A DNA stretch of 64,000 nucleotides from Verrucomicrobiota bacterium. Its GTDB lineage: Bacteria > Verrucomicrobiota > Verrucomicrobiia > Limisphaerales > JBBRPK01. The DNA lies in assembly GCA_038228235.1 (NCBI GenBank), contig JBBRPK010000007.1:5813-69812 (forward strand), given 5' to 3'. Numbering within the stretch: position 1 is the first letter of the stretch; every line of letters starts with the position of its first letter. Both the position numbers and the translations under genes were made by a program. The notes under the pieces were generated by a model. That model was not told the DNA's origin, did no database searches, and was given only the letters and a program-made list of their open reading frames with translations. This document shows, one piece after another, positions 1 through 64,000 of this stretch.

Positions 1-1346
1 GCACGGTGTCGCTGATGCCGGAGGGATTGCACGCTGGGTTGTCGCGGCAGGAGTTCACCGACCTCATTGAGTATCTTATCACGCTCAAGCAGCCCGATTC
101 CGCGCTCACGAGCAATCGCGGCATGCCGGCAAACATTCCCGAGCTCGCCAAGCCCATCGAGGTGCGACCGTTCATCGCCGAGCAGATGCGCTTCCCACAT
201 GCATTTGTCCACAAGCCCGGCGACGTGCGCTTCGGACTCGTTTGGTTCGGGCAGCTTCCCGGCGAAACCAATAAATTCCTGGCCGCGCATCAAACCGGAA
301 GAATCTGGCTGCTCGAAAAGAACGGCACCAACGAGATGAAAACCCTGTTTGCGGATGTGTCCAAGGACATTTTCAATGAACGCGGGCCGAATGGTTTGTT
401 GGGGATGGCATTCCATCCAAAGTTTCGCGAGAACCACCGGTACTTTCTGAAGCATCAGGTCTTCGAAGAGGGCAAGATCGCCACGACTGTCGTCGAAAGG
501 CGGGCTGCCGCGAATCTACAACAAGATTCCGGCCAGCCTTCACGCCGTCTGTGGAAGGTGGTAAGCGCGACGCAGGATCATAGCGGCGGCTGCATCGCGT
601 TTGGCCCCGACGGCTTCCTCTACATCGCGATGGGCGACACCGGCCCGCAGCAAGACCCGCAAGGCCACGGCCAGGATTTGAGCACGCACCTCGGCAAAAT
701 CCTGCGCATCGACGTGGATCACACCGACGCCGGACTCGCTTACGCCATTCCCGCCGACAATCCGTTCCGCGACCGCGGCGATGCGCGCCCGGAAATCTGG
801 GCGTATGGCTTCCGCGAGCCGTGGCGGTTCAGCTTCGATCCGGTCACACGCGACCTGTGGGTGGGCGATGTCGGGCAGGATCGCGTGGAGGAGGCGGGCA
901 TCGTGCGACGCGGCGAGAACCATGGCTGGAATGTCTATGAAGGATTCGAGCCGTTTTCGAATCGCTACCGCAAGGATGGCGCGAGCTACACGCCGCCAGT
1001 CTTCGCTTACCGGCGCAAGTTTGGCAACTCGATCACGGGCGGTTATGTTTATCGTGGGGACCAGCGCTCGTCCTTCTACGGCGTTTACATCTGCGGCGAC
1101 TACACGTCGCACCGCATCTTTGGACTCAAGCAGCAGGATCGCGCGCTCCAAGTCGTCCGTCAAATCGGCGCCGCCCCGCAGGGCATTGCGTCGTTCGCGA
1201 CCGATGAGCGCGGAGAAATCTATCTCGTGGGCTACGAAGGAATGGTGTACCAGCTCGATTTTGCCGGGACAAATTTTGATGACGAGTTGAAGACCAGCGG
1301 AATACCCGTGTCAACTACCGCGCCGGGCCAGAGCGATCAAAAGTAG
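1..1346 (+). CDS. PQQ-dependent sugar (glucose/sorbosone) dehydrogenase-family beta-propeller protein, 5'-truncated by the window edge; preceded by the tail of a cytochrome c-like domain
   Basis: The reading frame is open to the left window edge. It carries family motifs 'GLLGMAFHP', 'HSGGCIAFGPDGFLYIAMGDTG', 'EIWAYGFREPWRFSFD' and 'NHGWNVYEG'. The first ~25 aa ('LMPEGLHAGLSRQEFTDLIEYLITLK') resemble the C-terminal end of a c-type cytochrome domain. Confidence 0.75.
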   Translation, partial: TVSLMPEGLHAGLSRQEFTDLIEYLITLKQPDSALTSNRGMPANIPELAKPIEVRPFIAEQMRFPHAFVHKPGDVRFGLVWFGQLPGETNKFLAAHQTGRIWLLEKNGTNEMKTLFADVSKDIFNERGPNGLLGMAFHPKFRENHRYFLKHQVFEEGKIATTVVERRAAANLQQDSGQPSRRLWKVVSATQDHSGGCIAFGPDGFLYIAMGDTGPQQDPQGHGQDLSTHLGKILRIDVDHTDAGLAYAIPADNPFRDRGDARPEIWAYGFREPWRFSFDPVTRDLWVGDVGQDRVEEAGIVRRGENHGWNVYEGFEPFSNRYRKDGASYTPPVFAYRRKFGNSITGGYVYRGDQRSSFYGVYICGDYTSHRIFGLKQQDRALQVVRQIGAAPQGIASFATDERGEIYLVGYEGMVYQLDFAGTNFDDELKTSGIPVSTTAPGQSDQK

Positions 1347-1364
1347 AACCGATGGAGCCAAAGC

Positions 1365-2411
1365 ATGAACAAACAACGAGCCATCATTGCCGTAGTGTTG
1401 ACCCTCGCAGCGCCCTCCCATGCGGGCGCGGCCGAAACCAAAGCGGGTGAAAATCCCGCCGATCATCTTCCGCCGCACATCACGCAAGTAACATGGTTCG
1501 GCGAACGCGCGGACTGGTCGCGCGACGGGAGAAGAATTTTATTCCTCACGAAAACTTTTGGGGACGCGATGGAACTGGATCTTGCCACCAGGCGCATTCG
1601 CAACCTGACCTCCCACTACCCACATCACGGCTACACGCGAGCGCTCTACCTGGCAAACGGCGACATCCTCCTGTCCGGTCCGGAGTCTTTTGAGCCGAAG
1701 CGCATCGGAGAGGCGCGTGCGCAATGCTGGCTTTACGTGCTGGACAAAAGCGGCAACCAACCCGTTACGCCGCTCGGCACCAAGTGCAGCGAAGGCCCCG
1801 CCGTCTCGCGCAAGCGGATGCACATCGCGTGGACACACGTCGCGGAGGAGTATCCCGAGGAGATGCCGGCGGGAGGTTCACGGATGCTGGAGGCTGATAT
1901 TGTCTTCGCCGATGGCAAGCCCAAGCTCGCGAACCAGAAACTCATCATCGGCAGCAAAGATCTGCCGTTCCGTTGCACGATGGAGACGCAGAATTTTCGT
2001 CCACCTGACGAGAAGGAACTCACCTTCAGCGCTTATGGCCATCAAGGCACCGACGTGTGCGGCATCGACCTTGTGACTAAGAAGGTCACGAACTACTCCG
2101 ACTCGCCCGGCCAATATGACGAGCCAGAAGGCATCTTTCCCGACGGCCAGTTTACGCTGGTCGAGTGCGACAAGCAAAACCTCAAAGGCTCGGGCTATGT
2201 GGACCTCTGGAAGCTCAAACTCGACGGCAGCGGCGCCTACGAGCGACTTACCTATTTCAGCGACTATCCGGGTTACAAGGCGTCGAATCCTGTCGTGAGC
2301 GATGACGGCAAATACTTTGCCTTCCAGATGGCGAGGTCGCGCGAAGCTGCCGGCATCGGCCACGGCATTTTTGTTTACGACATCGACAAGGCACAGAAGG
2401 CACAACCGTGA
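1365..2411 (+). CDS. secreted TolB-like (PD40/WD40-like) beta-propeller protein
   Basis: It has a signal peptide 'AIIAVVLTLAAPSHAGAAE' and PD40-like strands ('SRDGRRILFLTK', 'SDDGKYFAFQMARS'). An 18-nt gap to the upstream gene suggests co-transcription. Confidence 0.6.
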   Translation: MNKQRAIIAVVLTLAAPSHAGAAETKAGENPADHLPPHITQVTWFGERADWSRDGRRILFLTKTFGDAMELDLATRRIRNLTSHYPHHGYTRALYLANGDILLSGPESFEPKRIGEARAQCWLYVLDKSGNQPVTPLGTKCSEGPAVSRKRMHIAWTHVAEEYPEEMPAGGSRMLEADIVFADGKPKLANQKLIIGSKDLPFRCTMETQNFRPPDEKELTFSAYGHQGTDVCGIDLVTKKVTNYSDSPGQYDEPEGIFPDGQFTLVECDKQNLKGSGYVDLWKLKLDGSGAYERLTYFSDYPGYKASNPVVSDDGKYFAFQMARSREAAGIGHGIFVYDIDKAQKAQP

Positions 2412-2482
2412 AAACGAAGCGGCCTGCGGGATCTCACATGCCGGTCAGCCCGGACACTGAGTCGGTCGTCCTGATCGGAAGA

Positions 2483-2514
2483 GAGGGGGCGCGGTGTCGT
2501 GATCGCGCCCCCTC
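2483..2514. terminator. GC-rich hairpin between convergent genes (candidate bidirectional terminator)
   Basis: An 11-bp perfect stem, GAGGGGGCGCG (2483-2493) / CGCGCCCCCTC (2504-2514), encloses a 10-nt loop. It lies between the stop at 2411 (+) and the stop at 2542 (-). There is no clear U-tract. Confidence 0.45.
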
Positions 2515-2541
2515 CGATTGCACGGATTTGCTTACTTATCG

Positions 2542-5424
2542 CTATTGTTGGATGCGGTAGAATTTCATCAAGCCACCCGGCGGGTGGGGCAGGGGATATG
2601 TAAACGTCGTGCCCGGGACACAGGTCCAGGGCCCCGTCAAGCTTGGCGCGGATTGTAGCGCGCCGCCGCCATTCCAGAACAGGACCGGGTTGCCGCTGGT
2701 CTTGTCGATGGTCAGTCGCGGCAGTGGAGTAGTCACGGCCGTGTTTACTTCCATCTCGTCCAGATCCATGGTCCCATCCGATACTTTGAGGCGCAGACCG
2801 GTGGCGTCAATCGGTGAACCGGCGGCAGACACCGCGAACCGGTGACGCAACCAGGGGTGGAAATCGGGCGGGTTGGAATAGATGTATTGCACGGTTCCAA
2901 TCGTCTCCCAGCCGGTCCCCTTGTCCTCCGTCTCGGGTGTATTGGCGTCGGGCGTGAAGACGGTTGTGAATTGGAGGGTATAGGTCCCGATGTCTCGATC
3001 AAAGTAAGGAGTTGCCAGCGTGTCCCCGTTGTTGCGGCTCCAGGCAATGTTGGTGACGCTGATGCTGTCGATGAAGCTTACTCCAACAAAAGGTTCGGGA
3101 TCGGAAGTGCCTCCGATACCATTGGCCGAAATCCAACTGTGGGAGTTGCCATAAAATCCATCATTGATGTTCGTGGCCCGGTGGAAAGGGAAGTCCGGAG
3201 CCAGAATCGGCCCGAGTTCACTGCTGGCAAATGCGGTAGCCCCCTGGCTGGCAAGGGCCTGGTTGAGCGGAACGGCCGCTCCCGGCGCCGGGGTGAAGAA
3301 CTGGCCCTCGTTGCCGTCCCACGTGATAGTGTACGTCCCGACGGGTGTAATGGTAACCGGGCCAGGGTTTGGCGGCGCGGTGACCGCGGTGTTCACCTCG
3401 ATTTCGTCAAGGTCTGTCGTGCCATTCGCGACCTTGATGCGGATGCCCGTGGCGCTCAGCGGCGCGTTGCTTGAGACAATGTCAAAGCGATGCCGCAGAT
3501 AAGGCGTAAAGAAAGGGGGTGCCGCCTTACTTAAGGTGACTGAGCCGATGTCAGCCCAACCGGTCGTGGCGTCGCCGGTTTCCGGCGTGTTTGCGTCTGG
3601 GGCACTCACACTCGTGAATTGCAAACTGTAAGTGTCGAGCGCTCGGTCAGCGCAAGTGCCGCCGCAACCGAGATCGCCGGGCGTGGCATCCCCATTGTCC
3701 CTGCTCCAGGCGATGTTGGTGACCGTGACTGCTGAGCTGAAGCTTAAGCCGGCAAAGGGTTCCGGATCGGATGTGCCTCCGATGCCGTTAGCCGAAATCC
3801 AGCTATGGGAGTTGCCGTACAAACCGTCATTAAGGTTGGTCGCACGATGGTATGGCAAATTGAGTTGCGGCCCCAGTTCGCTGCTGGCGAAGGCCGTCGT
3901 GCCCTGGGTGGCCAGGGCGATGTTAGAGGGTGGGCCGGCACCGGGATTGGGGTTGTTAAACTGGCCGTCGTTCCCGTCCCAGGTGATGGCAAAGCTGGGG
4001 GCATTGGTGATCAGGACTGTATTTTGTTCGATACCCTGATTGGCGTTAACCTCAATTTCGTCGATGTCGATGTTGTTATTTGGCACCAGGATGCGGAGCC
4101 CTGTGGCCACGATGGGGCCTCCATTTTGAGTGAGATCAAAACGATGACGCAAATAGGACTCGAAATACTTCGGATCATTCAACTTGTAGTTGACGGTGCC
4201 AACTGTCACCCAACCGTGAGCGGCGCCAGGCCCGCACACCTCGACCACGCTGGAGGCGGGATTCGGCATCGTCGTGATTTGCAGTGTGTAAAGGCCCAGC
4301 GACCGGTCCGTAAAACCGCTCGTGTTGTCGCGGCTCCAGGCGATGTTCTCGATATGGATGGGCTTGCCGAAGTTTATCCCGATGAACGGCGCGGGGTCCG
4401 GATGAGCGGAGGCGAAATCTGGTATCCAACTGTGCGAGTTGCCATACAGGCCGTCGTTGACATTGGTGAACCGATGGAAGGGAACGCCGATCACAGGACC
4501 GAGCTGACTGCTGCCAAAGGCCACTGCGCCGCGATTGAGAGAGGCATCGTTCTCGGGGACAGATGCGCTGGCGCTGAAATTGCTTTGGTTGCGGTCCCAG
4601 ACAATGGAGAAACCGGCCGCGGACTGGATCTCGACGAAGTTGCTGATGGGCGGTAATGCGTCGGGAATTGGGTTCACTTCGATTTCGTCAATGTCGATGC
4701 TGCCGTCCGAGACCTTGATGCGGATGCCGGTGGCTGCGATCGCCGCGCCCCCCTGGGCCACGTCGAAGCGGTGCCGCAGATAGCTCGAGAAACTGGCGTC
4801 ATTGGCGCCTGCGAGGTAGGTGACTGAGCCAATGGTGTTCCAGCCGGTGGCCGGATCCCCCGTATCTGCCGTCGTGGCATCTGGCGAACTCACCGTGGTG
4901 TATTGGAGCGTATAGGCGCCACTCGCGCGATCAGTGAGGGTGCCGCCGCAGCAATCATCCGGAATGTTGCCGTTGTCACGGCTCCAGGCGATGCTTTTGA
5001 GCTGGACGTTGGCGAACGGGTCGAAAGCCAGGCCGCAAAACGGATCGGGATCGGAGGTCCCTCCCACGCCGTTGGCCGAAATCCAGCTTTTGGAATTGCC
5101 GTAAAGACCATCATTGAGATTCACCGCCCGGTGAAACGGAATGCCGAGAACCGGTCCCAAGTCGCTGCTCGTGAACGGCACGGTCCCATTGCTGGCCAGG
5201 GCGATGTTGTTAGAAGGACCGGCCCCGGACAGAGGGCTGCTAAACCCGCCGTCATTGCCATCCCAAGTGATGGTGAAGCCCGGCGCATTGGTGATGACCA
5301 CGCGCGGGCTTAGGGCTTGGGCAGAAGGCATGAGGAGCGGGCCCAGCGCGATGAGAAACAGCCACCGGGCGAGCGAATTGCCACCCGAGGCTTGCCGATA
5401 TGAAGAACTAATTTTCTGATTCAT
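2542..5424 (-). CDS. secreted protein made of four tandem ~200-aa discoidin (F5/8 type C)-like modules plus a C-terminal beta-sandwich tail ending 'KFYRIQQ'
   Basis: The ORF spans 2542..5484 (GTG), with ATGs at 5481 and 5424. I prefer 5424 because it gives a normal signal peptide ('MNQKISSSYRQASGGNSLARWLFLIALGPLLMPSAQA'). Each module carries 'ITWDGN.G.F', 'NDG(L/F)YGNS(H/K)SWI', 'IAWSR(D/N)N', 'YTLQ', 'LRHRF', 'ATG(I/L)R(I/L)KV' and 'D(I/L)DE(I/M)EVN'. The stop of the upstream giant gene overlaps the GTGATGA start cluster, so the two genes are co-transcribed. Confidence 0.8.
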   Translation of the reverse strand: MNQKISSSYRQASGGNSLARWLFLIALGPLLMPSAQALSPRVVITNAPGFTITWDGNDGGFSSPLSGAGPSNNIALASNGTVPFTSSDLGPVLGIPFHRAVNLNDGLYGNSKSWISANGVGGTSDPDPFCGLAFDPFANVQLKSIAWSRDNGNIPDDCCGGTLTDRASGAYTLQYTTVSSPDATTADTGDPATGWNTIGSVTYLAGANDASFSSYLRHRFDVAQGGAAIAATGIRIKVSDGSIDIDEIEVNPIPDALPPISNFVEIQSAAGFSIVWDRNQSNFSASASVPENDASLNRGAVAFGSSQLGPVIGVPFHRFTNVNDGLYGNSHSWIPDFASAHPDPAPFIGINFGKPIHIENIAWSRDNTSGFTDRSLGLYTLQITTMPNPASSVVEVCGPGAAHGWVTVGTVNYKLNDPKYFESYLRHRFDLTQNGGPIVATGLRILVPNNNIDIDEIEVNANQGIEQNTVLITNAPSFAITWDGNDGQFNNPNPGAGPPSNIALATQGTTAFASSELGPQLNLPYHRATNLNDGLYGNSHSWISANGIGGTSDPEPFAGLSFSSAVTVTNIAWSRDNGDATPGDLGCGGTCADRALDTYSLQFTSVSAPDANTPETGDATTGWADIGSVTLSKAAPPFFTPYLRHRFDIVSSNAPLSATGIRIKVANGTTDLDEIEVNTAVTAPPNPGPVTITPVGTYTITWDGNEGQFFTPAPGAAVPLNQALASQGATAFASSELGPILAPDFPFHRATNINDGFYGNSHSWISANGIGGTSDPEPFVGVSFIDSISVTNIAWSRNNGDTLATPYFDRDIGTYTLQFTTVFTPDANTPETEDKGTGWETIGTVQYIYSNPPDFHPWLRHRFAVSAAGSPIDATGLRLKVSDGTMDLDEMEVNTAVTTPLPRLTIDKTSGNPVLFWNGGGALQSAPSLTGPWTCVPGTTFTYPLPHPPGGLMKFYRIQQ
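2743..5304 (-). repeat. four tandem intragenic protein-coding repeats (about 2743-3360, 3391-4023, 4045-4638, 4672-5304)
   Basis: The motif series listed for CDS 2542..5424 recurs four times in the translated ORF. Boundaries were derived by counting residues (aa ~61-271, 283-480, 488-698, 709-914 of the 980-aa ORF). Confidence 0.85.
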
Positions 5425-5480
5425 ATTTTCTTTGTGTTTTGATGTTTGGTTTTTGGTTGTGCCGAAATTACGCGGGCTCA

Positions 5481-8400
5481 TCACGGTTGCTGTGGTGTGA
5501 CCAGCCGATAGAATCTCTGCCCCGCCGGCGCTGCCTGGGGTAGCAGCAGCTCGACCGTATGGCTTGTGATCCCCGGCGGCGCATCTGCCAGTTTGCTCCA
5601 GGGGCCGTTGCCGGGATCGGTTCGGTAAAGCACCGAGTAGCTGCGGCCAGCCGTGGCCAGAAAGCTCAGCCGCACGTTGAACGGTTCGTTGGTTGCGTCA
5701 AGATGCATTAAACTGTGTGGGTCATTTGGATCGGTGCCCGCAAGATACTCCTGCAGATCGGTATAACCGTCGCGGTCACTGTCAAAGTTGGCGTTGTCCA
5801 CATAAGGATTCAAACCGTTCGCCAATTCCCAAACATCCGGCATCCCGTCACCATCGGTATCCACGCCTCCACCCGTGGCCGAGGTCGTTATCGTGATGCT
5901 TCGTGTCCCAAGAATATTGCCCGCGCGGTCGCACGCGACGAAGGTGAACGGATTGGTACCGAGGAGCAGGGGCACGCGGGCCTGCCAATTGGTGACCGAG
6001 GACCATGCGACCGCCAAAAGGTCGGTGCTGCCCTGGAGTTTAAGCTGGCCGATGTCCAACCAACCAGTGCCGGTGATTGTGGCAGTAGCGCTGTTAGTCA
6101 AGAAGTCCTGCCCGTTATTACTGGTGATAGCGAAGGGCTGGGGGGCGGGCAGTTGAGCTAAGGCAAAGGCCTGGCGCGCCGCGATGTAAGAGGAGCCCCC
6201 GGCGTAGTTTTGCCCGACCACGCTGCCATAATGCGCCAGCCAGGGGGCCATATACGAAGGCGTAAAAACGCTCTGGCAAAGATCATAAACATGACCGAGG
6301 TAGAGCCGCCGGGTCGCCGGATTATTATTGAACTTGCTGAAGTTATAGGACGGCGCGGCGTAAATCGGGCTCGTCGCCGAAGCGGAGAAAACGAAATCCA
6401 TGTCCCAGGGCAGAAAGTGCGCCCGCCCGCCGTCCGAGGGTGTGAAAAGACGCAGGTTGTGCGCCAGGCCGCCGTTCGGGTTAAAATAAATATCGCCGAT
6501 GCCACACAAAACCGTCAGCGCGGCGATTCGCAGCGCTTCGTCCACATCCAATGCTGCGCCAATTTGGGCGTCAAATTGTGCTTGCGGCAGGCCGAAGGTC
6601 TGGCAAAGCCGCATGATTCCCGAGAAGTTGTCCTCTCGCGCGCCGTGCCGCATGTCAAAAGGCGAGCGGTATTGCTCCTTGTCATTGCCCAAATCAACAA
6701 AGTCCGTGCCGACTTGCGCCAGGTTGGGCACCGGCAGCTTGACCCCCTCATAGTTTCCATTCACCGTGACACTCGGTTCGTAGGTGATGTCATAGTTAAG
6801 CACCGCGCCGGGAACATTAAACTGGTCTTGCACGAACACTCCGCCGTAAGCCGCCATTTGGAGGATGGCTGTGCCGGTGTGCAGCGTCTTGGGCGTGATA
6901 AAATAGCAGAGGTCCGCATATTGGCAGACAATCCCCGCGTGATGAAACATCTGGAAAATGTAAATCTCATCCTGCCAGCGGACTGTGGGCGCGCGGCCCG
7001 ACCGATCGAGGTTGACCTCGGCTTGCACTCCTCGAAACAGGTGCGTGGGCGGGAACGCGACGGTGTAGCTGATGTAATCGTCCCCATCGCGCGCGCGCCC
7101 GGCTGCCGAACCGTGCAAGCGAACCCCGACATCGTAAAAGACTTCCGATCGGTCGTAGATCAGGGTTCCCCCCGCGAAACCCTGGCTCATGACGTTGGTC
7201 GCGTTGAGCACAAAATCCCGGTCCCGATCGAGTTGGATCAGCCGCAGTTCGTGCGCGGGCAGGCTAGCGCCCTGATTATCGGCCACTTGGTAGAGCGCGC
7301 TTGAGTCTGGCCCTTTGGCGGGAGCAAACGCTGCCGCCCCCAGGGTATCGCCGGCACTGATGTAAAACTGGACAATCGTCCCCGCACCGAGGGCCGGGAT
7401 GCTGGCTGCCCAGGTGCCATCCGGTTGCGCGCTCATGGCCAGGCTTGCGAAGTTTGTTCCGGGATTGATTCGGTAATTGAGTGCAGCCGAAGCCACTCCG
7501 TCCGGGTCGGTGGCGCGCACCGAGACCATGACCGCTTGGTTCGTTTGGGGGATGATGGGGGTGTGTTTCAGATCTGTGAAGGTCGGCCCTGCATTGGCTA
7601 GTCGCCGTGAGTTCATTGCCCCCGGGGTTCCGTGGCGCGGCGGGAGGGTGAGGATTGCTGTCCGGGAGAGCCGCTGCATATAGGCGCTGCTACCCACCTG
7701 CGGTGACCCTGCCAGCCAGCGTGCCCTGTAGCTCACCTCATATTCCTGCCCATCTACGGGAGCAATGTTACCGGCAAACGATGATTCGATGTGGTTGTGA
7801 CTGGTTCGGGGCGGGGCGGTTCCACAGACCAGCAGCACATGGTTCGCGGGATTGTCCGGGTCGGGGATGATGCGGCTGTTGCGGTGGTCCCCAAGCCAGC
7901 GCCAGTGGGCGCCCCCGCCCTCGAAGTCCCCGTTCTGGATCAACTGTTGCCGCACTCCGTCGGGGTCGCGAATGACGCTCACATCATCCACCAGCACTTC
8001 GCCCGCATCGAGCAGGCCCAGCCGAAACTCGTTCCAGAAGGTGTTGCCGAAGGTCTGGCCCGACGCCATGCGGTAGGTTATCGTCTGCCAGGCACTACGA
8101 CTGGTTTCATCGCTGTCCGCCCATGCGTCCGGAGTGTTGTTGTCCGCTCGCGGGTCGATCAGCTCGAGGCTGGAGCCTCCGCCGTCGCTCCAGCCGCTGG
8201 CGAACACTTGAATTGAGTTGGCTGGGTTGCCGAGCGCATCCATCAAGATGAGTGTATTCCCGGCGCCAATTTTGCCCGTGAAATTCCCAACGATGCCTGG
8301 ACCCACCTCCGGCCACTTAGCCCGGAGTGCCACCGCATCATTTGCCACCACCAGATAACCGCCCGCGGGTATAACCGTGGCCGCAGGAAAGGCGTACAAA

Positions 8401-11400
8401 ATACCGTTAGCGATCCTCCAGCCATTCAGGTCCACAGGATTCGCGCTGCGGTTATAGAGCTCAATCCACTCTTCGGTGGAGGCAGTGAATGGGGTGGCGG
8501 GCACCACGATGGTAGTGAGGACTAGTTCCGCGCCGAAAGCAACATCTCCGCTTGTGTCCGGCGGATTGACCTCCAATTCGTCGATGCAGGCGCCGGCGCT
8601 AGGGCCGCTATTCGGAACCACCAGTCGAAGGCCTGTCGCCGTGACGGCACTGAAAGTGTAGCGGTGGCGGAGGGAAGGACTGGTGAAGAAGCCGGTGCCG
8701 GTGCTGTGATAATTCAGAGTGCCCACGATGGCCCATCCCGTGTCCGCATTGCTGGTGACCTGCGTGGTCACATCGGGGGTGGTCACCCGGGTGTATTGCA
8801 GAGTGTAGAGCCCGAGAGTGCGATCCGAAAACTGACCCAGGTTGTCACGACCAAACGCGAAACTGCTGACGCTGTAGAGCCCCCCAAAGCGCACGCCGGC
8901 AAAAGCGGGGCTACCCGAGTTGCCGATCCAACTGTTGCTGTTCCCGTAGAGGCCATCCGTCAAATTCAGATAGCTATGAATCGGAGAACCAGCCAGGGAA
9001 TCGATGACAAAGGGCGCCGCGCCCGGCTGCCGCGCCAGGTTCATTGGCGCGCTGGCCAACACCGGCCCCTCCTCCACGAGCCGCAGTCCGCCTCCGCTGA
9101 GCGTCAGGCCTGTGGAGGCGACGGAGCCGAGAAACTGGTGGACTTCAACGGCCAGGATATTCAGTCCCTGAACAAGGTTGCTTCCGGCCAGCGGGACCGG
9201 ACCGATAAAGCTCGCGTTTCCGACCGGCGCCAAGGCGGACGTCCCATACGTGACGGGTCCGGCGGGCATGTTGAGCCGATAAACCTCCACGCCGTTGAGA
9301 TAGAAAATCGCCCCATCATCAACGACGCTCCGGAGATTCAGCCCTACATTGCTCGTGGCTCCGCTGAAATTGAACGCAGTTCTAAAATAATAAGTGCTCC
9401 GACCAGGGGCCAGATGAGTGTTAGCAGTTGCCGGAAGCGCGCTGTTACTAACATACAGTAATGCGGAACCAATCAGCCAGGCGCTATCGTCATACCCGGA
9501 CGCGCGCCACCCAGCGCCGAGGTTCGTGCCCGTATCGTTGAACCGCCATAGCCCATCGATGGGCAGGAGGGTGGAGTTGCTGGTCACCGCGGGCACGGGA
9601 TCAAAAGGCCGGTAGTGGTACATTATTTCGTTAAATACGATTTCGTTGTGGGGCACGAAGATGTTCGACCCGCCGGGCGTCGCCAGCGCCGGCATTATCC
9701 AGTCACCAGTTCCGTCCGGGTGCCGCCCCTGTGGGCTGCTCTGGACAGTGACGGCGTCCAGGAGGAGAAATCCATCGCGCGAATAGAGGAAAAGCTTGTT
9801 TCCATTCCCAACCCCAAAACCCAATTGGGCCTGTGAAAGCGACAGAATGCCGCCGGGGGCGAGTGTGTGCGCAGGAAATATATACCGGGGGGAGCCTTGA
9901 GCGGTTCGACTGATCTGAATCCCTTCCAGTTCAGCGGGTTGATCCCCGTGGTTGATCACCTCAAGCCAAAACGCGTTACTACTTGCCGGAGAGAGCTCGT
10001 TGAAGGTGAGATGGGGCGGCGCTGGCAGGATGTCTGATGCAGTCAATTCCAGGCCGAAAGCGGCATGAACGTTCGGCAGGGAGGGAGTATTAACCTCAAT
10101 TTCATCGAGCGTATTCGTCGTGGCCAGTCGAAGGCGGATGCCGGTGGCCAGGATGGGATTTCCATTGGTCGGGGTGAAATCGAACCGATGCCGCAAGCTG
10201 GGAGTAAAGCCTGGCTGAGCGCTCAAATATTGAATAGTAGCGATGGTGGTCCAGCCGTTGGAGGGATTGCTGGAATTGACGGCGACGGTCGCCGGATCTG
10301 CTGCCAGCGTGTATTGGAAAGTGTAGTTGCCGAGCGAACGGTCCGCGCAAGTGCCCCCGCAAGCCGGCTCGTTGGTATTTCCGTTGTCACGGCTCCAGGC
10401 GATGCTGGAGCAAGCGATCGTCTGGTTGAAGCGCAGAATGATGAAGGGGCTGGCATCGGTTGCCGCGGGACTCCAGGAGCTGGTGCTGCCATAGCGCCCA
10501 TCGTTGAGGTTCGCCGCCAGGTTGGTATTGCTGCTCGTGATTACGTCCACCCCTCGCGACGCCAGGGCGGCGTTCGTTGGGGCCGGCGCCGGATTGCCGA
10601 CAGCGAAAAAGTCGCCATCTTTCCCATCCCACGTCACGTTGTAGCCTGAGGCGCGGTTCACGCGCAATCCGGCGTTGGTTGTGCCTGTGGAGATGTGGAG
10701 TTCGACGGCCAGCACGTTCGTCCCCTGCACCAGATTGCTTGAGGCAATGCTGAAGGGGCCGCTCCAGTTGGCATTCAGCGTGGCGCTGGCGGCCATGGTC
10801 GAGTAATTGACCGCGCCCGCCGGCAAGTTCAGCCGATAAATTTCGGTCCCATTCAGATAGACGACGGCTCCATCTTGAATGATGGGCCGAAAGCTAAACA
10901 ACTGCTTCATCGGATCGTTATCCATCAGGAAAGCGCGTCGAAAATAATAGGTGGTGCGTCCAGGAGTGAGGGGCGTGTTCTTCGAGACCGGGGTATCACC
11001 ACTCCCGGCGTAAAACAAGGCCGGGCCGGAGGCCCAGGTGCTGTCATCGAAAGCGGGACCGCGCCAGCCCGTGCCCAGGTCTGTGCCAGATTCTTCGTAA
11101 CTCCAGGTGTCAGTAATGCCCAGGATTCCGTGGCTGGGGGCTGTCAGCGGCGTGGAACTGAAATTCGCTGCTCCGGGGGTTCCCCCAATCTGCAGGCCGG
11201 CAGTCCAATTCTGGGGCGGCTTGCTGGCGAGATTCACATTCCTCTTCACCAGCGACACTCCGCCCCCGTCCGGCCCCACTGGCCAATCACCGCTGACCCC
11301 GTAGGTGACTGTGTCCATCAGGCGATTGTTATTATCGCGAAGTTCGAGTTTCTCGCCGCTATTGGAGAGCCTGCCGGAGAAGGGTCCAAAGACGTTCGTC

Positions 11401-11774
11401 AGTCCGATCTGCCCCATGAGCGCGGCGGGCGAAATCGCCACCAGCACGTACCCGCCGGCCGGGATAGTGGCACCGCTTGGGAAGTTATAACTGATGCCTT
11501 TACTGAGTTGCCACCCGGAAAGGTCCACGTTGACGGAGTTTTGATTATAGAGTTCCACCCATTCTTGCGTCGGCTCGTTCGTGGCGGGATGATACATGAT
11601 CTCGTTGAACACCACGACGCTATCACCCAAAGCGACGCAACCTCCGAGCGCCAACCAGGCCGCGGCAACGCCGACGAAATGTTTCAACCCGGAAAGTCTC
11701 GATGAGAAGGACCGGCACACAGCCGCAATGCGGGCGGCAGAGATCAGGCACTGGACAACGGTTGCCGGGAACAC
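5481..11774 (-). CDS. giant (2097 aa) secreted multidomain protein: 3x lamin-tail domain (LTD), 2x galactose-binding-like module, 2x discoidin-like module, CotH kinase-like domain, thrombospondin-type-3 Ca-binding repeats
   Basis: It has a signal-like segment 'FVGVAAAWLALGGCVALG'. LTD signatures are 'VVFNEIMYHPA..EWVELYN..DLSGWQL', 'LTFNELSP..FWLEVINHG' and 'EEWIELYNRS..DLNGWRI'. The duplicated module reads '..GT(D/N)LG.GWR..DDS.W..TYYFR..DDGA..YLNG.E.YRLN.PAG'. The discoidin-like modules carry 'NLNDGRYGSTSSWS..IAWSRDNG..LRHRFDF..LDEIEVN' and 'NLTDGLYGNSNSWI..FAFGRDN..LRHRYTF..IDELEVN'. The CotH-type region carries 'YISYTVAFP' and 'RAHFLPWDMDFVF'. The Ca-binding repeats read 'DTDGDGMPDVWE' and 'DSDRDGYTDLQEYLAGTDPND'. 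The tail is 'RFYRLVTPQQP'. Confidence 0.85.
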   Translation of the reverse strand: MFPATVVQCLISAARIAAVCRSFSSRLSGLKHFVGVAAAWLALGGCVALGDSVVVFNEIMYHPATNEPTQEWVELYNQNSVNVDLSGWQLSKGISYNFPSGATIPAGGYVLVAISPAALMGQIGLTNVFGPFSGRLSNSGEKLELRDNNNRLMDTVTYGVSGDWPVGPDGGGVSLVKRNVNLASKPPQNWTAGLQIGGTPGAANFSSTPLTAPSHGILGITDTWSYEESGTDLGTGWRGPAFDDSTWASGPALFYAGSGDTPVSKNTPLTPGRTTYYFRRAFLMDNDPMKQLFSFRPIIQDGAVVYLNGTEIYRLNLPAGAVNYSTMAASATLNANWSGPFSIASSNLVQGTNVLAVELHISTGTTNAGLRVNRASGYNVTWDGKDGDFFAVGNPAPAPTNAALASRGVDVITSSNTNLAANLNDGRYGSTSSWSPAATDASPFIILRFNQTIACSSIAWSRDNGNTNEPACGGTCADRSLGNYTFQYTLAADPATVAVNSSNPSNGWTTIATIQYLSAQPGFTPSLRHRFDFTPTNGNPILATGIRLRLATTNTLDEIEVNTPSLPNVHAAFGLELTASDILPAPPHLTFNELSPASSNAFWLEVINHGDQPAELEGIQISRTAQGSPRYIFPAHTLAPGGILSLSQAQLGFGVGNGNKLFLYSRDGFLLLDAVTVQSSPQGRHPDGTGDWIMPALATPGGSNIFVPHNEIVFNEIMYHYRPFDPVPAVTSNSTLLPIDGLWRFNDTGTNLGAGWRASGYDDSAWLIGSALLYVSNSALPATANTHLAPGRSTYYFRTAFNFSGATSNVGLNLRSVVDDGAIFYLNGVEVYRLNMPAGPVTYGTSALAPVGNASFIGPVPLAGSNLVQGLNILAVEVHQFLGSVASTGLTLSGGGLRLVEEGPVLASAPMNLARQPGAAPFVIDSLAGSPIHSYLNLTDGLYGNSNSWIGNSGSPAFAGVRFGGLYSVSSFAFGRDNLGQFSDRTLGLYTLQYTRVTTPDVTTQVTSNADTGWAIVGTLNYHSTGTGFFTSPSLRHRYTFSAVTATGLRLVVPNSGPSAGACIDELEVNPPDTSGDVAFGAELVLTTIVVPATPFTASTEEWIELYNRSANPVDLNGWRIANGILYAFPAATVIPAGGYLVVANDAVALRAKWPEVGPGIVGNFTGKIGAGNTLILMDALGNPANSIQVFASGWSDGGGSSLELIDPRADNNTPDAWADSDETSRSAWQTITYRMASGQTFGNTFWNEFRLGLLDAGEVLVDDVSVIRDPDGVRQQLIQNGDFEGGGAHWRWLGDHRNSRIIPDPDNPANHVLLVCGTAPPRTSHNHIESSFAGNIAPVDGQEYEVSYRARWLAGSPQVGSSAYMQRLSRTAILTLPPRHGTPGAMNSRRLANAGPTFTDLKHTPIIPQTNQAVMVSVRATDPDGVASAALNYRINPGTNFASLAMSAQPDGTWAASIPALGAGTIVQFYISAGDTLGAAAFAPAKGPDSSALYQVADNQGASLPAHELRLIQLDRDRDFVLNATNVMSQGFAGGTLIYDRSEVFYDVGVRLHGSAAGRARDGDDYISYTVAFPPTHLFRGVQAEVNLDRSGRAPTVRWQDEIYIFQMFHHAGIVCQYADLCYFITPKTLHTGTAILQMAAYGGVFVQDQFNVPGAVLNYDITYEPSVTVNGNYEGVKLPVPNLAQVGTDFVDLGNDKEQYRSPFDMRHGAREDNFSGIMRLCQTFGLPQAQFDAQIGAALDVDEALRIAALTVLCGIGDIYFNPNGGLAHNLRLFTPSDGGRAHFLPWDMDFVFSASATSPIYAAPSYNFSKFNNNPATRRLYLGHVYDLCQSVFTPSYMAPWLAHYGSVVGQNYAGGSSYIAARQAFALAQLPAPQPFAITSNNGQDFLTNSATATITGTGWLDIGQLKLQGSTDLLAVAWSSVTNWQARVPLLLGTNPFTFVACDRAGNILGTRSITITTSATGGGVDTDGDGMPDVWELANGLNPYVDNANFDSDRDGYTDLQEYLAGTDPNDPHSLMHLDATNEPFNVRLSFLATAGRSYSVLYRTDPGNGPWSKLADAPPGITSHTVELLLPQAAPAGQRFYRLVTPQQP

Positions 11775-11807
11775 GGCAAAAAGAGTAAAGGGGAAGTCCC
11801 AAAATGG

Positions 11808-11825
11808 TATCCCCCCAAATGGGGG
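11808..11825. repeat. TATCCCCCCAAATGGGGG hairpin motif (copy 1 of 2) in the response-regulator / giant-gene junction
   Basis: It has a C6-AAAT-G5 palindrome. It lies 32 nt downstream of the response-regulator stop (11857) and 34 nt upstream of the giant-gene ATG (11774). It closely resembles 20733-20753. Confidence 0.5.
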
Positions 11826-11856
11826 TAAAGGTCGGCCTCTGCTGGAAAAAGCCTGT

Positions 11857-12489
11857 TTAACGACGAAACTTTATCGCCGCCTCGGTGCGGGATCGGACGT
11901 GCAGTTTGCTATAAACGGCCTTCAGATAGCCGCGCACGGTCTCGGCGCTCAACCCCAGGGCTTCGGCAATCTCCTTATTCGTGTAACCGCGTGAAATGTA
12001 CTCGAGAACGTCCGTCTCGCGTTTGGAAAGGTTCTCCACCCCCTTGTCAGAGGCGCCTTGCCGGCGGAACGACTGCACCACCTTGCGCGCAATGTAGCTG
12101 GACATGGGCGCGCCGCCTCGGTGGACTTCCTCGATGGCCTGCAGAATCCCTTCCGTCGTCGAGCGCTTGAGTAAATAGCCGGACGCGCCCATTTCGAGCG
12201 CGCGAAAGATTCGATCGCTGTCGTCGTAAACCGTCAGCATCACGATGTGGATATCCGGCGCCAGGGACTTGAGTTGACGAACGCACTCCACTCCGGAGAT
12301 GCCTGGCAGGTTGATGTCCATCACCACCACATCGGGTCGGCGGCGCGGCCACAGCTCGAGCGCCTCCTCGCCGGAGGAAAAGGTCGCGACGCACTCGAAG
12401 CCCGCGGCTTCCCCTATCAGATGCGCCAGGTTTTCCCGCACCTGCTTGTCATCCTCCACAATCGCCACCCGGATGCTCAAGAACCCCAC
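11857..12489 (-). CDS. NarL/LuxR-family two-component response regulator
   Basis: REC motifs are 'VAIVEDD', 'DVVVMDINLPGISG' and 'GASGYLLK'. The C-terminal LuxR helix-turn-helix reads 'LSKRETDVLEYISRGYTNKEIAEALGLSAETVRGYLKAVYSKLHV'. The start is either GTG at 12489 or TTG at 12480. Either choice overlaps the kinase stop at 12477-12479. Confidence 0.9.
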   Translation of the reverse strand: MGFLSIRVAIVEDDKQVRENLAHLIGEAAGFECVATFSSGEEALELWPRRRPDVVVMDINLPGISGVECVRQLKSLAPDIHIVMLTVYDDSDRIFRALEMGASGYLLKRSTTEGILQAIEEVHRGGAPMSSYIARKVVQSFRRQGASDKGVENLSKRETDVLEYISRGYTNKEIAEALGLSAETVRGYLKAVYSKLHVRSRTEAAIKFRR

Positions 12490-15400
12490 GCCTTTCCGGT
12501 CTTGGGCAGCGGCAAATGGAGCAGCAGCGAGGTGCCGGACGAAGGATCGCTTTTGAGATCGAAGCTTCCACCGAGATCTTCGATGCGCCGGCGGATGTTG
12601 ACCAAGCCGTCATGGCCGCCGCCCTGCCCGAACGAAGCAGCGATGCCTTTTCCATTGTCAGCAATGTTGATCTTCAATTCACCTTCGTCCATGCGCAACC
12701 GGAGCCAAACTTCGCTGGCGCTGGAATGTTGGACGACATTGTGCAACGCCTCCTTCACAGCGAGAAACAAATGATGCCGGGTTTCGGTGGAAAGCGGATG
12801 CTCCGGCAAATCCGCCGGGATGTCCAGCCGGCATCGAATCGAGGTGGGGCGGAAAAACTCCTCGGCGAACTGTGAGACGTAATTAGCGAAGTTATCCAAC
12901 GAATCGTTGCGCGGGTTCACCGCCCAAACGATCGCATCCATCGCCCGGACCGCTTCGCGCGCGGTGACCGATATCTGGCTCAGGTTGGCCGACACTTCCT
13001 CCGGCTTGTGCCGGTGCTTCTGGCCGACTTCAGTGAGCAAGGCGATGCGGGTCAGGTTCGCGCCCAGTTCGTCGTGGATATCCCTGGCAATGCGTGTGCG
13101 TTCTTGCTCAACCGAATGTTGCTCCAGGACGCGCTGCAACTTCCGCCGCAACCGGCGCACCGCGGTCAAACGCACCATCAAACCGCCGACACCCAGAAAC
13201 ACAATGAGGGCAGACGCATCGAACCACCGGGATTGCCAGAAATGCGGGCGAACCGAAAAGCGGATGGATGCGCCGGCCTCGTTCCAAACACCGTCGTTGT
13301 TGCAGGCCTTGACGCGGAAGATGTAACGCCCCGGCGGCAGATGGGGATACGCTGCCACCCGCTGCGTCTCTGCCTCCACCCAGTCCTTTTCCAAACCGTC
13401 GAGCCGATGCTTAAAACGATTGCGCTCCGGCGCTACGAGGCTCAAGGCGGTGAATCGAAACTCCACGCGTTGCACCCCGGGCCCGAATTCCAGCGCTGAC
13501 CCTGCGGTGTTTGCCATTGGAACTTCCATTCCGTCCGTCAGCACTTGCTCCACTACTACTGGAGGCGGCTTCTCATTCACCGAGATGTTGTGCGGGTCCA
13601 CCATCACCAGGCCCTTGACTGTGGAGAACCACAGATTGCCGTCGCGCGTCTTGAGTCCCGCCGGATAAAATCCTCCGGTGCACTCAAGACTCTCCATGCC
13701 CTCGGCGCGACCATATGAAATTGCATTCACCCGTGAGGCCTTCCCTCCGGCGATAGCTTCGAACTCGCGCGCGGCCACTCGAAATATGCCTTGATTGCAT
13801 CCGAACCAAAGATTGGTCCGATCGTCCTCGAGGATTTGCGAAATCACCTCGTCAGGCAATCCCTGCGAACGGGTGAACGAGGCGATTTTCCCCTCCTGCA
13901 TCCTCGCTAATCCGCCGCCCGTCCCAATCCACAAAACCCCGTTCGCATCGCGATGAAGCGCGCGGATGAAATCGCTCGGCAGACCGTCACGGCGGCCAAA
14001 TGTGGTGAGACGCCCGCGTTCCAATAGTTGGAGCCCCCCTCCGCTTGTCCCCACCCACAAACCTTCGCGCGCCTCCTGCACGAGAGCTGTGACGGGATGG
14101 ACCGGCTTTCCCTTCGAGGGCTGGGCATCGGAAACGTTGCCATCTCGAAATGATTTCAACCCCCCCTGCATCGTGCCCATCCATAAACCGCCGTGGCCGT
14201 CCTCGCAGAGCGCGACCACCGGTTCGTCATTGCCCGGACGCGCCACGGGAAAGTTCTTCACTTCGCGCCCGCGCATCTGAAACAAACCTCCCCCCCATGT
14301 TCCGGCCCATAACGAGCCGTCCCGGCCTGAAAGCAATGACCAGATGCATTCGTTGTCGAGAAGGTAATTGGCATAGTAGGGAGCAAGCACGCCGTTGCGC
14401 CGCGCGCTGAGTCCGCCGCAGTTTGAACCGATCCACAACGTCCCCTCCAGGTCCTCGGCCAGCGACATGACGACATTATGCGCGAGGCCGTCGCGCGTGG
14501 TGAAAGTCGTGAGCTTGCGCGGCTTGACGCGGTTTAATCCGCCGCCAGCGGTTCCCACCCACAGGCTGCCTTCGCTATCCTCGAACAGGCAGCGCACAGA
14601 ATTGTCGGAGAGCCCTTCCTGCGTGGTGAGCGAGGTGAAATGTCCGTGGCGCAACCGGCGCAAACCTCCATTGGCGGTGCCGGCCCACAGGTCGCCGTTG
14701 CGGGTCTCGCGCAAGGCCCAGATCGCTTCGAGCAATTGTCCGGGCTGCTCCCGGTACACTCGCACGGTTTCGTTGCTCACCGCCCCGATGTAGCCATTCA
14801 CCCCCCCGAACCAGAGTTGACCAGAGCGCCCCGCCTCCGCCGCCAGCACGCTGCTAAAAGAACTTGGGTCAAAGCCCCTGGGCTTCGCGAGAGGCCCCTC
14901 GCTGGAGCGCGTGAGAAGCTGATTGTCTGCGACCGCCCAAAGTGTGTTGCTGCCATCCACGCACGTCACTAAAATCGACGACCCGGATGGGGGCCCAAGC
15001 GCGGTTGGTTGAACAAATTTATCCTCGCGCCAACAACTTAGCCCCGCCGGTGTTCCAGCCCAGACTTGGCCGGATCGATCCTGTGCCAGGGTGGTTACCG
15101 TGTCGCTGCGCAAGCCGTCCAGGCGGGTCAGCGAGCGGGATCTGCCATCGCGCAAACCGATCAACCCGCCCCCCTCCGTCCCGATCCAGAGCGTGCCTTC
15201 GCGCCCCGCGAGCAGGCAGAGAACACGCGTGTTCGGCAGCTCCGAGGCTTCCCCGAAAACCTGGAACCGGAGGCCGTCGAAACGCGCCAGCCCATTCAGC
15301 GTTCCGATCCACAGGTACCCATCCGACGTCTGTTCAATCGCCGTGATCGTGTTTCCGGGCAGCCCATCGGCTGTCTGCCACACATCGATGCGATAATCGC

Positions 15401-16136
15401 TCGACGCCTGACCCGCCTCCACCGAGAGCGTGGTGCCGACCGGCGCAAAACGGTTTACCAACGAGCGCGTGATGGAGGCGCCGCTGATTGATTTCGCCTC
15501 GGCCGGGAGCGGTTCGCGATCGGCCGAGGACGCCACCGTGCGCCATATGTTGGTGTCCGTGGCGACCTGAATCTCATACTGCGTGGCCAGGCGATCGATG
15601 AAGTTCCCTTCGCGGTCGCGGCCCCAGACAACCTTGTTGATGCGGGTCGGTAGCGGGAATTCGATCTGCACCCACGCGCCATCGATTCGGTCGGCAATCC
15701 AGCTCCGGCCATTGCCGTAACGACCGTCATTGATGCCTTCGAGTTGATGAATCCCGTAGCCTTGCATTGAGCCGGAGGCTTGCGCGCGCGCGCCGTTCGC
15801 CGCCAGGGCCACGTTGCGCGCTAAACCCTCCGCGGCATAAACCTCCAATTCATCCAGGCAGGGCTCACCTCGGTTCGTGGCGCGGATGGTAAAGCGCAGA
15901 AACTTTGCCTCGACAGGGGCGAATTCTTCCACATTCCGCCGCGGATGCACCGGTTCCCGCAGGGCCGCGGCTGTCGGCAGGGAGAACGCTGCCAAGACAA
16001 GCGCGAGCGTGAAGATTAATTGAGTCACTGGCTTCAATGAGGCATATGCTAAGGCTGGAAACTCTCGACGTAAACAGCTCTCCATCCACATGCGAACGGC
16101 GATCTCAGGGAGCCAGCTACCGGCCAGGCATCCCAT
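12477..16136 (-). CDS. large periplasmic-sensing histidine kinase: discoidin-like domain + beta-propeller repeats + Y_Y_Y domain + HisKA_3/HATPase_c
   Basis: The N-terminal TM/signal is 'VTQLIFTLALVLAAFSLPTAAA', followed by a discoidin-like domain (aa ~76-209). Regulator-propeller repeats include 'DGYLWIGT', 'GTLWIGTEGGGL', 'GSLWVGTAGGGLN' and 'GVLWIGTGGGL'. The Y_Y_Y-like region reads 'YIFRVKACNNDGVWNE' and the second TM is 'ASALIVFLGVGGLMV'. The H-box is 'RIARDIHDELGANLTRI' and the ATPase region reads 'INIADNGKGI..GGHDGLVNIRRRIEDLGGSF'. Alternative starts lie at 16091 and 16085. Confidence 0.9.
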   Translation of the reverse strand: MGCLAGSWLPEIAVRMWMESCLRREFPALAYASLKPVTQLIFTLALVLAAFSLPTAAALREPVHPRRNVEEFAPVEAKFLRFTIRATNRGEPCLDELEVYAAEGLARNVALAANGARAQASGSMQGYGIHQLEGINDGRYGNGRSWIADRIDGAWVQIEFPLPTRINKVVWGRDREGNFIDRLATQYEIQVATDTNIWRTVASSADREPLPAEAKSISGASITRSLVNRFAPVGTTLSVEAGQASSDYRIDVWQTADGLPGNTITAIEQTSDGYLWIGTLNGLARFDGLRFQVFGEASELPNTRVLCLLAGREGTLWIGTEGGGLIGLRDGRSRSLTRLDGLRSDTVTTLAQDRSGQVWAGTPAGLSCWREDKFVQPTALGPPSGSSILVTCVDGSNTLWAVADNQLLTRSSEGPLAKPRGFDPSSFSSVLAAEAGRSGQLWFGGVNGYIGAVSNETVRVYREQPGQLLEAIWALRETRNGDLWAGTANGGLRRLRHGHFTSLTTQEGLSDNSVRCLFEDSEGSLWVGTAGGGLNRVKPRKLTTFTTRDGLAHNVVMSLAEDLEGTLWIGSNCGGLSARRNGVLAPYYANYLLDNECIWSLLSGRDGSLWAGTWGGGLFQMRGREVKNFPVARPGNDEPVVALCEDGHGGLWMGTMQGGLKSFRDGNVSDAQPSKGKPVHPVTALVQEAREGLWVGTSGGGLQLLERGRLTTFGRRDGLPSDFIRALHRDANGVLWIGTGGGLARMQEGKIASFTRSQGLPDEVISQILEDDRTNLWFGCNQGIFRVAAREFEAIAGGKASRVNAISYGRAEGMESLECTGGFYPAGLKTRDGNLWFSTVKGLVMVDPHNISVNEKPPPVVVEQVLTDGMEVPMANTAGSALEFGPGVQRVEFRFTALSLVAPERNRFKHRLDGLEKDWVEAETQRVAAYPHLPPGRYIFRVKACNNDGVWNEAGASIRFSVRPHFWQSRWFDASALIVFLGVGGLMVRLTAVRRLRRKLQRVLEQHSVEQERTRIARDIHDELGANLTRIALLTEVGQKHRHKPEEVSANLSQISVTAREAVRAMDAIVWAVNPRNDSLDNFANYVSQFAEEFFRPTSIRCRLDIPADLPEHPLSTETRHHLFLAVKEALHNVVQHSSASEVWLRLRMDEGELKINIADNGKGIAASFGQGGGHDGLVNIRRRIEDLGGSFDLKSDPSSGTSLLLHLPLPKTGKAWGS

Positions 16137-16192
16137 CCGTCAAAATGGGCCGCCAAATGCCCGCTGAGGCGCTGGGCATTGCGGCATAGCCA

Positions 16193-17695
16193 TCACCCGA
16201 GAATGCCCTTCACAACCTCCCCGTGAACGTCGGTCAAACGACGCTCGAGACCGTTGTGGTAGTAGGTCAACCGCTCGTGATCCAGCCCGAGCAGATGCAG
16301 GATCGTCGCGTGCAGGTCATAAACCGTGACGATGCTCTCGACCGACTTGTAGCCAAACTCGTCCGTAGCGCCGTAGCTGAAACCTTTCTTCACCCCCGCA
16401 CCCGCCATCCAGCAAGTGAAGCCTGCCGGGTTGTGGTCGCGGCCCTGGGCGCCTTTCTGGAAGGTCGGCATGCGTCCGAACTCCGTGCACCAGACCACTA
16501 ACGTGTTGTCGAGCAGGCCGCGCTGCTTGAGATCGATGAGCAGCCCCGCGGTCGGCTTGTCGAGCACCGGACCGTGCAGGCTGTATTGCTTGAAGAGCTC
16601 CTTGTGGCCGTCCCAATTGCTCACGCCTTCGCCGCCGGTCTGGTAGGCGCCGTTGAAGAGCTGCACAAAGCGCACGCCTTTTTCCAGCAACCGCCGGGCG
16701 AGGATGCAATTCCGCGCGTAAGCCGCCCGCGTCTCGTGTACCTTCGAGCCGCCTTCATCCGCTCCGTAAAGCTTCAGGATGTGGGCGGGCTCGCTGGAAA
16801 GATTTGCCACCTCAGGAATCGTGAGCTGCATCCGCGCCGCCAGTTCGTAGCTCGCGATGCGCGCGGCCAGTTCCGTGTCACCCGGAAAACGCTCGGCATG
16901 ATGCTCGTTCAGCTTTTGCAGGAATCCGCGCGTGGCCGAGTCCGAGTTCGCGCTGACGGAGCCCGGCCGCGCCAGATTGCGAATCGGATTGGTCGCATTA
17001 AACTCGGTGCCCTGAAACGAAGCGGGCAAAAATCCCGGCGCCCAATTGTTCACGCTGTTTTGCGGCTTGCCGCGGGGATCGGGAATCGCAACGTAGGCCG
17101 GCAGGCTTTGATCGTCGCTGCCCAGGGCATAGGTCACCCACGCGCCCAGGCTCGGAAAGCCGTCCAGCGCATTGCAAGTGGACATGAAGTTTTCCCCCGG
17201 CCCGTGCGTGTTCGTTTTCCCTTGCATGGAGTGAATGAAACAGATGTCGTCCGCCAGTGCCCCAAGGTGCGGGACCAGATCGGAAATCATCTTGCCGCAC
17301 TGGCCGCGCGGCCGGAACTCCCACGGGCTTTTCGTCAGGGCCCCCTGTTCGCCCTGGAAGGTGATGAGCTTCTCCTGGCCCGGCATTGGCTGACCGTTCC
17401 TGCGAATGAGTTCCGGCTTGTAATCAAAGGTGTCGAGCTGGCTGCAAGCCCCGCTGCAAAAAATGACGATGACGTTCGTGGCGCGGGGTGTAAAATGGGG
17501 TTCGCGCGGCGCATACGGACTGCCCGGATGAATCACCGGTCGAATCGGTTCCTTGCCTGATACTGTTGCCGCCAGCAATCCCTGCCGCCCGAGCAGGTGC
17601 GTGAGGGCGATCGCGCCCAGGCCGATTCCGGTGTCGGCCAGAAATCGGCGGCGATCGAGCAGCGGGCTTTTGAATAAAGGGAAAGGCTGGCTCAT
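16193..17695 (-). CDS. DUF1501 domain protein (sulfatase/alkaline-phosphatase-like fold), Tat-exported
   Basis: It has a Tat signal '[18 protein letters not shown]' and the hallmarks 'WCTEFGRMP' and '[21 protein letters not shown]'. An ATGA overlap (17692-17695) links it to the upstream PSCyt gene. Confidence 0.9.
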
Positions 17696-20604
17696 GGGAT
17701 AAAAAGAAATTCGTTCGAGTTAAAAATGGCGCGGCAAAGCGCGGGCAATCCTTCCGCTTTCGTAAACTCCGCCGCCTCTTGCGCTTCCCTCCAGTCAGGC
17801 AGCCGGTTGTAGGCCAGCTTCCAGGCCTGGCGCAGCTGCGCCGCGCTTTCGGGGCCCGCTTCCTTCCGCAACCGCTCCGCGAATGCCTGGGACTCCTGAA
17901 GGATGAACCGGCTGTTAAACAAATTCAACGCCTGCAATGGGGTGGTCGAGACACTCCGTTTGGGCATCACCAGGCTCCCATCCGGGCAATCGAAGGCGCC
18001 GAAGATGCCGTCCTGTTCCATGCGCACCTTGAAGGCATAAACCATCCGGCGGGATTCAGCCCGGGTGAATTGTTCCTTCGGATGATAATGGTAAACATTC
18101 TCCCGATCCACGTCGTGCAGGAAAAAGCTCGGGCCGCCCCGCGTTCGATCGAGCTCGCCGCTCACCGCCAGGATGCCGTCGCGAATGGCTTCCGCCTCCA
18201 GACGGCGCGGCGGAAATCGCCACAGCAACCGGCTGGCCGCATCCACCCTCAACGCCTCCTCGCGCGGCGCGCTCGATTGCCGCCACGTCGCCGAGGTGAG
18301 TATCTCTCGTTGCAGCTTCTTGATGCTCCAGCCTTTGTTCACAAATTCACTCGCCAGCCAGTCCAGCAACTCTGGATTCGCTGGCCGGGCCCCGTTCCTG
18401 CCGAAATCGTTCGGCGTGGTCACAAGACCGACCCCGAAATCCTGCTGCCAGAGACGGTTGACCATCACGCGCGCCGTCAGCGGGTTGCCAGGGTCGGCAA
18501 TCCAGTCAGCCAGTTCCAAACGGCGCCGCTGCTCCGGCGTGTTGGTCGCGAGTGTTAGCGGATGAAATATGGCGAGTGTCCCGGGCGGGACCACCTCGCG
18601 TTTCTGCATCGGATCGCCCCGGTGCAATAGATGCGTGGGACCAGGCTGGGAGAAACTGCCGGCATAAACCATCGGCGCCTTCGCCAGGGAATCCCGCTGC
18701 TGGCGGGATTTCTCCAGCTCCGCCAGCCATTGACGGCCCTGCTCGGCCTCAGGCGGCGGGGCGTCGGTGAAAAGGTAAACGGGACCTGCCGGTTTCTCGA
18801 TCTTCCCTGTGAACGGTTCGCGGTCCTCGGAACTCGCTACGAGCTTCCAGGCGTTCGTAATCAGGGCAGCCTCGATGCGATATTTGGTGGCGACCCTGTC
18901 CTTGAACTGCCCCTCGCGATCACGTCCCCAGACAATGCGCTCAACGCGTTCTGGTTTGGCGAATTCCAACTGCACCCAACCCCTGCCAGTCTCGCTGGAA
19001 ATCCAGGAACGGCTGTTGCCGGTGCGGCCGTCGTTGATATGCGCCAGTTTATGAATCTCGTACCCGGCCAGAGTGCCGGACGCGCTCGCCTTGGTTCCAT
19101 TGGTCGCCAAGGCCACGTTGCGGTCCTCGGACCAGACCTCCAGCTCGTCGATGCACGGTTCGCCGGAAGCTTCGAGAATCGTGAATCGGATAAACTTCGC
19201 CTCACAGGGGGAGATAACTTCTTCATTCCGCAGGGCATTGACGGCCGGACGCAAAGCTTGGCCGGCTGTGTTGGTGACCCCGCGCTCCGGGTTTGCCTTG
19301 GGAATAAAACGCGCTAGGCGGTGTTCCAGCTCTTTAATGCGACCGTCCAGTTTCGTGATCTCCTCCTTCCGCTCCGGTGGCAGCGGCACGGCGCGATCCC
19401 CGTGTTGCACGCCCGCAAATACGGCCACCATCGAGTAATACTCCTGATGCGAAATCGGATCGAACTTGTGCGAGTGACAACGAGCGCAGCCCAGCGTCAA
19501 CCCAAGAAACGCCGTGCCCGTCGTGCCTACCATATCGTCCAGCTCGTCCGCTCGTTGCTGCGACGTCAGCGTGATGTCCGGGCTCTTCACGATATCGACA
19601 GGTCCGCCGACCAGGAAGCCGGTGGCCACATCCATGCCCAGCGCGTCGCCGGCAATCTGTTCGCGAATGAACCGGTTGTAGGGCTTGTCCTCATTGAATG
19701 CGGCGATGACATAGTCGCGGAACCGCCATGCATTGGGCCGCTCGCGATTGGTCTCAAAACCGTTGCTCTCGGCGAAGCGAATGACATCGAGCCAATGCCG
19801 CCCCCAGCGTTCTCCATAGCGCGGGTCATCCAGCACTCTGTCCACGAGCCGCTCGAAGGCTTTCGGCTTTTTATCAGCCAAGAATGCCGTTAATTCCTCC
19901 GGCGTCGGCGGCATGCCGAGCATCACGAAAAAAAGCCGGCGGATGAGAATCGCGCGATCCGCTTCCGGTGACGGGGCGACTTTGACTTCATCGAGCTTGA
20001 CCTGGATGAAGGCATCGATGGGATTGCTATTTGCGGCAATCGCTGCATCACTGTTTCGGGAACCACCGCTATTATTGGTTGTTGAGTGACTTCTCTTCGG
20101 CGTCTGCGGCCTCACTACCGGTTGGAAGGCCCAATGCGATTTAATGGGGTCCTGGTCGGCCCGAGTTTCCTCTGGCCAATTGGCTCCCTGATCGATCCAT
20201 GCCCGCAGGAGGCCGATTTGTGCCGGCGTCAGCGGATCACCCTTGGCCGGCATTTTTATGTCCGGCACAAGACCCGAAACAAGATGAATCAAGGGGCTGC
20301 CGGCGCTGTTGCCGGGCTTGATGGTTGGCGTGTAATTCTCGCCTCCCCTGAGTGCCGTCGCTTTCACATCAAGGCGATATTCCCCTTTCTGTTTCGTCGG
20401 CCCGTGACATGAGAGGCAAGACTTCGCGAACATCGGCTGGATGTCCTTCACGAAATCGACCTGGCGCGTGGCGGCTGGGGGTATCTTGGATGCATCCAGC
20501 GCGGCGCCCGAGCCGGGTCCCGCCAGGCAGGCGAAGGCCAGGAAAAGGATCACGCGGTGTCGTTCGTGGACCGTTTTCCGGCTGAATCTTTTGTTTGTCG
20601 CCAT
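17692..20604 (-). CDS. PSCyt1 / DUF1549 / DUF1553 (PSD1) family protein with an inserted discoidin-like domain
   Basis: The heme motif reads '[18 protein letters not shown]'. DUF1549-type motifs are '[21 protein letters not shown]' and '[18 protein letters not shown]'. A coiled coil '[17 protein letters not shown]' follows, then the inserted domain (aa ~488-617 of the 990-aa ORF). The DUF1553-type C-terminus reads '[23 protein letters not shown]'. The ORF opens at ATG 20664, but I prefer ATG 20604 because it gives a signal peptide ('[34 protein letters not shown]'). Confidence 0.85.
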
Positions 20605-20732
20605 TTCCGGCTTGTTAGAATTGTTTAGTGTCACGGTCATTACGTCCACGAGAATCCATCGCATTGGGGTTCACGCAAACCGAACGCACATGGACTACCC
20701 CTGCAAGCATCGGGGCAAATCCTCCAGATAGC

Positions 20733-20753
20733 TATCCCCCCAATAGGGGGGGG
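20733..20753. repeat. TATCCCCCCAATAGGGGGGGG hairpin motif (copy 2 of 2) in the HMA-gene / PSCyt-gene junction
   Basis: It has a C6-AATA-G8 palindrome. It lies 51 nt downstream of the HMA-gene stop (20804) and 69-129 nt upstream of the candidate PSCyt starts. It shares 'TATCCCCCCAA.T.GGGGG' with 11808-11825. Confidence 0.5.
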
Positions 20754-20803
20754 GCAACAAACGTCCACCCTTGGCCCACGGCGCGCAGTGCCTTAAAGTT
20801 CAC

Positions 20804-21364
20804 TCATGGGGCCACGCTCGTAACCACAACTTCCCGCTTCTTCAAGGCGGCTTCGAGGGCGGCGCGGTTGGTCTTATTGGTGTCGATGAGCGCGGTGATG
20901 CGGCCCTCCTTGAAGCTCGCGGTCGCCTGCGCTACCCCCTCAATCCTGTAGATAATTTCGTAGGCGGCCAGGCAGCAGGCTTTGCAGTCGAGGCCGGCGA
21001 CCGGGATCTCGATGCGATTGAGTTGGTCTTTTGGAGTGGAGATGAGGGGTTGGACGCCCAGGGTGTGGTTCGAGATGGAGCGAAGCCGTTCGTCAAAGCG
21101 CTTCGGAATGTCCTCGGCTTTCGTATCTTTGAACGCCACCGCCGGATCGTACCGGAGCACGGCTTCGGCGCGCGCAAAATCAAGCGAGACTAACTTGATG
21201 CCGGACAGCTGGGAGAGGGCGGCCCGCAGGTCGGCCTCGCGGTCGGCTGAGTATAGGCCCGTCACGCGGTGAATGAAGTTTTGCTCCGCCGCGGACAGCG
21301 ACAGAATCATGGGGCAGGGGAGAATGAAGACGAGAAATGTGTAACAAAGCAATTGGCTTGTCAT
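20804..21364 (-). CDS. secreted protein with two heavy-metal-associated (HMA)-like ferredoxin-fold domains
   Basis: The signal peptide is 'MTSQLLCYTFLVFILPCPMILSLSAAEQ'. The second domain carries a metal-binding-type motif, 'IEIPVAGLDCKACCLAAYEIIYRIEGV' (compare GMxCxxC). The first domain lacks the cysteines. The longer ORF to 21457 adds only an Arg/Trp-rich extension. Confidence 0.55.
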   Translation of the reverse strand: MTSQLLCYTFLVFILPCPMILSLSAAEQNFIHRVTGLYSADREADLRAALSQLSGIKLVSLDFARAEAVLRYDPAVAFKDTKAEDIPKRFDERLRSISNHTLGVQPLISTPKDQLNRIEIPVAGLDCKACCLAAYEIIYRIEGVAQATASFKEGRITALIDTNKTNRAALEAALKKREVVVTSVAP

Positions 21365-21462
21365 GCGCCATATCCGGTCCTGATCGCGCCGCCAATTTGG
21401 ATCGGGCCACCGTCGTCTTTTAGCACCCGTTCTGGGTGCAATGAAGTTGTGTGCCATGATTC

Positions 21463-24111
21463 TTATCGTGTCCGGAACAGGCGGCTTTGGATCACTTCAT
21501 GAATCAATGTGCGCAGGCCGCCACCTTGCTTCTTCGTCCTGGTGACGATGGCAGTGATTTCGTCCCGGTCGCTGAAGGTGATGTCTCGCCCGGTCGAATA
21601 AATCGCCAACTGCTGGGCCAGATTTTTGAGCAACAACTCGGGACGGGCGGCGAGCAGCGCTTGCAGTTCCCGGATGTCGGCGAACTTGCGCCCGTCGGGC
21701 AGTTCACCGCTTGGATCGACGGGCGGGCCGAGCTTAAAGCTGATGCCGATGAACGGATCGATAGAGCCGCGTAGCGCAGTGTCGCCCGCGCCGATGGAAC
21801 GGTAGCGCGCGCGGTAGCCGCCGATGACATCAAAGGATTCCAGCGCGAACCCCGCAGGATCCATTTTCGCGTGGCAGCCGGCGCAAAGTGGTTCATGGCG
21901 ATGCTTTTCGAGTTGCTCGCGAATAGTCGTGGCCCCGCGCACGTCAGGTTCGATGACGGGAATGTTCGGCGGTGGCGGCTCGGATGGCTGGCCGAGCAGG
22001 CGCGCCATGACGAACGCGCCGCGCGGGACCGGCGAGGTGGTCGTGCCATTCGCAGTGACTTTCAACACCGCGCCTTGCGTCAGGAATCCGCCTCGCGGAC
22101 AATCCCTGGGTAAGGCTACGCGACGAATCTGCGAGCCGGTCACGCCGGGGATGCCGTAATGGACCGCCAGCTTTTCGTTCACCATCGCAAAGTCCGAGCG
22201 CACGAGATAACTCGAGTCGAGATTCCGGTCGATGAGTTCGCGGAAATAGGCGCGCGTTTCCGCGACCATTGAATCCTGCAGATAAGGGCTGAATTCCGGA
22301 TACAGCTTCTTGTCCGGATCATTCGCGGCAATGGCCCGCAGCTTCAACCACTGGCCGGTGAAGTCATCGATGAATCGACTGAACTTGACGTCCGCCAGCA
22401 TCCGTTCGACCTGGGCGCGCAGCACTTTCGGCGCGTGAAGTTGTCCCGACGCGGCAAGCTTCGTGAGTGACTCGTCGGGCCTCGAGTTCCAAAGAAAATA
22501 CGAGAGGCGGCTGCCCAGCGCGTAATCATCAAGCGCCCTGGGCGGCTCGACGCGATAAAGAAAATCCGGCGAGCACAGTGCCGCGCGATAGGCCCAGCGC
22601 ATGGCCGTCTCGAAGCAATCGCCTGCCTTCAATCGCTCCGCGACCTTCGTCACGTAGGGCCCCCGAACATCCGCCTCGACGGGGCGGCGAAGGGCCTTGG
22701 GCAAGAAGCTCGCAAGCAAGCGATCGGCGTCGGCAAGTGGATCTTCGCTGCGCACCGTCCAGAGACCTTTCTCCGCGTCGGACCGATTTTTTCCGGCGCC
22801 AATTTGGCGGACCTGTTGGCGGGCCGGCGCATGCAGGCCGGGATTTTCTGCTGATTTAAATTCCCTGATCGGCAGGTCCCCAAACAACAGCCGATGCGCC
22901 GCGGGCGGCCAGATTTCGTGCAGCGGGCCTTCGATATCCAGCCAGTCGCATGCGATGCCCGGCCCGGTGAACGCCAGCGCCCGGCCTTTGCGGTTGTAAT
23001 TCGCGACGGGCGCGAGCGACGCGACGTTAAAGCCGATGATTTCATTGTAGTTCAACCAGGTCAGGACTTCGTGTTCTTTCTCCTCCAGCGACGGCGCGTC
23101 GTAGTAGCCCAGAACGTAGCTCGGATGCTGGCCTCCGCGACCGTCTCCAGTGAGTTGCACGACGGAAAGGCGGGCCACCTCGGTGCCGCGCGCGGGCAGC
23201 ACCTTTCCTTTGTCCCACTGGAAACTCCACAGCGACGTGCGCACGCGGTAGAGGCCGGGATAGATGGTGACGTGATCCATGAAATACGGACTCACGGATT
23301 CGTCCTCGTGACGGAACAAGCCGACGCTCGCGCCGTTGCTGAACGATCCCATGCGCTCGTGCGCTCCCAGGTCGAGATGATTCTGCTCGCCCGCGGGCGG
23401 GAAATCCGGATCGGGCTGCTTGTTTTTGAGGAGCACGCCGTCCCCGTTCATGATCACATGCGCGACGAAGCCCGCCGGATTGGCAAGGGAGATGCGGCGC
23501 TTCTGGACCGCCGGCGCGTTCGGTCGCGTAGCAATGGCGAGGTCGAGCGTCTTGTCAGCCGCCTCCAGATACCTGGCCAGATTTACGTGCGAGATGTCCA
23601 GCGCGTCGGCGTTGTTGTCGAAGCCGTGCGCCGAGCCGTCGGGCGGCAAATCACTCGCCAGCGCCAGTCCTGGCATGTCGAACAGATCGCGCATCGTGTT
23701 CTCATACTCGCCGTGCGTCAGCCGCCGCAAGCCCGTGCGTCCCTCGCTCGCGAGACGCTTCTGTTCTGCGGCGACGAGCGACTCGCGCAGCCACTTCTTC
23801 ACCGACGCGAGGTCCCTGGCGGGTGGACGCGCTTTTTTCTTTGGCGGCATTTCTCCGGACTCGATGCGGTCATGAACCTTCACCCAGCGTGCCCAGGCCT
23901 CCGCGTTCGCGAAGTCCGGCTTGAGCGCTGTTAGGTCGAGGTTGCCTTTCTTTTCCGATGCGTCGTGACACCCGAAGCAGTGCGTTTCGAAGAAGGCGGC
24001 CTTCGATTTTGGAAGCTCTGAGGCTGACAGCGCGCAAGGACGGCTACCAATGGCCAGCGCGACGAGGAGCGCCGCGTTGCCCGATCGTTTCAGATGACGA
24101 CCCTGAATCAT
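21463..24111 (-). CDS. DUF1592-family protein (DUF1587/DUF1592/DUF1595/DUF1588/DUF1585 architecture, heme-binding CxxCH motifs)
   Basis: Motifs seen are 'FFETHCFGCHDASEKKGNLDL', 'LGSRLSYFLWNSRPDESL', 'FLYRVE', 'FTGQWLKLR' and 'CAGCHAKMDPAGFALESFDVIGGYR'. I prefer the start at ATG 24111 ('MIQGRHLKRSGNAALLVALAIGS', signal-like). That start forms an ATGA overlap with the stop of the upstream hydrolase gene. Confidence 0.85.
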   Translation of the reverse strand: MIQGRHLKRSGNAALLVALAIGSRPCALSASELPKSKAAFFETHCFGCHDASEKKGNLDLTALKPDFANAEAWARWVKVHDRIESGEMPPKKKARPPARDLASVKKWLRESLVAAEQKRLASEGRTGLRRLTHGEYENTMRDLFDMPGLALASDLPPDGSAHGFDNNADALDISHVNLARYLEAADKTLDLAIATRPNAPAVQKRRISLANPAGFVAHVIMNGDGVLLKNKQPDPDFPPAGEQNHLDLGAHERMGSFSNGASVGLFRHEDESVSPYFMDHVTIYPGLYRVRTSLWSFQWDKGKVLPARGTEVARLSVVQLTGDGRGGQHPSYVLGYYDAPSLEEKEHEVLTWLNYNEIIGFNVASLAPVANYNRKGRALAFTGPGIACDWLDIEGPLHEIWPPAAHRLLFGDLPIREFKSAENPGLHAPARQQVRQIGAGKNRSDAEKGLWTVRSEDPLADADRLLASFLPKALRRPVEADVRGPYVTKVAERLKAGDCFETAMRWAYRAALCSPDFLYRVEPPRALDDYALGSRLSYFLWNSRPDESLTKLAASGQLHAPKVLRAQVERMLADVKFSRFIDDFTGQWLKLRAIAANDPDKKLYPEFSPYLQDSMVAETRAYFRELIDRNLDSSYLVRSDFAMVNEKLAVHYGIPGVTGSQIRRVALPRDCPRGGFLTQGAVLKVTANGTTTSPVPRGAFVMARLLGQPSEPPPPNIPVIEPDVRGATTIREQLEKHRHEPLCAGCHAKMDPAGFALESFDVIGGYRARYRSIGAGDTALRGSIDPFIGISFKLGPPVDPSGELPDGRKFADIRELQALLAARPELLLKNLAQQLAIYSTGRDITFSDRDEITAIVTRTKKQGGGLRTLIHEVIQSRLFRTR

Positions 24112-25262
24112 TTCGCCGCTCCGAATCGTTCCATCGCCCATTTCCGAAACTCGCCCTGCGCCTTCGCGCCGTCTCCGGGGAAGCCCGCGTGCTGCACCAT
24201 CCATACGATGGCGAGACCTTCGGCGGGCCGGATTTCCATGTTCGTGGAGTGCGCGCCGCCGTGCCCGAACCAGTCGGGGCCGACCGCGAATCCGAGACCG
24301 TAGCTTTCCTTCACCGATGACGGCGTCTGCCGTTTCGTCAGCTCCTTCAAAGCAGCCTCGCTGAGGTAACGGCGGCCGTGAAGGGCGCCGCCGTTGAGCA
24401 GCATTTGGCAAAAGATCGCCGTGTCTTGCGCGGTGGAAAAAAGCCCGCCCGCCGGCATTGGGAAACGGCGGATCCGATCCGTGAGGGGGTAGATGAGCTG
24501 GCTGATGGAAATCTCCTCGAGGGTCGCATTCGTCTTGTTCGCTCGATACGATTTCGCCACGCGCCGGGCCTGCGCTTTATTTGGCCAGAAGGTCGTGTTT
24601 TTCATCCCCAGCGGATCAAACAAGCGTCGCTGCATGAACTCCTCGTACTTCATCCCGCTCACGACCTCGATGATTCGTGCCGCCGTGTTGATACCGGCAT
24701 TCGAGTATTGGTAGCGCGTGCCCGGCTCGGTTTGCAGCGGCGTCATCGCATAGCTGCGCACCGCAGCGGCCAGCGGGAGTCCGTCGAGCGTCGGCTCCTC
24801 CGGGGCGGACTTGAACGGCAGCCCGCTGACGTGACTAAACACTTCGCGGATGGTGATCGGATGCGCCGGCTTGCGGAGCAGCATATGGCTCGCGTCCTTC
24901 TCTGCCACGACCATCTGGCCGCGGAATTCGGAAAGATATTTCTCCACCGGATCATCGAGCGCGATTTTGCCCTCGTCCACGAGCATCATGAGGGCGGTAG
25001 CGGTCATCGGCTTTGATTGCGAGGCGATCCAGAACATCGTGTCCGGCTTCATCCGCTTGCGACCAGCGACGTCGGCGAATCCCACCGCGTCCACTGAGAG
25101 CACCTTGTCGCGGCCCGCCACCAGGGCCACTGCGCCGGCCAGTTCCTGTTTCTCGACGAAAGGCTGCAAGATCGTCGTTGCGGATGCTGGCGGTGCGGCG
25201 GGGAGAGGTGACGTGAACGCAAGCGCGCCAAGCAGGACACCCAATAAACGCATGTTTCTCAT
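24108..25262 (-). CDS. beta-lactamase-fold serine hydrolase (class C / esterase-like), secreted
   Basis: The SxxK motif reads 'WIASQSKPMTA' and the YxN motif reads 'YQYSNAGIN'. The signal peptide is 'MRNMRLLGVLLGALAFTSPLPAA'. The ORF opens at 25304. Confidence 0.8.
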   Translation of the reverse strand: MRNMRLLGVLLGALAFTSPLPAAPPASATTILQPFVEKQELAGAVALVAGRDKVLSVDAVGFADVAGRKRMKPDTMFWIASQSKPMTATALMMLVDEGKIALDDPVEKYLSEFRGQMVVAEKDASHMLLRKPAHPITIREVFSHVSGLPFKSAPEEPTLDGLPLAAAVRSYAMTPLQTEPGTRYQYSNAGINTAARIIEVVSGMKYEEFMQRRLFDPLGMKNTTFWPNKAQARRVAKSYRANKTNATLEEISISQLIYPLTDRIRRFPMPAGGLFSTAQDTAIFCQMLLNGGALHGRRYLSEAALKELTKRQTPSSVKESYGLGFAVGPDWFGHGGAHSTNMEIRPAEGLAIVWMVQHAGFPGDGAKAQGEFRKWAMERFGAAK

Positions 25263-25359
25263 AAAGTAGTTCCAGCCATCTTTCACGGAAAAAGGGGGTC
25301 GCACGCCGCGACGGCGATTGGGCTGACAGAATCATGATTTTGCGGCCGATGATCCTCTC

Positions 25360-26616
25360 TCAGCCCAGCTCCAGCCCGAGCATCGTTCCCTTGGCCGTGG
25401 AGAACGAGTTCGCCTCGATACCGAGACGTTGGAGCATCGAGAGGTGCAGGTTCGCCAGCGGGTAATTGTTCGTCGGATCGAAGGCAAGGTGTTGACCGTG
25501 CTTGAAACCGCCGCCGGCGACGAGCACGGGCAGGTTTACATTGGAGTGCGAGTTTGCGCTGCCCATGCAGGTGCCGTAGAGAACCATCGTGCGGTCAAGC
25601 AGTGACTCGCCTTCTTCTCTGGCGCTGGCGAGCGCGCTCAGAAAATTCGCCAGGGCACCGAACTGCGCCTCCTCCTTGGCGCGTAACTCGGCGATAACTT
25701 CGGGGCGGTTGCCGTGATGCGTGATGTTGTGAATGACCGTGGTGTCGATAAAGAGGGAGATGACGCGCGTGGAGTCCGTTTCGAGGGCGAGCTTCATCAC
25801 GTTGAACATCAACTGCGTTTTGCGCACAAACTCGCGCTGGTCCTCGATGTCGTCGGGCGGCGGCATGGTGACAAGGGGCTTGGGTCTATGCTCCCATCCC
25901 TCTGCGCTGTGCAGGCGCTGCTCCAGTTCGCGCACGGACGTGAAGTATTGATCCATCCGGTGCTGGTCGCCCTTGGTGAGCGAATGATTCAGCCGCTTCG
26001 ATTGCTCGCCCACGAAGTCCAACAGGCTTCGACCCTGCCGCAGCGCTTCGACGTTCGCGGCCACTTCGTCGGGCCTTCCCTGGATGAAAAGTTTTTGAAA
26101 CAGTTTCTTCGGGCTGCGCTCCGCCGGAATGGGCGCGCCGCTCCGCGTATAACTCAACGTGCCGCCTTCGTTCGACATGGCGAGCACGAGCGACGGATAG
26201 CGCGTCTGGTTGCCGAGTTGCTCGGACGCGAACTGATCGAGCGAAATCCAATTGCGGAACCCTCCGCGCTCCGGATGCGGCGTGCCGGTGAGGAAACACC
26301 GCTCCGCCGCGTGTCCGCCAGTGACTCCCGGATGACTCACCCCGGAGAACACTGTCAGTTGGCCGCGATGCGCCGCGAGTTTCTCCAGGTACGGCGTGAG
26401 GGCAAAATCGCGGCCTCCCTTCTCCGGGAAGAAGAACTGGGGCATGATGCCCATGTTGGTCTGGATGCAAACCATGCGGCGCGGCTTCGTCAGGACCGCG
26501 CCGGCCAGCGCGAGTGCTGGACGCATAGCCTCTAGAAGCGGCAGCGCCAGGCAAACGCCAACACCGCGCAAAAAAGTGCGGCGATGGATGGCGGGCGAAG
26601 AGATGCACGGGCTCAT
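25360..26616 (-). CDS. DUF1552 domain protein, Tat-exported
   Basis: It has a Tat signal 'HRRTFLRGVGVCLALPLLEAM' and DUF1552-type stretches 'SLVLAMSNEGGTLSYTRSGAPIPAERSPKKLFQKLF' and 'MVLYGTCMGSANSHS'. The ORF opens at 26721. I prefer the ATG at 26616 ('MSPCISSPAI'). Confidence 0.85.
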   Translation of the reverse strand: MSPCISSPAIHRRTFLRGVGVCLALPLLEAMRPALALAGAVLTKPRRMVCIQTNMGIMPQFFFPEKGGRDFALTPYLEKLAAHRGQLTVFSGVSHPGVTGGHAAERCFLTGTPHPERGGFRNWISLDQFASEQLGNQTRYPSLVLAMSNEGGTLSYTRSGAPIPAERSPKKLFQKLFIQGRPDEVAANVEALRQGRSLLDFVGEQSKRLNHSLTKGDQHRMDQYFTSVRELEQRLHSAEGWEHRPKPLVTMPPPDDIEDQREFVRKTQLMFNVMKLALETDSTRVISLFIDTTVIHNITHHGNRPEVIAELRAKEEAQFGALANFLSALASAREEGESLLDRTMVLYGTCMGSANSHSNVNLPVLVAGGGFKHGQHLAFDPTNNYPLANLHLSMLQRLGIEANSFSTAKGTMLGLELG

Positions 26617-26836
26617 GTTGCTCCGTTCATAGCACAAGATCCGCTGGAGCGGCAACCGAAACTCCTGGTTTCCATGGCGCCGGCCCCGGTGCGGCTCAAG
26701 GCGCAGGTTGGTTAAAAACAACTAGGATGAACAAAACGCAACAGTTTTAATCTTACGTCGAAAAAATTTCATTTCAGCAGAATTGCTCAATGAACAAAGG
26801 TCTTTGCTGGTTTTGAGAATGCTGGGGCGCGGAGGC

Positions 26837-26852
26837 TGGCACTGCGGTTGCT
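26837..26852 (+). promoter_or_regulatory. sigma-54 (-24/-12) promoter upstream of glnK-amtB-glnA
   Basis: The sequence TGGCACtgcggTTGCT matches the consensus TGGCAC-N5-TTGCW exactly in the conserved GG/GC positions and spacing. It lies 92 nt upstream of the glnK ATG. Confidence 0.6.
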
Positions 26853-26916
26853 AAAAGTGTTTTTGCGTGGGCAATCGGACAAGTGCGTTTCGGTGTTCGA
26901 ATCGCCGAGTTGCTGA

Positions 26917-27282
<366 letters not shown>

Positions 27283-27314
27283 CGGACCCACCACTCCACA
27301 ACCCATTCTTACCG

Positions 27315-28862
27315 ATGAAAAAATCCCTATTGTTCGTCCTTCTAACCACCGCGTTGGGGGCATTGGCCCCAATCTCTCGCGCCGCCGATGCCCCAGCCGT
27401 GGCTGCGCCTGCGCCTGCCTCTGCCAGCGCCACTCCCAAGAGGGCTGACCCGACGGTGGATCAAAGGCTCGCCGATTTGGAAGCTTACGTGAACAACGGC
27501 GCTCGAGTAGCCGATGGCACCAACAACGTCAGTTCCAAATTAGGCAGCTACGACGAAAAAACGGGCTCCTATTCGCCCAATCCTGGCCCTGGCCACAACG
27601 GCTGGATGATGACCTCCTCGGCGCTGGTTTTGTTCATGACTTTACCCGGCTTGGCATTGTTCTACGGAGGGTTGGTCCGCCGCAAGAACGTGCTCTCGGT
27701 GCTGGCTCAATGCCTGGGCATCGCCGGTTTGGTGGCAATCATGTGGTGGCTTTTCGGCTATAGCATGGTGTTCAGCCGCCAGGCGGCCGGCAATACCGGG
27801 GAAGCGAGCACGTTCTTCGGTAATCTGAAGACCTTCGCTTTCCTCAATGGAGTGGATTCCTCGCCTAATACCGATTATGCCGGATGGGTCTCGCACAATG
27901 TTTATTCCATGTATCAATTGATGTTTGCCATCATCACTCCAGCCCTCATTATTGGGGCCATTGCCGAGCGCATGAAATTTTCTGCCATTCTCCTCTTTGT
28001 CGCTCTTTGGATGGTGCTGGTTTATTTCCCCCTGGCCCACATGGTGTGGGGTATTGATGGCTTCATGAATGGCGTTTGGAATGCCAAGGCCACGATCCAT
28101 GCCATTGATTTCGCCGGCGGCACGGTCGTGCATATGTCCTCGGGCTGGTCGGCCCTCATTCTATGTCTAATCCTGGGCAAACGCATCGGGTTCGGCAAGG
28201 AGCCGATGCCTCCGCACAGCATGGTGCTCTGTATGGTGGGGACGGGCATGCTTTGGGTTGGCTGGTACGGCTTCAACGCTGGGAGCGCCGTTGCCGCCGA
28301 TGTGGTCGCGGCCAACGCGTTCATGACGACGACCCTCGCCACGGCAGTCGCATCCTTTACGTGGGCCATGGCGGAGTGGATGTTCCGGGGAAAACCAAGC
28401 ATTTTGGGTTTCTGCTCGGGAGCAGTGGCGGGACTGGTTGTCATCACGCCGGCTTGTGGTTTCGTCGATGCTTCTGGATCGATCATCATTGGTATTTTGG
28501 CAGGCCTGATTCCGTTCTTCGCGGTTGTAAAACTCAAAGGGTGGATAGGCTATGATGATGCTCTCGATACTTTTGGGGTTCATGCCATAGGCGGCACTTT
28601 GGGAGCATTGATGACGGGCTTTCTCGCCACGGCCAAGGTGAACTCGAATTTGGACACGAATCTCAAGAATATCGTGGGCCATACGCTCTGGGTAGAACAG
28701 CTCAAGGCGATTGCCGTCACTTTGTGCCTGGCCGTGGTGATGACGACGATTATTGCTTTCATCGTGAAAGCCGTAATAGGTTTGCGTCCCAGCGAGGAAG
28801 TCGAGACCGCGGGTCTGGACCTTGCCGAGCATGGCGAGGAGGGCTACCACGCCGCCTCGTGA
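27315..28862 (+). CDS. amtB: ammonium transporter (Amt family) with extended N-terminal periplasmic region
   Basis: It is a multi-TM protein with Amt signatures 'AIDFAGGTVVHMSSGWSAL' and 'FGVHAIGGTLGALMTGF'. The signal peptide is 'LLFVLLTTALGALAPISRA'. Confidence 0.95.
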   Translation: MKKSLLFVLLTTALGALAPISRAADAPAVAAPAPASASATPKRADPTVDQRLADLEAYVNNGARVADGTNNVSSKLGSYDEKTGSYSPNPGPGHNGWMMTSSALVLFMTLPGLALFYGGLVRRKNVLSVLAQCLGIAGLVAIMWWLFGYSMVFSRQAAGNTGEASTFFGNLKTFAFLNGVDSSPNTDYAGWVSHNVYSMYQLMFAIITPALIIGAIAERMKFSAILLFVALWMVLVYFPLAHMVWGIDGFMNGVWNAKATIHAIDFAGGTVVHMSSGWSALILCLILGKRIGFGKEPMPPHSMVLCMVGTGMLWVGWYGFNAGSAVAADVVAANAFMTTTLATAVASFTWAMAEWMFRGKPSILGFCSGAVAGLVVITPACGFVDASGSIIIGILAGLIPFFAVVKLKGWIGYDDALDTFGVHAIGGTLGALMTGFLATAKVNSNLDTNLKNIVGHTLWVEQLKAIAVTLCLAVVMTTIIAFIVKAVIGLRPSEEVETAGLDLAEHGEEGYHAAS

Positions 28863-28881
28863 TCGAATCGAATTGATGGGC

Positions 28882-28918
28882 GCTGTGCCAGCAGGCATTC
28901 TCACCGTTGGCACAGCGT
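28882..28918 (+). terminator. hairpin between amtB and glnA (possible attenuator/weak terminator)
   Basis: A 10-bp stem, CGCTGTGCCA (28882-28891) / TGGCACAGCG (28909-28918), encloses a 17-nt loop and is followed by TTCCCTTT. Confidence 0.3.
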
Positions 28919-28954
28919 TCCCTTTAACACCTGAAAACTAACAGATAGATAAAT

Positions 28955-30391
28955 ATGGCAAAAAAAGAAATCGCAAAAGTAGCAACCCCCCGCAGCGTGC
29001 TGGAGTTGGCCAAAAAGCAAGGCGCCAAAATGTTCGACATCAAGTTTGTCGATACCTTCGGCACCTGGCAGCACTTCAGTTGTCCCATTGATGAACTGAG
29101 CGAAGAGATCTTCTCGGAAGGACTAGGCTTCGACGGTTCTTCCATCCGGGGATGGAAATCCATTGAAGCTTCGGACATGCTGGCCATGCCCGACCCGGCC
29201 AGCGCGTTTATCGACCCCTTCTGCGCCGTGCCTACTTTGTCCCTGACTTGCACCATCGCGGAAACCGGCACCCGCGAGGCTTACAACCGCGACCCCCGGG
29301 CCATTGCCGCCCACGCGGAAAAGTATTTGGCCAGCACGGGCCTAGCCGATGCGGCGGTGTTTGGTCCCGAGGCGGAGTTCTTCATTTTTGACAATGTTCA
29401 GTTTGACAGCAAATCCAACGGCACCTTTTACAGCGTGGACTCGGAGGAGGCGGTTTGGAACACCGGTCGTGATGAGATGCCCAACCTGGGCTACAAAATC
29501 CGGCACAAGGAAGGTTACTTCCCGGTGGCGCCCGCCGATACCCAGCAGGATATTCGCACAGAGATGTGCTTAATCATCGAGCAATTGGGAGTTAAAATCG
29601 AGCGTCAGCACCACGAGGTGGCGACGGCCGGCCAGGCGGAAATTGACTACCGCTTTGACACGCTGGTCAGGAGCGCCGATGCCATGATGGTCTATAAATA
29701 TGTGATTAAAAACGTGGCCAAGAAGCACGGCAAGACGGCCACCTTCATGCCAAAGCCGCTCTTCGGCGACAACGGCAGCGGCATGCACACTCATCAAAGC
29801 CTCTGGAAGAAGGGCAAGCCGCTGTTTGCCGGCAATGAGTACGCGGGCTTGTCGCAGATGGCCCTCTATTACATCGGGGGGCTGTTGAAGCATGCCAAGG
29901 CCCTGTGCGCTATATGCAACCCTACTACGAACAGTTACAAGCGGCTGGTGCCGGGTTATGAAGCGCCCGTCAACCTCGCTTACAGTTCCCGCAACCGTTC
30001 GGCCGCCATTCGCATCCCCACCTACAGCGAGAATCCCAAGAGCAAGCGCATTGAGTATCGGCCGCCCGATCCGGCGGCCAATCCTTATCTGGCTTTTGCG
30101 GCGATGCTCCTGGCAGGTTTGGACGGCGTCCAGAACAAGATTGATCCGGGAGAGCCGCTGGACAAAAATATCTACGAACTGCCGCCCGAAGAGCTGAAGA
30201 AAGTGCCCAACGTGGCGGGCAGCCTGGGTGAAGCGCTGGACTATCTGGAAGGCGACCACGATTTCCTGTTGAAAGGCGACGTGTTCACGAAGGACTTTCT
30301 CGAGATGTGGGTGAGCCACAAACGCAAGGAGCACGATGCCTTGCGCCTGCGTCCGCATCCCTACGAATTCTTTCTCTATTACGACGTGTAA
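28955..30391 (+). CDS. glnA: glutamine synthetase, type I
   Basis: Motifs seen are '[15 protein letters not shown]', '[11 protein letters not shown]', '[13 protein letters not shown]' and '[12 protein letters not shown]'. Confidence 0.95.
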
Positions 30392-30491
30392 AGGCAAGGC
30401 AGCCGCAGATTTTCAATTGCAAGTTCAGAGAGAATTCTCGGAACGGAAATCCCCGCATTGAATCCTGCAGCGGCCCCTCCCGCATTTTCCT

Positions 30492-30547
30492 GGCCCTCTC
30501 CTCCTCGATCGAGGAGAGGGCGGTGTGAGGAGCCGATTTCCTGACCA
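30492..30547 (+). repeat. REP-like ~55-bp palindromic element, copy 1
   Basis: The core is CCCTCTCCTCCTCGATCGAGGAGAGGG, followed by CGGTGTGAGGAGCCGATTTCC. By eye, about 85% of positions are identical to 33662-33718, in the same orientation. It is intergenic, between the convergent glnA and MFS genes. Confidence 0.7.
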
Positions 30548-30589
30548 AGGTCCAATAGGGGAGGGCCGTTTCGGATCCACACAGGCAGC

Positions 30590-31819
30590 TTATTCCTCCG
30601 CGAAAGCGATCCCGCGTTTCTCTTTTCCCACGGCAATCACCACGATGCCAAGGACGAAAACCGTCAACGCAGTCATGGCCATGGCGGTGGAGTATTTCAT
30701 GGTTTTAGCAAAGACTGCTTCGATGTAGCCGACACTGCCCGCCAGCAGGACTCCGCATTGATAGGCAAACCCTGGCAGGAACCCTCGCACAGAATCCGGC
30801 GAGAGCTCTGAAATGTGCGCCGGTATCACCCCCCAGGCTCCCTGCACCATGAACTGCATCAGAAAAACGCCGACGATGAGCAGCGACATAGTGGGCGCAT
30901 AGGCCCAAAGCGGAATGAGGAGCAGAGCCATGAACAAGGCTAACATCATCCCGCGGCGGCGCCCCATTCGATCGGAGAAGGCTCCAAAAACAATGCCTCC
31001 TGCCAAAGCTCCGATGTTGTAGATAATGGCGATTACAGCAACCGTTTTCGGAGCGAAGCCTCGCTGCTCCTTTAAAAAAGTGGGATACATATCCTGCGTG
31101 CCGTGGGAAATAAAATTCATCATCATCATCAATGCGGTCAGATACAAAAAGAGCTTCCAATGATGAAGGATTCCCCGCCCCAGGCTGCCCCAGTTTTCCG
31201 AGCGCGACTTTTCCCAAACCGCTGATTCCTTAACCTTAAACCGGACGAACAGGGCTAAGAGGGCAGGGAGGCCGCCGATGAAAAACATGGGGCGCCATCC
31301 CCATCGGGGGAATACGAAAAAATAGCAGCAAGCCGCCAGCAGATAACCCACGGCGTAGCCTTCCTGCAAAACACCGGAGAGGACCCCCCGCCATCGCGGT
31401 GGAACTTTTTCCATCGCTAAGGACGCGCCTACGCCCCATTCACCGCCCATGCCGACACCGAAGAGGGCGCGCAAAACGAAAAAAGTTGTGTAATTGGTGG
31501 CGAATCCGGAAAGCACTTCGATGACGGAATAAAAAACCAAATCAATCATCAGCGGCAATCGCCGCCCATAACGGTCAGCTAACAAGCCGAAAATCAGGGC
31601 TCCGATTGGCCGGCAGGCGAGGGTGGCGAAAATAGTGGCTGAGATGGCCGGAATAGAAGTATGAAATTCTGCCGCTAAATCCGAGACCACGAAGACCACG
31701 ATAAAAAAGTCGAACGCGTCGAGCGTCCATCCCAGGAAACTGGCCAGCAGAGCGTAGAGGTAATCCGCTTGGCCCGCCGCTTCCGGCGCGCGCTCGACGG
31801 CTGGCTTCGGGAGATCCAT
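30590..31819 (-). CDS. MFS transporter (sugar-acid/metabolite:H+ symporter-like)
   Basis: It has a 12-TM pattern and MFS motifs 'LADRYGRRLPLMI' and 'FSDRMGRRRGMML'. Confidence 0.85.
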   Translation of the reverse strand: MDLPKPAVERAPEAAGQADYLYALLASFLGWTLDAFDFFIVVFVVSDLAAEFHTSIPAISATIFATLACRPIGALIFGLLADRYGRRLPLMIDLVFYSVIEVLSGFATNYTTFFVLRALFGVGMGGEWGVGASLAMEKVPPRWRGVLSGVLQEGYAVGYLLAACCYFFVFPRWGWRPMFFIGGLPALLALFVRFKVKESAVWEKSRSENWGSLGRGILHHWKLFLYLTALMMMMNFISHGTQDMYPTFLKEQRGFAPKTVAVIAIIYNIGALAGGIVFGAFSDRMGRRRGMMLALFMALLLIPLWAYAPTMSLLIVGVFLMQFMVQGAWGVIPAHISELSPDSVRGFLPGFAYQCGVLLAGSVGYIEAVFAKTMKYSTAMAMTALTVFVLGIVVIAVGKEKRGIAFAEE

Positions 31820-31852
31820 GTCCCCAAGACTAAACAGAAACAGAGAGGAACT

Positions 31853-32116
31853 TCAAACGTTAGCTTCGCTGTCGTAGCAGAAATCGAAAAGGATGGCTTT
31901 GGCGTTCTCCAGCTTATCGCCGGCTGCTTTGAGAAGATCATCCACCTTGGCCAATTGGTCCAAAGCCTCGAGGCTCTGAATTGCGTTGGTGGAAAGATTT
32001 TCATTGATGGCTTGAATGTAACGATGGCGGCAGTAGTTAAGATCTATATGCACGTTCGCCAGGTCTTCCCATTGAAATGCTTTCAAACGTGGCTCAAGCG
32101 ATAGCGGCTGCTTCAT
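31853..32116 (-). CDS. hypothetical small protein (87 aa)
   Basis: The ORF ends 33 nt upstream of the MFS gene on the same strand. Its sequence is helical-looking and I recognised no family motif. Confidence 0.35.
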   Translation of the reverse strand: MKQPLSLEPRLKAFQWEDLANVHIDLNYCRHRYIQAINENLSTNAIQSLEALDQLAKVDDLLKAAGDKLENAKAILFDFCYDSEANV

Positions 32117-32230
32117 ACGATTCTTATCGTTACTGTGGCTGAAAAGTTGAGTCCGCTGCTGGCAGCCCGTTGGAAAACTGCATTCACCGGCGCAGTATCG
32201 TGGAGAGGAGTTTTAGCCACACTGACATTT

Positions 32231-33532
32231 TCAAAGATGGGACTTAAAGGGTGAGGCCAGCATCTCCATTAGCTTTGTGCCCAGCGAGCGATTCTTCCAT
32301 TCCTGAACACTCACTTCGCGCGCTTGCTTTTTATCCTCCTCGAAAATCCGGGTCTGCTCCCCCGCAAAGCCGGCTGCGAGCACGTTCAAATTTGCCTCGT
32401 CGTTGAGCCGAAAAGAACGGCCATCAATGTTAGCCGACCCCACCGAAACCCAGACATCATCCACGATCATTAATTTGCAATGATACATGGTGGGCTGGTA
32501 CTCGTAAATTTTTACGCCTGCCTTGAACAGAGGCCCCCATTTGGAGCGGGAGGCGTGCCGGACCAGGGCGGAATCGGTTTGCGAACCTGGCACGATGATT
32601 TCAACTTTTACCCCGCGTTTACAAGCTTCGAGCAACTGTTGAGTGATGAGCTTGCCAGGAATAAAATACGGCGCCGACAATCGAATATTCTTCCGGGCGG
32701 CGGCAATGGACAACAGGTACATCAAACGGATGCTTTCCGTTCCCTCGCGGGGAGAGCTTTTGAAAACTTGCGCGTAATCGTTTCCCACCGGTTTGAGTTC
32801 CGGGAAAAAGCACTCGCCATCCAAGACCCTCGCGCTGGTTTTCACCCAATTATCCATGAACGCCGCCTGCATTTGCGCAACCGCTGGACCTTCCAGGCGG
32901 AAGTGGGAATCGCGCCAACGATTTGGTGATTCCGCATTACCCAGCCAGATATCCGCCAAGCCCGCCCCGCCGATAAATCCGAGTCTCCCATCCACGATCA
33001 GGAGCTTCCGATGGTCGCGGTGGTTGATGCGCGCCAGGTTATACCAAACCAGCGGGTTGTAGCGCCTGACGTCAACGCCGCCGGCCTGCAAGACCTTCAG
33101 GCATTGGGAATCCAATCTTCTGGACCCAATCCGATCGAGCAAAACATGGACCTGCACGCCTGCCTGGGCTCGCTCTGCAAGAGCCTCAGCGAAGCGCTGG
33201 CCCACTTCCCCGGACCAGTAAATGTAAGTTTCCAGGTTTATAGACTTCCTGGCGCCGCGGATTGCTTCCAGCATCGCGGGAAAAATCTGGTCTCCGTTGA
33301 CTAGCCCGGTGATTCGGTTGCCCCCCACGATGGGGGGGCCCAGAAGTTGCCCCATGGAGCGCAGGAATTGAGGATCCTCCACTGTGTATTGCGGTTGGAT
33401 TTGGTATTGAATGCCTCGGCCGTGAAAGTTAGTGGTGCAGCCGGTCCCAGCCAGCGAGAGGACGAGGAGCCAGACAGATGTTAGGATCGGCCTCGAAGGC
33501 TTCTTCAAATCCGGCCGCGCGTTTTGTCCCAT
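32231..33532 (-). CDS. cls: cardiolipin synthase / phospholipase D-family lipoprotein
   Basis: It has two HKD motifs, 'HRKLLIVDGRLGFIGGAG' and 'HCKLMIVDDVWVSVGSANID'. The lipobox reads 'LSLAGTGC'. Confidence 0.85.
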   Translation of the reverse strand: MGQNARPDLKKPSRPILTSVWLLVLSLAGTGCTTNFHGRGIQYQIQPQYTVEDPQFLRSMGQLLGPPIVGGNRITGLVNGDQIFPAMLEAIRGARKSINLETYIYWSGEVGQRFAEALAERAQAGVQVHVLLDRIGSRRLDSQCLKVLQAGGVDVRRYNPLVWYNLARINHRDHRKLLIVDGRLGFIGGAGLADIWLGNAESPNRWRDSHFRLEGPAVAQMQAAFMDNWVKTSARVLDGECFFPELKPVGNDYAQVFKSSPREGTESIRLMYLLSIAAARKNIRLSAPYFIPGKLITQQLLEACKRGVKVEIIVPGSQTDSALVRHASRSKWGPLFKAGVKIYEYQPTMYHCKLMIVDDVWVSVGSANIDGRSFRLNDEANLNVLAAGFAGEQTRIFEEDKKQAREVSVQEWKNRSLGTKLMEMLASPFKSHL

Positions 33533-33661
33533 GCTGCAGAAGATTCTAAGCCATGGGGGAAGAATTCCAACGTGAAAATCGGTTTTTCACATGAGTAAAT
33601 GCAGGACGAGAGAACTCCCCGAAGTATCGGGGAAAGCATTGGTTCCGATGCCGCCGCCGGG

Positions 33662-33718
33662 CCCCCTCTCCTTCTCGATCGAGGAGAGGGCAGGGTGGGG
33701 AGTCGATTTTCCGGCCGA
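33662..33718 (+). repeat. REP-like ~55-bp palindromic element, copy 2
   Basis: The core is CCCTCTCCTTCTCGATCGAGGAGAGGG, followed by CAGGGTGGGGAGTCGATTTTCC. It lies in the cls / plsC-like intergenic region. Confidence 0.7.
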
Positions 33719-33729
33719 GGCGCAGCAGT

Positions 33730-34374
33730 TCATCCTTTCTCCTCCATTGGCTCCAACCTTGCAATGGCTCCCATAACCTGATCCGCGATTTCCTGATAGA
33801 TTTGTTTGCGCCGTTGATTGGAGGCAGTTTGCGCCTCTGCGCGCAGCTCCTGGAACTCCATTTGTCTCCCAAATTTTACCATCACACGGCGCGGGCGCGG
33901 GAACAGGGCCTTTCGGCCAAACGCTTCAAAAGTTCCAAAAACGCGCGCCGGTACGACGGGAGCGCTCGACTTAACTACCACCAAACCGATTCCGGAACGG
34001 CTCGGCTGCAAGTGGCCATCGGGCGTGCGGGTGCCTTCCGGGAAGAGAAGAATCGCTCCCCCGTGAAGCAGCCGATCCAGAATCGCCCTCAACCCACGGG
34101 CTCCACCGCCTTCGCGCTCCACCGGCACCACATCCCACAAGCGAAGCAGTGACCCGAGCACGGGTACTGAGAACAGGGTATCGCGCCCCAGATAATTCAA
34201 ACCTCGCGTCAGGGCGGCCCCGATCAGAGGAGGATCCAGAACGCTGGCATGATTAGCGGCGAGGATGACGGGCCCCTCCAGGGGCACTCTTTCGGGGTTA
34301 TACTTGCGCCATCGAAAATAAGCAGCGAAGGCGAGTTGGAATAAGCGCCAAAAGATAAAATATCCGAAATTCAT
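33730..34374 (-). CDS. plsC: 1-acyl-sn-glycerol-3-phosphate acyltransferase-like protein
   Basis: The HX4D motif reads 'ANHASVLDPP' and the 'FPEGTRT' motif is present. Confidence 0.8.
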   Translation of the reverse strand: MNFGYFIFWRLFQLAFAAYFRWRKYNPERVPLEGPVILAANHASVLDPPLIGAALTRGLNYLGRDTLFSVPVLGSLLRLWDVVPVEREGGGARGLRAILDRLLHGGAILLFPEGTRTPDGHLQPSRSGIGLVVVKSSAPVVPARVFGTFEAFGRKALFPRPRRVMVKFGRQMEFQELRAEAQTASNQRRKQIYQEIADQVMGAIARLEPMEEKG

Positions 34375-34553
34375 GCATTGGTTCCACAGAGCACCCTGAA
34401 GCGCTTGTCATTACCCACAACTCGGCCTTCGTCAATCCCAAACGGCGGCGGCTCTATTTTGCAGGGATCAGGGATGAATAAGGGCGTATTTCGCGGTCAG
34501 GGCAGCTTCACCAGTCGCACGGCCTTGGCCGCCTCGGGCAGAAAGCCTCCTTA

Positions 34554-35285
34554 TTAATCCATCCGGGTAGCCTCCCATTTGTTGGTGCGAGGTTGGCCAA
34601 AAAAGTTCAGTTCCATGTGGCCCAGGATTTTATCGCCGGACAGCTTGCCCGAGTATCGGTTGGTGAAAGTCTCGCCGTCGCGTTCCCTCTCCGTTTCAAA
34701 GGAGATGTGCCCACTTTTGAATCTTCCCTTCTTGATTTCGGATTCGCCGGCGCGCGTGGCGCTGAGCTTGCCAGTGAGCCTTTCCCCTTCCTGTTTGAGC
34801 GTCAGCGTCGATTCGGCCCTGAACCCCCCGCCTCCGAAGGCCACACTCCATTTCCAGACCCCACCCACGCCCGCCAGGCGCCGTGCGTCCCACTCATAGG
34901 TTTGGTCTTCGCCGTTCCAATTGGAGACCATTTTTCCGTGGATGGTGTTGCTGTTAAAAATCCCTGCATAGCGCGTCACAACCTCTCGTCCATCGCGCTC
35001 GCGCCTGACTTGGAAACTCACTTCATTTCCGTGAACCGTTAAATTGGTAATGGGGGCTTCGGTGCCCGCGCGGATGCGGGTGCTGCCCGCCAACTCACCG
35101 TCTTCCATCAATTTGAGCTCGAGGCGGGGCATGACTTGGCTGCCGTCCGGCATGGTGAAAGTCCACTTCCAAATGCCCTCCAGTTTAGAAGCGTTGTCCG
35201 GTTCCTGGCCATAGCTAACGGGAGTGAAGTGGACGAGGACAGCCAAGACGAGAGCTTGAACCGCCCACGCAAAGTGTATTTTCAT
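34554..35285 (-). CDS. secreted protein with two ~100-aa internal repeats (lipocalin/beta-barrel-like), unknown function
   Basis: The signal peptide is 'VQALVLAVLVHFTPVSYGQ'. The repeats start 'LEGIWKWTFTMPDG..' and 'VGGVWKWSVAFGGGG..'. Both contain 'RERDG(R/E)..TxRY(A/S)G' and 'I(H/L)G(K/H)M'. The start lies 4 nt after the stop of the upstream gene. Confidence 0.7.
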   Translation of the reverse strand: MKIHFAWAVQALVLAVLVHFTPVSYGQEPDNASKLEGIWKWTFTMPDGSQVMPRLELKLMEDGELAGSTRIRAGTEAPITNLTVHGNEVSFQVRRERDGREVVTRYAGIFNSNTIHGKMVSNWNGEDQTYEWDARRLAGVGGVWKWSVAFGGGGFRAESTLTLKQEGERLTGKLSATRAGESEIKKGRFKSGHISFETERERDGETFTNRYSGKLSGDKILGHMELNFFGQPRTNKWEATRMD

Positions 35286-35288
35286 ACT

Positions 35289-38200
35289 TTACTTCCGGGT
35301 AATCGTTTTGTCAGCCCTCACGTGAAACCTCAGCGTCATCTTTTCTTCATTCCGGTTGTTGCGCCCACTGTAGAATACATCGATTCTGTCACCCTTGTCA
35401 GTCACGCTCAGCAGGCCAAAACAACCTTCGCCATTTCGGACGCGATACACGCCTTCACTGTAAGGACCACCCTTGAGCGAGGAGGTTTGATCGAGTGGGG
35501 CCGCGCACATCACCGGGATGGGGGCGCCTCCATCGGTGGCGTAATCGGAGTGGGTTCCGTCATCGGCGGCGAGCATGTGCGAATCCCCATGCAAGATGCA
35601 CAGGCCGTGGATATGGTTGGACTTGACGAAATCGGCAATCTCGCGCCGCTCTGCGCTGAAGACGCTCCAATGGTCCTCGTCGGGGGGAGGCCGGAATCGG
35701 TTCGTCCGGTTAATGGGGGTCTCGATCAGATTGTTATGGTGCATCCACCCGAAGGCATTGGTGGAGACGCGGCGGTAGGGACTCTTGCCGGCTTCGCCAA
35801 TCCATGGGACAGAACTCACCCAGCAAATGAGGGGGTAGGCGCCGTTGGCGGCGAGCAACTCATTTTTAAACCACTCTTTTTGTTTCCTGCCCAACATCGA
35901 TTTTTTGGCGTTGTCCTTTTGCTTCGCCTCGTCTCGCTCGGAGCGCAAATCGGTGAGGATAAACTTCACTCGGCCGACCACGAATGTTTGCGAAATGGGG
36001 ATGTCGCCCTCGCCAAAGGCCAGCGGATAATGGGGCACATATTCCTGATAACTCAGACGCGAGGCGACGCGCGATTTGGATTTGTGATCGGTATTGTTGC
36101 CGCCGAAATCATGATCGTCCCACATGTAAACGAAGGGCACGTGACGATACAACTCCGCTTGTTGAGGGGAGGCCAGCACGGTGTCATAACCCGCCCGGAA
36201 GCGCGCTCGATTATTTGTCTGGATGTCCAGGTAATGAAAATCGCCCATGTTCATGTAAAAAAGCGGATGGTGCTCGCGAATTCGATCAAAGACCTCGTTG
36301 GTGGAAGCAGTATGAGCGCAGGAAGCAAAAGCAAACTGGAATGAGGCTGGTCCGGGTGTGGGGAAGGTGCTGAACTCCCCGCGTGAGGCTCGATCCAGCC
36401 GGCCGTTAATTTCCAGCGCGTAATAGTAGTGCGTGTCAGGCTGCAAGCTCTCCAAATTGAACGAAACGATGTCATAGTGGTTGGTCTCGGCCTGAACCGG
36501 TGGCGCATAGAGCAGGCGGGTGAGCAGCGGATTCCGGCTGACAGCCAGGCGGGCCGCCATTCCTTCGTAGGGCAGCTTCGCTTTGACTAATACCGAAGTG
36601 GGCGTTACTGCGCCACTCCATGGTCCGCGGTCCACCAGAGTATAATCGATTCCCAGCTGCGCGATCAAAAAGGAATAAACATCCGCCAGTTCCTGGATTC
36701 GTTCGTCCAGGGCGGTGCCAATGCCGTGTCCGCTGCTGGAACTGGTCCGCAGCAGCACCGGGCGTTTTGAGCTTGTGGCCGCCTGCAACCGCGCCGTCAT
36801 TTTGCGGGAATGCGCGGGGTTGACTCTTCCATCATTCTCGCCGGTCATCATCAGCACCGCCGGGTATGCGGATTTATTTTTTACGTGGTGGTAGGGTGAA
36901 TAGGCATACAATGCTTGAAATTGCTCGGGAACTTTCACCGACCCGAACTCCGTCACGTTGAACGCGCCGTTCGGGTCCAGCTCGACGCGCAGCATGTCGT
37001 AGATGCCAACATGCGACACCACCGCCTGCATCAGCTCCGGATGCTGCGTCATCATCGCGCCCATCAACAATCCCCCATTGCTGCCGCCTTCGAGAGCGAG
37101 TTTGGCGGGCTTAGTGTAATTCGAGCGAATAAGGAATTCCGCGCAAGCGGCGAAATCGTCGAATACGTTTTGTTTGTTCGTCAGGTTCCCCCCTTTGTGC
37201 CAATCCTCGCCGAACTCGCCGCCGCCGCGAAGATTTGCGATGGCGATCACGCCGCCCTGATCCAGCCAGACATGGCGGGTGAAATCAAAGGAGGGGACCT
37301 GGCTGATGCCATAACCACCGTAGCCCGTCAGAACGGTGGGGTGCTCGCCGTCCAGACGCGCGCCTTTTTTCCGAATGATATTCAACGGCACGGACGTGCC
37401 ATCCTTCGATTTTGCAGTGGCGCGGATCACTTCCACGTCATCGAAGGAAATGGGTGTAGCGCCGGCCAGCGGGGTGGGATCGATTCGCTCTTTATCTTTG
37501 TGCGCATCGTAGCGCCACCAGGTGAAGGGTTCGGTATAAGCCTCCGTCCGTACCAGAACCTCATCACCCCGGGTGGCGAGCAATTGTTGCACGGCGGAAG
37601 ATGTTCTGAGGTTGGGATCGCGACTGGGCCGGCTGCCCGACGCGGTCCGGCTCGAGCCCCCACTGAATTTGCGCGCGGACTTTTCGATATCATCGAGAAA
37701 GACGACCTCCGAGGGGCCTCCCTTGAGGAGAACTACGCACAGGCCGCTTGCCGTGGGTTTGAAGTCCTGGATAACGTTCGTGCCTTCGGGAAGAACCGTC
37801 GTTGCATTTGCCAACTCGGGATGAGCTAAGGGCACGCGCAGAATTTTTCCTTTGGGGGCGTCCAACGTTGAGCGAAGGTACAAGGCTTCGTCTTTGCCCC
37901 ATTCAATATAGAGCGGATCGCGCCCGAACTCGGCCTGCTTGGCGTGATCCTCAAAACGGGTGACTTGTTTCCACTGGCCCATGGCATCGCGCAGGTAATG
38001 CGCGTAATCGCCGCCGTCGCCATTGGCCACCGTGGCGAGCAAGTGGCGGCCATCGGGACTGGCTTGAAGTTGAATTTCGGCGATGCGGGGCAGGTCTTTC
38101 CCGAACTCGTAACTGTCCTGTTCAGGCGGGGCGCCCAATTTATGAAAATAAACCTGTTGATAAAAGTTGAGGTCTTGATCTGAACGTTCTCCTTGCTGCG

Positions 38201-38879
38201 GGTAGCGCGTATAAAAAAAGCCTGACCCATCTGCGTTCCAAGCGGCGCTGCCGCCGGCCGTTGGAAATTGCACCCGCGGAATCGCTTCAGGGCGCTTCTG
38301 GCCGGTAGCCGTTTCATAGACGTACAGAGTCCCCTCCTCACTTCCATTTCCCGAGAGGGACACTGCGACCAATTGTCCGTCCAGCGAAGGAACATACCAA
38401 TCGATTGTCGTAGAGCCCTTGGCCCCCAACTCATTCGGATCGAGGATGACTTGCGCGGACTTTAAGTCATCGGCTGATTTGAGCGACATCAAGATGGGCT
38501 GCTGGGCGGGAGGCTGGAACTTGAGCAGGAACAATTTCCCTTTGCGCCAGGACAAGTCAAAATAATTGGGAGAAGTTTCGGCGAAGAGCCTCTGCAGGCG
38601 TTCCTGGAGAAAGGCGCGGGCCGGTAGTCTGTCGAGCATGCCACGGGCTTGTTGATTTTGCGCGGCGCTCCACTTGCGGACCGCCTCGTCAGCCCCGTTC
38701 TCCAGCCACTGATAATCGTCCTGGACCTTAACGCCGTGATACTGGTTGGTGACCGGCTTTTTGGGGCTCCTCACTTCGGCGTGGGAGGTGCAACCAGCGA
38801 GCATAAGGGGGCCCATCAGCACTGCGATCCCGTGACTCCAGAATTTAAAAGATGAGGCGACGGTTTTCAACCATTCCAT
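35289..38879 (-). CDS. lipoprotein fusion: prolyl oligopeptidase (S9A) N-terminal ~745 aa + PhoD-like metallophosphatase C-terminal ~450 aa
   Basis: The lipobox reads 'LMLAGCTS'. The S9A part carries 'YHGVKVQDDYQWLEN' and the catalytic triad context 'EGGSNGGLLMGA', 'TGENDGRV' and 'SSSGHGIG'. The PhoD-like part carries 'FAFASCAHT', 'MGDFHYLD', 'YMWDDHDFGGNN' and 'ILHGDSHMLAADDG'. It is a single uninterrupted 1196-aa ORF. Confidence 0.85.
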   Translation of the reverse strand: MEWLKTVASSFKFWSHGIAVLMGPLMLAGCTSHAEVRSPKKPVTNQYHGVKVQDDYQWLENGADEAVRKWSAAQNQQARGMLDRLPARAFLQERLQRLFAETSPNYFDLSWRKGKLFLLKFQPPAQQPILMSLKSADDLKSAQVILDPNELGAKGSTTIDWYVPSLDGQLVAVSLSGNGSEEGTLYVYETATGQKRPEAIPRVQFPTAGGSAAWNADGSGFFYTRYPQQGERSDQDLNFYQQVYFHKLGAPPEQDSYEFGKDLPRIAEIQLQASPDGRHLLATVANGDGGDYAHYLRDAMGQWKQVTRFEDHAKQAEFGRDPLYIEWGKDEALYLRSTLDAPKGKILRVPLAHPELANATTVLPEGTNVIQDFKPTASGLCVVLLKGGPSEVVFLDDIEKSARKFSGGSSRTASGSRPSRDPNLRTSSAVQQLLATRGDEVLVRTEAYTEPFTWWRYDAHKDKERIDPTPLAGATPISFDDVEVIRATAKSKDGTSVPLNIIRKKGARLDGEHPTVLTGYGGYGISQVPSFDFTRHVWLDQGGVIAIANLRGGGEFGEDWHKGGNLTNKQNVFDDFAACAEFLIRSNYTKPAKLALEGGSNGGLLMGAMMTQHPELMQAVVSHVGIYDMLRVELDPNGAFNVTEFGSVKVPEQFQALYAYSPYHHVKNKSAYPAVLMMTGENDGRVNPAHSRKMTARLQAATSSKRPVLLRTSSSSGHGIGTALDERIQELADVYSFLIAQLGIDYTLVDRGPWSGAVTPTSVLVKAKLPYEGMAARLAVSRNPLLTRLLYAPPVQAETNHYDIVSFNLESLQPDTHYYYALEINGRLDRASRGEFSTFPTPGPASFQFAFASCAHTASTNEVFDRIREHHPLFYMNMGDFHYLDIQTNNRARFRAGYDTVLASPQQAELYRHVPFVYMWDDHDFGGNNTDHKSKSRVASRLSYQEYVPHYPLAFGEGDIPISQTFVVGRVKFILTDLRSERDEAKQKDNAKKSMLGRKQKEWFKNELLAANGAYPLICWVSSVPWIGEAGKSPYRRVSTNAFGWMHHNNLIETPINRTNRFRPPPDEDHWSVFSAERREIADFVKSNHIHGLCILHGDSHMLAADDGTHSDYATDGGAPIPVMCAAPLDQTSSLKGGPYSEGVYRVRNGEGCFGLLSVTDKGDRIDVFYSGRNNRNEEKMTLRFHVRADKTITRK

Positions 38880-39202
38880 TTCTGACTGGTTTGGGGGAGC
38901 TTATCAAGGGTTTCCGACACGAATTAAGACGAATTCTGACAAGTGATTTTAACCGCAGATAATTCAGATGGACGCAGATTGAAGCAGGGACGGGTTGAGT
39001 GAAACGCAGAGAACGTTCGCCCTTCGGAGTGAGATTGCTGTGGAGTTGCTGGGGCAGGGGTCGTCGCATTCCCGGAAGATGGGGCTTCCCGCTTTCACGA
39101 TTTCTCTCTGCATTCTATGCCCATCGCGCGTGGTGGGCTTAGATTGGTTCGCAACAGAAACCTTTCCTTCTCCTCGATTAAGCCTTATAGAGTGGGGAGA
39201 AC

Positions 39203-42200
39203 ATGAATTTCTTTAAGTTGATCGAGATTAAACCTGGAGTAAGCAAGCTTGGTCTGGCCGGCCTTCTTCTCGCTTCTGGAGGCGCGGAGCTTTTCGCCCA
39301 ACTCAGTCCGCCGACTCAGGAACCGGTGGTGGGGGCGCGCATGCCGGCCCTGAGCCCGGATGGCAAGGATCTGGCCTTCGTTTACCGGGGTGATATTTGG
39401 ATTGCGCCTGTCAAAGGCGGGCGCGCCACTCCGCTCACCTCGCATATCGAGACGGATGCTTTTCCTCTCTTTTCCCCAGATGGAAAATGGATCGCTTTTG
39501 CCAGCAAGCGCAATGGCAATTGGGACATTTTTGCCATCCCGGCGGCAGGAGGCGCAGCCCGTCAACTCACCTATGCTTCAGGGTCTGAGATTCCCTTTGG
39601 CTGGAGTTCTGACGGCAAGGAGCTTCTTTTTTCGAGCAGGCGGGACACGGCCAATTACACCCTCTACGCCCTGGACGTGAAGACTCTCCGTTCTGAAGTG
39701 CTTTGTGAAGACTATGCGCCCATTAATTATCCCAATTACTCGCCGGACGGCAAATCGGTCGTTTATGGTCGTTACGGATTCCACTGGACGCGACCGCGCT
39801 ATCACGGCTCGGCGGCGGCGCAAGTCTGGCTGCTGGATGTTTCCAGCAGCAGCAAAACCCGCCACCCTCTCACGAGCGACGGTTTCCAACATCTCTGGAC
39901 GCGCTTCCTGCCTGATAACAAACATTTGCTGACGGTGACGGTGGGTGAATTGACTCCGTCCGTGAGTACCATCGACAGCGCGATTCCCAGATTCTTGGAT
40001 AATCCTAAGCGGACGCCGAACCTGTGGGTATTCGATCTGGAAGGCAAAGGGAAACAACTCACGACTTTCACCGGCGGGGCGGTGCGCTATCCCAGCGTGG
40101 CCGCCAAGTCCGGCGACATCGCTTTCGAGTATGGGAGTGATCTCTGGCTGCTCAAGGAGGGCCGCCGTAAGGCCGCCAAAATAAAACTGGTAGTGGCCGC
40201 TGACGAAAAACAGACGACTCGCCGCCGCGAAAAGCTGACTTCGGGCGTGACCGAAGCGGAGCCTTCACCTGATGGAAAGAAGTTCGCTTTTGGCCTCCGG
40301 GGTGACATTTGGACGGTGCTAATTGACAAGCCTAAGGGAGTGGCTGGACGAGGGAGCGAGTTCGCCCGACGTTTGACGGACTGGGTGGGGGACGATTCGG
40401 ATTTTTCCTGGTCTCCGGACGGCAAAAAGCTCTTTTTCACGTCGGACCGGGAATTTAATACCCGGCTTTACGAGATGGATGTTGAATCCCTCAAAGTGCA
40501 GCCTCTTTGGGATCGCGATGAAGATGTCACCGGGGTTCGTGTGTCCCCTGATGGCAAGCAGCTTGGGTTTTGGGTCTCTGGCACAGAGGGCGGCCTTTAC
40601 GTTTGGACCCTTTCCACTGGCGAATCGCGGCGCATTGTGAAAGTCCCGGGTCCCCAATGGCGAGGAATCGGCGGGGGTGATTTCGCGTGGTCGCCCGATC
40701 TGAAATGGATTGCTTACTCCAATCGCGGGGAAAGCCGAGCCTGGAACATCTGGATCGTTCCAGCGAAGGGCGGGGAACCGGTGAACGTCACTCATCTTTA
40801 CGCCCATCACGGACAACCAACCTGGTCGCCGGACGGGAAGTATCTTTTTTTCCAGAGCGATCGTGACGGAGAGGGCCTCTACGCTCTGCCTTTGATTGGC
40901 GAACCGATTCGCACCACCGACACCGATTTCAAATTTGAAAAGCCGACCAATTCCGTCACGGTCACGATCGACTTCGAAAATATTTCGCGGCGCATCCGCA
41001 AGGTCACGTCCCAGAGTCCCCAAGCCGACCTGACCGTGACCGGTGAAGGGTTGATCTTGTTCGTTTCCGAAGGCGATATTTGGTCGGTGCCGTACGATGG
41101 CAAAGAGACCAAGCGTCTGACCACGGGGGGGGGCAAGTCCTCATTACGCGTCGGCAAAGCCGGCAAAAAGGCTTTCTACATTCAGAACGGGGAGATCTAT
41201 ACCATGAACATCGAGAGCAAGGGCTCGGAAAAGGTCTCGTTCACCGCGGAATGGGAGCGCGATGTGCGAGCGGAACGGCGGGCGGCCTTCATGCAATTCT
41301 GGCGTTCCTATCATCGGGGCTTTTATGATCCGAATTTTCATGGGCGCGATTGGGTGGCCATCCGCAACAAAATTGAGCCGATGCTTGATGCGGTCGAAAC
41401 CAATGAAGAGTTTGCTTCACTGCTGCAAATGATGGTGGGGGAGCTGGAGTGTTCCCACTCCGAAGTTACACCGGCGCCCAATGGAACTTCCTCCCCTGTC
41501 ACTCCGCAACTTGGCTTTACCTTCGATTACGGTTATCCGGGACCGGGCATCCGTGTCGCCAAGGTGCCCGTCGGTGCCCCGGGTTGGTACGCTAAAACCA
41601 AGATCAATGAGGGGGATTACATCCTGGCCATCAATGGCAAGGATGTGAGCCTGGATGAAAATCTTTATCAGTTCATCAATGACAAACAGGATCGGGAGTT
41701 TGAATTCCTGGTCAACTCGAAGCCGGAAAAACAAGATGCGCGCGCCGTGAGATACAAGGTGCTGACGCAGGATGAATGGACCGATTTGAATTATCGAAAC
41801 CGCATTGATCGCCTGCGCAGTTACGTGGAAGAAAAAAGCGGCAACAAGATCGGCTACCTGCATATCTCGGCCATGGGCTACAACAACCAAACCCAGTTCG
41901 AGCGGGAAGCCTACGAATACATGGTGGGCAAAGAAGCGATGGTCATCGATGTGCGCTTCAACTCGGGCGGGAATATCGCCGACACCTTGATTGAGTGGCT
42001 GGATCGAAAACCCCACGGGTACGTGCGCCCTCGCGATACTCGCCCTGAGCCCACCCCGTATCATGCCTGGGACAAAAAGATTGTCGTGATCATGAACGAG
42101 CACAGCTATTCCAATGCGGAGATATTCCCAGACGCCATGCGCGCCCGCGGGCTCGCAAAACTCGTCGGCATGCCGACCCCCGGGTATGTCATCTGGACCG

Positions 42201-42421
42201 ATGCGCTTAGGCTGGTCGATGGCACCAGCGCCCGCATGCCGCAAAGCGGCGCCTTCCGTCTTGATGGGACGAACGAGGAAAACATCGGGGAGCAACCTGA
42301 TGTCCAGGTCCCAATGTCCCCGGACGATTGGCTGGCGGAGCGGGATCCCCAGTTGGAAAAAGCCATCGATCTGCTAATCGGCCAAGCCGAAAGCAAGGCT
42401 GCTGACGAAGTCGAGCCGTAA
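39203..42421 (+). CDS. tricorn-protease-like peptidase (PD40 beta-propellers + PDZ + S41 peptidase domain)
   Basis: The signal peptide is 'LGLAGLLLASGGAELFAQ'. There are repeated PD40 strands ('SPDGKDLAFVYRGDIWI', 'SPDGKWIAFASKRNGNWDIF', 'SPDGKYLFFQSDRDGEG'). The S41-type core reads 'IGYLHISAM' and 'VVIMNEHSYSNAEIF'. Its length of ~1070 aa is typical of the family. Confidence 0.85.
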   Translation: MNFFKLIEIKPGVSKLGLAGLLLASGGAELFAQLSPPTQEPVVGARMPALSPDGKDLAFVYRGDIWIAPVKGGRATPLTSHIETDAFPLFSPDGKWIAFASKRNGNWDIFAIPAAGGAARQLTYASGSEIPFGWSSDGKELLFSSRRDTANYTLYALDVKTLRSEVLCEDYAPINYPNYSPDGKSVVYGRYGFHWTRPRYHGSAAAQVWLLDVSSSSKTRHPLTSDGFQHLWTRFLPDNKHLLTVTVGELTPSVSTIDSAIPRFLDNPKRTPNLWVFDLEGKGKQLTTFTGGAVRYPSVAAKSGDIAFEYGSDLWLLKEGRRKAAKIKLVVAADEKQTTRRREKLTSGVTEAEPSPDGKKFAFGLRGDIWTVLIDKPKGVAGRGSEFARRLTDWVGDDSDFSWSPDGKKLFFTSDREFNTRLYEMDVESLKVQPLWDRDEDVTGVRVSPDGKQLGFWVSGTEGGLYVWTLSTGESRRIVKVPGPQWRGIGGGDFAWSPDLKWIAYSNRGESRAWNIWIVPAKGGEPVNVTHLYAHHGQPTWSPDGKYLFFQSDRDGEGLYALPLIGEPIRTTDTDFKFEKPTNSVTVTIDFENISRRIRKVTSQSPQADLTVTGEGLILFVSEGDIWSVPYDGKETKRLTTGGGKSSLRVGKAGKKAFYIQNGEIYTMNIESKGSEKVSFTAEWERDVRAERRAAFMQFWRSYHRGFYDPNFHGRDWVAIRNKIEPMLDAVETNEEFASLLQMMVGELECSHSEVTPAPNGTSSPVTPQLGFTFDYGYPGPGIRVAKVPVGAPGWYAKTKINEGDYILAINGKDVSLDENLYQFINDKQDREFEFLVNSKPEKQDARAVRYKVLTQDEWTDLNYRNRIDRLRSYVEEKSGNKIGYLHISAMGYNNQTQFEREAYEYMVGKEAMVIDVRFNSGGNIADTLIEWLDRKPHGYVRPRDTRPEPTPYHAWDKKIVVIMNEHSYSNAEIFPDAMRARGLAKLVGMPTPGYVIWTDALRLVDGTSARMPQSGAFRLDGTNEENIGEQPDVQVPMSPDDWLAERDPQLEKAIDLLIGQAESKAADEVEP

Positions 42422-42659
42422 CCCGAATACTTCACCATTTCGGGTGCGATGGAACTGATTTTCATCAACACCCCGCGACACGCCATTCAGCGAGGTGATC
42501 GTCGAGCGTGTGGAGAGTTCGCATTCGTCGAGGCTAAAGCGCGGTCTTAAGGAGAGAGAGGGCCTGGAGGCACTGAGATTTTTGTGAGTTTTTCGAGCAC
42601 TGCGAATTGTGAATTGTGCTTGCAATTGAAAAGGGGCGTGTCATTTTTGAACCAAGCAC

Positions 42660-42893
42660 ATGAAGATACTTCTCCAGCATACTGGGAGTGGCCTTTTCTT
42701 TAAGGGCTTGGACACCTGGGTCCGCGATGAAACCGAAGCGCGCACGTTCGGCACAGCATTGAGCGCTATCGAGTTCTGCGAACAACATGGCATCTCGGCG
42801 GCTCAGATCATCCTTCGCCCTGGAAGCGCTGAGGATGATATTCGGCTAGGGCCAATTACTCCCCTTGGCCCTACGGATGCCCCGAGAATTTGA
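42660..42893 (+). CDS. hypothetical small protein (77 aa)
   Basis: It is a clean ATG ORF ('MKILLQHTGSGLFFKGLDTWVRDETEARTFGTALSAIEFCEQHGI..') in an AT-richer islet. I recognised no family. Confidence 0.4.
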   Translation: MKILLQHTGSGLFFKGLDTWVRDETEARTFGTALSAIEFCEQHGISAAQIILRPGSAEDDIRLGPITPLGPTDAPRI

Positions 42894-43305
42894 GATCGGT
42901 AATCCCCGATCTTCCAAGTCATTTTCCGTAGTGATCAGTGAACTTCACCGCCGAATGTTCGGACGTAGTTTGGCGTAATTGGATTGGGCGTTCGCTTACG
43001 CCAATGGCCAACTCCGGGCTTAGGCGCCTTTTCTGGAGTTCTCCCGGAAAGCTCCTTGGGCCGGGTCAGGTCTTTCCAAATAACGCGGGCAAGAATTCAC
43101 AATTCCAAGCACAAATTCGATGAATCGTGGCGGACACCCGCCCGGCCTCAGGAGTGAATCGTATTCGGATTAGCCCTTGGATAGAGCAGCCGACCAAACC
43201 CGGCCCCCATTTAATCGCTCGATGAAAATAGGGGAATCCCCTAGATGCCGTCTCGTAGGTTTACGAATCTATTGGATGGGAGGGTGAACCGATGGTTTAA
43301 GCATT

Positions 43306-43761
43306 GTGCAACTTGGACATGTGAAATTAATGTTGGCGCTCGTTTTCGCTCCGATGACCTCCTTCGGGATGGATCGCCTGAGCGCATTGTCGAGCTTTGA
43401 AACAGGCAATAACGATGCTATGGTGGGCCGAGCGGGGGAGATTAGCCGCTACCAAATTCTAAAGGCCGAATGGCGCTCAGTGACGAGCTCCACCAGCTAC
43501 CGGGACCCAAACGTGGCCCGGCAGGTCACATTAAAAATTCTCGAACAACGAGTGGACAAGTTCAAGCTTCGGTATAAGCGTAATCCGACCGATTTCGAGT
43601 TCTACGCCTTGTGGAACGCTCCTACTCAGGCGCTGACCGGCCGCATCAGCCGCGTGGTGGCTGAACGTTCCGAGCGATTTGCCAACCTGTGCGGTTGGAA
43701 CAACGGTCCCGTGGCCAGCCTGAAAGTCTCGTCGCGGGTCCGGTCTCAAGCCGCCTTATGA
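43306..43761 (+). CDS. small secreted lytic-transglycosylase (SLT)-like protein
   Basis: 'SSFETGNNDAMVGRAGEISRYQI' resembles the SLT catalytic motif E-(S/T)-x-x-N-x-x-A-x-x-x-x-G-A-x-G-x-x-Q. The signal-like N-terminus is 'MLALVFAPMTSFG'. The start is GTG at 43306 or ATG at 43330. Confidence 0.45.
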   Translation: MQLGHVKLMLALVFAPMTSFGMDRLSALSSFETGNNDAMVGRAGEISRYQILKAEWRSVTSSTSYRDPNVARQVTLKILEQRVDKFKLRYKRNPTDFEFYALWNAPTQALTGRISRVVAERSERFANLCGWNNGPVASLKVSSRVRSQAAL

Positions 43762-44007
43762 GCCAGAGTCACCCCCAGAGGCTGCGGCGGTCGGGAAATC
43801 TTTCTTCTGTTCCCCGCTGGCTTCTTTGAAATCACTGAGCTTGCCTTTTTTGATCGAGCCATCCTTTAGCTTCAAGGTGATTTCGGGCGGCCAGCCCGCC
43901 TGCGCCTCGACAATGCTGTCCACGACGCCCACTGCCCCTGAGATTCTGTGAACCATGATCTCACCGAGGTAACCGCGCCCCGTTGCCGCTGTTTTTGATT
44001 TTCCCAT
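43756..44007 (-). CDS. hypothetical small protein (83 aa)
   Basis: The ORF overlaps the 3' end of the SLT-like gene convergently by 6 nt. I recognised no motif and coding status is uncertain. Confidence 0.3.
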   Translation of the reverse strand: MGKSKTAATGRGYLGEIMVHRISGAVGVVDSIVEAQAGWPPEITLKLKDGSIKKGKLSDFKEASGEQKKDFPTAAASGGDSGS

Positions 44008-44269
44008 AGCGATTAAAAACTAATCCAAACCGAAGATGGCTTCAACGTCCAAATGGAATCGTTTTTGCCGGTGGCGATGGTGATGATAGGGGTGTGAGAC
44101 CAAAAACCAGGTCTTCTTAACTCGAGCTCGCCTTCGGTTGACCCAAGGTGGCGTTTGTGAATCAACTGCGGGCTTGAACCGGATAAGCCCATCGGGTAGA
44201 AATCCCCAGGCTTCTCGCGAAAGGGTTCGGTTAGACGGCCTGAGGGAATTCAGAACGGGAATAAAATTG

Positions 44270-44854
44270 ATGCAGCAAAAAATACGATCTCCATTCGCCC
44301 AGACGGTCCTGTTTGCTCGAAACTTTTTAAAATATCCAAAGCTGGTGGGGTGGATGCTTCCCAGTTCCCCTTTTGTGGTAACTCAAATGCTCAAAAAAGT
44401 GGATTGGAAACGCGCGCGCGTCATTGTGGAGTACGGACCTGGAATTGGCACCTTTACTACGGAAATTCTCCGCAAAATGCGGCCTGACGCTCATCTAATT
44501 GCTCTGGAGATTAATGGCGATTTCGTCCAGTTCCTAAAAAGTTCCGTTCAGGATCCCAGGCTGCAAGTCATTCACAGTTCCGCCGCCGATGTGGATGTCC
44601 AACTCGAGCGCTTGGGTCATCCGGCCGCTGATTATGTTATTTCCGGCCTTCCCTTCAAGACGTTGCCTAAAGAACTCTGCCGCCTTGTGGTTCGGAAAAC
44701 AGAGGCCGTGTTGCAGCCGCAGGGGGCATTTCTGGTTTATCAACTCTCAGACGCCGCGCTCTATTACCTGGAGCCGGTCTTCAGCAATGTGCAGCAGGAT
44801 AGCCATAGGCTCAGTATTTTTCTGCCAGCTCGACTATTCTATTGCACCCGCTGA
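44270..44854 (+). CDS. class I SAM-dependent methyltransferase (phospholipid N-methyltransferase / rRNA adenine dimethylase-like)
   Basis: SAM motif I reads 'VIVEYGPGIGTFT', and 'YVISGLPF' and the N-terminal 'FLKYPKLVGWMLPSSPF' are typical of COG3963-like enzymes. I prefer the ATG at 44270 ('MQQKIRSPF'). The ORF opens at 44138. Confidence 0.7.
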   Translation: MQQKIRSPFAQTVLFARNFLKYPKLVGWMLPSSPFVVTQMLKKVDWKRARVIVEYGPGIGTFTTEILRKMRPDAHLIALEINGDFVQFLKSSVQDPRLQVIHSSAADVDVQLERLGHPAADYVISGLPFKTLPKELCRLVVRKTEAVLQPQGAFLVYQLSDAALYYLEPVFSNVQQDSHRLSIFLPARLFYCTR

Positions 44855-44893
44855 ATTGTCTTGCGGAGGGGTCGCTGCAGGCAGGCTTAAACG

Positions 44894-45571
44894 CTAAAAG
44901 TTGAAGGTGAACGCGGCGGTTACCGAATGTGTTTTATTATCTCCAAAACGTGTTTTACCTGTCCCGCCCCCTTCTACATCCGCATCCCACGCCGGGGCAG
45001 TCGTGCCGAAGTAGCGATAAGCGATACTCACGCCCATGCGATCATTGATATTGTAGCGAATACCTGCAAATCCGTGGTAGGCGAAGACGGCATCGGATTG
45101 GGCGCCTGACAAGACGACGCCGTTTAGCACGAGATCATGAGCACGCAGGATGGCCGTGGAGCCGCCGAGTCCCCCGCCCAGATAGGGCACGAACCGGTGG
45201 GATCTGGGGCATTGCACCACGAGATTGGCCAGAATCGGCACATTGGCAAGGCTTCCATCCGCTTGATCAGCGGCAGTGATCGATTTGATGTTATTGTAGG
45301 TGACTCCACTTTCCAGCTCGGTCGCCAGCCAATCAGTGATTTGATAGCCCGCGGCAAAGCGAAATTGAATGCCAGGATCAAACTTCACTTTAACCCCGGA
45401 CAACGGTCCGATGACCGGAAATTCCCTCAGACTGGTGTTCTCGGTAAAGGCTGGCCCGATGGCGCCCTTGACGTAGAAGGCAGTGTTCTGGCCGAAAACT
45501 GAGTCCGTAGAGAACAGGACCAGCCCAGAGAAACTTGCCATCCAACCCATGAAACGAATAGTTCTTTTCAT
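44894..45571 (-). CDS. outer-membrane beta-barrel protein (OmpW/OmpA-barrel-like)
   Basis: The signal peptide is 'MKRTIRFMGWMASFSGLVLFSTDSVFGQ'. It has alternating-hydrophobic strands and a C-terminal aromatic end, 'AAFTFNF'. Confidence 0.7.
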   Translation of the reverse strand: MKRTIRFMGWMASFSGLVLFSTDSVFGQNTAFYVKGAIGPAFTENTSLREFPVIGPLSGVKVKFDPGIQFRFAAGYQITDWLATELESGVTYNNIKSITAADQADGSLANVPILANLVVQCPRSHRFVPYLGGGLGGSTAILRAHDLVLNGVVLSGAQSDAVFAYHGFAGIRYNINDRMGVSIAYRYFGTTAPAWDADVEGGGTGKTRFGDNKTHSVTAAFTFNF

Positions 45572-45842
45572 AATTACTCCTGTCGCAATTAATTGATTTT
45601 TGACGTCGCGCAACCGCCTCGACCCGTCAGTTCAGTCCGATGTGCTTTGCTAACTTTTCTGCAATGGCATGTCAACATTTTAAAAGAATTCACCTCGACG
45701 AAAGCCTTCACATCTGCGGGTCTTACGATGAAACTCAGACAGACTTCGGCGCGTCCACGTGAACTCACGAGGTTCAGAAGCAACTCGTCGCGAAACTCTG
45801 ATCCGCTTGCCTGAACAGCTCCGCAGCCCATCCTGGCCTGCC

Positions 45843-46754
45843 TTATCGAAGTCGAAACCCGCCCTGGAAAATAACCTCCGCTAAGGTCACGACTAGAAAC
45901 ACAGAACTAATCAGCGCATTGAGGCGGAAAAAGGCGGTGTTGATCCAGTTGAGACTGCGACGGCGCGCCAGCCAATGTTCGAGCAATAAACTCAAGAGGA
46001 TGAACAGAAGACCCGCCAAATAGGCCACTCGGAAATGGGACAGCAAGCCGAAGGCGAAGAGCAAACCCCACATCACCATGTGGGATAAGAATGCCGCCGC
46101 CAGCGCATTTTTCGGTCCCCATCCCACGACCAATGAATGGAGCCCGCGGCGACGATCAAATTCGTAGTCCTGGAGAGCATAAATGATATCGAAACCGATC
46201 AGCCAGCACACCACCGCCAAAGCCAGCACCAGCATTGAACCCGTCTCGAGCAGGGAAATGCGGGCGCCTTTTACCGCCAACCAGGCCCCCACGGGCGCCA
46301 GCGCCAGGGCAATGCCCAGAAAGAGGTGCGTATAATCAGTGAAGCGTTTTGTCAGCGAATAAAAGCAAATCACCACCAGCGCGGCTGGGGACAGATAGAA
46401 GCAAAGAGGGTTGAGCAACCAACTGGCCAGCACCAGCCCCCCTCCGCTCAGCAAACAAAGCGTCCACGCGCCAGCCACTGTCACCTGGCCCGTTGGCAAA
46501 TGGCGCGAGGCGGTGCGGGGATTGGCCAAATCGAATTCCCGATCCACGATTCTATTGAAGGACATCGCACAGGTGCGAGCGCAAACCATCGCCGCCAGGA
46601 TCGATGCAAATATTCGCCAGCCCGGCCATCCGCGGTTTTCGCGCGCTGCCACCACCATCGCCGCCAAAGCGAAAGGCAGGGCAAAAACGGTGTGCGAAAG
46701 CTTAACAAACTCAGCCCATTTTCGCAGTGAGGAAGCAGGGGGAAAAAGGGGCAT
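45843..46754 (-). CDS. UbiA-family aromatic prenyltransferase (4-hydroxybenzoate polyprenyltransferase-like)
   Basis: It is polytopic, with Asp-rich motifs 'NRIVDREFDLANPRT' and 'YALQDYEFDRRRG'. I prefer the start 'MPLFPPASSLRKWAEFVKLSHT' at 46754, which lies 4 nt after the helicase stop. Confidence 0.8.
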   Translation of the reverse strand: MPLFPPASSLRKWAEFVKLSHTVFALPFALAAMVVAARENRGWPGWRIFASILAAMVCARTCAMSFNRIVDREFDLANPRTASRHLPTGQVTVAGAWTLCLLSGGGLVLASWLLNPLCFYLSPAALVVICFYSLTKRFTDYTHLFLGIALALAPVGAWLAVKGARISLLETGSMLVLALAVVCWLIGFDIIYALQDYEFDRRRGLHSLVVGWGPKNALAAAFLSHMVMWGLLFAFGLLSHFRVAYLAGLLFILLSLLLEHWLARRRSLNWINTAFFRLNALISSVFLVVTLAEVIFQGGFRLR

Positions 46755-46758
46755 GAGC

Positions 46759-49700
46759 TCAAACCACGGCCGGCTTTTCTGGCGGATCATCCGAAAAGAG
46801 GAACTGCAAATCCTCCAGAGACAGGCTGCCGGCGAAACTATCCTCACCCAGCACATCCGCCACCAGCGCTGATTTAATGCGTTGCAGCGAGCGAATCTTT
46901 TCTTCGATGCTTCCTTTGGTCAGGAGACGATAGGCGATGACCTTGCTCGTCTGCCCGATGCGGTGAGTGCGGTCGATGGCCTGGCTTTCCACCGCCGGGT
47001 TCCACCACGGATCGAAGAGCACCACGTAAGAGGCGGCGGTGAGGTTCAATCCAAATCCACCCGCTTTGAGGGAGATCAAAAAAACGGCGGCGCCGGAGCT
47101 TTTCTGGAAATCCTGCACCAACTGCCCGCGATTCTCGGTGTCGCCCGCCAGATAAAAATGGGGCCAGTTTCTCTCTTGCACCACTTCGCGCAAAATATCG
47201 AGCATGGTGACGAATTGGGAAAAGACCAGCACCTTGTGCCCTTCCTGCATTAGCGGGTCGATTAATTCTGTAAAGGCATTGAGCTTGGCGCTCTCGGCAT
47301 TCCTGGCCTCCGGGCTGTAGAGGGCCGGATGGCAGCAAATTTGGCGCAACCGCAAGAGTGAAGTCAGGAAATGGAAGCGAAACTCATTTAACTCCTTGCG
47401 TGTCTGCACATTCAGCAGCATTTGCTGGGCGCGCTTGAATTCCGCGACATAGAGGATTTTTTGCTGGCCTTCCATTTCGCAATAAAGGTCTTCCTCGGTT
47501 CGGTCGGGCAAATCCGTCGCCACTTGGGATTTGGTTCGGCGCAACAAAAAAGGCCTTGCCCGCGCCGCCAGCCGCCGGTGGGCCAATGGATCTTCGGACT
47601 TGTCAAATCGCTTGACGAACTGCGCGCGGTTGCCGAGCACGCCCGGCATGGCGAAGGCCATCAGGCTCCATAAATCCAGCAAGCGATTCTCAATCGGCGT
47701 CCCGGAAAGGGCCACGCGGTAGTCTGCTTTCAGCGAGCGAGCCACCCGCGCGGTTTGCGATTCCGGATTCTTAATGTACTGGCCTTCGTCCAAAATTGCG
47801 GTTAGCCACTCGATGCTGGTCATGGCTTCTCCCAGCCCGCGGAGTTGCGCGTAATTCATCACCAGTAAATCGGTTTCGGCAATGGCTGCTCGAAGCCCGC
47901 TTCCATCGGTTCCTTTCCAAAGCTGCACCCGTAAATTCGGGGTGAATTTTTCGGCCTCTCCCAGCCAGGTGTCCATGACCGATTTTGGGCAGACCACCAG
48001 GGTTGGTTTTTTGGGCTGATCGGGCTGTTGTCGCAACCACGCCAGCCAGGTCAGAGTTTGCAGAGTTTTGCCGAGGCCCATGTCATCAGCCAGGATGCCG
48101 CCAAAATGATTGGCCGTCAGATAGGCCAGGAAATGAAATCCTTCCACTTGATAGGGGCGAAGCTGAGCGCGCACGCTTTCTGGCACTGGAGGAGTTACAC
48201 GCGTCTTCAATTCACTAACGCGCCGCTGGATGTCTTCGGCCTGGCGTTCGGGCAACAGAGTGGCCGCGGTCTTATCGGCCAGTTGTAGCGCGTGCAAACG
48301 CTGGGGTTCCGATGAAAAATCTTTCGCGCTCAAGCCCAGCCGCGCCAGCCGTTCGTCATCCTCGGAGGAGAGATCGAATCGGAGCCGGCGCCAGCCTTTT
48401 TTTCCCAGACGCACAAACCGGCCCTGGGCATCCAGCAGCGCCTTCAATTCATCCTGGGTCAGTTCGGTATCTGTGACATTGAGCACTACCTTCAGGTCAA
48501 ACCAATCCACGCCGGCCTCGGTGCAATCCAATTTCACTGTGGCCTGCGTTGGCTCCTTCGTCAGCGCGGACAACTCGGCGTCCAATTCCACTTTGATGTT
48601 TTCAGGAAGAGATTGCAACCATCCGAGAAAGGTTTGCGGCAGGTTTTTGGTTAGCCGGATGCTCCAGTGTTTACGGTAATCATCCCATTTGAGCCCGAGC
48701 GGTTCGAGTGCGGCCGGAATGCGCTCCAGGGCGCTGCGATCATAGAGATAAATGGTCTCGGTTTGTTTTTTTGAAGGCAATCGCCCCCGCGAATCAGCTT
48801 CCCAGCCGGCAGCGGTGAATATCTCCTTGGCCCTGGTCTTTTTCGCTTCCGCCAGGACCTCCACGAAGATGAATTCGGCATCGCCGCCATAACCGTTGCC
48901 CGGCCTGAGTTCGCAGGAGATGGTGGCCTCGAAGCTGACTTTCTCAGCGCGCTGTTCAAGGCGGGGGGGAAGGTCGAGACCGAGCCGCAGGACAAGGTCG
49001 AGGCCCTCAGGTGTTTCCAGGGCCGGAGCAGGAATCGAATTGACCTGCGTGGCATCGAGGGCGCCTTCCCAAAGAAGGGGGCCGGTGTAAATGCCTTCAC
49101 TCGACACGTAGAGCGTGGGTTGGCCTGGCAGAGTAAGCCAGATGGGAGGCGGCGGGCTGCCATCGGACCGAACGAGGCGCACTTGGTAATCGTCCTTCTC
49201 CGTTTCCGCAGGGAGCAAATTCCATCGCAAAGGCTCCGCTATCCGGATAAAAGGCTGGCCCGTTTCCATGACGATTCGGTCGTGCAATCCCGGCAGGCGC
49301 AATAACGGGTTTAATAGCTGTCTGGCTTCCGGGTCGTCGTAGCGGAACTGGCTTTTCAATTTCGATAATCGATACTCGTGATGGTAGCGTTGAGAAAAGG
49401 AGTGCCACAACGAAAAGGCCTCCGGGACAATTTCCAAAGTTCCCGCAAAATACTCCGCGAGCAAACGCCGCGAGGTGGAAGATTTCAAGGGCTTAAAGGC
49501 TCCCTCTCCCGTGGGTTTCGATTCCAAGTGAGATGTCTCGCTCCCGATGACCAAACGAAAATCCACAGGGCGGGTCTTGCCCGAGGCCAGGCCTTTGCCC
49601 CGGGCCTGCTGGAGTTGCTCCTGCCAGCGCAGGATATCCCGCCGCCGTTTCATTTCCGCCAGCGGCTCTCGGATGGACTCGAAATCGGTGACGGCCTCGA

Positions 49701-50319
49701 GGAAATCGGGGATGACAATTTTGCGTTCCGCGAACGAGTGAGCGAGATAAAGCCAGAACTCAAAATCATCCTTGGGAAACGACGGCCACAAATCCAATCG
49801 GCCCCAACCATAACCAAAAACGAGAAACCCTAACTGCGTCAGTTCCCAGGATTCAATGCCGCCTTTGAGGCGGCCCCGCCCGTAAAGCTCCTGCAAATTC
49901 CGGAGCAGGCGGCGCTCCTCTTGATTCAGTTTGCGCTGGATTTTCTCCAACACGCGCTTTTCCAGAACACTTGCCTTGGGTGGGCGCGTTTCGTTCGCCG
50001 CCAGGGGCAGGAGCGTCTTGTGCCCGGACAGCAACGCGCTCATGGCGGCGTAAGCGTGTTCGCAATCGAACGGGGTGGTGCAAGTGCATTCCGCATCCCA
50101 ACCGCCCTCGTAATAAAACAAACTCACGGCGAAGACCTTCTGCGCCTGCACTTGCGCAGTGTAACCCCGCCCCTCATCTTCGCATCGCAATTGGCGCACG
50201 CTTCCCTGAGAAAATAATTGTTGCCCGCGATTTCGGGAATAAGCCGGGAACGCGCGAAGGAACTCCTGCGCGCTGGCGATATCGTGAATTGTAGTGCTTC
50301 CGCTTCCGGCCATGCTCAA
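46759..50319 (-). CDS. SNF2-family helicase with N-terminal SWIM zinc finger
   Basis: The SWIM motif reads 'CTCTTPFDCEHAYA'. The helicase motifs are 'GILADDMGLGKTLQT', 'ILDEGQYIKN', 'LSGTPIENR', 'KVLVFSQF' and 'QAIDRTHRIGQ'. Confidence 0.9.
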   Translation of the reverse strand: MSMAGSGSTTIHDIASAQEFLRAFPAYSRNRGQQLFSQGSVRQLRCEDEGRGYTAQVQAQKVFAVSLFYYEGGWDAECTCTTPFDCEHAYAAMSALLSGHKTLLPLAANETRPPKASVLEKRVLEKIQRKLNQEERRLLRNLQELYGRGRLKGGIESWELTQLGFLVFGYGWGRLDLWPSFPKDDFEFWLYLAHSFAERKIVIPDFLEAVTDFESIREPLAEMKRRRDILRWQEQLQQARGKGLASGKTRPVDFRLVIGSETSHLESKPTGEGAFKPLKSSTSRRLLAEYFAGTLEIVPEAFSLWHSFSQRYHHEYRLSKLKSQFRYDDPEARQLLNPLLRLPGLHDRIVMETGQPFIRIAEPLRWNLLPAETEKDDYQVRLVRSDGSPPPPIWLTLPGQPTLYVSSEGIYTGPLLWEGALDATQVNSIPAPALETPEGLDLVLRLGLDLPPRLEQRAEKVSFEATISCELRPGNGYGGDAEFIFVEVLAEAKKTRAKEIFTAAGWEADSRGRLPSKKQTETIYLYDRSALERIPAALEPLGLKWDDYRKHWSIRLTKNLPQTFLGWLQSLPENIKVELDAELSALTKEPTQATVKLDCTEAGVDWFDLKVVLNVTDTELTQDELKALLDAQGRFVRLGKKGWRRLRFDLSSEDDERLARLGLSAKDFSSEPQRLHALQLADKTAATLLPERQAEDIQRRVSELKTRVTPPVPESVRAQLRPYQVEGFHFLAYLTANHFGGILADDMGLGKTLQTLTWLAWLRQQPDQPKKPTLVVCPKSVMDTWLGEAEKFTPNLRVQLWKGTDGSGLRAAIAETDLLVMNYAQLRGLGEAMTSIEWLTAILDEGQYIKNPESQTARVARSLKADYRVALSGTPIENRLLDLWSLMAFAMPGVLGNRAQFVKRFDKSEDPLAHRRLAARARPFLLRRTKSQVATDLPDRTEEDLYCEMEGQQKILYVAEFKRAQQMLLNVQTRKELNEFRFHFLTSLLRLRQICCHPALYSPEARNAESAKLNAFTELIDPLMQEGHKVLVFSQFVTMLDILREVVQERNWPHFYLAGDTENRGQLVQDFQKSSGAAVFLISLKAGGFGLNLTAASYVVLFDPWWNPAVESQAIDRTHRIGQTSKVIAYRLLTKGSIEEKIRSLQRIKSALVADVLGEDSFAGSLSLEDLQFLFSDDPPEKPAVV

Positions 50320-50897
50320 AAGAATTTAGCCCCTCTGCCACGGGCTACAAGGGATAAATTACATTTGAGAGAGTTTTATGGGAGGCGCGATCAAAACGGG
50401 GTTGCGCCAAGGCTCTTTTGCAGGATGGGCGGGTGGGCGTGGAACAAGTTGGAGCCCGCCCAAACAAGGAGTGGTCCATCGTTTTGGACGTGTGGTGAAG
50501 GGATCCAGCAATTACCGCGAAGCGTTTGGAATGCGTGGAGATCGCTCCCGCTCTGTCGGCGCCGGGGCGTGAAAGCGCGGGCAAGCCTGGCAAGCCGCCG
50601 CCGCCCAAAGGCTTTCCGCGAGGCTCGGCGCCTTCTGTCTCCGCTCGCCTTAAGCGCGGTTGGAGAGCGACGCTTGGCCTCCTAGCCGTACCAAGGCAGT
50701 TGGACCAAGGCCACCGTTTGTGGATTGATTGTTTTTGTGAATAAAACCGACCAATCTGCGGGCACACGCCCAATTCACCAAACGGTGGCACCGAAGCTCC
50801 AATTCCAACGTGCGAATAAGTCCACTCAATCGAGTTCGCCGACTAGAAGCGTAGCGCGCATTGGGATTGACGCTGCGCCGGGGACGGCGCACTCCGG

Positions 50898-52043
50898 TCA
50901 GAAACCGCGCATCGCGGCATCCGCTTCCGCTGCCAACTCGAACAGCAGTTCGAAGAAGGCTTCACGTTGTCCCATGAAAAGCCCCGATTTGGTCAGACCA
51001 TGGGCCGCGGCCACGGCCCCGGCTTTGGCCGTGGACGTTGGGCGAATCACTGCGCACAGAGGGAGATTCGCGCTGATAAACTTGCAGGGTCTGGCCATAA
51101 CTTGATTGGTATCTATCGGGTCTGCGACATCGTGCCCATTGGGAGTTTGGCTCGGAGCCATGGGGAGTTGCGGAAAGAGCGCGCCCGTGGCCATTGGCAC
51201 CGGGGGGGCATTGCCCGCTTTGTCCTGCCAAATCTCGAAGTGCTGGACCTCGGTGCCGCCAATGGCCGCCACGATTCGCAATGTCTCGACAGCGGTGGCT
51301 TTGGGAATAAAGGAGTCGTAGAGACTCGATCCTCCTTGCTCGACGGTGGCGAAGTGGAATCCGGCTGTATTGGCGATGAGTTGGATGTCGTCCCCTCCGA
51401 TCGCGAGGTCGGCGTTCGGGATGGCGGGCACATTCACCAGATTGACAATTTGGGGAAAGGTATCCCCAAAGTCGGGGTTGCCTGTGCTGCGATAGCGTGT
51501 ATACCAGCTCGTATCAACGGTGAGGTTCATCAAATTGGTCAGGCGTTTGGCGGTTTTGTTTGCGCCGGAGGCCTGGCTGCTGGGCAGGGTGCGGAAGTGT
51601 CCCAGGCTGATGGGTCGCTGACCTTTGGAGATGAGATAGGCATTAAGGAAGTTCTGGTGGGTAAACTCGTTGCGGGTATTTTGGTTCACATAGGTAGGCA
51701 TGTCCCCGTCGAGCACCTGCAAAGCCTGTTGAAAAGCGGCGTTCCCCAGCGCTAGCTCATTGTATTGTTGCCAAAGGTCGGTTTCCAGAATCTCGGCGGC
51801 TGCCAGGAATCTGAGGATGGCGGCATCGCCACGAGTCAGGCCGACGCCCCCTCCACCGTCCTCACCGCGGGCGGCCGCCCCGGCGGCCAACCAACTCGTG
51901 GCTGGAAGCAGCGCGGTTCCTCCCCAACCGACGCGTTTAAGAAAAGAGCGCCGTCCCAGGCGGGAGGCGGGTTGTTTCTGATGCGTGAGAGAGATTGCAT
52001 CCGGGTTTGTAACGGCATTTTTGGATTTTGGTGTGGTCAACAT
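50898..52043 (-). CDS. Tat-exported ferritin-like-domain protein
   Basis: The Tat signal is 'GRRSFLKRVGWGGTALL'. 'GDAAILRFLAAAEILETDLWQQYNELA' resembles the Ferritin_2-type first helix. I prefer the ATG at 52043 ('MLTTPKSKN'). The ORF opens at 52334. Confidence 0.55.
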   Translation of the reverse strand: MLTTPKSKNAVTNPDAISLTHQKQPASRLGRRSFLKRVGWGGTALLPATSWLAAGAAARGEDGGGGVGLTRGDAAILRFLAAAEILETDLWQQYNELALGNAAFQQALQVLDGDMPTYVNQNTRNEFTHQNFLNAYLISKGQRPISLGHFRTLPSSQASGANKTAKRLTNLMNLTVDTSWYTRYRSTGNPDFGDTFPQIVNLVNVPAIPNADLAIGGDDIQLIANTAGFHFATVEQGGSSLYDSFIPKATAVETLRIVAAIGGTEVQHFEIWQDKAGNAPPVPMATGALFPQLPMAPSQTPNGHDVADPIDTNQVMARPCKFISANLPLCAVIRPTSTAKAGAVAAAHGLTKSGLFMGQREAFFELLFELAAEADAAMRGF

Positions 52044-52316
52044 GTTCGTACCTTTCGTTTTCTTCAGCGGGGATTCGCGCCAAATAGCTGTTTCATAGAT
52101 AAGAGGAATCAGGATGGGGCTTGGTTCCCGACAATTCTCAATGAGGCTGAAAAACGGTTGCGAAGGATTTGCTTTGGGTATCCTTGTCGGCAGGCCGGTC
52201 GCCAGACACGCTAAAGCGTGGACACCAAACAGAGCGGATTGGGAAAGCAAAATCACTGGGGAGGATTTGTTAACCGTCTTGCCGCTTCCTGGCGCTTCTC
52301 GTATCATCACTGACCA

Positions 52317-53459
52317 ATGTGTTCCCGCGCCCATGCAGGTCGTCTCATGTTCCTTTTCGCGCTGGGTTCATTCGCGAGCGCAGGCGGTGGTGAAGTCGAT
52401 CCTGCGGTCTCCGCAACGTTTCCCGACACGGGCCAGCGAATTGAGTCCCTTCGCCAGAAGCACCACTTGCCGGCACTGGCGGTCGTTGTGGTCAAAGATA
52501 GCAAGATTTGCGAGCGGGCGGCCACAGGCGTACGCAAGGTGGGGAATCCGGCATTGGTGACCACGAGCGATCTCTTTCACATCGGTTCCTGCACAAAGTC
52601 AATGACCGCGACTCTAACGGCACTAATGATCGAGGCCGGGACATTACGCTGGGACACCACGATTGCCGAAGCTTTCCCGGAGATGAAGAATAGCATGAAC
52701 ACCCAGTATCGGGCAGTCACAGTCGAACAGTTATTGACTCATCGAGGTGGATTTCCAACCCAACCGCCTGCCGGGGCATGGAAACGGGCGTGGGAAAAGA
52801 AAGGCTCCGCAAGGGAGCAGCGTTACGAGTTTATTCAGGCCGTGCTCAGCCACCCGCCAGCCTCGGCACCGGGCGCTAAATTCGTTTATTCGAACCAGGG
52901 CTATGCCATCGTGGGAGCGATGTTGGAACGGCTTACTGGACGCGCCTGGGAGGAACTTTTGAGGGAGAAACTGTTCGAGCCACTCGGGATGAAATCGGCC
53001 GGTTTTGGCGTGCCTGGAACCGCTGCCGAGGTGGACCAACCCTGGGGGCATCTAATCGATGGAGGAACGATAAAGGCGGTGCAATCGGACAATCCTCCCT
53101 CGATTGGGCCCGCTGGCACCGTTCATTGTTCGTTGGACGATCTCGCGCACTACACCATCATCCATCTGCAACGAGGGCGCGGAAACGGCGGCCTGCTGAA
53201 GGCGGAAACGTTCCGGAAATTGCATCAGCCGCCGGAAGGAGGGGATTATGCCTGTGGTTGGATTAGTGTGGAGCGCGGGTGGGCGCATGGAAGCGCGTTA
53301 ACTCACAACGGATCCAATACCATGTGGTACGTGGTCATGTGGCTGGCCCCGGAGCGGAGTTTCTCGGTCGTCGTCGGAGCGAACATTGCCGGTCCAGAAG
53401 CGGAGAAGGCTTGTGATGAAGCGGCCTCCGCCATGATCGGGAAATGGCTTCCGAAATAA
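52317..53459 (+). CDS. beta-lactamase-fold serine hydrolase (second copy in the window)
   Basis: The SxxK motif reads 'FHIGSCTKSMTA' and the YxN motif reads 'YSNQGY'. The signal-like N-terminus is 'MFLFALGSFASAGG'. Confidence 0.8.
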   Translation: MCSRAHAGRLMFLFALGSFASAGGGEVDPAVSATFPDTGQRIESLRQKHHLPALAVVVVKDSKICERAATGVRKVGNPALVTTSDLFHIGSCTKSMTATLTALMIEAGTLRWDTTIAEAFPEMKNSMNTQYRAVTVEQLLTHRGGFPTQPPAGAWKRAWEKKGSAREQRYEFIQAVLSHPPASAPGAKFVYSNQGYAIVGAMLERLTGRAWEELLREKLFEPLGMKSAGFGVPGTAAEVDQPWGHLIDGGTIKAVQSDNPPSIGPAGTVHCSLDDLAHYTIIHLQRGRGNGGLLKAETFRKLHQPPEGGDYACGWISVERGWAHGSALTHNGSNTMWYVVMWLAPERSFSVVVGANIAGPEAEKACDEAASAMIGKWLPK

Positions 53460-53467
53460 GAAGCGGC

Positions 53468-53923
53468 TCACGCCTTGCCGCCAAATGAGACGAAATCGTC
53501 CACATCCAACAACTCCGACCACGTGGCCAGGTCTTTTCGGTGGGGAGCAGTCTTGGCCAGGAGGTTTTGAAAGTATTCTCGCGTCTCGGCGTCGTGCGGA
53601 GCACGATGGTCTTGTTCACTGGACCAGGCCTCGATTTCCGGAGGGCTGGGTTCCTTTTTGGAGTTGCTCTGAATCCATTCCAGAATTTCTTTGTCTCCTT
53701 TCCCTGTCGCGAGCTGTTGTTTGAGGGCCTCGGGGTCAATTCCCGCAAATTCCAGGAAACGCTGATCAAGCGGACAGGCATAATTATATTCGCCGTTTGT
53801 TCCCCCGATCGCCGCGCGACCCTTATCAAGCATTCGCGGCACCAGCGCGTACCCACCCAAGCGCACCCGCGGGCTGCGTGGCGGACGTTTTGTTAAATCG
53901 GGAGCATTGATATTATTTTTCAT
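53468..53923 (-). CDS. DUF5069-like small protein
   Basis: The 151-aa product from ATG 53923 reads 'PRSPRVRLGGYALVPRMLDKGRAAIGGTNGEYNYACPLDQRFLEFAGID', which matches my recollection of the DUF5069 pattern. The longer ORF to 54325 would overlap the livK-like gene. Confidence 0.55.
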   Translation of the reverse strand: MKNNINAPDLTKRPPRSPRVRLGGYALVPRMLDKGRAAIGGTNGEYNYACPLDQRFLEFAGIDPEALKQQLATGKGDKEILEWIQSNSKKEPSPPEIEAWSSEQDHRAPHDAETREYFQNLLAKTAPHRKDLATWSELLDVDDFVSFGGKA

Positions 53924-53957
53924 AGCCTTAACCTTGGCTCGTGCACCTCCAATTGTC

Positions 53958-53981
53958 AGCATAAAAGAGAGCATAAAAGAG
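53958..53981. repeat. perfect tandem 12-mer (AGCATAAAAGAG x2) in a divergent promoter region
   Basis: Read directly: 53958-53969 equals 53970-53981. It lies between the DUF5069-like start (53923, -) and the livK-like start (54158, +). Confidence 0.6.
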
Positions 53982-54157
53982 GGCAGAGAACCTCGCGGGG
54001 CAAACAACCCAAGAACGATCTCGACCCGAATTTCACGCCGGAAGGATAAAGGTCTTTGAAGGTTGAAAGTCGTCCCAAAACTTTCTAGGCTACTTCCCCG
54101 CGGTGGTTCACGCGGAACGAACATACGGTTAACAGCGACGGTCGTAGCACGAATTCT

Positions 54158-55309
54158 ATGAAAACGAAGTCTCCGCAAATCAGGCGCATTCTCCTGGTGA
54201 AATGCCTCGCCCTCGTCGTCTTGTCCGGGTGCAATAAACCGGTCGGAGGGGCGAACGAAATCCGGGTGGGAGAGTTCGCCTCTCTCACCGGCAAAGAGGC
54301 CACTTTCGGCCAGATGTCTCACCACGGCACCGAACTGGCCATTGATGAAGTCAACGACGCGGGAGGTGTACTAGGTAAAAAGATCAAACTGCTTTACGAA
54401 GATGACCAATCAAAGCAGGGCGAACCCGCCACCGTCGTAAAGAAGCTTATTTCGCGGGACGGTGCGGTGGCGGTTTTGGGGGAGGTTGCTTCCTCCCGCT
54501 CCATGGAAGCGGCGCCGACTTGCCAGCAGAACAAAATTCCCATGATCTCCCCTGCTTCCACTAACGTAAAGCTGACCGAGATGGGCGATTACATCTTCCG
54601 GGTTTGCTTCACTGACGCCTTCCAGGGAAAGCTGCTGGCGAATTTCGCCAAACGGACCCTCAAAGCAAACAATGTTGCAATTCTGACGGATACCAAATCC
54701 GATTACAGTGTCGGTTTGAGCCGGGATTTCAATGCCCCCTTCGTGGCCAACGGCGGTAAGATTGTGGCGGAGCAGGTTTATAATGGCGGAGACAAAGATT
54801 TCAAGGGTCAACTCACCGCGATCAAAGCCGCAAACCCGGATGCCATCCTGGTTCCGGGCTACTACACGGACGTCGGACTCGTCGCCAAGCAGGCCAGGCA
54901 ACTCGGCATCATTGTGCCCCTTTTTGGGGGAGACGGTTGGGAATCCTCGAAGCTCATCGAAATAGGCGGTTCGGAAGTCGAAGGAACCTATTTCTCCACT
55001 CATTTCTCCCCGGAGGAGGTCTCGCCTGTAGTGCAGGACTTTGTCAAAAAGTTTCAAGCTAAATACCACGAAGTCCCCGACGCCATGGCCGCTTTAGGCT
55101 ACGATTCCGCCAGGGTGCTGGTGGATGCCATGAGACGGGCCGAAACTGTTGATGGCCCAAAACTTCGCGACGCCATTTCGGCTACGAAAGATTTTCCGGG
55201 CGTCACCGGGAAAATCACCTTGGATGAGAAAAGAAATGCAACCAAACCAGCCGTCATTCTCACTGTTAAGGACGGAAAATTTAAGTACGTCGAAACCGTA
55301 ATGCCCTGA
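54158..55309 (+). CDS. ABC transporter substrate-binding lipoprotein, branched-chain amino acid (LivK/LivJ-like) family
   Basis: The lipobox reads 'LVVLSGC'. 'IRVGEFASLTGKEATFGQ..GTELAIDEVNDAGGVLGKKIKLLYEDDQS' is a typical Peripla_BP_6 N-terminus. Confidence 0.85.
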   Translation: MKTKSPQIRRILLVKCLALVVLSGCNKPVGGANEIRVGEFASLTGKEATFGQMSHHGTELAIDEVNDAGGVLGKKIKLLYEDDQSKQGEPATVVKKLISRDGAVAVLGEVASSRSMEAAPTCQQNKIPMISPASTNVKLTEMGDYIFRVCFTDAFQGKLLANFAKRTLKANNVAILTDTKSDYSVGLSRDFNAPFVANGGKIVAEQVYNGGDKDFKGQLTAIKAANPDAILVPGYYTDVGLVAKQARQLGIIVPLFGGDGWESSKLIEIGGSEVEGTYFSTHFSPEEVSPVVQDFVKKFQAKYHEVPDAMAALGYDSARVLVDAMRRAETVDGPKLRDAISATKDFPGVTGKITLDEKRNATKPAVILTVKDGKFKYVETVMP

Positions 55310-55325
55310 GGGCTGGGTCACCTGA

Positions 55326-56234
55326 TTGAGCGAATTTTTTCAGCAATTGATTAACGGCCTGGCGCTCGGGTCGATTTATGCGCTGATTGCCTTGGGTTAC
55401 ACGATGGTTTATGGCGTTCTGCGGTTCATTAATTTTGCTCACGGAGATATCTTCATGGTGGGCGCCTTCATGGGATTTTATCTGACCCCCATGGCGGGAC
55501 AAGTGTTCGGGCCTCATTCGCTGGCCTGCGCGTTGATGGTGTTAGTGCTTTCCATGTTGATCTGTGCCATGCTGGGTATCCTTATTGAACGGCTGGCCTA
55601 CCGGCCCTTGCGGAATAAGCCCAAATTGGCGGTGCTTATCACTGCCATCGGGGTCTCGCTCCTGATAGAATATGTCGGCCAGCATCCCATGGTATTCACC
55701 GCCTCGCCGAAAACTTTTCCGGAACTGGTTCATAGCCGGAACTTCCATCTCGGTGCCGTCGTGCTGAGCAGTAACGAGGTCCTTGTCCTGGCGGTTACGA
55801 TCGTGTTGTTAGTCGGCTTGGAACTGATCGTTCAGAAAACCAAAATGGGCACCGCCATGCGCGCCGTCTCCTTCAATGCGCCAGCCGCGGCGCTGATGGG
55901 CATCAACCTCGATGTAGTCATCTCGTTCACCTTCGGTTTAGGCTCGGCCCTGGCGGCGGCGGGCGGGATTCTTTATGCGATGAAGTACCCTTCAATCGAT
56001 CCCTTGATGGGAATCATGCCTGGGCTGAAAGCTTTTACGGCAGCGGTGCTGGGGGGTATCGGCAACATTCCCGGCGCCGCCCTGGGAGGGCTGGTGATTG
56101 GCATCGTCGAAACTTTCGTGGGCGGCAGCCATTGGTCGAATTATCGGGACGCGATTTCTTTTGCGATTTTGATTTTGATTCTTCTCTTCAAACCCTCCGG
56201 GCTGCTTGGCAAAGGCGAGATCGAAAAGGTCTGA
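55326..56234 (+). CDS. livH: branched-chain amino acid ABC transporter permease
   Basis: It starts at TTG. 'QQLINGLALGSIYALIALGYTMVYGVLRFINFAHGD' is the canonical LivH N-terminus. Confidence 0.9.
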   Translation: MSEFFQQLINGLALGSIYALIALGYTMVYGVLRFINFAHGDIFMVGAFMGFYLTPMAGQVFGPHSLACALMVLVLSMLICAMLGILIERLAYRPLRNKPKLAVLITAIGVSLLIEYVGQHPMVFTASPKTFPELVHSRNFHLGAVVLSSNEVLVLAVTIVLLVGLELIVQKTKMGTAMRAVSFNAPAAALMGINLDVVISFTFGLGSALAAAGGILYAMKYPSIDPLMGIMPGLKAFTAAVLGGIGNIPGAALGGLVIGIVETFVGGSHWSNYRDAISFAILILILLFKPSGLLGKGEIEKV

Positions 56235-57199
56235 TGAAAGAGAAGTTGTTTTTGCTGGCGGCCCTCATCGTCAGTTTTCTGTTCTCCCTCGGTTCCGGGC
56301 ACATCAACCCCTACTATCTCGACATCGTTCTCGGCATCGGCATTAACATCATTCTGGCGGTGAGTCTTAATTTTATTAACGGCTACACCGGCCAATTTTC
56401 ACTGGGCCATGCTGGATTTATGGCGGTAGGAGCTTACACGTGCGCCTCCGTGACTCTATTTCTTGGCCCTATGGTGTTGCCGCTTTTCGGTGGCGCCATT
56501 GAAATGTTAGGAGTTCCGGCGCTTTTTCTGATGGCGTTGTGCGCGGGCGGCGTTTTGGCCGCCGCTGTGGGTTGGTTGGTGGGGGTGCCCTCGCTGCGCC
56601 TCAAAGGAGATTACCTGGCCATCGTCACCCTCGGCTTCGGAGAGATCATCCGAGTTATTTTTCAAAATATTCAAGCGGTCGGCGGCCCCAGCGGTTTGAA
56701 AGGAATTCAAACTTATACGAACCTTTTTTGGACCTATGCCTGGGCCGCCCTCGCCATCTTTACCGTGCTCATGCTTGTGCACTCCACCTACGGACGCGGC
56801 TTTCTGGCCGTGCATGACGATGAGATTGCCGCCGCCGCCATGGGCGTCAACACCACACGCTACAAAGTCACTGCCTTCGTAGTTGGCTCTTTTTTCGCCG
56901 GAGTTGCTGGCGGACTTTACGCCCACCTCAAAACATTTATTTCCCCGAGCGGATTTGATTTCCTCAAGTCAATTGACATCGTGGTGATGGTAATCCTGGG
57001 CGGGATGGGCAATACCCCCGGAGTGATTCTGGCCGCGATCCTATTAACCTTGTTGCCGGAGGTGTTGCGGCCAGTGGCACAGTATCGCATGATCCTCTAT
57101 GCGCTGCTCATAATCATTATCATGCTGACTCGTCCGCAGGGTCTTTTCACCCTGCGTGGTTTGCGCCCTCAATCGGCTCGCGACTCAACCCATGTCTGA
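56234..57199 (+). CDS. livM: branched-chain amino acid ABC transporter permease
   Basis: The ATG at 56234 overlaps the livH stop (TGATG). The LivM signature reads 'LNFINGYTGQFSLGHAGFMAVGAY'. Confidence 0.9.
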   Translation: MKEKLFLLAALIVSFLFSLGSGHINPYYLDIVLGIGINIILAVSLNFINGYTGQFSLGHAGFMAVGAYTCASVTLFLGPMVLPLFGGAIEMLGVPALFLMALCAGGVLAAAVGWLVGVPSLRLKGDYLAIVTLGFGEIIRVIFQNIQAVGGPSGLKGIQTYTNLFWTYAWAALAIFTVLMLVHSTYGRGFLAVHDDEIAAAAMGVNTTRYKVTAFVVGSFFAGVAGGLYAHLKTFISPSGFDFLKSIDIVVMVILGGMGNTPGVILAAILLTLLPEVLRPVAQYRMILYALLIIIIMLTRPQGLFTLRGLRPQSARDSTHV

Positions 57200-57995
57200 G
57201 GCCAGCACCCAGCCTGCTCTCCTCCAAATGGAGCGTTGCACCATCCGTTTCGGCGGATTGACGGCCGTGTCTGATTTTCAGCTAAGCGTTGGTCCCAACG
57301 AATTAGTGGGGTTGATAGGGCCCAATGGGGCGGGCAAAACGACCGCCTTCAATCTCATCACTGGGGTCTATCAACCGACCGAAGGAAAGATTCTCTTTAA
57401 CGGCCAATCCCTGCTGCGCCTCAAGCCCCACCAAATCACCAACCGAGGGGTGGCGCGCACTTTTCAGAACATTCGCCTCTTCCCGTCCATGACGGTGTTC
57501 GACAATGTCAGGGTTGCTTTTCGTCTGCATTCAAAAGGCGGCCTGCTTTCCGCTTTGTGGCGGGGCCGATCATTTTTGAAAGAGGAAGAAACAATTGCAA
57601 AAAGCGTTGTGGAAATCCTGGACATTTTTCATCTGGCCAGTGCCCGGAATACCATGGCCAAGAACCTCCCTTATGGTGACCAGCGCCGCTTGGAAATCGT
57701 TCGCGCTCTGGCCACGCGGCCCAAGCTCCTGCTCCTGGACGAGCCGGCGGCGGGCATGAACCCCACCGAGAAAGTGGAATTGATGCGCCTCATCCGGTTT
57801 ATCAAGGAGAAATACCGAATCTCGGTGCTGCTGGTGGAGCATGACATGCAAGTGGTGATGGGCATTTGTGAGAGAATCGCCGTGCTGGATTACGGCGTAA
57901 AGATCGCCGAAGGCACGCCCGATAAGGTCCGCAGTGACCCGAAAGTGATTGAGGCCTATCTCGGGGAGGAGCATCCTGTGAACAAGTTGGGATAA
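57192..57995 (+). CDS. livG: branched-chain amino acid ABC transporter ATP-binding protein
   Basis: Walker A reads 'GPNGAGKTT', the signature reads 'LPYGDQRRLEI' and Walker B reads 'LLLLDEPAAG'. It overlaps livM by 8 nt. Confidence 0.9.
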   Translation: MSEASTQPALLQMERCTIRFGGLTAVSDFQLSVGPNELVGLIGPNGAGKTTAFNLITGVYQPTEGKILFNGQSLLRLKPHQITNRGVARTFQNIRLFPSMTVFDNVRVAFRLHSKGGLLSALWRGRSFLKEEETIAKSVVEILDIFHLASARNTMAKNLPYGDQRRLEIVRALATRPKLLLLDEPAAGMNPTEKVELMRLIRFIKEKYRISVLLVEHDMQVVMGICERIAVLDYGVKIAEGTPDKVRSDPKVIEAYLGEEHPVNKLG

Positions 57996-58780
57996 TGAGG
58001 AACCTGGATGCAAATCCATCGGGGCAAAGCAAACCTGCTTCAGCCATTGCCTTGCCTCTGGCAGCTTCGCCTCTGCTGCAGCTCAAGGATCTTTTCGTCA
58101 GCTACGGCGCCGTGGCCGCCTTGCAGGGCGTCTCATTGTTAGTCAATTCAGGGGAAATCGTGACGTTGATTGGCTCCAATGGGGCAGGCAAAAGCACGAC
58201 CCTCAAAACCATTTCCGGCCTGATCAAACCACGCCGCGGCCAAATCCTTCACCACGGTGAAAACATCAGCATGCTGCCACCCCACCGGATTGTTCAGCGC
58301 GGGCTTTCACAGGTGCCGGAGGGCCGCATGATTTTCGCCAATCTGACGGTCTTGGAAAATTTGAAGATGGGCGCTTATCTGCAAAAAGACAAAACGGTAA
58401 TTGCGCAGGAACTGGAAAACGTGTTCGGCATCTTCCCCCGACTCAAGGAGAGAACCAAACAGATCGCAGGCACCCTCTCTGGGGGTGAACAACAGATGCT
58501 GGCGATTGGCCGGGCACTCATGAGCAAGCCCAAGTTCCTGATGCTCGATGAGCCGTCCCTTGGAATTGCCCCGCTCCTGGTCAAGACCATTTTTGAAAAC
58601 ATTGTTCAAATAAATCAGGAGCACGGCATTACCATCCTGCTGGTGGAACAAAACGCGAACCTGGCTTTGCAAATTGCGCATACGGCCTATGTGCTGGAAA
58701 CTGGCCGCATCACTTTGCAGGGGCCTGCCAAAGAATTGCGAAGCAATCCACAAGTGAAAAGCGCGTATCTGGGAGGGTGA
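57995..58780 (+). CDS. livF: branched-chain amino acid ABC transporter ATP-binding protein
   Basis: Walker A reads 'GSNGAGKST', the signature reads 'LSGGEQQMLAIGRAL' and Walker B reads 'FLMLDEPSLG'. It overlaps the livG stop by 1 nt. Confidence 0.9.
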   Translation: MRNLDANPSGQSKPASAIALPLAASPLLQLKDLFVSYGAVAALQGVSLLVNSGEIVTLIGSNGAGKSTTLKTISGLIKPRRGQILHHGENISMLPPHRIVQRGLSQVPEGRMIFANLTVLENLKMGAYLQKDKTVIAQELENVFGIFPRLKERTKQIAGTLSGGEQQMLAIGRALMSKPKFLMLDEPSLGIAPLLVKTIFENIVQINQEHGITILLVEQNANLALQIAHTAYVLETGRITLQGPAKELRSNPQVKSAYLGG

Positions 58781-58790
58781 CAAAACTCCA

Positions 58791-58935
58791 CCCAGGGCGT
58801 TGCTCTGGGCAAGTGTTAGTTTGCCGGTGGGCTTTCAATCAGCGCCAGGAGAAAAGGCGCACAATTCTGCGCTTTCCCCGCCGTCCGGAAGCGCCAACGG
58901 CGCGGCTCTAACCCAGCCCAGGGCAACGCCCTGGG
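58791..58935. repeat. ~145-bp element bounded by a perfect 13-bp inverted repeat (MITE/REP-like) between convergent genes
   Basis: CCCAGGGCGTTGC (58791-58803) is the exact reverse complement of GCAACGCCCTGGG (58923-58935). The right arm also forms a local hairpin, CCCAGGGC-AAC-GCCCTGGG. Confidence 0.45.
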
Positions 58936-58956
58936 AATGCGATGCCCGAACTATAA

Positions 58957-60084
58957 TTAGTCAGGGAGGCTCGAGAGGCGATGTGTGGGTTGTGGTTTGC
59001 CAGGACGGAAATGTTCTGAGTGCTCCAGTTTTACGCTGAGGCCGGGGAATTGGGCGCTGAGTTCTGCCACTGCGCGGGTCACCGCATCGAGCAATCTCTC
59101 AGGCGCGGCTTCAGCCCGGCAATTGACGATGAGTTGGCCGCTGCGGATGGTTTCGGGCAACTCCAGCGACAACTCAGGCACGAAATCATTTCGGACGAGG
59201 TTTATCACTGCGATGTCCCCGAGGCCTTCGCTGGGGCTGAGGGTCATTTTGAGGTGAGCGACTTCGGCGTGGTTGGCGTTAAGCAACTCCTGTATTCGCC
59301 GGGCGAGGGATTGCAGCAGCACATTGCCATCGAAGGCCGTTGCCGCCTCCAATCCCACCGTGCAGTTTAGCCATCCGAGCAAGGCCTCGCCTTCGGCATA
59401 CACCTTGTAATCCACGGCCATCGCCTCGCCGCCAGACTGTTCGGCAGACGCGAGGCGCGAAAACCATTCGTTGAGTCCCGCGCCATTCCGGGCAGAGATG
59501 GCCAGGATTTCCGCTTTGGGAAACTCAGCAGACAATGTTGCCGTCAATTGCGCAAGCGCGGCCGGATCGAGCAACTCGCGTTTGTTGATGACGATGAAGT
59601 CGGCCTCTTCGAGTTGCTTGCGGTAAATGTAGAGGACCTTTTCTGAAAATTTCCCCCCTGCTGCCAAGCCCAGCATGCGCTGCGCTCGAACCGAATCCAC
59701 GAGCACGCTGAGGGGAGCAATGGAGAAATGGCCCCCATACATACGCCGCAACGGATAAGTGACGGTGGCGACGAGGTCGGTGCAACTGCCGACTGGCTCG
59801 GCGATAAAAACATCGGGCCGGGATTTTTCGGTTAGTTTGTTCGCCGCGTCCACGAGGGAGTTGAAACGGCAACAGAAACAGCCCCCGGGAATTTCCTCGG
59901 TCGCGAAACCCCGGGAGCGGAGCACGGCGGTATCGACAAGTTCGCTGCCCTGATCGTTCGTGATGAGGCCCACCTTCAGACCTTCGGCGGTGAGCTGTTG
60001 CGCCAGTTTGGCGACGCAAGTGGTTTTGCCCGCGCCGAGGAAACCGCCAATCATGATATAACGTGGTTTGGTCAGAAGATTCAT
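58957..60084 (-). CDS. divergent G3E-family P-loop GTPase (CobW/HypB/UreG-like metallochaperone family) with an extra C-terminal domain
   Basis: Walker A reads 'IGGFLGAGKTT' and the CobW-type Cys motif reads 'PGGCFCC'. 'FIAEPVGSCTDL' looks Walker B/switch-like and 'VINKRE' is NKxD-like. The ATG overlaps the stop of the GcvH-like gene (ATGA). Confidence 0.75.
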   Translation of the reverse strand: MNLLTKPRYIMIGGFLGAGKTTCVAKLAQQLTAEGLKVGLITNDQGSELVDTAVLRSRGFATEEIPGGCFCCRFNSLVDAANKLTEKSRPDVFIAEPVGSCTDLVATVTYPLRRMYGGHFSIAPLSVLVDSVRAQRMLGLAAGGKFSEKVLYIYRKQLEEADFIVINKRELLDPAALAQLTATLSAEFPKAEILAISARNGAGLNEWFSRLASAEQSGGEAMAVDYKVYAEGEALLGWLNCTVGLEAATAFDGNVLLQSLARRIQELLNANHAEVAHLKMTLSPSEGLGDIAVINLVRNDFVPELSLELPETIRSGQLIVNCRAEAAPERLLDAVTRAVAELSAQFPGLSVKLEHSEHFRPGKPQPTHRLSSLPD

Positions 60085-60557
60085 TTGCTTTCATCAATCT
60101 TCTGCTTTTCCAGGATTCGGTCAATGGTCTGGTCGAGAATTGTTTTGTAGGCCTGAACATCCACGCATTTGGCGTCGGGCCGGCCGCGGACCTCGTAAAG
60201 CCAGCCAGCGCCATACGGATCTTTGCTGATGGCGCTAATTTTTTCCTTAAGAGCGGGATTCGCGCTGGAAAACTTCCCTTCGAGGACGCAATACACGTCC
60301 GAGATCGCCTTGAAGCCCTCGACCCAGCCGATGATTTGTCCACTGGTCACCGGAGAGTCAGGCGTAAGTTCAAAACCACAATCCACCATATCACCGAGCA
60401 TGCGCGTGGCAAATTTCGTCAGTCCCACCCGCCACAACTCGTCAGCTTGCCGTGCCAGCCACAAGTGTGAGGGACTGTAGCGATAGTCAACCGGCAGGTG
60501 GGTGACAAAATGCGAGCGTTTGTAGTGCAGGGACTTTGGTTTGGCCGCATCGGTCAT
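60081..60557 (-). CDS. glycine-cleavage H-protein-like (lipoyl/biotinyl-domain) protein
   Basis: 'YSPSHLWL..WRVGLTKFATRMLGDMV..ELTPDSPVTSGQIIGWVEGFKAISDVYCVLEGKF...DPYGAGWLYEV' aligns with the GcvH pattern. The Lys of 'ESVKAASD' is retained as 'EGFKAISD'. Confidence 0.75.
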   Translation of the reverse strand: MTDAAKPKSLHYKRSHFVTHLPVDYRYSPSHLWLARQADELWRVGLTKFATRMLGDMVDCGFELTPDSPVTSGQIIGWVEGFKAISDVYCVLEGKFSSANPALKEKISAISKDPYGAGWLYEVRGRPDAKCVDVQAYKTILDQTIDRILEKQKIDESK

Positions 60558-60596
60558 ATTGCGGGGAGTACCCTAGCTCCCGGGACGGAACCTTTG

Positions 60597-60630
60597 CAAG
60601 GTTTGGCACAAGGTTTGGCACAAGGTTGGA
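60597..60630 (+). repeat. tandem 12-mer array (GTTTGGCACAAG x2 plus partial flanking copies) in a divergent promoter region
   Basis: The sequence reads CAAG GTTTGGCACAAG GTTTGGCACAAG GTTGGA. It lies 40 nt upstream of the GcvH-like start (-) and ~125 nt upstream of the cysteine desulfurase start (+). Confidence 0.6.
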
Positions 60631-60752
60631 TAGTGTGACCATTTTGGTTTTGAATTGAGGGCGGGTCCTTCACCTGTAGGCTCTGGGCAAATGGAACATC
60701 TAGCAGTGGAAATCCCTAATAAAGCCTCGCAAGTCAAGGCGTCCGTTGTATT

Positions 60753-61916
60753 TTGCAACAAGGCCGCATGATTTATCTCGACCACAACGCCACCGCTCCA
60801 CTGCATCCCGCTGCGCGGCAGGCCTGGTTGGAGGCGGTGGACAAATTCATCGGAAACCCTTCCAGCCCTCATCGCATAGGCAGCCGGGCCGATGCTGCGC
60901 TGGAAGATGCCAGGTCGCGGCTGGCGCAGATGATAGGCAGCCAGACGCACGATATCGTATGGACTTCAGGAGCCACCGAAGCGAATAACCAGGTGCTGCA
61001 CCATTTCGCGGGAACCCTGCCTTGCGACTCGTCCGTCTGCATTTCGCGCATTGAACATCCCAGTGTAATTGAACCCGCAACGCATTATTTTGGGGCGCGA
61101 GTGCGGTGGATTCCGGTCAACCGTGATGGGGTGGTGGATTTACAATGGCTGGCCGAAGAATTGGCGCAACGCCGGCCTGGCCTGGTCGCAATAATGGCAG
61201 CCAATAATGTGACCGGAGTCATTCAGCCCTGGGAGCAAGCCGCCCAACTTTGCCGCCGCTGGGAAGTGCCCTGTTTTTGCGACGCGGCGCAATGGGCGGG
61301 CAAGGAATCCGCAGCCGGCCTGGGGGCCTGTGATTTTGTGAGCGGATGCGCCCACAAGGTGGGCGGGCCGCGTGGAATCGGTTTTCTGAAAGGCCCCACG
61401 CAGGGCGGCTTCAAACCCTTTCTGTTTGGCGGACCACAGGAGGAAGGACGGCGCGCGGGCACGGAGAATGTCGCCGGAGTGCTGGCATTGATGGCAGTGT
61501 TAGAATTCCGGCAGGGTTTGATGGGTCAAAAGGAGGCCCGCCGACAATTGCGCGACCGTTTTGTCCAACGCATGATAGGGGAGTTGCCTGACGTCGAAAT
61601 CGTAGGAGCTTCACAACCCCGGCTCTGGAATACTGTGGCCGCCATGTTGCCGGAGGTGGATTGCCGCCAACGCTGGGTAGTGAAGCTGGACAAACTAGGG
61701 GTGGCAGTTTCGAGCGGTTCGGCATGTTCCAGCGGCAAAGAGGAGCCTTCCCCGATTTTGCTGGCGATGGGCTATGCGCCCGGGCAGGCCGGACGGGTGC
61801 TGCGCTTCAGCAGCGGGTGGGAAACAGAAGAGAAAGATTGGGATGGATTGCTCACCGCGATAAAGCAAGCTGCGAATGAACTTAGGAAAACGATCTCAGC
61901 TGAGAGCCTGTTATAA
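60753..61916 (+). CDS. cysteine desulfurase (class V aminotransferase, NifS/IscS-like)
   Basis: The N-terminus reads 'IYLDHNATAP', the PLP-lysine context reads 'SGCAHKVGGPRGIGFL' and the catalytic Cys loop reads 'SSGSACSSG'. An alternative ATG lies at 60768. Confidence 0.85.
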   Translation: MQQGRMIYLDHNATAPLHPAARQAWLEAVDKFIGNPSSPHRIGSRADAALEDARSRLAQMIGSQTHDIVWTSGATEANNQVLHHFAGTLPCDSSVCISRIEHPSVIEPATHYFGARVRWIPVNRDGVVDLQWLAEELAQRRPGLVAIMAANNVTGVIQPWEQAAQLCRRWEVPCFCDAAQWAGKESAAGLGACDFVSGCAHKVGGPRGIGFLKGPTQGGFKPFLFGGPQEEGRRAGTENVAGVLALMAVLEFRQGLMGQKEARRQLRDRFVQRMIGELPDVEIVGASQPRLWNTVAAMLPEVDCRQRWVVKLDKLGVAVSSGSACSSGKEEPSPILLAMGYAPGQAGRVLRFSSGWETEEKDWDGLLTAIKQAANELRKTISAESLL

Positions 61917-62006
61917 GGGTTGTCACGATGTCATGCCAGGAATCCCAACGGGATTGTGCGCGAAGCGCACAAACATACCTGTTGTTCCGGATTTGAAATC
62001 ATTCAG

Positions 62007-62092
62007 CCCAGGATTGCGAGCCGCGAGCTATCCTGGGAAAGGTGACCCGAATAATTCCAACCCTGCGAGGGTTGCAGCCACCGGCCCTCGCA
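62007..62092 (+). terminator. pair of GC hairpins downstream of the cysteine desulfurase gene (terminator and/or dispersed-repeat-like)
   Basis: Hairpin 1 is CCCAGGAT (62007-62014) / ATCCTGGG (62030-62037). Hairpin 2 is TGCGAGGG (62064-62071) / CCCTCGCA (62085-62092). Confidence 0.35.
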
Positions 62093-62133
62093 ACCTAAAA
62101 TATCGCTGCAACCCATTTCAGAGTTGAGGAACC

Positions 62134-62484
62134 GTGGCGGCCCTAAAGGCAAGGACTCCGCGCTCCCCAACCCATCGGATATGTTCCTCTCTGACCAAGG
62201 AGGAACGAAAAGCGTTTGCGGGCTACATCGATTTGCTGGAACAAATCGTAGAGCAGACCAAGCAAAATATATTTGGTTTTTTTTTGAACGTGCGGCCAAT
62301 GGCAAGAGTCAGTTACTTTGTAGTGCAAAGTGAAATTGAAACTCTAAAATTGAAGTTTAATCGAATGCCAGTTCAAAAAAAGATGAAAATCCTTCGCGCC
62401 ACTCAATTGTGCATATGCTTTGGCGTGTGCGACGCCATCAGCGTGGCCCTGAATCAACCCGAACCCATTAGATGGAACACATAG
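62134..62484 (+). CDS. hypothetical protein (116 aa), doubtful
   Basis: This is the only ORF in a visibly AT-richer stretch. It contains a T9 run. I recognised no motif. Confidence 0.25.
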   Translation: MAALKARTPRSPTHRICSSLTKEERKAFAGYIDLLEQIVEQTKQNIFGFFLNVRPMARVSYFVVQSEIETLKLKFNRMPVQKKMKILRATQLCICFGVCDAISVALNQPEPIRWNT

Positions 62485-62524
62485 AAAAGGGTAAGGGAAG
62501 GAAATGACCTGGTAGCGCCCTCTT

Positions 62525-63244
62525 ATGGGAAACGACCTCAACACTCTAAATCTGCGAGAGATTCCTACCCTCCTGAGAGGCGAACCGGAGCCGAGTAATC
62601 AGGCCATTCAACACTGCACACCACGGCGCGTTTGGCTCTATCTGGCTGTAATTTTCGCGGGAGCGGGAATTTTCGGCGCGGGCGTTGGTTGTTGGCGTGG
62701 GCCGCTTCAGGCACTTTACACTTCCGTCAAGCTCCCGCTCGTTCTTCTGCTCACCACGCTGGGTAACGCAGTGCTCAACGGAATGCTCGCCCCCTTGCTC
62801 GGATTGAATATCAGCTTTCGCCAATCGCTCACTGCCATCCTGATGAGTTTCACAATCGCGGCGGTGATCCTCGGCTCGTTCAGTCCGCTTCTTTTCTTTC
62901 TCCTGTGGAACGCGCCGGCTCTGGGCGAGAAAGGCGATCTCTCCGAAGGGGCGCACAATCTTATCCTGGTGGTGCAGTCGCTCATCATTGGCTTCGCCGG
63001 GGTGGCGTCAAACCTGCGGTTGGGTCAATTGCTGTGTCGGCTTAGCGGAAGTCCTATCGTCGCGCGCAAAATCCTTTTCGGGTGGCTGGCGGTGAATCTT
63101 TTGCTGGGCGCTCAACTTTCCTGGAACTTTCGACCGTTTGTGGGGGCGCCTGGATTGCCCATCGAATTTCTGAGGAAGAACGCTTTCGAAGGAAATTTTT
63201 TCGAAATCATTTTCAACGCCGCGCGCCATCTGCTCTTTCACTGA
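62525..63244 (+). CDS. polytopic membrane protein (5-6 TM), Yip1-like topology, paralog of the next gene
   Basis: Hydrophobic segments include 'VWLYLAVIFAGAGIFGAGVG', 'LPLVLLLTTLGNAVLNGMLAPLL' and 'LTAILMSFTIAAVILGSFSPLLFFLLW'. The C-terminal 'FRPFVGAPGLPIEFLRKNAFEGNFFE' matches the next ORF. Confidence 0.65.
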   Translation: MGNDLNTLNLREIPTLLRGEPEPSNQAIQHCTPRRVWLYLAVIFAGAGIFGAGVGCWRGPLQALYTSVKLPLVLLLTTLGNAVLNGMLAPLLGLNISFRQSLTAILMSFTIAAVILGSFSPLLFFLLWNAPALGEKGDLSEGAHNLILVVQSLIIGFAGVASNLRLGQLLCRLSGSPIVARKILFGWLAVNLLLGAQLSWNFRPFVGAPGLPIEFLRKNAFEGNFFEIIFNAARHLLFH

Positions 63245-63278
63245 CTCACAATATCTCAACCCTAAAACCCAAACAAAT

Positions 63279-64000
63279 ATGAGCGATAGCGATTACCTGC
63301 CCCCTCCCATCCCTCCTCAAATTCAGAACCAGCCCCCGACGCTGCCGGCGTTACCGTTGGAGGAGACCCTGGAGGATCGCGAGCCGGTGTCGGGTGTCCT
63401 GCCCGCGGTCGAAGCAATCCTCCGGCAACCGCGGCGGATTCTGCGCCAGCTTCGGCAGGAAGGCCACGGCAGTTTGATCGCGTGCCTTATATTGATCGCA
63501 GTCGCTTGCAGTCTGGTTTACGGGCTGGTCGTTGGCAGCTTCTCGCGAGGCGACCAGCTTTATCAGTTCTGGACCGCGCCCGTCAAAATCGCGCTCGGGC
63601 TGGTCCTCTCCGCTTTGATTTGCCTGCCCAGCCTTTACATCTTTTCCTGCCTGAGCGGTTCTCCGGCGCGCCTCGTGGAAGTGTTTGGGGTTCTGGCAGG
63701 GGTGTTAGCTTTGACCACGGTTCTGCTAATTGGTTTCGCGCCCGTGGCCTGGGTTTTCTCCGAGTCCACCAAATCGCTGCCAGCCATTAGCGCCCTTCAT
63801 CTGTTTTTTTGGCTGGTGGCGACATATTTCGGCTTGCGATTTTTGCACACCGGTTTCGCTCACCTGGGCGCCAAATCCAATGGTGGCGTGAAAGTCTGGG
63901 TCGTGATTTTTCTCCTGGTGGCCTTGCAAATGACTACCGCCCTTCGTCCGATCGTGGGGACGGCTCCCACTTTCCTCCCTGCGGAAAAAAAGTTCTTTGT
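63279..64000 (+). CDS. polytopic membrane protein with Pro-rich N-terminus (Yip1-like), 3'-truncated by the window edge
   Basis: This ORF is not in the supplied track because no stop occurs before the window end. My own translation from ATG 63279 gives 'MSDSDYLPPPIPPQIQNQPPTLPALPLEETLEDREPVSGVLPAVEAILRQPRRILRQLRQEGHGSLIACLILIAVACSLVYG...ALRPIVGTAPTFLPAEKKFF', with no stop codon to nt 64000. Confidence 0.65.
   Translation, partial: MSDSDYLPPPIPPQIQNQPPTLPALPLEETLEDREPVSGVLPAVEAILRQPRRILRQLRQEGHGSLIACLILIAVACSLVYGLVVGSFSRGDQLYQFWTAPVKIALGLVLSALICLPSLYIFSCLSGSPARLVEVFGVLAGVLALTTVLLIGFAPVAWVFSESTKSLPAISALHLFFWLVATYFGLRFLHTGFAHLGAKSNGGVKVWVVIFLLVALQMTTALRPIVGTAPTFLPAEKKFF

Follow-up and report, generated by a model that had tools for sequence, protein, structure and literature searches.

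Sensors of the Reg_prop/Y_Y_Y type bind glycans in Bacteroides hybrid two-component systems, and discoidin-like folds also mediate protein-protein contacts. The Limisphaerales/Pedosphaera-group Verrucomicrobiota are abundant polymer degraders of soil and freshwater, and most of their giant exported proteins have no annotation. In Bacillus, the genes for CotB and CotG cluster with that for CotH, which phosphorylates both proteins, and in the B. subtilis enzyme D228 and D251 have been assigned catalytic and metal-binding roles (PMC7821199). Secreted multidomain proteins with LTD and CotH domains are widely annotated, a cellulosomal example being Cthe_0239 of C. thermocellum with the arrangement LTD-LTD-Fn3-CotH (PMC6083626); the opinion of the initial annotation that the present locus is not a described system was overstated in this respect, although it holds for the module family and the gene cluster.

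The locus lies in a window of 64,000 nucleotides from an uncultured soil or freshwater verrucomicrobium, in which two neighbouring genes encode large exported proteins, named here G and S. Judging from sequence, Verrucomicrobiota of the Limisphaerales/Pedosphaera type conserve them as a pair, and both are multidomain proteins exported by Sec. We infer, with slightly better than even confidence, that they constitute an exported lectin-like system that responds to a ligand and has a CotH phosphotransferase attached. The two genes and their predicted signal peptides are as follows.

5481-11774, minus strand: G, giant exported multidomain protein (maximal ORF 2097 aa; probable start TTG 11687)
11625-11687, minus strand: G signal peptide (MKHFVGVAAAWLALGGCVALG, followed by DS)
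2542-5424, minus strand: S, exported protein of four modules (960 aa counted from ATG 5424; the maximal ORF extends up to GTG 5484)
5314-5424, minus strand: S signal peptide (ending in WLFLIALGPLLMPSAQA, followed by LSPR), aligned to homologue N-termini

The start of G is probably TTG at 11687, giving a protein of about 2068 aa, because the signal peptides of all homologues end at an Ala before DSVVVFNEIMY; a hydrophobic segment is present, and a protein 100% identical to G occurs in a public assembly (P0121). The signal peptide of the S homologues, of ~35-45 residues, ends just before SPRVV in 21 of the 21 inspected, and since these ends match ATG 5424 (M21 of the maximal ORF, situated after an A/C-rich leader 54 nt past the G stop codon), S probably starts there and has about 960 aa. 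Both ORFs of the initial annotation exist (5481-11774 and 2542-5484, minus strand), as does the GTGATGA overlap, where the GTG (5484) and ATG (5481) codons overlap or abut the stop codon of G; this overlap is probably not the start of S. Translational coupling through it, which would yield the two proteins in fixed stoichiometry, could draw on the absence of a terminator-like site between G and S in a promoter/terminator scan, which gave nothing above chance. However, the N-termini of the S homologues inspected speak against it, as all of them fit the downstream ATG; moreover, the maximal ORF of S places 20 extra residues (VMSPRNFGTTKNQTSKHKEN) without counterpart in the homologues ahead of the signal peptide, and the called gaps between G and S in four related loci are 66, 73, 164, and 367 nt, with no overlap in any. 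The homologue evidence thus favours a functional start of S away from the G stop codon and makes coupling improbable; G and S are probably co-transcribed and separately initiated.

The two proteins carry six modules of ~200 aa, four in S and two in G, and the recurring motif series reported earlier is present (pairwise identity 36-63%; HMM E 1e-47 to 1e-86).

4669-5301, minus strand: module S1 (aa 62-272), with a vicinal CC loop
4042-4635, minus strand: module S2 (aa 284-481), without Cys loop
3388-4017, minus strand: module S3 (aa 490-699), with a CGGTC loop; the modelled copy
2740-3357, minus strand: module S4 (aa 710-915), without Cys loop
10086-10667, minus strand: module G1 (aa 370-563), with a CGGTC loop; HMM E 3e-69
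8562-9134, minus strand: module G2 (aa 881-1071), without the N-terminal WDG hairpin and without Cys loop; HMM positions 26-202, E 1e-47

As first noticed, the Cys loop is found in modules S1, S3, and G1 and is missing from the other three. The idea that it is stapled agrees with its distribution among 502 modules, 376 of which have two adjacent loop Cys (203 CCGG, 173 CGGTC), 112 no Cys, and none a single Cys; in sequence terms, the loop behaves like a disulfide pair. The modules also carry a nearly invariant Ser in a GSSE motif. No Pfam or NCBIfam model detects them; all six modules of the window stay below the gathering threshold of Pfam PF00754, as do all 49 modules of an alignment (best E 0.11, for one member). 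The module profile matches 1,258 of 1.84 billion protein clusters, and other module-bearing proteins carry HYR, ASH-Ig, cadherin-like, and PATR domains. The signal peptides in both families, the strict pairing of the loop Cys, and these adhesin-type domain partners point to an extracytoplasmic location.

The discoidin/F5-8-type-C-like fold proposed for the modules is borne out by an AlphaFold2 (AF2) model of module S3 (pLDDT 94.5), whose β-sandwich jelly roll superposes on solved members of the fold. Foldseek with this model yielded 127 PDB matches at E<=1e-3, the top ones being 3ggl, 4a42, 2v72, and 4zxe (target-normalised TM 0.72-0.77), and the structures matched at E ~5e-6 include CBM32, F5/8C, and fucolectin. 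The module therefore represents an uncatalogued sequence family of the discoidin/F5-8-type-C/CBM32 β-sandwich fold. SUN2 and APC10/DOC domains appear among the top fold matches as well and, together with the adhesin-type Ig, HYR, cadherin, and PATR partners, would suit a structural or adhesive surface layer, in which the modules are protein-protein units as in SUN or DOC/APC10, and G and S polymerise or bind envelope proteins with no glycan ligand. We consider such a layer rather unlikely, as most top matches are carbohydrate-binding CBM32 or F5/8C structures. In the lectin-like system that we favour, the six modules would together bind a polymer outside the cell in a multivalent way, and this polymer would most likely be a glycan.

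In S, the signal peptide is followed by the four modules in tandem and then by a small β-sandwich at the C-terminus. G has the order signal peptide, two repeats of LTD, β-domain, and module, then a third LTD, a β-domain, an Ig-like domain, CotH, a second Ig-like domain, TSP3 repeats, and a tail.

11298-11618, minus strand: LTD 1 (aa 53-159), Pfam PF00932
10659-11153, minus strand: β-rich domain copy 1 (aa 208-372), earlier labelled galactose-binding-like; homologous to copy 2 (HHalign 100%)
9660-10010, minus strand: LTD 2 (aa ~589-705), from Pfam LTD stretches and the BLAST internal duplication
9129-9611, minus strand: β-rich domain copy 2 (aa 722-882), from HHalign to copy 1
8175-8549, minus strand: LTD 3 (aa 1076-1200), from a Pfam LTD stretch and BLAST (1076-1179)
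7599-8162, minus strand: domain with NGDFE..HWR (aa 1205-1392), conserved in homologues
7299-7592, minus strand: Ig-like domain (aa 1395-1492), profile match to 4ytg and related chains at E 2e-5, Foldseek E 2e-6
6138-7295, minus strand: CotH kinase-fold domain (aa ~1494-1879), from Pfam, 5jd9 profile, AF2, and Foldseek
6492-6494, 6456-6458, and 6402-6404, minus strand: CotH residues D1761 (catalytic), N1773, and D1791 (metal-binding), respectively
5883-6110, minus strand: Ig-like β-domain (aa ~1889-1964), β-strands in the AF2 model
5715-5879, minus strand: bacterial TSP3-type Ca-binding repeats (aa ~1966-2020)
5484-5699, minus strand: C-terminal β-sandwich tail of G, ending RFYRLVTPQQP
2545-2718, minus strand: C-terminal β-sandwich tail of S, ending KFYRIQQ

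The three LTDs, the CotH domain, and the TSP3 repeats listed in the initial annotation were all recovered by Pfam, with 153 bits over three LTD stretches, 32.2 bits (cutoff 23.8), and 26.7 bits (TSP3_bac, cutoff 25), respectively; the repeats also give weak EF-hand/lanmodulin-like matches. The internal duplication of G was likewise found by BLAST, which pairs aa 54-564 with 589-1072 (32.6% identity, E 2e-64), the third LTD following. The two β-rich copies have no Pfam match at E<=10 and no profile link to the discoidin-like module. The domain at aa 1205-1392, without a Pfam match, gives, by its motif, only the impression of a CBM4/9-like jelly roll, and the Ig-like domain at aa 1395-1492 resembles the one at the C-terminus of P. 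gingivalis peptidylarginine deiminase.

The similarity of the two C-terminal tails (~65 aa), noticed earlier, reflects homology (HHalign 97.3%, E 2e-11), and the tail is a folded β-sandwich in the AF2 model. Known sorting domains (T9SS CTD, PEP-CTERM, and similar) in Pfam/NCBIfam match neither the whole proteins nor, at E<=10, the isolated tails, and a C-terminal hydrophobic segment is absent from both G and S. A tail common to both proteins could be an assembly element of a surface layer; in the lectin-like system it would retain or route G and S at the cell envelope.

The two-component system (TCS) reported directly upstream of G is indeed there, with a histidine kinase (HK) and a response regulator (RR) belonging to a same-strand cluster of PSCyt2/PSD1, DUF1501, HK, RR, G, and S genes.

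11857-12489, minus strand: NarL/LuxR-type response regulator (Pfam Response_reg and GerE), whose orthologue adjoins S or G in 11 other loci
12477-16136, minus strand: sensor histidine kinase with TM1, a ~910-aa extracytoplasmic sensor, TM2, HisKA_3, and HATPase
15492-15959, minus strand: discoidin-like domain of the HK, circularly permuted (aa ~60-215); conditional E 3e-19 with the module HMM
16193-17695, minus strand: DUF1501 protein with a twin-arginine-like signal; 82-85% identical orthologues beside S and the TCS in L011 and L013
17692-20664, minus strand: PSCyt1/PSCyt2-[permuted discoidin-like domain]-PSD1 protein; permuted domain at nt 18790-19257

The HK sensor is composed of the permuted discoidin-like domain, Reg_prop propellers, and Y_Y_Y, and HK homologues keep the N-terminal module-like domain. 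The permuted domain of the PSCyt2/PSD1 protein (module HMM conditional E 1e-18) is 54% identical to that of the HK. Pfam F5_F8_type_C falls just below threshold at both (26.5 and 23 bits vs 28.2), and the link of the modules to PF00754 is only indirect, through these permuted domains. The junction of a permuted domain with propellers of the type that binds glycans in Bacteroides also counts, in the HK, against a purely structural layer without a glycan ligand. In the lectin-like system the membrane HK would sense the same or a related ligand through its ~910-residue sensor, which opens with the permuted copy of the module family, and would switch on G and S through the NarL-type RR.

Apart from the window, 12 distinct loci have G next to S (L001, L003, L005, L006, L007, L008, L009, L010, L012, L015, L016, and L022), homologues of both are also found on shared contigs, and the pair is conserved in Limisphaerales/Pedosphaera MAGs. 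The linkage to the TCS is kept in related loci: of 16 distinct loci, about 12 have the HK and/or the RR next to S, whether or not G is present. Three gene orders occur, namely HK-RR-G-S (the window, L003, L008, L010, and L016), HK-RR-S without G (L011, L014, L018, and L021), and S-HK-RR (L013). The PSCyt2/PSD1 and DUF1501 genes are kept in L011 and L013 in shuffled order (62-85% identity). From this conserved physical linkage we infer RR-dependent transcription of G and S; such regulation is not universal, because in four distinct loci (L001, L005, L007, and L012) G-S has no TCS within 10 kb. The promoter/terminator scan, with nothing above chance, also counts against the proposed system.

The CotH domain of G has a complete atypical kinase fold with intact catalytic residues, and phosphotransfer by it is putative. 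Pfam CotH (PF08757) covers only the C-lobe (aa 1697-1854), and no alignment by sequence was obtained for the N-lobe with its ATP-binding residues. The profile match to 5jd9 (E 1e-8) aligns the D/HN/WDxD residues (FDG...HN...WDYD), and the AF2 model (pLDDT 90) matches 5jd9 in Foldseek at E 6e-14 and TM 0.71, with about 410 alignment columns against the 358-residue chain. D1761 and D1791, the equivalents of D228 and D251, and the catalytic-loop N1773 are invariant in 42 homologues.

The adjacency of G and S in the 12 other loci and the nearly invariant Ser of the GSSE motif would also be expected if S were a substrate or partner of the G CotH, by analogy with B. subtilis cotH beside cotG and cotB, and the known action of CotH on these clustered partners counts for this idea. 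Nevertheless, in L011, L013, L014, L018, and L021 a five-module subfamily of S accompanies the TCS while G is absent, and therefore S does not depend on G; in addition, the Ser/Lys/Arg-rich repeats of CotB and CotG have no counterpart in S. A kinase-substrate pair is thus very doubtful. In the lectin-like system the CotH domain would instead phosphorylate a substrate brought close by the binding modules. A more specific version, which we offer as a long shot, is that this CotH is an extracytoplasmic phosphotransferase aimed by the two lectin-like modules of G, with the four of S as a possible co-binder, at the polymer sensed by the HK; it would phosphorylate that glycan or a surface protein, and the PSCyt2/PSD1 and DUF1501 proteins would act on the same ligand. 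Fam20B and POMK phosphorylate glycans in eukaryotes. A difficulty shared by all exported kinases is how they would obtain ATP outside the cytoplasm. If true, the CotH of G would be the first system in bacteria to phosphorylate glycans or proteins at the cell surface.

As it stands, the cluster is a well-characterised 'conserved hypothetical' system. New here are the conservation of the pair, its linkage to the TCS, and the permuted module in the HK sensor and the PSCyt2/PSD1 protein, as well as a domain family of roughly 1,250 clusters that is missing from Pfam and should be curated. This family marks a conserved set of sensor kinase, response regulator, S, often G, and PSCyt2/PSD1 with DUF1501. 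The very widespread, functionally opaque PSCyt/PSD/DUF1501 proteins are thereby tied to a domain that putatively binds a ligand and to a dedicated sensor, and so come within reach of experiments. Because G is exported and its CotH active site is intact, it offers a concrete candidate for phosphorylation outside the bacterial cytoplasm.

Each part of the locus can be compared with a described counterpart. The module shares the β-sandwich jelly roll of the F5/8C and CBM32 domains (for example the CBM32s of C. perfringens NanJ and GH89, 2v72 and 4a42, and the C-terminal domain of B. thetaiotaomicron chitobiase, 3ggl) and has a similar sequence logic, with an N-terminal A..A.DG....W and a C-terminal ...R...I.E.EV. 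However, it is only 10-20% identical to them, is about 200 aa long rather than 130-160 aa, adds an N-terminal TITWDGNDG hairpin and a long insert with the paired-Cys loop, and in the window has no significant PF00754 score. Like the Reg_prop/Y_Y_Y glycan-sensing regulators of the Bacteroides hybrid two-component systems, the HK has a large extracytoplasmic double-propeller sensor and adjoins exported carbohydrate-binding-type genes; in contrast to them, it is not a hybrid HK with AraC output but a classical one (HisKA_3) that works with a NarL-type RR encoded separately, it has an extra N-terminal permuted discoidin-like domain, and its cluster contains no SusC/D genes or glycoside hydrolases.

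The CotH domain of G has the same atypical kinase fold as Bacillus CotH (5JD9/5JDA) over essentially the whole 358-residue chain and keeps the catalytic Asp, the catalytic-loop Asn, and the metal-binding Asp of the B. subtilis protein. It differs in being 13% identical, in a 5-7 residue insert between the catalytic Asp and the HN motif, in its position inside an exported 2000-aa protein whereas Bacillus CotH is a free cytoplasmic (mother-cell) enzyme, and in a neighbourhood without CotB/CotG-like substrates. Finally, G is exported like Cthe_0239 and CseP (CotH), and Cthe_0239, from a polysaccharide-associated organism, also combines LTDs with CotH (PMC6083626). Unlike Cthe_0239, G has no dockerin and is roughly double its size. 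It also contains two discoidin-like modules and TSP3 repeats, ends in a C-terminal tail of PVC type, and has as companions a partner gene encoding four modules and a TCS dedicated to the pair.

The discoidin-like module shared by two exported proteins, the giant LTD/CotH protein (G) and its four-module partner (S), is a sequence family absent from the catalogues, within the discoidin/CBM32 fold superfamily. The two reading frames lie on the same strand:

5481..11774, minus strand: G, maximal ORF of 2097 codons
2542..5484, minus strand: S, maximal ORF of 980 codons

Every motif by which the initial annotation had defined the module is indeed present in six copies, of which four belong to S and two to G, and the six segments of ~200 residues show pairwise identities of 36-63% in the alignment. 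The family profile scores the six window modules at E 1e-47 to 1e-86, far beyond chance. S module 3 was modeled with AlphaFold2 from 49 diverse sequences of the family (pLDDT 94.5, pTM 0.91), and the model yielded 127 Foldseek matches in PDB at E<=1e-3, headed by F5/8-type-C and CBM32 domains (3ggl, 4a42, 2v72, 4zxe, and 1k12) and including SUN domains, with target-normalised TM of 0.72-0.77 and identity of 10-20%. The label 'discoidin-like' is thus correct at the level of the fold. At the sequence level, despite this fold, the family lies outside Pfam: none of the six window modules has a Pfam match, and F5_F8_type_C, sought in 49 modules at E<=10, reached at best E 0.11, in one member only. 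The module profile likewise found no meaningful match among PDB sequences. When 1.84 billion cluster representatives were searched exhaustively with the profile, the module was detected in 1,258 proteins at E<=1e-3 (284 at E<=1e-30), in up to 11 copies per protein. Its partners in four module proteins, namely HYR, ASH-type Ig, and cadherin-like domains and PATR repeats, are the vocabulary of large extracellular proteins.

The Cys-containing loops noticed previously were confirmed by the alignment for the first and third modules of S and the first module of G. The loop following 'AW(S/G)RDN' was classified in the modules of S homologues as follows.

Cysteine content of the loop in 502 modules from S homologues
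'CCGG': 203/502
'CGGTC': 173/502
without Cys: 112/502
two Cys with other spacing: 2/502
single Cys: 0/502
loop not delimited by the pattern: 12/502

One Cys has a constant position, and the second stands at -1 or +4 relative to it. From this all-or-none pairing we infer a disulfide within the loop; the pairing strengthens the idea of a stapled loop and likewise that of an oxidising, extracytoplasmic location of the module.

The domain architecture of G largely agrees with that proposed earlier. Residues 54-564 are repeated as residues 589-1072 (32.6% identity, E 2e-64), and a third LTD follows the duplicated block (aa 1076-1179). Pfam identifies in G three LTD (153 bits), CotH (32.2 bits, cutoff 23.8), and TSP3_bac (26.7 bits, cutoff 25); it has no match in S, and NCBIfam adds nothing for either protein. 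A direct search of PDB with the G sequence alone gave nothing meaningful; a profile of 42 G homologues matches Bacillus cereus CotH (5jd9) with E 1e-8. Catalytic residues were identified from the study of B. subtilis CotH, where mutation of D228 or D251 inactivates the kinase (PMC7821199), and from alignment to 5jd9, in which the two Asp are separated by the same 23-residue spacing as D228/D251. In this alignment D1761 of G corresponds to the Asp of 'FDG', H1772-N1773 to 'HN', and D1791/D1793 to 'WDYD', and all five residues are invariant among the 42 sequences. The AlphaFold2 model of aa 1390-2097 (pLDDT 90.1) matches 5jd9/5jda with E 6e-14 and TM 0.71 over ~410 alignment columns, compared with a chain of 358 residues, so that the modeled CotH domain contains the kinase fold with its two lobes. 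A CotH-only profile gave a weaker match (E 0.003), which like the earlier one covers the C-lobe only, and did not map the nucleotide-binding residues of the N-lobe. An Ig-like domain at aa ~1395-1492 resembles, by both model and profile, the C-terminal Ig-like domain of Porphyromonas gingivalis peptidylarginine deiminase, and a second β-domain precedes the TSP3 repeats in the AlphaFold2 model. Two segments of G, aa 208-372 and aa 722-882, are the putative galactose-binding-like domains of the initial annotation. They are homologues of one another; HHalign does not connect their profiles with that of the module (probability <3%), and Pfam has no match to them at E<=10.

The similar endings of G and S proved to be one domain family: comparison of the S and G family alignments by HHalign joined the last ~60-70 residues with a probability of 97.3% (E 2e-11, 60 columns). 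At the extreme C-terminus of the G model this tail forms a six-strand β-sandwich, and the ending '[FYW][FY][RKQ][LIVAT]' occurs in 100/120 S-family and 77/120 G-family proteins. Scanned over every ORF in the window and in 26 related loci, the tail HMM has significant matches only at extreme C-termini, namely those of G and S homologues and of three unrelated ORFs from two related loci (L005 and L010):

L005 18748-21339, minus strand: ORF unrelated to G and S, tail HMM match at the extreme C-terminus
L005 14593-15609, plus strand: ORF unrelated to G and S, tail HMM match at the extreme C-terminus
L010 17027-20941, minus strand: ORF unrelated to G and S, tail HMM match at the extreme C-terminus

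In these three ORFs the tail spans ~65 aa and ends in (R/K)(F/Y)(F/Y)R(L/I/V). The tail may be the hallmark of one class of proteins exported by these Verrucomicrobiota, with a plausible role in their retention or routing; it matches no sorting domain of Pfam or NCBIfam and contains no hydrophobic anchor. A search of a 5.8-billion-protein set with the tail profile, where the word prefilter favoured short ORFs, returned 32 short fragments only, a count that is no measure of the breadth of the tail.

The junction of the two genes, CAACCGTGATGAGCC, makes a GTG or ATG that coincides with the G stop codon a possible start of S, and translational coupling had been proposed from this GTGATGA overlap. 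The overlapping codons are present in the DNA, but the coupling is not supported by the homologues. A signal peptide of ~35-45 residues ending directly before 'SPRVV(I/L)TP' was found in 21/21 S homologues inspected, and their N-termini are fitted by the window ATG 5424 (MNQKISSS…LLMPSAQA, followed by LSPRVVITNAP), which lies 54 nt past the G stop codon behind an A/C-rich leader. In four related loci, G and S as called are separated by 66, 164, 73, and 367 nt. The evidence favours a start of S later than the overlap codons, at ATG 5424, and makes coupling by overlapping start and stop codons quite improbable. Co-transcription of G and S is plausible, given the same strand, the short gap, and no terminator-like site found between them by a promoter/terminator scan, whose hit numbers did not exceed those expected from shuffled sequence. 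Since all G homologues carry a signal peptide that ends in Ala directly before DSVVVFNEIMY, translation of G probably starts at TTG 11687 and not at 11774. In a public protein 100% identical to G (P0121, 2049 aa), the called start 'MGDSVVVF' falls at approximately codon 49 of the maximal ORF, with GGAGG 10 nt before it (window region 11625-11774, minus strand); this is likely a mis-call that removes the signal peptide found in all homologues. A hairpin of the form CCCCC-ATTT-GGGGGG, with ATACCATTTT after it (11811-11825, minus strand), is located between the stop codon of the response regulator gene (11857) and the start of G. It is missing from the output of the consensus terminator scan and could function as a weak terminator or in regulation.

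The module HMM also matches two further window proteins, the sensor histidine kinase (HK) of the adjacent two-component system and a PSCyt1/PSCyt2/PSD1 protein:

17692..20664, minus strand: PSCyt1/PSCyt2/PSD1 protein
15492-15959, minus strand: permuted discoidin-like domain of HK (module HMM aa 107-207, conditional E 3e-19)
18790-19257, minus strand: permuted discoidin-like domain of the PSCyt1/PSCyt2/PSD1 protein (module HMM aa 516-616, conditional E 1.3e-18)

In both proteins the strands that end the module ('AKF(L/I)RFTI..EPC(L/I)DELEV') stand before the core, and the domains thus represent a circular permutation; they share 54% identity across 161 residues (E 8e-61). At these positions Pfam F5_F8_type_C narrowly misses its threshold, and this connects the module family with discoidin domains by sequence. 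The permuted domain is retained in HK homologues elsewhere, and the transmembrane segments of HK (aa ~38-58 and ~972-994) place it, together with the Reg_prop propellers and the Y_Y_Y domain, on the extracytoplasmic side.

The PSCyt2/PSD1 and DUF1501 genes, which overlap by 4 nt, are located immediately upstream of HK on the same strand (16193-20664, minus strand). In two related loci (L011 14501-18387 and L013 19256-23181) they stand beside S and the two-component system at 62-85% identity, with up to 85% for DUF1501, in a gene order different from that of the window. Preservation of the gene set despite shuffled order argues for a functional link of PSCyt2/PSD1-DUF1501 with S and the two-component system, as judged from gene context. 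PSCyt, PSD, and DUF1501 are very large planctomycete-type families of unknown function, and one member is now tied to a specific sensor and a putative ligand-binding domain; literature searches found nothing on the function of DUF1501, DUF1549, or DUF1553. A second planctomycete-type gene set (21463-26721, minus strand) confirms the PVC origin of the window:

21463-24411, minus strand: PSCyt1/PSD3/PSD5/PSD4/PSCyt3/PSD2 protein
24108-25304, minus strand: β-lactamase-family ORF, its maximal frame overlapping the preceding ORF by ~300 nt
25360-26721, minus strand: HXXSHH/DUF1552 protein

Elsewhere in the window, a 1196-aa ORF (35289-38879, minus strand) fuses a prolyl-oligopeptidase S9 unit (β-propeller and catalytic domain) to a C-terminal PhoD-like phosphatase, an unusual combination.

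The 271 homologues of S, every one of them annotated as 'hypothetical', contain 3-6 modules and originate from MAGs of Limisphaerales, Pedosphaera, and Verrucomicrobiales. Gene neighbourhoods were surveyed by tblastn of the window proteins against the 26 related loci (L-numbers), which had been fetched with a single S protein.

Arrangement of S, G, HK, and the NarL-type response regulator (RR)
HK-RR-G-S: window, L003/L004, L008, L010, L016; as RR-G-S in L006
G-S, no two-component system within 10 kb: L001/L002, L005/L023, L007, L012
five-module S adjoining HK-RR, no G: L011, L014, L018, L021; as S-HK-RR in L013

The feature formed by G and S is real, conserved, and well delimited. A subfamily of five-module S proteins (~47-49% identical) directly adjoins orthologous HK-RR in five loci, in whose fetched flanks a G-type LTD/CotH gene is absent; by this survey the link of S to the two-component system is more general than that to G, and S is the more constant partner of the sensor. 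The same loci weaken the possibility that S is a substrate of the CotH domain of G, which we consider very improbable, and led us to reject that S exists solely as such. Downstream of S, the opposite strand (6-2411, plus strand) encodes a homologue of glucose/sorbosone dehydrogenase (GSDH) and has an ORF of 348 aa without family assignment; neither was found in the related loci.

While the domain anatomy of G and S is near certain, their joint function can be proposed with slightly better than even confidence. The modules would attach in a multivalent manner to a polymer outside the cell, most likely a glycan, as suggested by their mostly CBM32 and F5/8-type-C fold neighbours and by the propeller-type sensor; a role as a protein-protein scaffold seems rather unlikely. 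HK would sense the same ligand as the modules or a related one and, through RR, induce G and S. Glycan binding and control by the two-component system are both moderately likely. In this composite model the tail would hold G and S at the envelope, and the CotH domain would phosphorylate a substrate that the binding domains bring within its reach.

The domain calls of the initial annotation were largely right, its coupling of the two genes being the unsupported part, and its view of a system not described before holds in part but goes too far for the architecture. The combination of LTD and CotH in an exported protein is on record: many database homologues are named 'lamin tail domain-containing protein', and the Clostridium thermocellum cellulosomal protein Cthe_0239 has the architecture LTD-LTD-Fn3-CotH (PMC6083626). 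Searches of the literature turned up no work on LTD/CotH proteins from PVC bacteria and nothing relevant to the gene cluster of G and S. New relative to this protein type are the discoidin-like family inside LTD/CotH-type exported proteins, the pairing of G with S, and their place within a conserved cluster, unnoticed before, with the two-component system and PSCyt2/PSD1-DUF1501.

What the first reader, a model, noticed from the sequence alone, without database searches (positions are those of the whole stretch)
12477..20664. The kinase's periplasmic sensor domain is a close paralog of a domain inserted in the neighbouring PSCyt/DUF1549/DUF1553 protein
Two segments align almost without gaps. 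One is aa ~76-209 of the histidine kinase (nt 15510-15911): '[89 protein letters not shown]'. The other is aa ~488-617 of the PSCyt/DUF1549/DUF1553 protein (nt 18814-19203): '[88 protein letters not shown]'. By my hand alignment about 79 of ~133 positions are identical.

Nothing else in the two proteins is related. Both copies place the 'RF.I....DELEV' strands before the 'NVALA..NDG' part. In the discoidin-like modules of the downstream secreted proteins (and in canonical F5/8 type C order) those strands come last. This suggests a circularly permuted variant.

The DUF1549/DUF1553 + DUF1501 pairs are abundant in PVC genomes and have no assigned function. A dedicated two-component sensor sharing the pair's putative ligand-binding module would be a rare functional handle. 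My inference is that the kinase senses the same extracytoplasmic ligand that the PSCyt protein binds, and that the LuxR-type regulator then controls the adjacent operons.
Basis: partly seen in the sequence, partly recalled or inferred. Interest (0 to 1): 0.8.

Follow-up and report, generated by a model that had tools for sequence, protein, structure and literature searches.

The report
Permuted discoidin domain shared by kinase and PSCyt protein
A sensor kinase and the neighbouring PSCyt/DUF1549/DUF1553 protein of unknown function carry the same rearranged sugar-binding-type domain, and shared DNA palindromes in front of the neighbouring genes suggest the kinase's partner regulator controls them, which gives an experimental handle on a long-unexplained protein system of Verrucomicrobia and Planctomycetes.

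Summary
Kinase aa 58-219 and PSCyt/DUF1549/DUF1553 protein aa 470-627 are 54% identical (E 2e-48), and nothing else in the two proteins is related.

The module is a circularly permuted F5/8-type-C (CBM32-like) domain. This rests on reversed versus collinear profile alignments to solved CBM32s and on a confident AlphaFold model (pLDDT 93).

"Close paralog" is an overstatement:
- The domain belongs to a strongly conserved family (293 clusters at E<=1e-30), found mostly as the insert of one DUF1549/DUF1553 orthogroup in Planctomycetota and Verrucomicrobiota.
- Kinase copies form their own clade.
- Identity to the neighbouring PSCyt copy is no higher than to PSCyt copies from other genomes.
- The domain is only the N-terminal 150 aa of a roughly 920-aa periplasmic region. 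The rest is a BT4663-like propeller/Y_Y_Y sensor.

A functional link is nevertheless supported. The PSCyt(domain) gene, usually with DUF1501, lies within 10 kb of the kinase in 10 of 28 kinase loci, in several arrangements. A CCCC(C)-N4-(G)GGGG palindrome sits upstream of the PSCyt operon, of the secreted discoidin/LTD/CotH genes, and of the kinase gene in related loci.

That both domains bind the same ligand is plausible but untested.

The parts
20731..20750 (-). Palindromic site CCCCCTATTGGGGGGATAGC, 67-86 nt upstream of the first ATG of the PSCyt ORF. Candidate operator.
   Evidence: The 20-mer pattern with up to 3 mismatches matches only here and at 11806-11825 in 64 kb (0.01 expected). 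Sequence read.
17692..20664 (-). PSCyt1 / DUF1549 (PSCyt2) / inserted domain / DUF1553 (PSD1) protein, 990 aa, with a signal-peptide-like N-terminus and CxxCH motifs.
   Evidence: Pfam PF07635 46 bits, PF07583 263 bits, PF07587 296 bits. Translation. No solved relative.
18784..19257 (-). Permuted discoidin-like domain inserted between DUF1549 and DUF1553 (aa 470-627).
   Evidence: BLASTP to the kinase domain E 2e-48. Pfam F5_F8_type_C covers profile positions 2-84 natively and 2-117 after permutation.
16193..17695 (-). DUF1501 protein (500 aa) with twin-arginine motif RRRFL. Overlaps the PSCyt stop by 4 nt.
   Evidence: Pfam PF07394 485 bits. Translation. Homologs 61-89% identical lie beside PSCyt(domain) genes in most loci.
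12477..16136 (-). Histidine kinase, 1219 aa. Order: signal/TM, permuted discoidin domain, Reg_prop propellers, Y_Y_Y, TM, HisKA_3, HATPase_c.
   Evidence: Pfam. PDB homologs 3v9f and 4a2l (BT4663) at E 7.5e-56 and 2e-54; DesK for the kinase core.
15480..15965 (-). Permuted discoidin-like domain at the N-terminus of the kinase's periplasmic region (aa 58-219).
   Evidence: AF2 pLDDT 93.4. Pfam and PDB profile tests of permutation.
13251..15464 (-). Reg_prop beta-propeller repeats and Y_Y_Y domain (aa ~225-962), the canonical ligand-sensing part.
   Evidence: PF07494 184 bits in 7 stretches; PF07495 aa 902-962. Homology to the 4a2l and 3v9f periplasmic sensors.
11857..12489 (-). Response regulator (receiver + GerE/LuxR HTH, NarL class). 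Overlaps the kinase stop by 13 nt.
   Evidence: PF00072 100 bits, PF00196 68 bits.
11806..11825 (-). Palindromic site CCCCCATTTGGGGGGATACC, 32-51 nt upstream of the GTG start of the 2097-aa protein. Candidate operator.
   Evidence: The same site, TTACCCCC-N4-GGGGGG(T)ATAC, is conserved after the regulator gene in L002, L015 and L016.
5481..11774 (-). 2097-aa secreted protein with lamin-tail domains x3, a CotH-like region, a TSP3 repeat and canonical-order discoidin-like modules.
   Evidence: Pfam. Modules found with native and permuted family HMMs. Homologs next to the kinase-regulator pair in many loci.
2542..5484 (-). 980-aa secreted protein with four canonical-order discoidin-like modules.
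   Evidence: No Pfam hit at E <= 1e-3. Family HMM hits at aa 90-141, 310-414, 518-597 and 739-819, two of them with trailing C-pieces.

Best explanation
The shared segment is a circularly permuted discoidin (F5/8 type C, CBM32-like) domain of about 150 aa. The last three strands of the canonical fold come first, and the old termini are joined by a short linker.

The domain family is strongly conserved in the PVC group of bacteria (Planctomycetota, Verrucomicrobiota and relatives). Its main home is one orthogroup of periplasmic PSCyt1/DUF1549/DUF1553 proteins that are paired with a Tat-exported DUF1501 (sulfatase-superfamily) protein.

In Verrucomicrobiota the domain was recruited long ago, not by a recent local duplication. 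It was added to the N-terminus of the periplasmic propeller/Y_Y_Y sensor of a NarL-class histidine kinase.

My inference for how it works is as follows. The kinase and its LuxR-type regulator form a glycan-type sensing system. The accessory domain recognises the same ligand, or class of ligand, as the domain in the PSCyt protein. The phosphorylated regulator binds CCCC(C)-N4-(G)GGGG palindromes. It thereby co-regulates the PSCyt(domain)-DUF1501 genes, the large secreted discoidin/LTD/CotH proteins and, in related loci, its own operon.

What is shown: homology, permutation, fold, family distribution, gene linkage and motif placement.
What is inferred: ligand identity and sharing, regulator-palindrome binding, and direction of regulation.
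For: Homology: 54% identity, E 2e-48.

Permutation:
- Pfam PF00754 covers profile positions 3-82 natively and 3-118 when the N-piece is moved to the C-end (33.5 to 39.8 bits for the kinase copy, 28.8 to 33.6 for the PSCyt copy).
- The native family profile hits CBM32 4zz5_A in two pieces in reversed order.
- The permuted profile aligns collinearly to whole solved CBM32s: 4zz5, 2j22, 3le0, 2jd9.
- Tandem two-copy forms exist (P0008, P0068, P0073, L070, L075).

Fold: AF2 pLDDT 93.4, pTM 0.89. Foldseek finds no canonical discoidin match.

Family: 293 clusters at E<=1e-30 and 854 at E<=1e-10. Most carriers are PSCyt/DUF1549/DUF1553 proteins. There is also a kinase family and an HZS_alpha family.

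Ancient recruitment: most kinase copies, including the window's, form one NJ clade; the two-copy kinases and P0141/P0179 branch elsewhere. Identity within a locus is no higher than between genomes.

Shared site: 43 columns are >=85% conserved with the same residue in both groups and none with different residues. These include the loop residues H73, N79-D80-G81, G84-N85, S88-W89, R116-D117-R118-E119 and D124-R125.

Linkage: PSCyt(domain) lies near the kinase in 10 of 28 kinase loci, upstream, downstream or divergent. The secreted-protein homologs are adjacent in 15.

Motif: two sites in the window. 22 of 31 sites in kinase loci fall within 4.4% of the sequence, in regulatory windows (p 1.6e-23). 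None lies upstream of PSCyt genes in the 52 other loci.

Sensor type: BT4663-like periplasmic domain, E 2e-54.
Against: - No ligand or DNA-binding data exist.
- The kinase already has a complete BT4663-type sensor, so the extra domain may not be the signal-binding part.
- Four kinase loci with 6.5-10 kb of flank on both sides lack a PSCyt(domain) gene (L011, L014, L016, L021), and seven more show none in shorter or occupied flanks.
- About 50 PSCyt(domain)+DUF1501 loci lack the kinase within 10 kb.
- Some residues are specific to one group: H77, S91, G95 and G97 are conserved only in PSCyt copies, and the HPRRNV stretch only in kinase copies. Specificity could therefore differ.
- The motif windows were defined after the hits had been seen.
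- A clear palindrome directly upstream of the PSCyt gene is present in only 3 loci, with degenerate versions in 2 more.
- The palindrome could be bound by another factor or act as an RNA hairpin.
- Permutation is supported by profiles and by a model, not by a structural superposition that allows for permutation.
Confidence: 0.55

Rival explanations
1. The signal is sensed only by the propeller/Y_Y_Y sensor, as in Bacteroides hybrid two-component systems. The N-terminal permuted discoidin domain is an accessory module, for example tethering to a polymer or the envelope, or aiding dimerisation. It happens to come from the same PVC domain pool as the PSCyt insert. The two domains do not share a ligand in any meaningful way, and adjacency simply reflects the regulon.
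For: The periplasmic region aa 225-962 is a complete BT4663-like sensor. The domain occurs in at least three unrelated architectures. Kinase and PSCyt copies are separate clades with some group-specific residues. Many kinase loci lack a nearby PSCyt(domain) gene.
Against: All invariant polar loop residues are identical in both groups, and no column is conserved differently. The domain is retained at the same position in every member of the kinase family sampled. Linkage to the PSCyt(domain) gene persists through several gene rearrangements.
Confidence: 0.25
2. The domain is a protein-protein interaction module. The kinase uses it to dock onto the PSCyt/DUF1501 complex or the secreted discoidin-repeat proteins, or to compete with the PSCyt copy for a common protein partner. 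The kinase would then read the state of that machinery, in the way some kinases sense through a periplasmic partner protein such as TorS-TorT or HptS-HptA.
For: F5_F8_type_C was classed as a protein-interaction domain in PSCyt proteins by He et al. (PMC5615132). Partner-mediated sensing is established for other kinases (PMC8534201). All proteins concerned are predicted to be extracytoplasmic. Surface conservation is unusually high for a carbohydrate-binding module.
Against: The domain's solved relatives by sequence include many carbohydrate-binding CBM32 modules, alongside neuropilin and lactadherin discoidin domains. PSCyt(domain)+DUF1501 pairs are widespread without the kinase. No interaction was modelled or measured.
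Confidence: 0.12
3. The kinase domain is a recent local duplicate, or gene-conversion partner, of the neighbouring PSCyt insert. This is the literal 'close paralog' reading.
For: 54-61% identity with almost no gaps between adjacent genes.
Against: The kinase domain is 56% identical to its neighbour, while the mean against 62 foreign PSCyt copies is also 56% (maximum 61%, 40 of them higher). The same holds in 7 other loci that carry both genes. Most kinase copies, including the window's, form one clade, and the window's PSCyt copy sits in another clade.
Confidence: 0.03

Closest known systems
F5/8 type C (discoidin) / CBM32 carbohydrate-binding modules, e.g. PDB 4ZZ5/2RVA (Paenibacillus glucanase/chitosanase CBM32), 2J22, 3LE0, 2JD9 (YeCBM32), 2J1A
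   Same: Homologous by profile (Pfam PF00754; PDB profile hits E 1e-5 to 1e-8). It has the same DG...W core motif and an all-beta sandwich in the model.
   Different: Strand order is circularly permuted: the canonical C-terminal ~45 residues come first. Conservation is much higher (about 55% across phyla). There is an elaborated set of invariant charged loop residues (NDGxYGN, RDRE, DR). No dedicated Pfam or NCBIfam model matched.
Bacteroides thetaiotaomicron hybrid two-component sensor BT4663 (PDB 4A2L/4A2M) and 3V9F
   Same: The periplasmic Reg_prop double propeller + Y_Y_Y sensor is homologous (E 2e-54 and 7.5e-56). BT4663 is listed among structurally known kinase sensors (PMC8534201).
   Different: This is not a hybrid system. 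The kinase has a HisKA_3 (DesK/NarX-type) core and a separate NarL/LuxR regulator. The N-terminal permuted discoidin domain lies outside the part of the kinase that aligns to the solved sensors.
PSCyt1/PSCyt2(DUF1549)/PSD1(DUF1553) + DUF1501 gene pairs of PVC bacteria (Kamneva et al. 2012, PMC3542564; He et al. 2017, PMC5615132)
   Same: Same domain set, the same adjacent Tat-signal DUF1501 partner, and an optional CBM-type insert. Both papers list F5_F8_type_C as an occasional extra domain.
   Different: Here the insert is shown to be a permuted, highly conserved family that marks one orthogroup of the pair (partner DUF1501 61-89% identical, against 26-45% for other paralogs). It is also linked to a dedicated two-component system and a shared palindrome, neither of which is mentioned in those papers.
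NarL-class regulators binding inverted heptamers (E. coli NarL TACYYMT; my own knowledge, not tested here)
   Same: The regulator has receiver + GerE HTH domains. The candidate site is an inverted repeat whose half-site TACCCCC resembles the NarL heptamer.
   Different: Binding is not shown. The spacer is 4 nt, and the site abuts a (T)ATAC element, so its role (activation, repression or RNA hairpin) is open.

Membership tests
F5/8 type C (discoidin) domain, Pfam PF00754 | Score above the Pfam gathering threshold (28.2 bits) | tested here: inconclusive
   As isolated segments the scores are 33.5 bits (kinase) and 28.8 bits (PSCyt), both above the cutoff. In the full-length proteins they are 26.5 and 23.0 bits, both below it.
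F5/8 type C (discoidin) domain, Pfam PF00754 | Collinear match over the whole profile (canonical strand order) | tested here: not met
   Native sequences cover only profile positions 3-82 and 2-84 of 127. Artificially permuted sequences cover 3-118 and 2-117. The native family profile hits CBM32 4zz5 in two reversed pieces, while the permuted profile hits it collinearly.
F5/8 type C (discoidin) domain, Pfam PF00754 | Compact beta-sandwich fold | tested here: inconclusive
   The AF2 model is confident (pLDDT 93.4) and all-beta. Foldseek, which aligns sequentially, finds no canonical discoidin (best 6eon TMq 0.67; CBM32 4lpl TMq 0.35). A superposition that allows for permutation could not be run.
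Circular permutant of a known domain | N-piece aligns to the C-terminal part of the reference and the C-piece to its N-terminal part. Alignment improves after re-permutation. Tandem duplicates exist as plausible intermediates. | tested here: met
   for the alignments. Two-copy tandem forms are seen in P0008, P0068, P0073, P0092, L070 and L075 (Singulisphaera acidiphila). P0085 shows a leading C-piece followed by canonical-order units.
Reg_prop/Y_Y_Y periplasmic sensor kinases (BT4663-like) | Reg_prop repeats, a Y_Y_Y domain and homology to solved sensors | tested here: met
   PF07494 183.9 bits, PF07495 55.6 bits. 3v9f E 7.5e-56, 4a2l E 2e-54.
Hybrid two-component systems (HTCS) of Bacteroides | Receiver and AraC-type DNA-binding domains fused to the kinase | tested here: not met
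   The kinase ends with HATPase_c at aa 1211 of 1219. A separate receiver+GerE regulator gene follows.
NarL/LuxR-class two-component system | HisKA_3 + HATPase_c kinase with an adjacent receiver+GerE regulator | tested here: met
   PF07730, PF02518, PF00072 and PF00196. The two genes overlap by 13 nt. The pair is conserved in related loci.
PSCyt1/DUF1549/DUF1553 + DUF1501 module | PF07635 + PF07583 + PF07587 in one protein, with a PF07394 protein encoded next to it | tested here: met
   The two genes overlap by 4 nt. The twin-arginine motif RRRFL is read directly in the DUF1501 N-terminus.
Regulon of the cluster's response regulator | Regulator binds the palindromes and changes transcription of the flanking genes | not testable with these tools
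   Only placement and conservation of the sites could be shown.

The most novel reading that the evidence does not exclude
The permuted discoidin domain is the specificity module of one conserved PSCyt/DUF1549/DUF1553-DUF1501 system. Verrucomicrobia copied it onto a glycan-type sensor kinase, so that the cell induces this periplasmic cytochrome/sulfatase-like machinery and a set of secreted discoidin/LTD/CotH proteins when their common substrate appears. That would be the first regulatory and ligand handle on the DUF1549/DUF1553-DUF1501 modules, which have had no assigned function since they were first described in planctomycete genomes.
Probability: 0.3. Interest if true: 0.75.

Novelty: new variant of a known kind. 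Interest (0 to 1): 0.6.

Why it matters
DUF1549/DUF1553 (PSCyt/PSD) proteins and their DUF1501 partners are among the most abundant unexplained gene pairs in Planctomycetes and Verrucomicrobia. Two papers call them attractive but functionless targets (PMC3542564, PMC5615132).

This locus singles out one conserved orthogroup of the pair. It defines that orthogroup's distinguishing domain, an apparently undescribed circular permutant of the discoidin/CBM32 fold with a dense invariant polar site. It ties the orthogroup to a dedicated two-component system with a candidate operator.

That gives concrete experiments:
- ligand screens on a 150-aa autonomous domain;
- EMSA or DAP-seq on two short sites;
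- reporter fusions.

The permuted domain also explains why standard domain models only half-match these proteins.

Tried and rejected
- Single-sequence AlphaFold of the kinase domain gave pLDDT 34.6 and was discarded.
- The word-indexed homolog search with the 162-aa domain returned only short gene fragments. These were useful for the alignment but not for architectures, which came from the representative search.
- An exact search for TTGGGGGGATA in the loci was too strict, giving 2 hits. A relaxed palindrome search was needed.
- A six-frame 'coding mask' for motif enrichment was too crude in this GC-rich DNA, leaving only 3% as non-coding. It was replaced by windows anchored on genes.
- Clustering of neighbouring ORFs across 80 loci found no further partner conserved in more than 6 loci. 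The one recurrent family was a prepilin/DUF1559-like protein in 5 loci.
- Recent duplication or gene conversion between the two neighbouring genes was considered and rejected.
- A sigma-70 promoter and terminator scan of the cluster found no more than chance.
- A literature search found no description of a permuted discoidin/CBM32 domain or of this kinase family in the held library.
Full report
**Anatomy of the cluster**

The region is one run of minus-strand genes with very short gaps or overlaps. In order of transcription:

| Coordinates | Product | Note |
|---|---|---|
| 20804-21457 | Small HMA-domain protein | |
| 17692-20664 | PSCyt1/DUF1549/DUF1553 protein | |
| 16193-17695 | DUF1501 protein | Twin-arginine motif RRRFL; 4-nt overlap with the PSCyt gene |
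| 12477-16136 | Histidine kinase | 56-nt gap after DUF1501 |
| 11857-12489 | Receiver+GerE (NarL/LuxR-class) regulator | 13-nt overlap with the kinase gene |
| 5481-11774 | 2097-aa protein with three lamin-tail domains, a CotH-like region and a TSP3 repeat | 82-nt gap after the regulator |
| 2542-5484 | 980-aa protein without Pfam hits | 4-nt overlap |

The closest related contigs are labelled Limisphaerales, Pedosphaera or Verrucomicrobia. An identical kinase is on a 9.5-kb Logan contig.

- BLASTP of the two full proteins gives one significant match: kinase aa 58-219 against PSCyt aa 470-627, 88/162 identical, E 2e-48. Nothing else scores below E 0.4.
- Inside the window the only other matches to either domain are partial, 25-39% identical, and fall in the two downstream secreted proteins.

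**The domain is a circularly permuted discoidin/CBM32 domain**

- Pfam F5_F8_type_C matches only profile positions 3-82 of 127, at kinase aa 119-205. The 'EAKFLRFTI...DELEVY' piece that precedes this stretch is left unaligned.
- Moving that N-terminal piece to the C-terminus extends the match to profile 3-118. The score rises from 33.5 to 39.8 bits for the kinase copy and from 28.8 to 33.6 bits for the PSCyt copy.
- A 25-sequence profile of the native family hits the solved CBM32 4zz5_A in two pieces in reversed order: profile 46-144 to chain 6-96, and profile 12-41 to chain 107-137.
- The same alignment with the pieces swapped aligns collinearly to whole solved CBM32 modules: 4zz5 11-144 to 13-137, 2j22 2-145 to 14-146, 3le0, 2jd9.
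- AlphaFold2 with a 48-sequence alignment gives a confident, compact, all-beta model (pLDDT 93.4, pTM 0.89). The single-sequence run had failed.
- Foldseek aligns sequentially and finds no canonical discoidin. The best hit is 6eon (TMq 0.67), and a CBM32 reaches only TMq 0.35. This is what a permuted topology would give.
- Tandem two-copy forms of the permuted unit exist (P0008, P0068, P0073, P0092, L070, L075). P0085 has a leading extra C-piece in front of canonical-order units. These fit the usual duplication-and-truncation route to permutation.

**How common the domain is, and how 'close' the two copies are**

A HMMER scan of 1.84 billion representative proteins finds 293 clusters at E<=1e-30 and 854 at E<=1e-10. 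Sorting the best 150 by what else they contain gives four groups:
- Most are PSCyt/DUF1549/DUF1553 proteins with the domain between DUF1549 and DUF1553.
- A second group is Reg_prop/Y_Y_Y histidine kinases with the domain at the N-terminus. Most have one copy and some have two.
- A third group has one to three copies followed by an HZS_alpha domain, with or without FGE-sulfatase.
- Giant multi-repeat proteins match at only about 30%.

Foreign PSCyt inserts are 45-60% identical to both window copies.

In a neighbour-joining tree of 140 full-length domains, most kinase copies, including the window's, form one clade nested among PSCyt copies. A few other kinases (the two-copy ones, P0141 and P0179) branch elsewhere. 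The window's PSCyt copy lies in another clade.

In the eight loci that carry both genes, identity within a locus is 45-59%. This is no higher than identity to PSCyt copies of other genomes. For the window it is 55.7% within the locus against a mean of 56.0% and a maximum of 61.1% elsewhere, with 40 of 62 foreign copies higher.

The two copies are therefore ancient family members, not recent paralogs. The high identity reflects strong constraint on the whole family.

**What is conserved**

Comparing 27 kinase-type with 63 PSCyt-type domains, 43 columns are at least 85% conserved with the same residue in both groups. None is conserved with a different residue.

Shared invariant residues include many polar residues in loops of the model: H73, N79-D80-G81, G84-N85, S88-W89, R116-D117-R118-E119 and D124-R125.

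Group-specific positions exist. H77, S91, G95 and G97 are conserved only in PSCyt copies. The HPRRNV stretch is conserved only in kinase copies.

I read this as a common binding site with possible fine-tuning. That is inference.

**The kinase's sensor**

The domain is the first ~150 aa of a periplasmic region of about 920 aa. The remainder consists of Reg_prop propellers and a Y_Y_Y domain. It is homologous to the solved periplasmic sensors of Bacteroides hybrid two-component systems: 3v9f at E 7.5e-56 and BT4663 4a2l at E 2e-54 (BT4663 is listed in PMC8534201).

The cytoplasmic core is HisKA_3/HATPase_c, of the DesK/NarX type, and the regulator is a separate protein. The system works like a propeller-type glycan sensor but is not a hybrid system.

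**Gene linkage in other genomes**

A scan of one genome per species found at least 575 loci encoding the domain. The 79 best were fetched with flanks of up to 10 kb.

*Kinase-type loci.* Counting the window, 28 loci are kinase-type (the list used, which includes the contig-end fragment L027). Nearly all are labelled Verrucomicrobiota.
- A PSCyt(domain) gene, usually with DUF1501, lies in the available flanks in 10: the window, L003, L005, L006, L010, L012, L018, L022, L023 and L036. L008 is a probable eleventh.
- The arrangements differ: upstream on the same strand, downstream after the regulator, downstream after the secreted-protein genes, or divergent.
- Homologs of the 980-aa and 2097-aa proteins are adjacent in 15.
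- L011, L014 and L016 have neither, despite 6.5-10 kb of flank on both sides. L021 also lacks a PSCyt(domain) gene over the same range but has the secreted-protein homologs.

*PSCyt-only loci.* About 50 PSCyt(domain)+DUF1501 loci from Planctomycetota and Verrucomicrobiota have no such kinase within 10 kb.
- Their DUF1501 partner is 61-89% identical to the window's, against 26-45% for other DUF1501 paralogs in the same loci.
- PSCyt(domain)+DUF1501 is therefore a distinct, widely conserved orthogroup. A Verrucomicrobial kinase family is frequently, but not always, linked to it.

**A shared palindrome (new observation)**

- The two intergenic regions flanking the PSCyt-to-regulator block carry the same 20-mer on the coding strand:
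  - CCCCCTATTGGGGGGATAGC at 20731-20750, upstream of the PSCyt gene;
  - CCCCCATTTGGGGGGATACC at 11806-11825, upstream of the 2097-aa gene.
- The pattern with up to three mismatches occurs nowhere else in 64 kb (0.01 expected).
- In related kinase loci, CCCC(C)-N4-(G)GGGG with an AT-containing spacer recurs in three places:
  - after the regulator gene or upstream of the secreted-protein homologs;
  - upstream of the kinase gene;
  - upstream of PSCyt(domain) genes. This is clear in the window, L003 and L018, and degenerate in L005 and L006.
- 22 of 31 sites in 451 kb of kinase loci fall within the 4.4% of sequence in windows anchored on these genes (binomial p 1.6e-23), and 17 of 28 loci have at least one such site.
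- In 744 kb of the other 52 loci, none of 9 sites lies upstream of a PSCyt gene.
- Caveat: the windows were defined after the hits had been seen.
- The half-site TACCCCC resembles the NarL heptamer TACYYMT (my own knowledge). The cluster's NarL-class regulator is the obvious candidate binder, but this is untested.

**Mechanism**

The best-supported account is a periplasmic glycan-type sensing system. Its kinase carries, in front of a BT4663-like sensor, the same permuted CBM32-like module that marks one PSCyt/DUF1549/DUF1553-DUF1501 orthogroup. Its regulator co-controls that pair and a set of secreted discoidin/LTD/CotH proteins through the palindromes.

All components are predicted to be extracytoplasmic:
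- the secreted proteins and the PSCyt protein have signal peptides;
- the PSCyt protein has CxxCH cytochrome c motifs;
- DUF1501 has a Tat motif;
- the kinase domain lies between the N-terminal signal/TM segment and the TM segment that follows Y_Y_Y.

That both domains bind the same ligand is plausible, given identical invariant loop residues and a carbohydrate-binding ancestry, but it is unproven.

Rivals:
- The domain is an accessory module and the propellers sense the signal.
- The domain docks onto the PSCyt/DUF1501 machinery or the secreted proteins.
- It is a recent local duplication. This one is rejected.

**Comparison with what is known**

F5_F8_type_C inserts in PSCyt1/PSCyt2/PSD1 proteins next to DUF1501 were noted by Kamneva et al. 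2012 (PMC3542564) and He et al. 2017 (PMC5615132). Both state that the function is unknown.

I found no mention of the permutation, of the kinase family or of the palindrome. No Pfam or NCBIfam model is specific for the domain. The PSCyt protein has no solved relative.

**Verdict**

- The permutation is right.
- The regulatory link is supported in silico.
- 'Close paralog' and 'the sensor domain' are overstated.
- Ligand sharing is untested.

This is a new variant of known kinds, with real value as an experimental handle.

Noticed in passing
window 11806-11825 and 20731-20750 (minus strand); also L002 4434, L015 14132, L016 14792, L018 9857/14168, L022 8628/9829, L024 1689, L025 2748, L036 5908/14226 and others: A conserved palindrome CCCC(C)-N4-(G)GGGG, often followed by (T)ATAC, lies upstream of the PSCyt gene, the secreted-protein genes and the kinase gene in kinase-type loci. 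It is absent from the front of PSCyt genes in loci without the kinase. It is a candidate operator of the NarL-class regulator.
   Followed up: yes
window 20804-21457 (minus strand): A small 217-aa protein directly upstream of the PSCyt gene has heavy-metal-associated (HMA) domains and a weak, sub-threshold match to the NCBIfam 'UxxU metal-binding (seleno)protein' and MerP/CopZ models. It gave no tblastn match at E<=1e-6 in any of the fetched loci.
   Followed up: no
window 21463-26721 (minus strand): A second PVC-specific pair lies just upstream: DUF1552 (25360-26721) and a PSCyt1/DUF1587/DUF1595/DUF1592/DUF1588/DUF1585 protein (21463-24411), with a beta-lactamase-family gene between them (24108-25304). 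The listed TTG start of the 982-aa ORF overlaps the beta-lactamase gene by 304 nt and is probably too far upstream. The same DUF1552+PSD pair precedes PSCyt(domain) in L068 only.
   Followed up: partly
proteins P0077, P0085, P0115, P0142 (representative search): A third architecture for the permuted domain: one to three N-terminal copies followed by a hydrazine-synthase-alpha middle domain (HZS_alpha), with an FGE-sulfatase domain in P0077. These copies form their own clade in the tree.
   Followed up: partly
L075 10022-10903 (Singulisphaera acidiphila DSM 18658, NC_019892.1) and L070 10010-10918; proteins P0068, P0073, P0092: Some PSCyt proteins and some kinases carry two tandem copies of the permuted domain. 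The junction of two copies recreates a canonical-order unit, which fits the duplication route to circular permutation.
   Followed up: partly
L007 8904-9779, L009 14773-15648, L016 19555-20433, L030 8229-9017, L036 14280-15215: An ORF of about 260-310 aa recurs in the kinase cluster in four kinase-type loci and also in PSCyt-only locus L030. In L036 it sits between the regulator and the PSCyt gene. The L036 member, the one read, has a prepilin-type N-terminal motif (FTLIELLVVIAIIAIL); by my recollection it resembles the abundant PVC DUF1559 proteins. It was not scanned against Pfam.
   Followed up: no
model m950b245e2dd2 against the PDB: The only good sequential structural match of the permuted domain is a domain of Bacteroides galactanase BT0290 (6eon, TMq 0.67 over 149 columns, 10% identity). 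Some glycoside-hydrolase accessory domains may therefore share this strand order.
   Followed up: no
record titles of L026, L032, L037, L036, L052 and several 'uncultured Akkermansia sp.' loci: Contigs encoding typical PVC PSCyt/DUF1501 genes or the kinase are labelled Sphingomonas, Enterobacteriaceae, Bifidobacteriaceae or Akkermansia muciniphila MAGs. These are probably binning or labelling errors in the public records.
   Followed up: no

Follow-up and report, generated by a model that had tools for sequence, protein, structure and literature searches.

A GcvH-like protein, a G3E-family GTPase and a cysteine desulfurase as a candidate helper module for an orphan isoprenoid gene set in Verrucomicrobiota

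Described systems and layout of the locus

The known clients of G3E GTPases are urease, hydrogenase, B12 mutases and the zinc- or cobalamin-linked targets of COG0523 proteins, and members of the group are defined by a Walker A motif (GxxGxGK[ST]), a Walker B motif (ExxG) and a guanine-specificity motif (NKxD). Lipoate-binding proteins of the LbpA type, part of the sHdr system, are described in the excerpts of the literature used here as GcvH-like proteins that function outside glycine cleavage together with Fe-S and sulfur-transfer proteins. The SHC-like enzymes of Planctomycetes and Verrucomicrobia, according to the parts of Santana-Molina et al. 2020 (PMC7306690) that were consulted, keep their catalytic residues and usually have a polyprenyl synthase nearby, their product being unknown.

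The window, that is, the whole stretch of DNA analysed (64,000 nucleotides of contig JBBRPK010000007.1 of a Verrucomicrobiota genome), carries a GcvH-like gene and a G3E GTPase gene on one strand and a cysteine desulfurase gene on the other (Table 1). The overlap of the first two genes and the divergent desulfurase 195 bp away had been proposed in a sequence-only reading; the ORFs proved to be just as described there. At the junction, TCAT on the plus strand corresponds to ATGA on the minus strand, so that the GTPase ATG overlaps the TGA of the GcvH-like gene, an arrangement typical of translational coupling. The desulfurase ORF starts with TTG, an ATG being found 15 nt further in.

Table 1. 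Features of the locus (positions within the window)
Feature	Position	Strand	Length and basis
G3E-family GTPase	58957..60084	-	375 aa; ORF list and Pfam
GcvH-like (H-protein fold) paralog	60081..60557	-	158 aa; ORF list and Pfam
ATGA overlap, GcvH-like stop / GTPase start	60081..60084	-	sequence
Divergent intergenic region	60558..60752	.	195 bp; ORF ends
Tandem 12-mer CAAGGTTTGGCA, 2.6 copies	60597..60627	+	TRF score 62, 100% matches
NifS/IscS-type class-V cysteine desulfurase	60753..61916	+	387 aa; ORF list and Pfam

A large, unnamed family of G3E GTPases

The GTPase was the only G3E protein recovered by genome-wide searches. It matched Pfam PF02492 (cobW/HypB/UreG) with 87.1 bits (cut-off 20.7) over residues 10-193, residues 194-375 having no Pfam match, and is built of a G domain (approximately residues 5-215) and a family-specific C-terminal domain (approximately residues 216-375). 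When the G3E motif definitions were applied, GGFLGAGKTT (P-loop) and EPVG were present, and NKRE occupied the NKxD position. In an alignment of the window GTPase with 80 relatives, GGCFCC was found in 80 and EPVGSCTD in all 81 sequences, in keeping with the 375-aa G3E GTPase with GGCFCC and EPVGSCTDL motifs that had been recognised from the sequence. The INKRE motif noted alongside them is present in the window protein but is not a family trait, since NKRE occurred in just 3 of the 81 sequences, most having [NST]KxD. Four cysteines (C69, C71, C72 and C101) were invariant across 41 diverse family members, the extra invariant cysteine of the family being located in EPVGSCTD. GGCFCC aligns with GCICC of YjiA, and a structure of that protein (PDB 4ixn) is titled as Zn(II)-bound YjiA with C66A and C67A mutations.

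Scores for the GTPase were below every NCBIfam equivalog cut-off (CobW, 53.1 vs 332.1; ZigA, 45.4 vs 600; PRK11537, 32.5 vs 361; CobW_rel_Se, 70.4 vs 180; HypB, 47.1 vs 121.2; MeaB, 25.9 vs 240.75), and the UreG model gave no match at E <= 0.01. In a tree whose reference rows came from Verrucomicrobiota only, the family formed a clade with an SH-aLRT support of 99, COG0523 one with 93, and HypB, UreG and MeaB each their own (98-100). By NCBIfam scores, family HMM and tree, the protein thus falls in no characterised subfamily; it represents an unnamed family of large size (850 clusters at 50% identity, E <= 1e-30), whose clade stands apart from COG0523, HypB, UreG and MeaB.

The AF2 model of the GTPase (pLDDT 95.2) had YjiA, HypB, MeaB and UreG as best Foldseek matches, YjiA being the top match (4e-12). 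The extra C-terminal domain seen in the sequence is real, comprising about 160 aa modelled (pLDDT 92) as a ferredoxin-like sandwich. Searched alone, it gave no PDB match in Foldseek at E <= 0.001, and ESM Atlas returned only unnamed 'hypothetical' clusters for residues 216-375. In VIA-align the leading matches were to a ferredoxin-fold protein designed de novo (Z 10.1) and to the dimerisation domains of M20-type amidohydrolases (Z 8.0-8.6, rmsd 3.2-3.3, approximately 105 residues); Z values in this range are common among generic folds, and no function was therefore inferred for the domain.

With COG0523 proteins (YjiA, ZigA, CobW, ZNG1), which were the top scorers among other G3E proteins against the family HMM (59-88 bits), the GTPase shares the GxxGxGKTT P-loop, a CxCC in the same position, the ExxG Walker B motif and a two-domain build. 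However, CobW_C (PF07683) was found neither on the GTPase nor anywhere in the genome, the C-terminal sandwich is a different domain, the cysteine in EPVGSCTD is additional, the tree clades are separate, and the neighbouring genes are not those of zinc homeostasis or cobalamin. HypB, UreG and MeaB share the G-domain fold (HypB, target-normalised TM 0.70, rmsd 3.6; UreG, 0.73; MeaB also matched), and their genes, like that of the window GTPase, adjoin client or accessory genes, whereas cut-offs and clades set the window GTPase apart from them. No hydrogenase, urease or mutase genes were found near it, and no HypB, UreG or MeaB GTPases in this genome. The finding defines a further large G3E family with four invariant cysteines and a C-terminal domain of its own.

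A conserved gene pair linked to an isoprenoid gene set

The GcvH-like protein matched Pfam GCV_H (PF01597) with 68.1 bits (cut-off 22.2). Its Lys83, within VEGFKAISD, aligned with the lysine of VESTKSVSD in the solved GcvH 3ift, and the position was K in 42 of 42 GcvH-like orthologs, which bears out the modifiable-lysine context (EGFKAISD) claimed from the sequence. The protein carries its own N- and C-terminal extensions (KRSxFxTxLP...), and its identity to canonical H proteins is 30-35%. We take the aligned lysine to be the lipoyl site of H proteins. Although fold and lysine context are those of GcvH, the protein scored below both NCBIfam GcvH cut-offs (NF002270, 85 vs 117; TIGR00527, 69.6 vs 115.85) and its gene is unlinked to gcvT or gcvP. 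A gcvT-gcvH pair is located on contig C4 (canonical gcvH, 144 bits) and gcvP on C85; the window protein is thus a paralog of the canonical H protein and not the only H protein of the genome. The absence of gcvT, gcvP and lipoate-ligase genes noted for the window extends to its whole contig, genes of glycine cleavage and for lipoate enzymes being found on C4, C85, C27, C49, C15 and C271. LipA is encoded elsewhere in the genome (369 bits, cut-off 310), as are three ORFs of the BPL_LplA_LipB (ligase/transferase) family on other contigs; since no dedicated lipoate ligase accompanies the pair, lipoylation of Lys83 is assumed here.

The desulfurase matched Pfam Aminotran_5 (PF00266) with 190.9 bits, and its best NCBIfam match was NifS (262.5 bits, cut-off 530.75). 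It carries SSGSACSS near the C-terminus, presumably the catalytic cysteine loop. Five further tblastn matches to cysteine desulfurase were obtained in the genome.

Among 80 related GTPase loci, 76 could be evaluated, and in 41 of these, from several phyla, a GcvH-like ortholog was located upstream of the GTPase gene, always on the same strand; the conservation as neighbours on which the sequence-only reading had staked its claim was thus observed. The two genes were at most 140 nt apart in 39 of the 41 loci and shared an ATGA junction in 14, and the adjacent GcvH-like gene was missing at the remaining 35 loci. In the window's own clade (24 rows, as defined by a quick tree of the 81 GTPases), the pair was present in 21 of 21 evaluable loci. 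At 16 related loci a desulfurase ortholog (at least 399 bits) lay upstream of the pair in divergent orientation. No description of the GcvH-like/GTPase pair was found in the literature. A complex prediction for the two proteins scored 0.00 in both runs, which gives no answer and speaks neither for nor against binding.

Downstream of the pair, within 6 kb, 28 of the 41 loci carried at least one of six partner genes, encoding a small four-Cys protein (c5), a di-cluster ferredoxin-domain protein (c1), a radical SAM enzyme, a fusion of DUF116 to a polyprenyl-diphosphate synthase (DUF116::PPS), a single alpha/alpha-toroid protein and an SHC-like class II cyclase, the typical order being c5-c1-c7-c3-c6-c8. 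By record titles, such loci occur in Verrucomicrobiota, Planctomycetota, Acidobacteriota, Armatimonadota and Abditibacteriota. In this genome all six are present but split: c5-c1-c7-c3-c6 are contiguous on contig C14, and the cyclase gene follows the desulfurase gene on the window's contig (C7) after approximately 2.2 kb, shortly beyond the end of the window. The cyclase has SQHop_cyclase domains and a DxDD motif (DADD at 354), as expected of the SHC-like clade in the consulted parts of PMC7306690; in contrast, the description of that clade, to the same extent, does not include a GcvH-like/GTPase/desulfurase module, and the terms 'radical SAM' and 'GTPase' are absent from the supplementary file. 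The module genes are hereby tied to cyclases whose product is still sought by those who study bacterial lipids and biomarkers.

Ten genomes in which no cluster accompanies the GTPase gene were tested, and all ten encoded DUF116::PPS elsewhere; of five Verrucomicrobiaceae-type genomes with a lone GTPase gene, four also carried the radical SAM gene and, standing alone, a GcvH-like ortholog (146-158 bits). In genome G110 the GTPase and DUF116::PPS were present, and the GcvH-like ortholog and the radical SAM gene were not found with the queries used. Of 61 evenly sampled Verrucomicrobiota genomes, 3 contained the GTPase family, 2 the GcvH-like protein and 5 DUF116::PPS; in three a more divergent DUF116::PPS (48-49% identity) occurred without GTPase or GcvH-like protein, and in one the GTPase occurred without either. 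The phyletic link of the pair to DUF116::PPS is imperfect. As the pair is conserved, the GcvH-like protein is not the sole H protein and the GTPase falls in no characterised subfamily, the earlier label of an 'uncharacterised cofactor, metal or persulfide delivery module' stays a fair description, but an incomplete one, the trio apparently being the accessory part of a larger conserved gene set.

Proposed role and competing explanations

The reading we favour, with a probability of roughly 0.55, is that the trio is a sulfur, metal or Fe-S and swinging-arm helper module for an orphan isoprenoid pathway, with chemistry that we infer; the gene set as a whole presumably makes a cyclic polyprenoid. 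The desulfurase would mobilise sulfur from cysteine, and the GTPase, through its CxCC and Cys101 site and GTP switch, would equip a client with a metal or Fe-S centre, a step modelled on other G3E chaperones. The likeliest clients would be the small Cys protein and the ferredoxin, whose genes come next after the GTPase gene in intact clusters. A hint at the client comes from a natural fusion (P0192, 730 aa), in which the GTPase is linked to a ferredoxin region resembling c1 (49% identity, E 1.6e-28) and for which IcmF, a MeaB-mutase fusion (PDB 4xc6), is a precedent. The GcvH-like protein, lipoylated at Lys83 by the housekeeping machinery, would act as a swinging-arm dithiol, sulfur or electron carrier between the Fe-S proteins and the radical SAM/DUF116 enzyme, by analogy with LbpA of sHdr. 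Both GcvH-like proteins apparently serve outside glycine cleavage, but the one in the window has a G3E GTPase as partner and a wider set that is isoprenoid-related, and no Hdr-like, DsrE, TusA or sLpl/LipS genes were seen among the conserved neighbours (commonest clusters, annotated by Pfam/NCBIfam). The GTPase family gains candidate partners in the H-protein paralog, the small Cys protein and the ferredoxin. A more elaborate version, which we regard as a long shot, makes the GcvH-like protein the scaffold for assembling a new thiolated compound, a cofactor or a lipid precursor, tethered to its lysine. In this scheme the radical SAM enzyme, in the manner of LipA, would put desulfurase-derived sulfur into an acyl or prenyl chain bound to Lys83, and after each turnover the Cys-rich GTPase would restore, via c5/c1, the Fe-S cluster that had been sacrificed. 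If true, Fe-S clusters would for the first time join mononuclear metals and cobalamin as centres shown to be serviced by a G3E GTPase.

The contexts of the GTPase family are varied, and its role may for that reason exceed the isoprenoid pathway. Besides P0192, fusions to MIP (P0169, P0230 and P0173), an ArsR/SmtB-type HTH (P0122), PadR and an ArsF-family thioredoxin-like domain (P0172; 81 bits, cut-off 60) were found, and some clades adjoin ArsR/SmtB regulators, MIP channels, PHO4-family transporters or sulfatases instead. The GTPase could accordingly act as a general chaperone that matures or repairs Cys-rich Fe-S or thiol redox proteins, and the trio as a free-standing sulfur/Fe-S supply unit, the terpenoid link being one lineage-specific use of several. 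The size of the family, the 35 of 76 loci lacking a GcvH-like neighbour, the separation of the trio from five partner genes in this genome and the three sampled genomes with DUF116::PPS and no GTPase are consistent with this explanation, which we consider unlikely, if deserving of some weight, because the window's clade always has the GcvH-like gene adjacent and usually the cluster too, the cyclase gene is still within approximately 6 kb of the trio here, four of the five lone-GTPase genomes still carry the set in dispersed form, and the other desulfurase homologs are available for general Fe-S assembly. The same fusions and neighbours could point to a thiophilic metalloid, with the four-Cys GTPase and a lipoyl dithiol binding As(III) or Sb(III) in order to sequester it or pass it on; arsenite is known to target dihydrolipoyl groups. 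This is more doubtful still: such neighbours are absent from the locus and, with the sole exception of a PHO4-family gene in L008, from the window's clade, the ArsR-MIP pair that this genome does possess is located on a different contig (C58), the MIP scores best as a generic MIP/aquaporin Z and below the aquaglyceroporin cut-off, and no arsC, arsB/acr3 or arsA was seen among the annotated conserved neighbours. ArsR/SmtB regulators, moreover, sense many things, sulfane sulfur included, according to the portion of the source consulted. ArsEFG received only passing mentions in the literature found.

H proteins serve as lipoyl relays in some Firmicutes, and the H-protein fold and lipoyl lysine are kept here, so that the GcvH-like protein might be a second glycine-cleavage H protein or a relay intermediate, its pairing with the GTPase being incidental. 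We give this very little credence, given the canonical gcvT-gcvH and gcvP genes elsewhere, the sub-threshold scores against both GcvH models, an overlapping or near-abutting GTPase gene in 39 of 41 loci across phyla, and conserved neighbours among which no gcvT, gcvP, lipB, lipM or lplA was seen. Returning to the helper module, the split cluster in this genome identifies the genes that remain linked once the cluster has come apart, namely those for the desulfurase, the H-like protein and the GTPase, and these three therefore constitute a minimal unit for expression and testing.

Two membrane ORFs between the desulfurase and cyclase genes were rejected as members of the set, having no Pfam/NCBIfam family and no homolog among the 80 related loci. 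The 195-bp region had been called a shared promoter region with a 12-mer array; the region and a small array are there, but the promoter was not recovered, as a sigma-70-type scan gave nothing above chance within it, and the single site in the 3.5 kb scanned was within the GcvH-like gene, shuffled sequences giving no fewer. The 12-mer was rejected as a reused or shared regulatory word, exact copies numbering three in the 6.36-Mb genome (two at the locus, one on contig C129), and none was seen in an exact-copy search in front of the C14 partner genes or the cyclase. The array contains TGGCAC-N5-TTGG, which we take to be a near-match to the sigma-54 consensus.

Gene organization and conservation of the pair

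The observation made in the sequence-only reading, of overlapping genes for a G3E GTPase and a GcvH-like protein opposite a desulfurase gene, was confirmed as a whole, and an ORF check placed all three genes where that reading had them (see table). The ATGA overlap is real, the end of the GTPase ATG and the A that follows it making up the GcvH-like TGA stop, and the desulfurase gene diverges from the pair across a 195-bp gap that holds a perfect tandem 12-mer array of 2.6 copies. All three products matched a Pfam family and fell below every curated NCBIfam equivalog cut-off. The accompanying interpretation, a cofactor, metal or persulfide delivery module, was supported in part: the pair is conserved, but the trio is not self-standing and belongs with a larger gene set.

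Coordinates of features at the locus (contig C7, which carries the window) and of the gene cluster on contig C14 of the same genome (G000)
Feature	Position in window	Other coordinates	Strand	Length or Pfam match
Five co-oriented ORFs	54158-58780		plus	
G3E GTPase gene (ORF)	58957-60084		minus	cobW/HypB/UreG, 87.1 bits, confined to residues 10-193
GcvH-like gene (ORF)	60081-60557		minus	GCV_H, 68.1 bits
Desulfurase gene (ORF)	60753-61916		plus	Aminotran_5, 190.9 bits
Intervening ORF 1	62525-63244		plus	239 aa
Intervening ORF 2	63279 to past window end		plus	250 aa
SHC-like class II cyclase gene	~64102-65922	L089:2415-4235 = G000:C7:69914-71734	minus	SQHop_cyclase_C, 138 bits
c5-c1-c7-c3-c6 cluster		L088 (G000:C14:32000-44000):3269-8568	minus	

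Relatives were collected by a pattern scan with one genome per species, and the best 80 of 586 loci were kept. By phmmer, a GcvH-like ORF was present in 41 of the 80 GTPase loci; it was upstream of the GTPase gene and co-oriented with it every time. Four of the 80 could not be evaluated because the GTPase lay at a contig end. Nearly all of these ORFs (39/41) stopped no more than 140 nt from the inferred GTPase start, and 14 of the 41 pairs had the ATGA junction seen in the window. A quick tree built from the 81 GTPases placed the window GTPase in a starred clade (97) of 24 rows, in which the GcvH-like neighbour was found at all 21 evaluable loci. It was likewise retained in a second clade of 22 rows, with record titles naming Planctomycetota, Acidobacteriota, Armatimonadota, Abditibacteriota and Verrucomicrobiota. 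High-scoring desulfurase orthologs (at least 399 bits) lay divergently upstream in 16 loci, all within the window's clade.

Rows titled 'Akkermansia muciniphila' (L008/L028, one bin holding two cluster copies), 'Chitinophaga pinensis' (L047), 'Haliangiales' (L010) and 'Limnocylindria' (L066) nested in Verrucomicrobiota clades; several MAG labels thus look wrong for their position in the GTPase tree, and title-based phylum counts need care. At one locus from a Chthoniobacter MAG (L032:6102-7329, minus strand) the desulfurase ortholog was split into three ORF fragments (215, 132 and 73 bits), which could be due to assembly frameshifts or gene decay, and the adjacent GcvH-like ORF was extended to 216 aa.

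Placement of the GTPase

A search of 1.84 billion representatives returned 850 clusters of the GTPase family at E ≤1e-30, and the best 150 of these aligned mostly over their full length, C-terminal half included. Four cysteines, C69, C71 and C72 (GCFCC) and C101 (EPVGSCTD), were invariant in 41 diverse members, as were the C-terminal motifs VDYxxYAxGEAxLGWLN, AHxK, NxR and PxPTHR. Among the motifs singled out from the sequence alone, counted over the window GTPase and 80 close relatives, GGCFCC (80/81) and EPVGSCTD (81/81) held, but INKRE (3/81) did not prove to be a family trait. The full-length AlphaFold model (pLDDT 95.2) had a G domain resembling YjiA, HypB, MeaB and UreG in structure comparison; a separate model of the C-terminal 160 residues (pLDDT 92) showed a ferredoxin-like alpha/beta sandwich with generic structural neighbours only.

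Against Verrucomicrobiota proteins, the family HMM scored 59-88 bits for COG0523, 33-53 for HypB, 13-29 for MeaB and 14-22 for UreG. In a G-domain tree of 21 family, 12 COG0523, 8 HypB, 8 UreG and 8 MeaB rows, with references from one phylum, each group formed one side of a branch (SH-aLRT 99, 93, 98, 99 and 100, respectively), and the order of branching among the groups was not fixed because long branches meet. Profile searches of the window's genome found no HypB, UreG, MeaB or CobW_C proteins, and no strong PF02492 match besides the window GTPase. The GTPase is a member of a distinct and large G3E family, a new subfamily within the known G3E kind.

A larger gene set, split in this genome

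Neighbour clustering and annotation resolved a recurrent operon 3' of the GTPase, consisting of genes for c5 (132 aa, four conserved Cys, no Pfam family), c1 (286 aa, with a di-cluster ferredoxin domain), c7 (radical SAM enzyme), c3 (a fusion of DUF116 and polyprenyl-diphosphate synthase, DUF116::PPS), c6 (single alpha/alpha-toroid protein) and c8 (SHC-like cyclase). At least one of the six lay within 6 kb in 28 of the 41 pair-bearing loci. SHC-like cyclases are described in Planctomycetes and Verrucomicrobia, usually near a polyprenyl synthase and with a product given as unknown, in passages of Santana-Molina et al. (2020; PMC7306690), the supplement to which does not contain 'radical SAM' or 'GTPase' in its text; a passage of a 2015 comparative genomics study (PMC5898192) predicts DUF116 to be a membrane-anchored, Cys-rich metal-binding domain.

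Within the window, none of the six genes was found 3' of the GTPase, and all six are encoded in the genome. Five are contiguous on contig C14, where the radical SAM gene had its best NCBIfam matches to NirJ/AhbC-like cores, far under the cut-offs. The cyclase gene lies just beyond window base 64000, about 2.2 kb past the desulfurase gene and convergent with the desulfurase side; its product was below the hopene-cyclase cut-off (108 vs 431) and has DADD at residue 354, the DxDD motif being retained in 8 of 9 aligned sequences. With five partners on C14 and the cyclase near the trio on C7, the genome thus holds the cluster in broken form, in which the desulfurase, GcvH-like and GTPase genes stayed together, near the cyclase. 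The two ORFs between desulfurase and cyclase, with about five and four hydrophobic segments, respectively, belonged to no Pfam or NCBIfam family and lacked homologs at the 80 related loci. On the other side, 3' of the GTPase and on the opposite strand, lie five ORFs whose translations suggest a binding protein, two permeases and two ATPases, as in a Liv-type ABC transporter for branched-chain amino acids.

Dispersed versions were found in other genomes. DUF116::PPS was encoded elsewhere in 10 of 10 genomes (five with only the pair at the GTPase locus, five without pair or cluster there), and was solitary in the four regions inspected. Of five 'lone GTPase' genomes (Verrucomicrobiaceae type), four had a solitary GcvH-like ortholog (146-158 bits, vs ~50 for their canonical H protein) and the radical SAM gene, c5 and c1 adjoining in one; Brevifollis gellanilyticus NBRC 108608, one of the four, has DUF116::PPS as well. 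In the fifth (G110) neither gene was found with the queries used. Among 61 evenly sampled Verrucomicrobiota genomes, three had the GTPase family, two the GcvH-like protein and five DUF116::PPS. All three occurred together in one genome besides the window's, a divergent DUF116::PPS without the other two in three, and the GTPase without the other two in one. These mixed counts indicate that the co-occurrence is real but not strict.

The GcvH-like paralog and possible clients of the GTPase

Lys83 of the GcvH-like protein lines up with the Lys in H proteins of solved structure. The genome, 6.36 Mb in 355 contigs and 93% complete, also encodes a canonical pair of gcvT and gcvH on contig C4 (this gcvH scoring 144 bits), gcvP on C85, LipA on C27 and three ORFs of the BPL_LplA_LipB family, none of them linked to the GcvH-like gene, so that both glycine cleavage and lipoylation can proceed in this organism without it. 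The GcvH-like protein is a paralog of the canonical H protein, and its pairing with a GTPase is undescribed in the literature searched; the window contributes the split arrangement, the G3E placement of the GTPase and the fusion evidence.

G3E chaperones, H proteins and LbpA carriers serve as models for a proposed mechanism, in which the desulfurase would supply persulfide sulfur and the GTPase would use its four cysteines and GTP switching to place a metal or Fe-S centre in c5/c1, or else in the radical SAM enzyme or the DUF116 domain. The GcvH-like protein would be lipoylated by housekeeping enzymes and carry reducing equivalents or sulfur among them. The best hint at a client comes from P0192, a natural fusion in which a member of the GTPase family is joined to a c1-like ferredoxin (49% identity, E 1.6e-28).

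Other contexts keep alive, as rival readings, a more general role of the family or a metalloid-related one. Clades without the GcvH-like neighbour often adjoin genes for ArsR/SmtB regulators, MIP channels, PHO4-family transporters or sulfatases, and family members are fused to MIP (P0169, P0230 and P0173), an ArsR-type HTH (P0122), PadR (P0191) and a membrane-anchored, CxxC-containing ArsF-family domain (P0172; 81 bits vs a cut-off of 60); P0231 is also among the natural fusions. Together with the ferredoxin fusion, these suggest roles for the family in several redox or transport systems. In the window's genome, genes for an ArsR-type regulator and an MIP channel overlap each other on another contig (G000:C58:25510-26392), unlinked to the GTPase.
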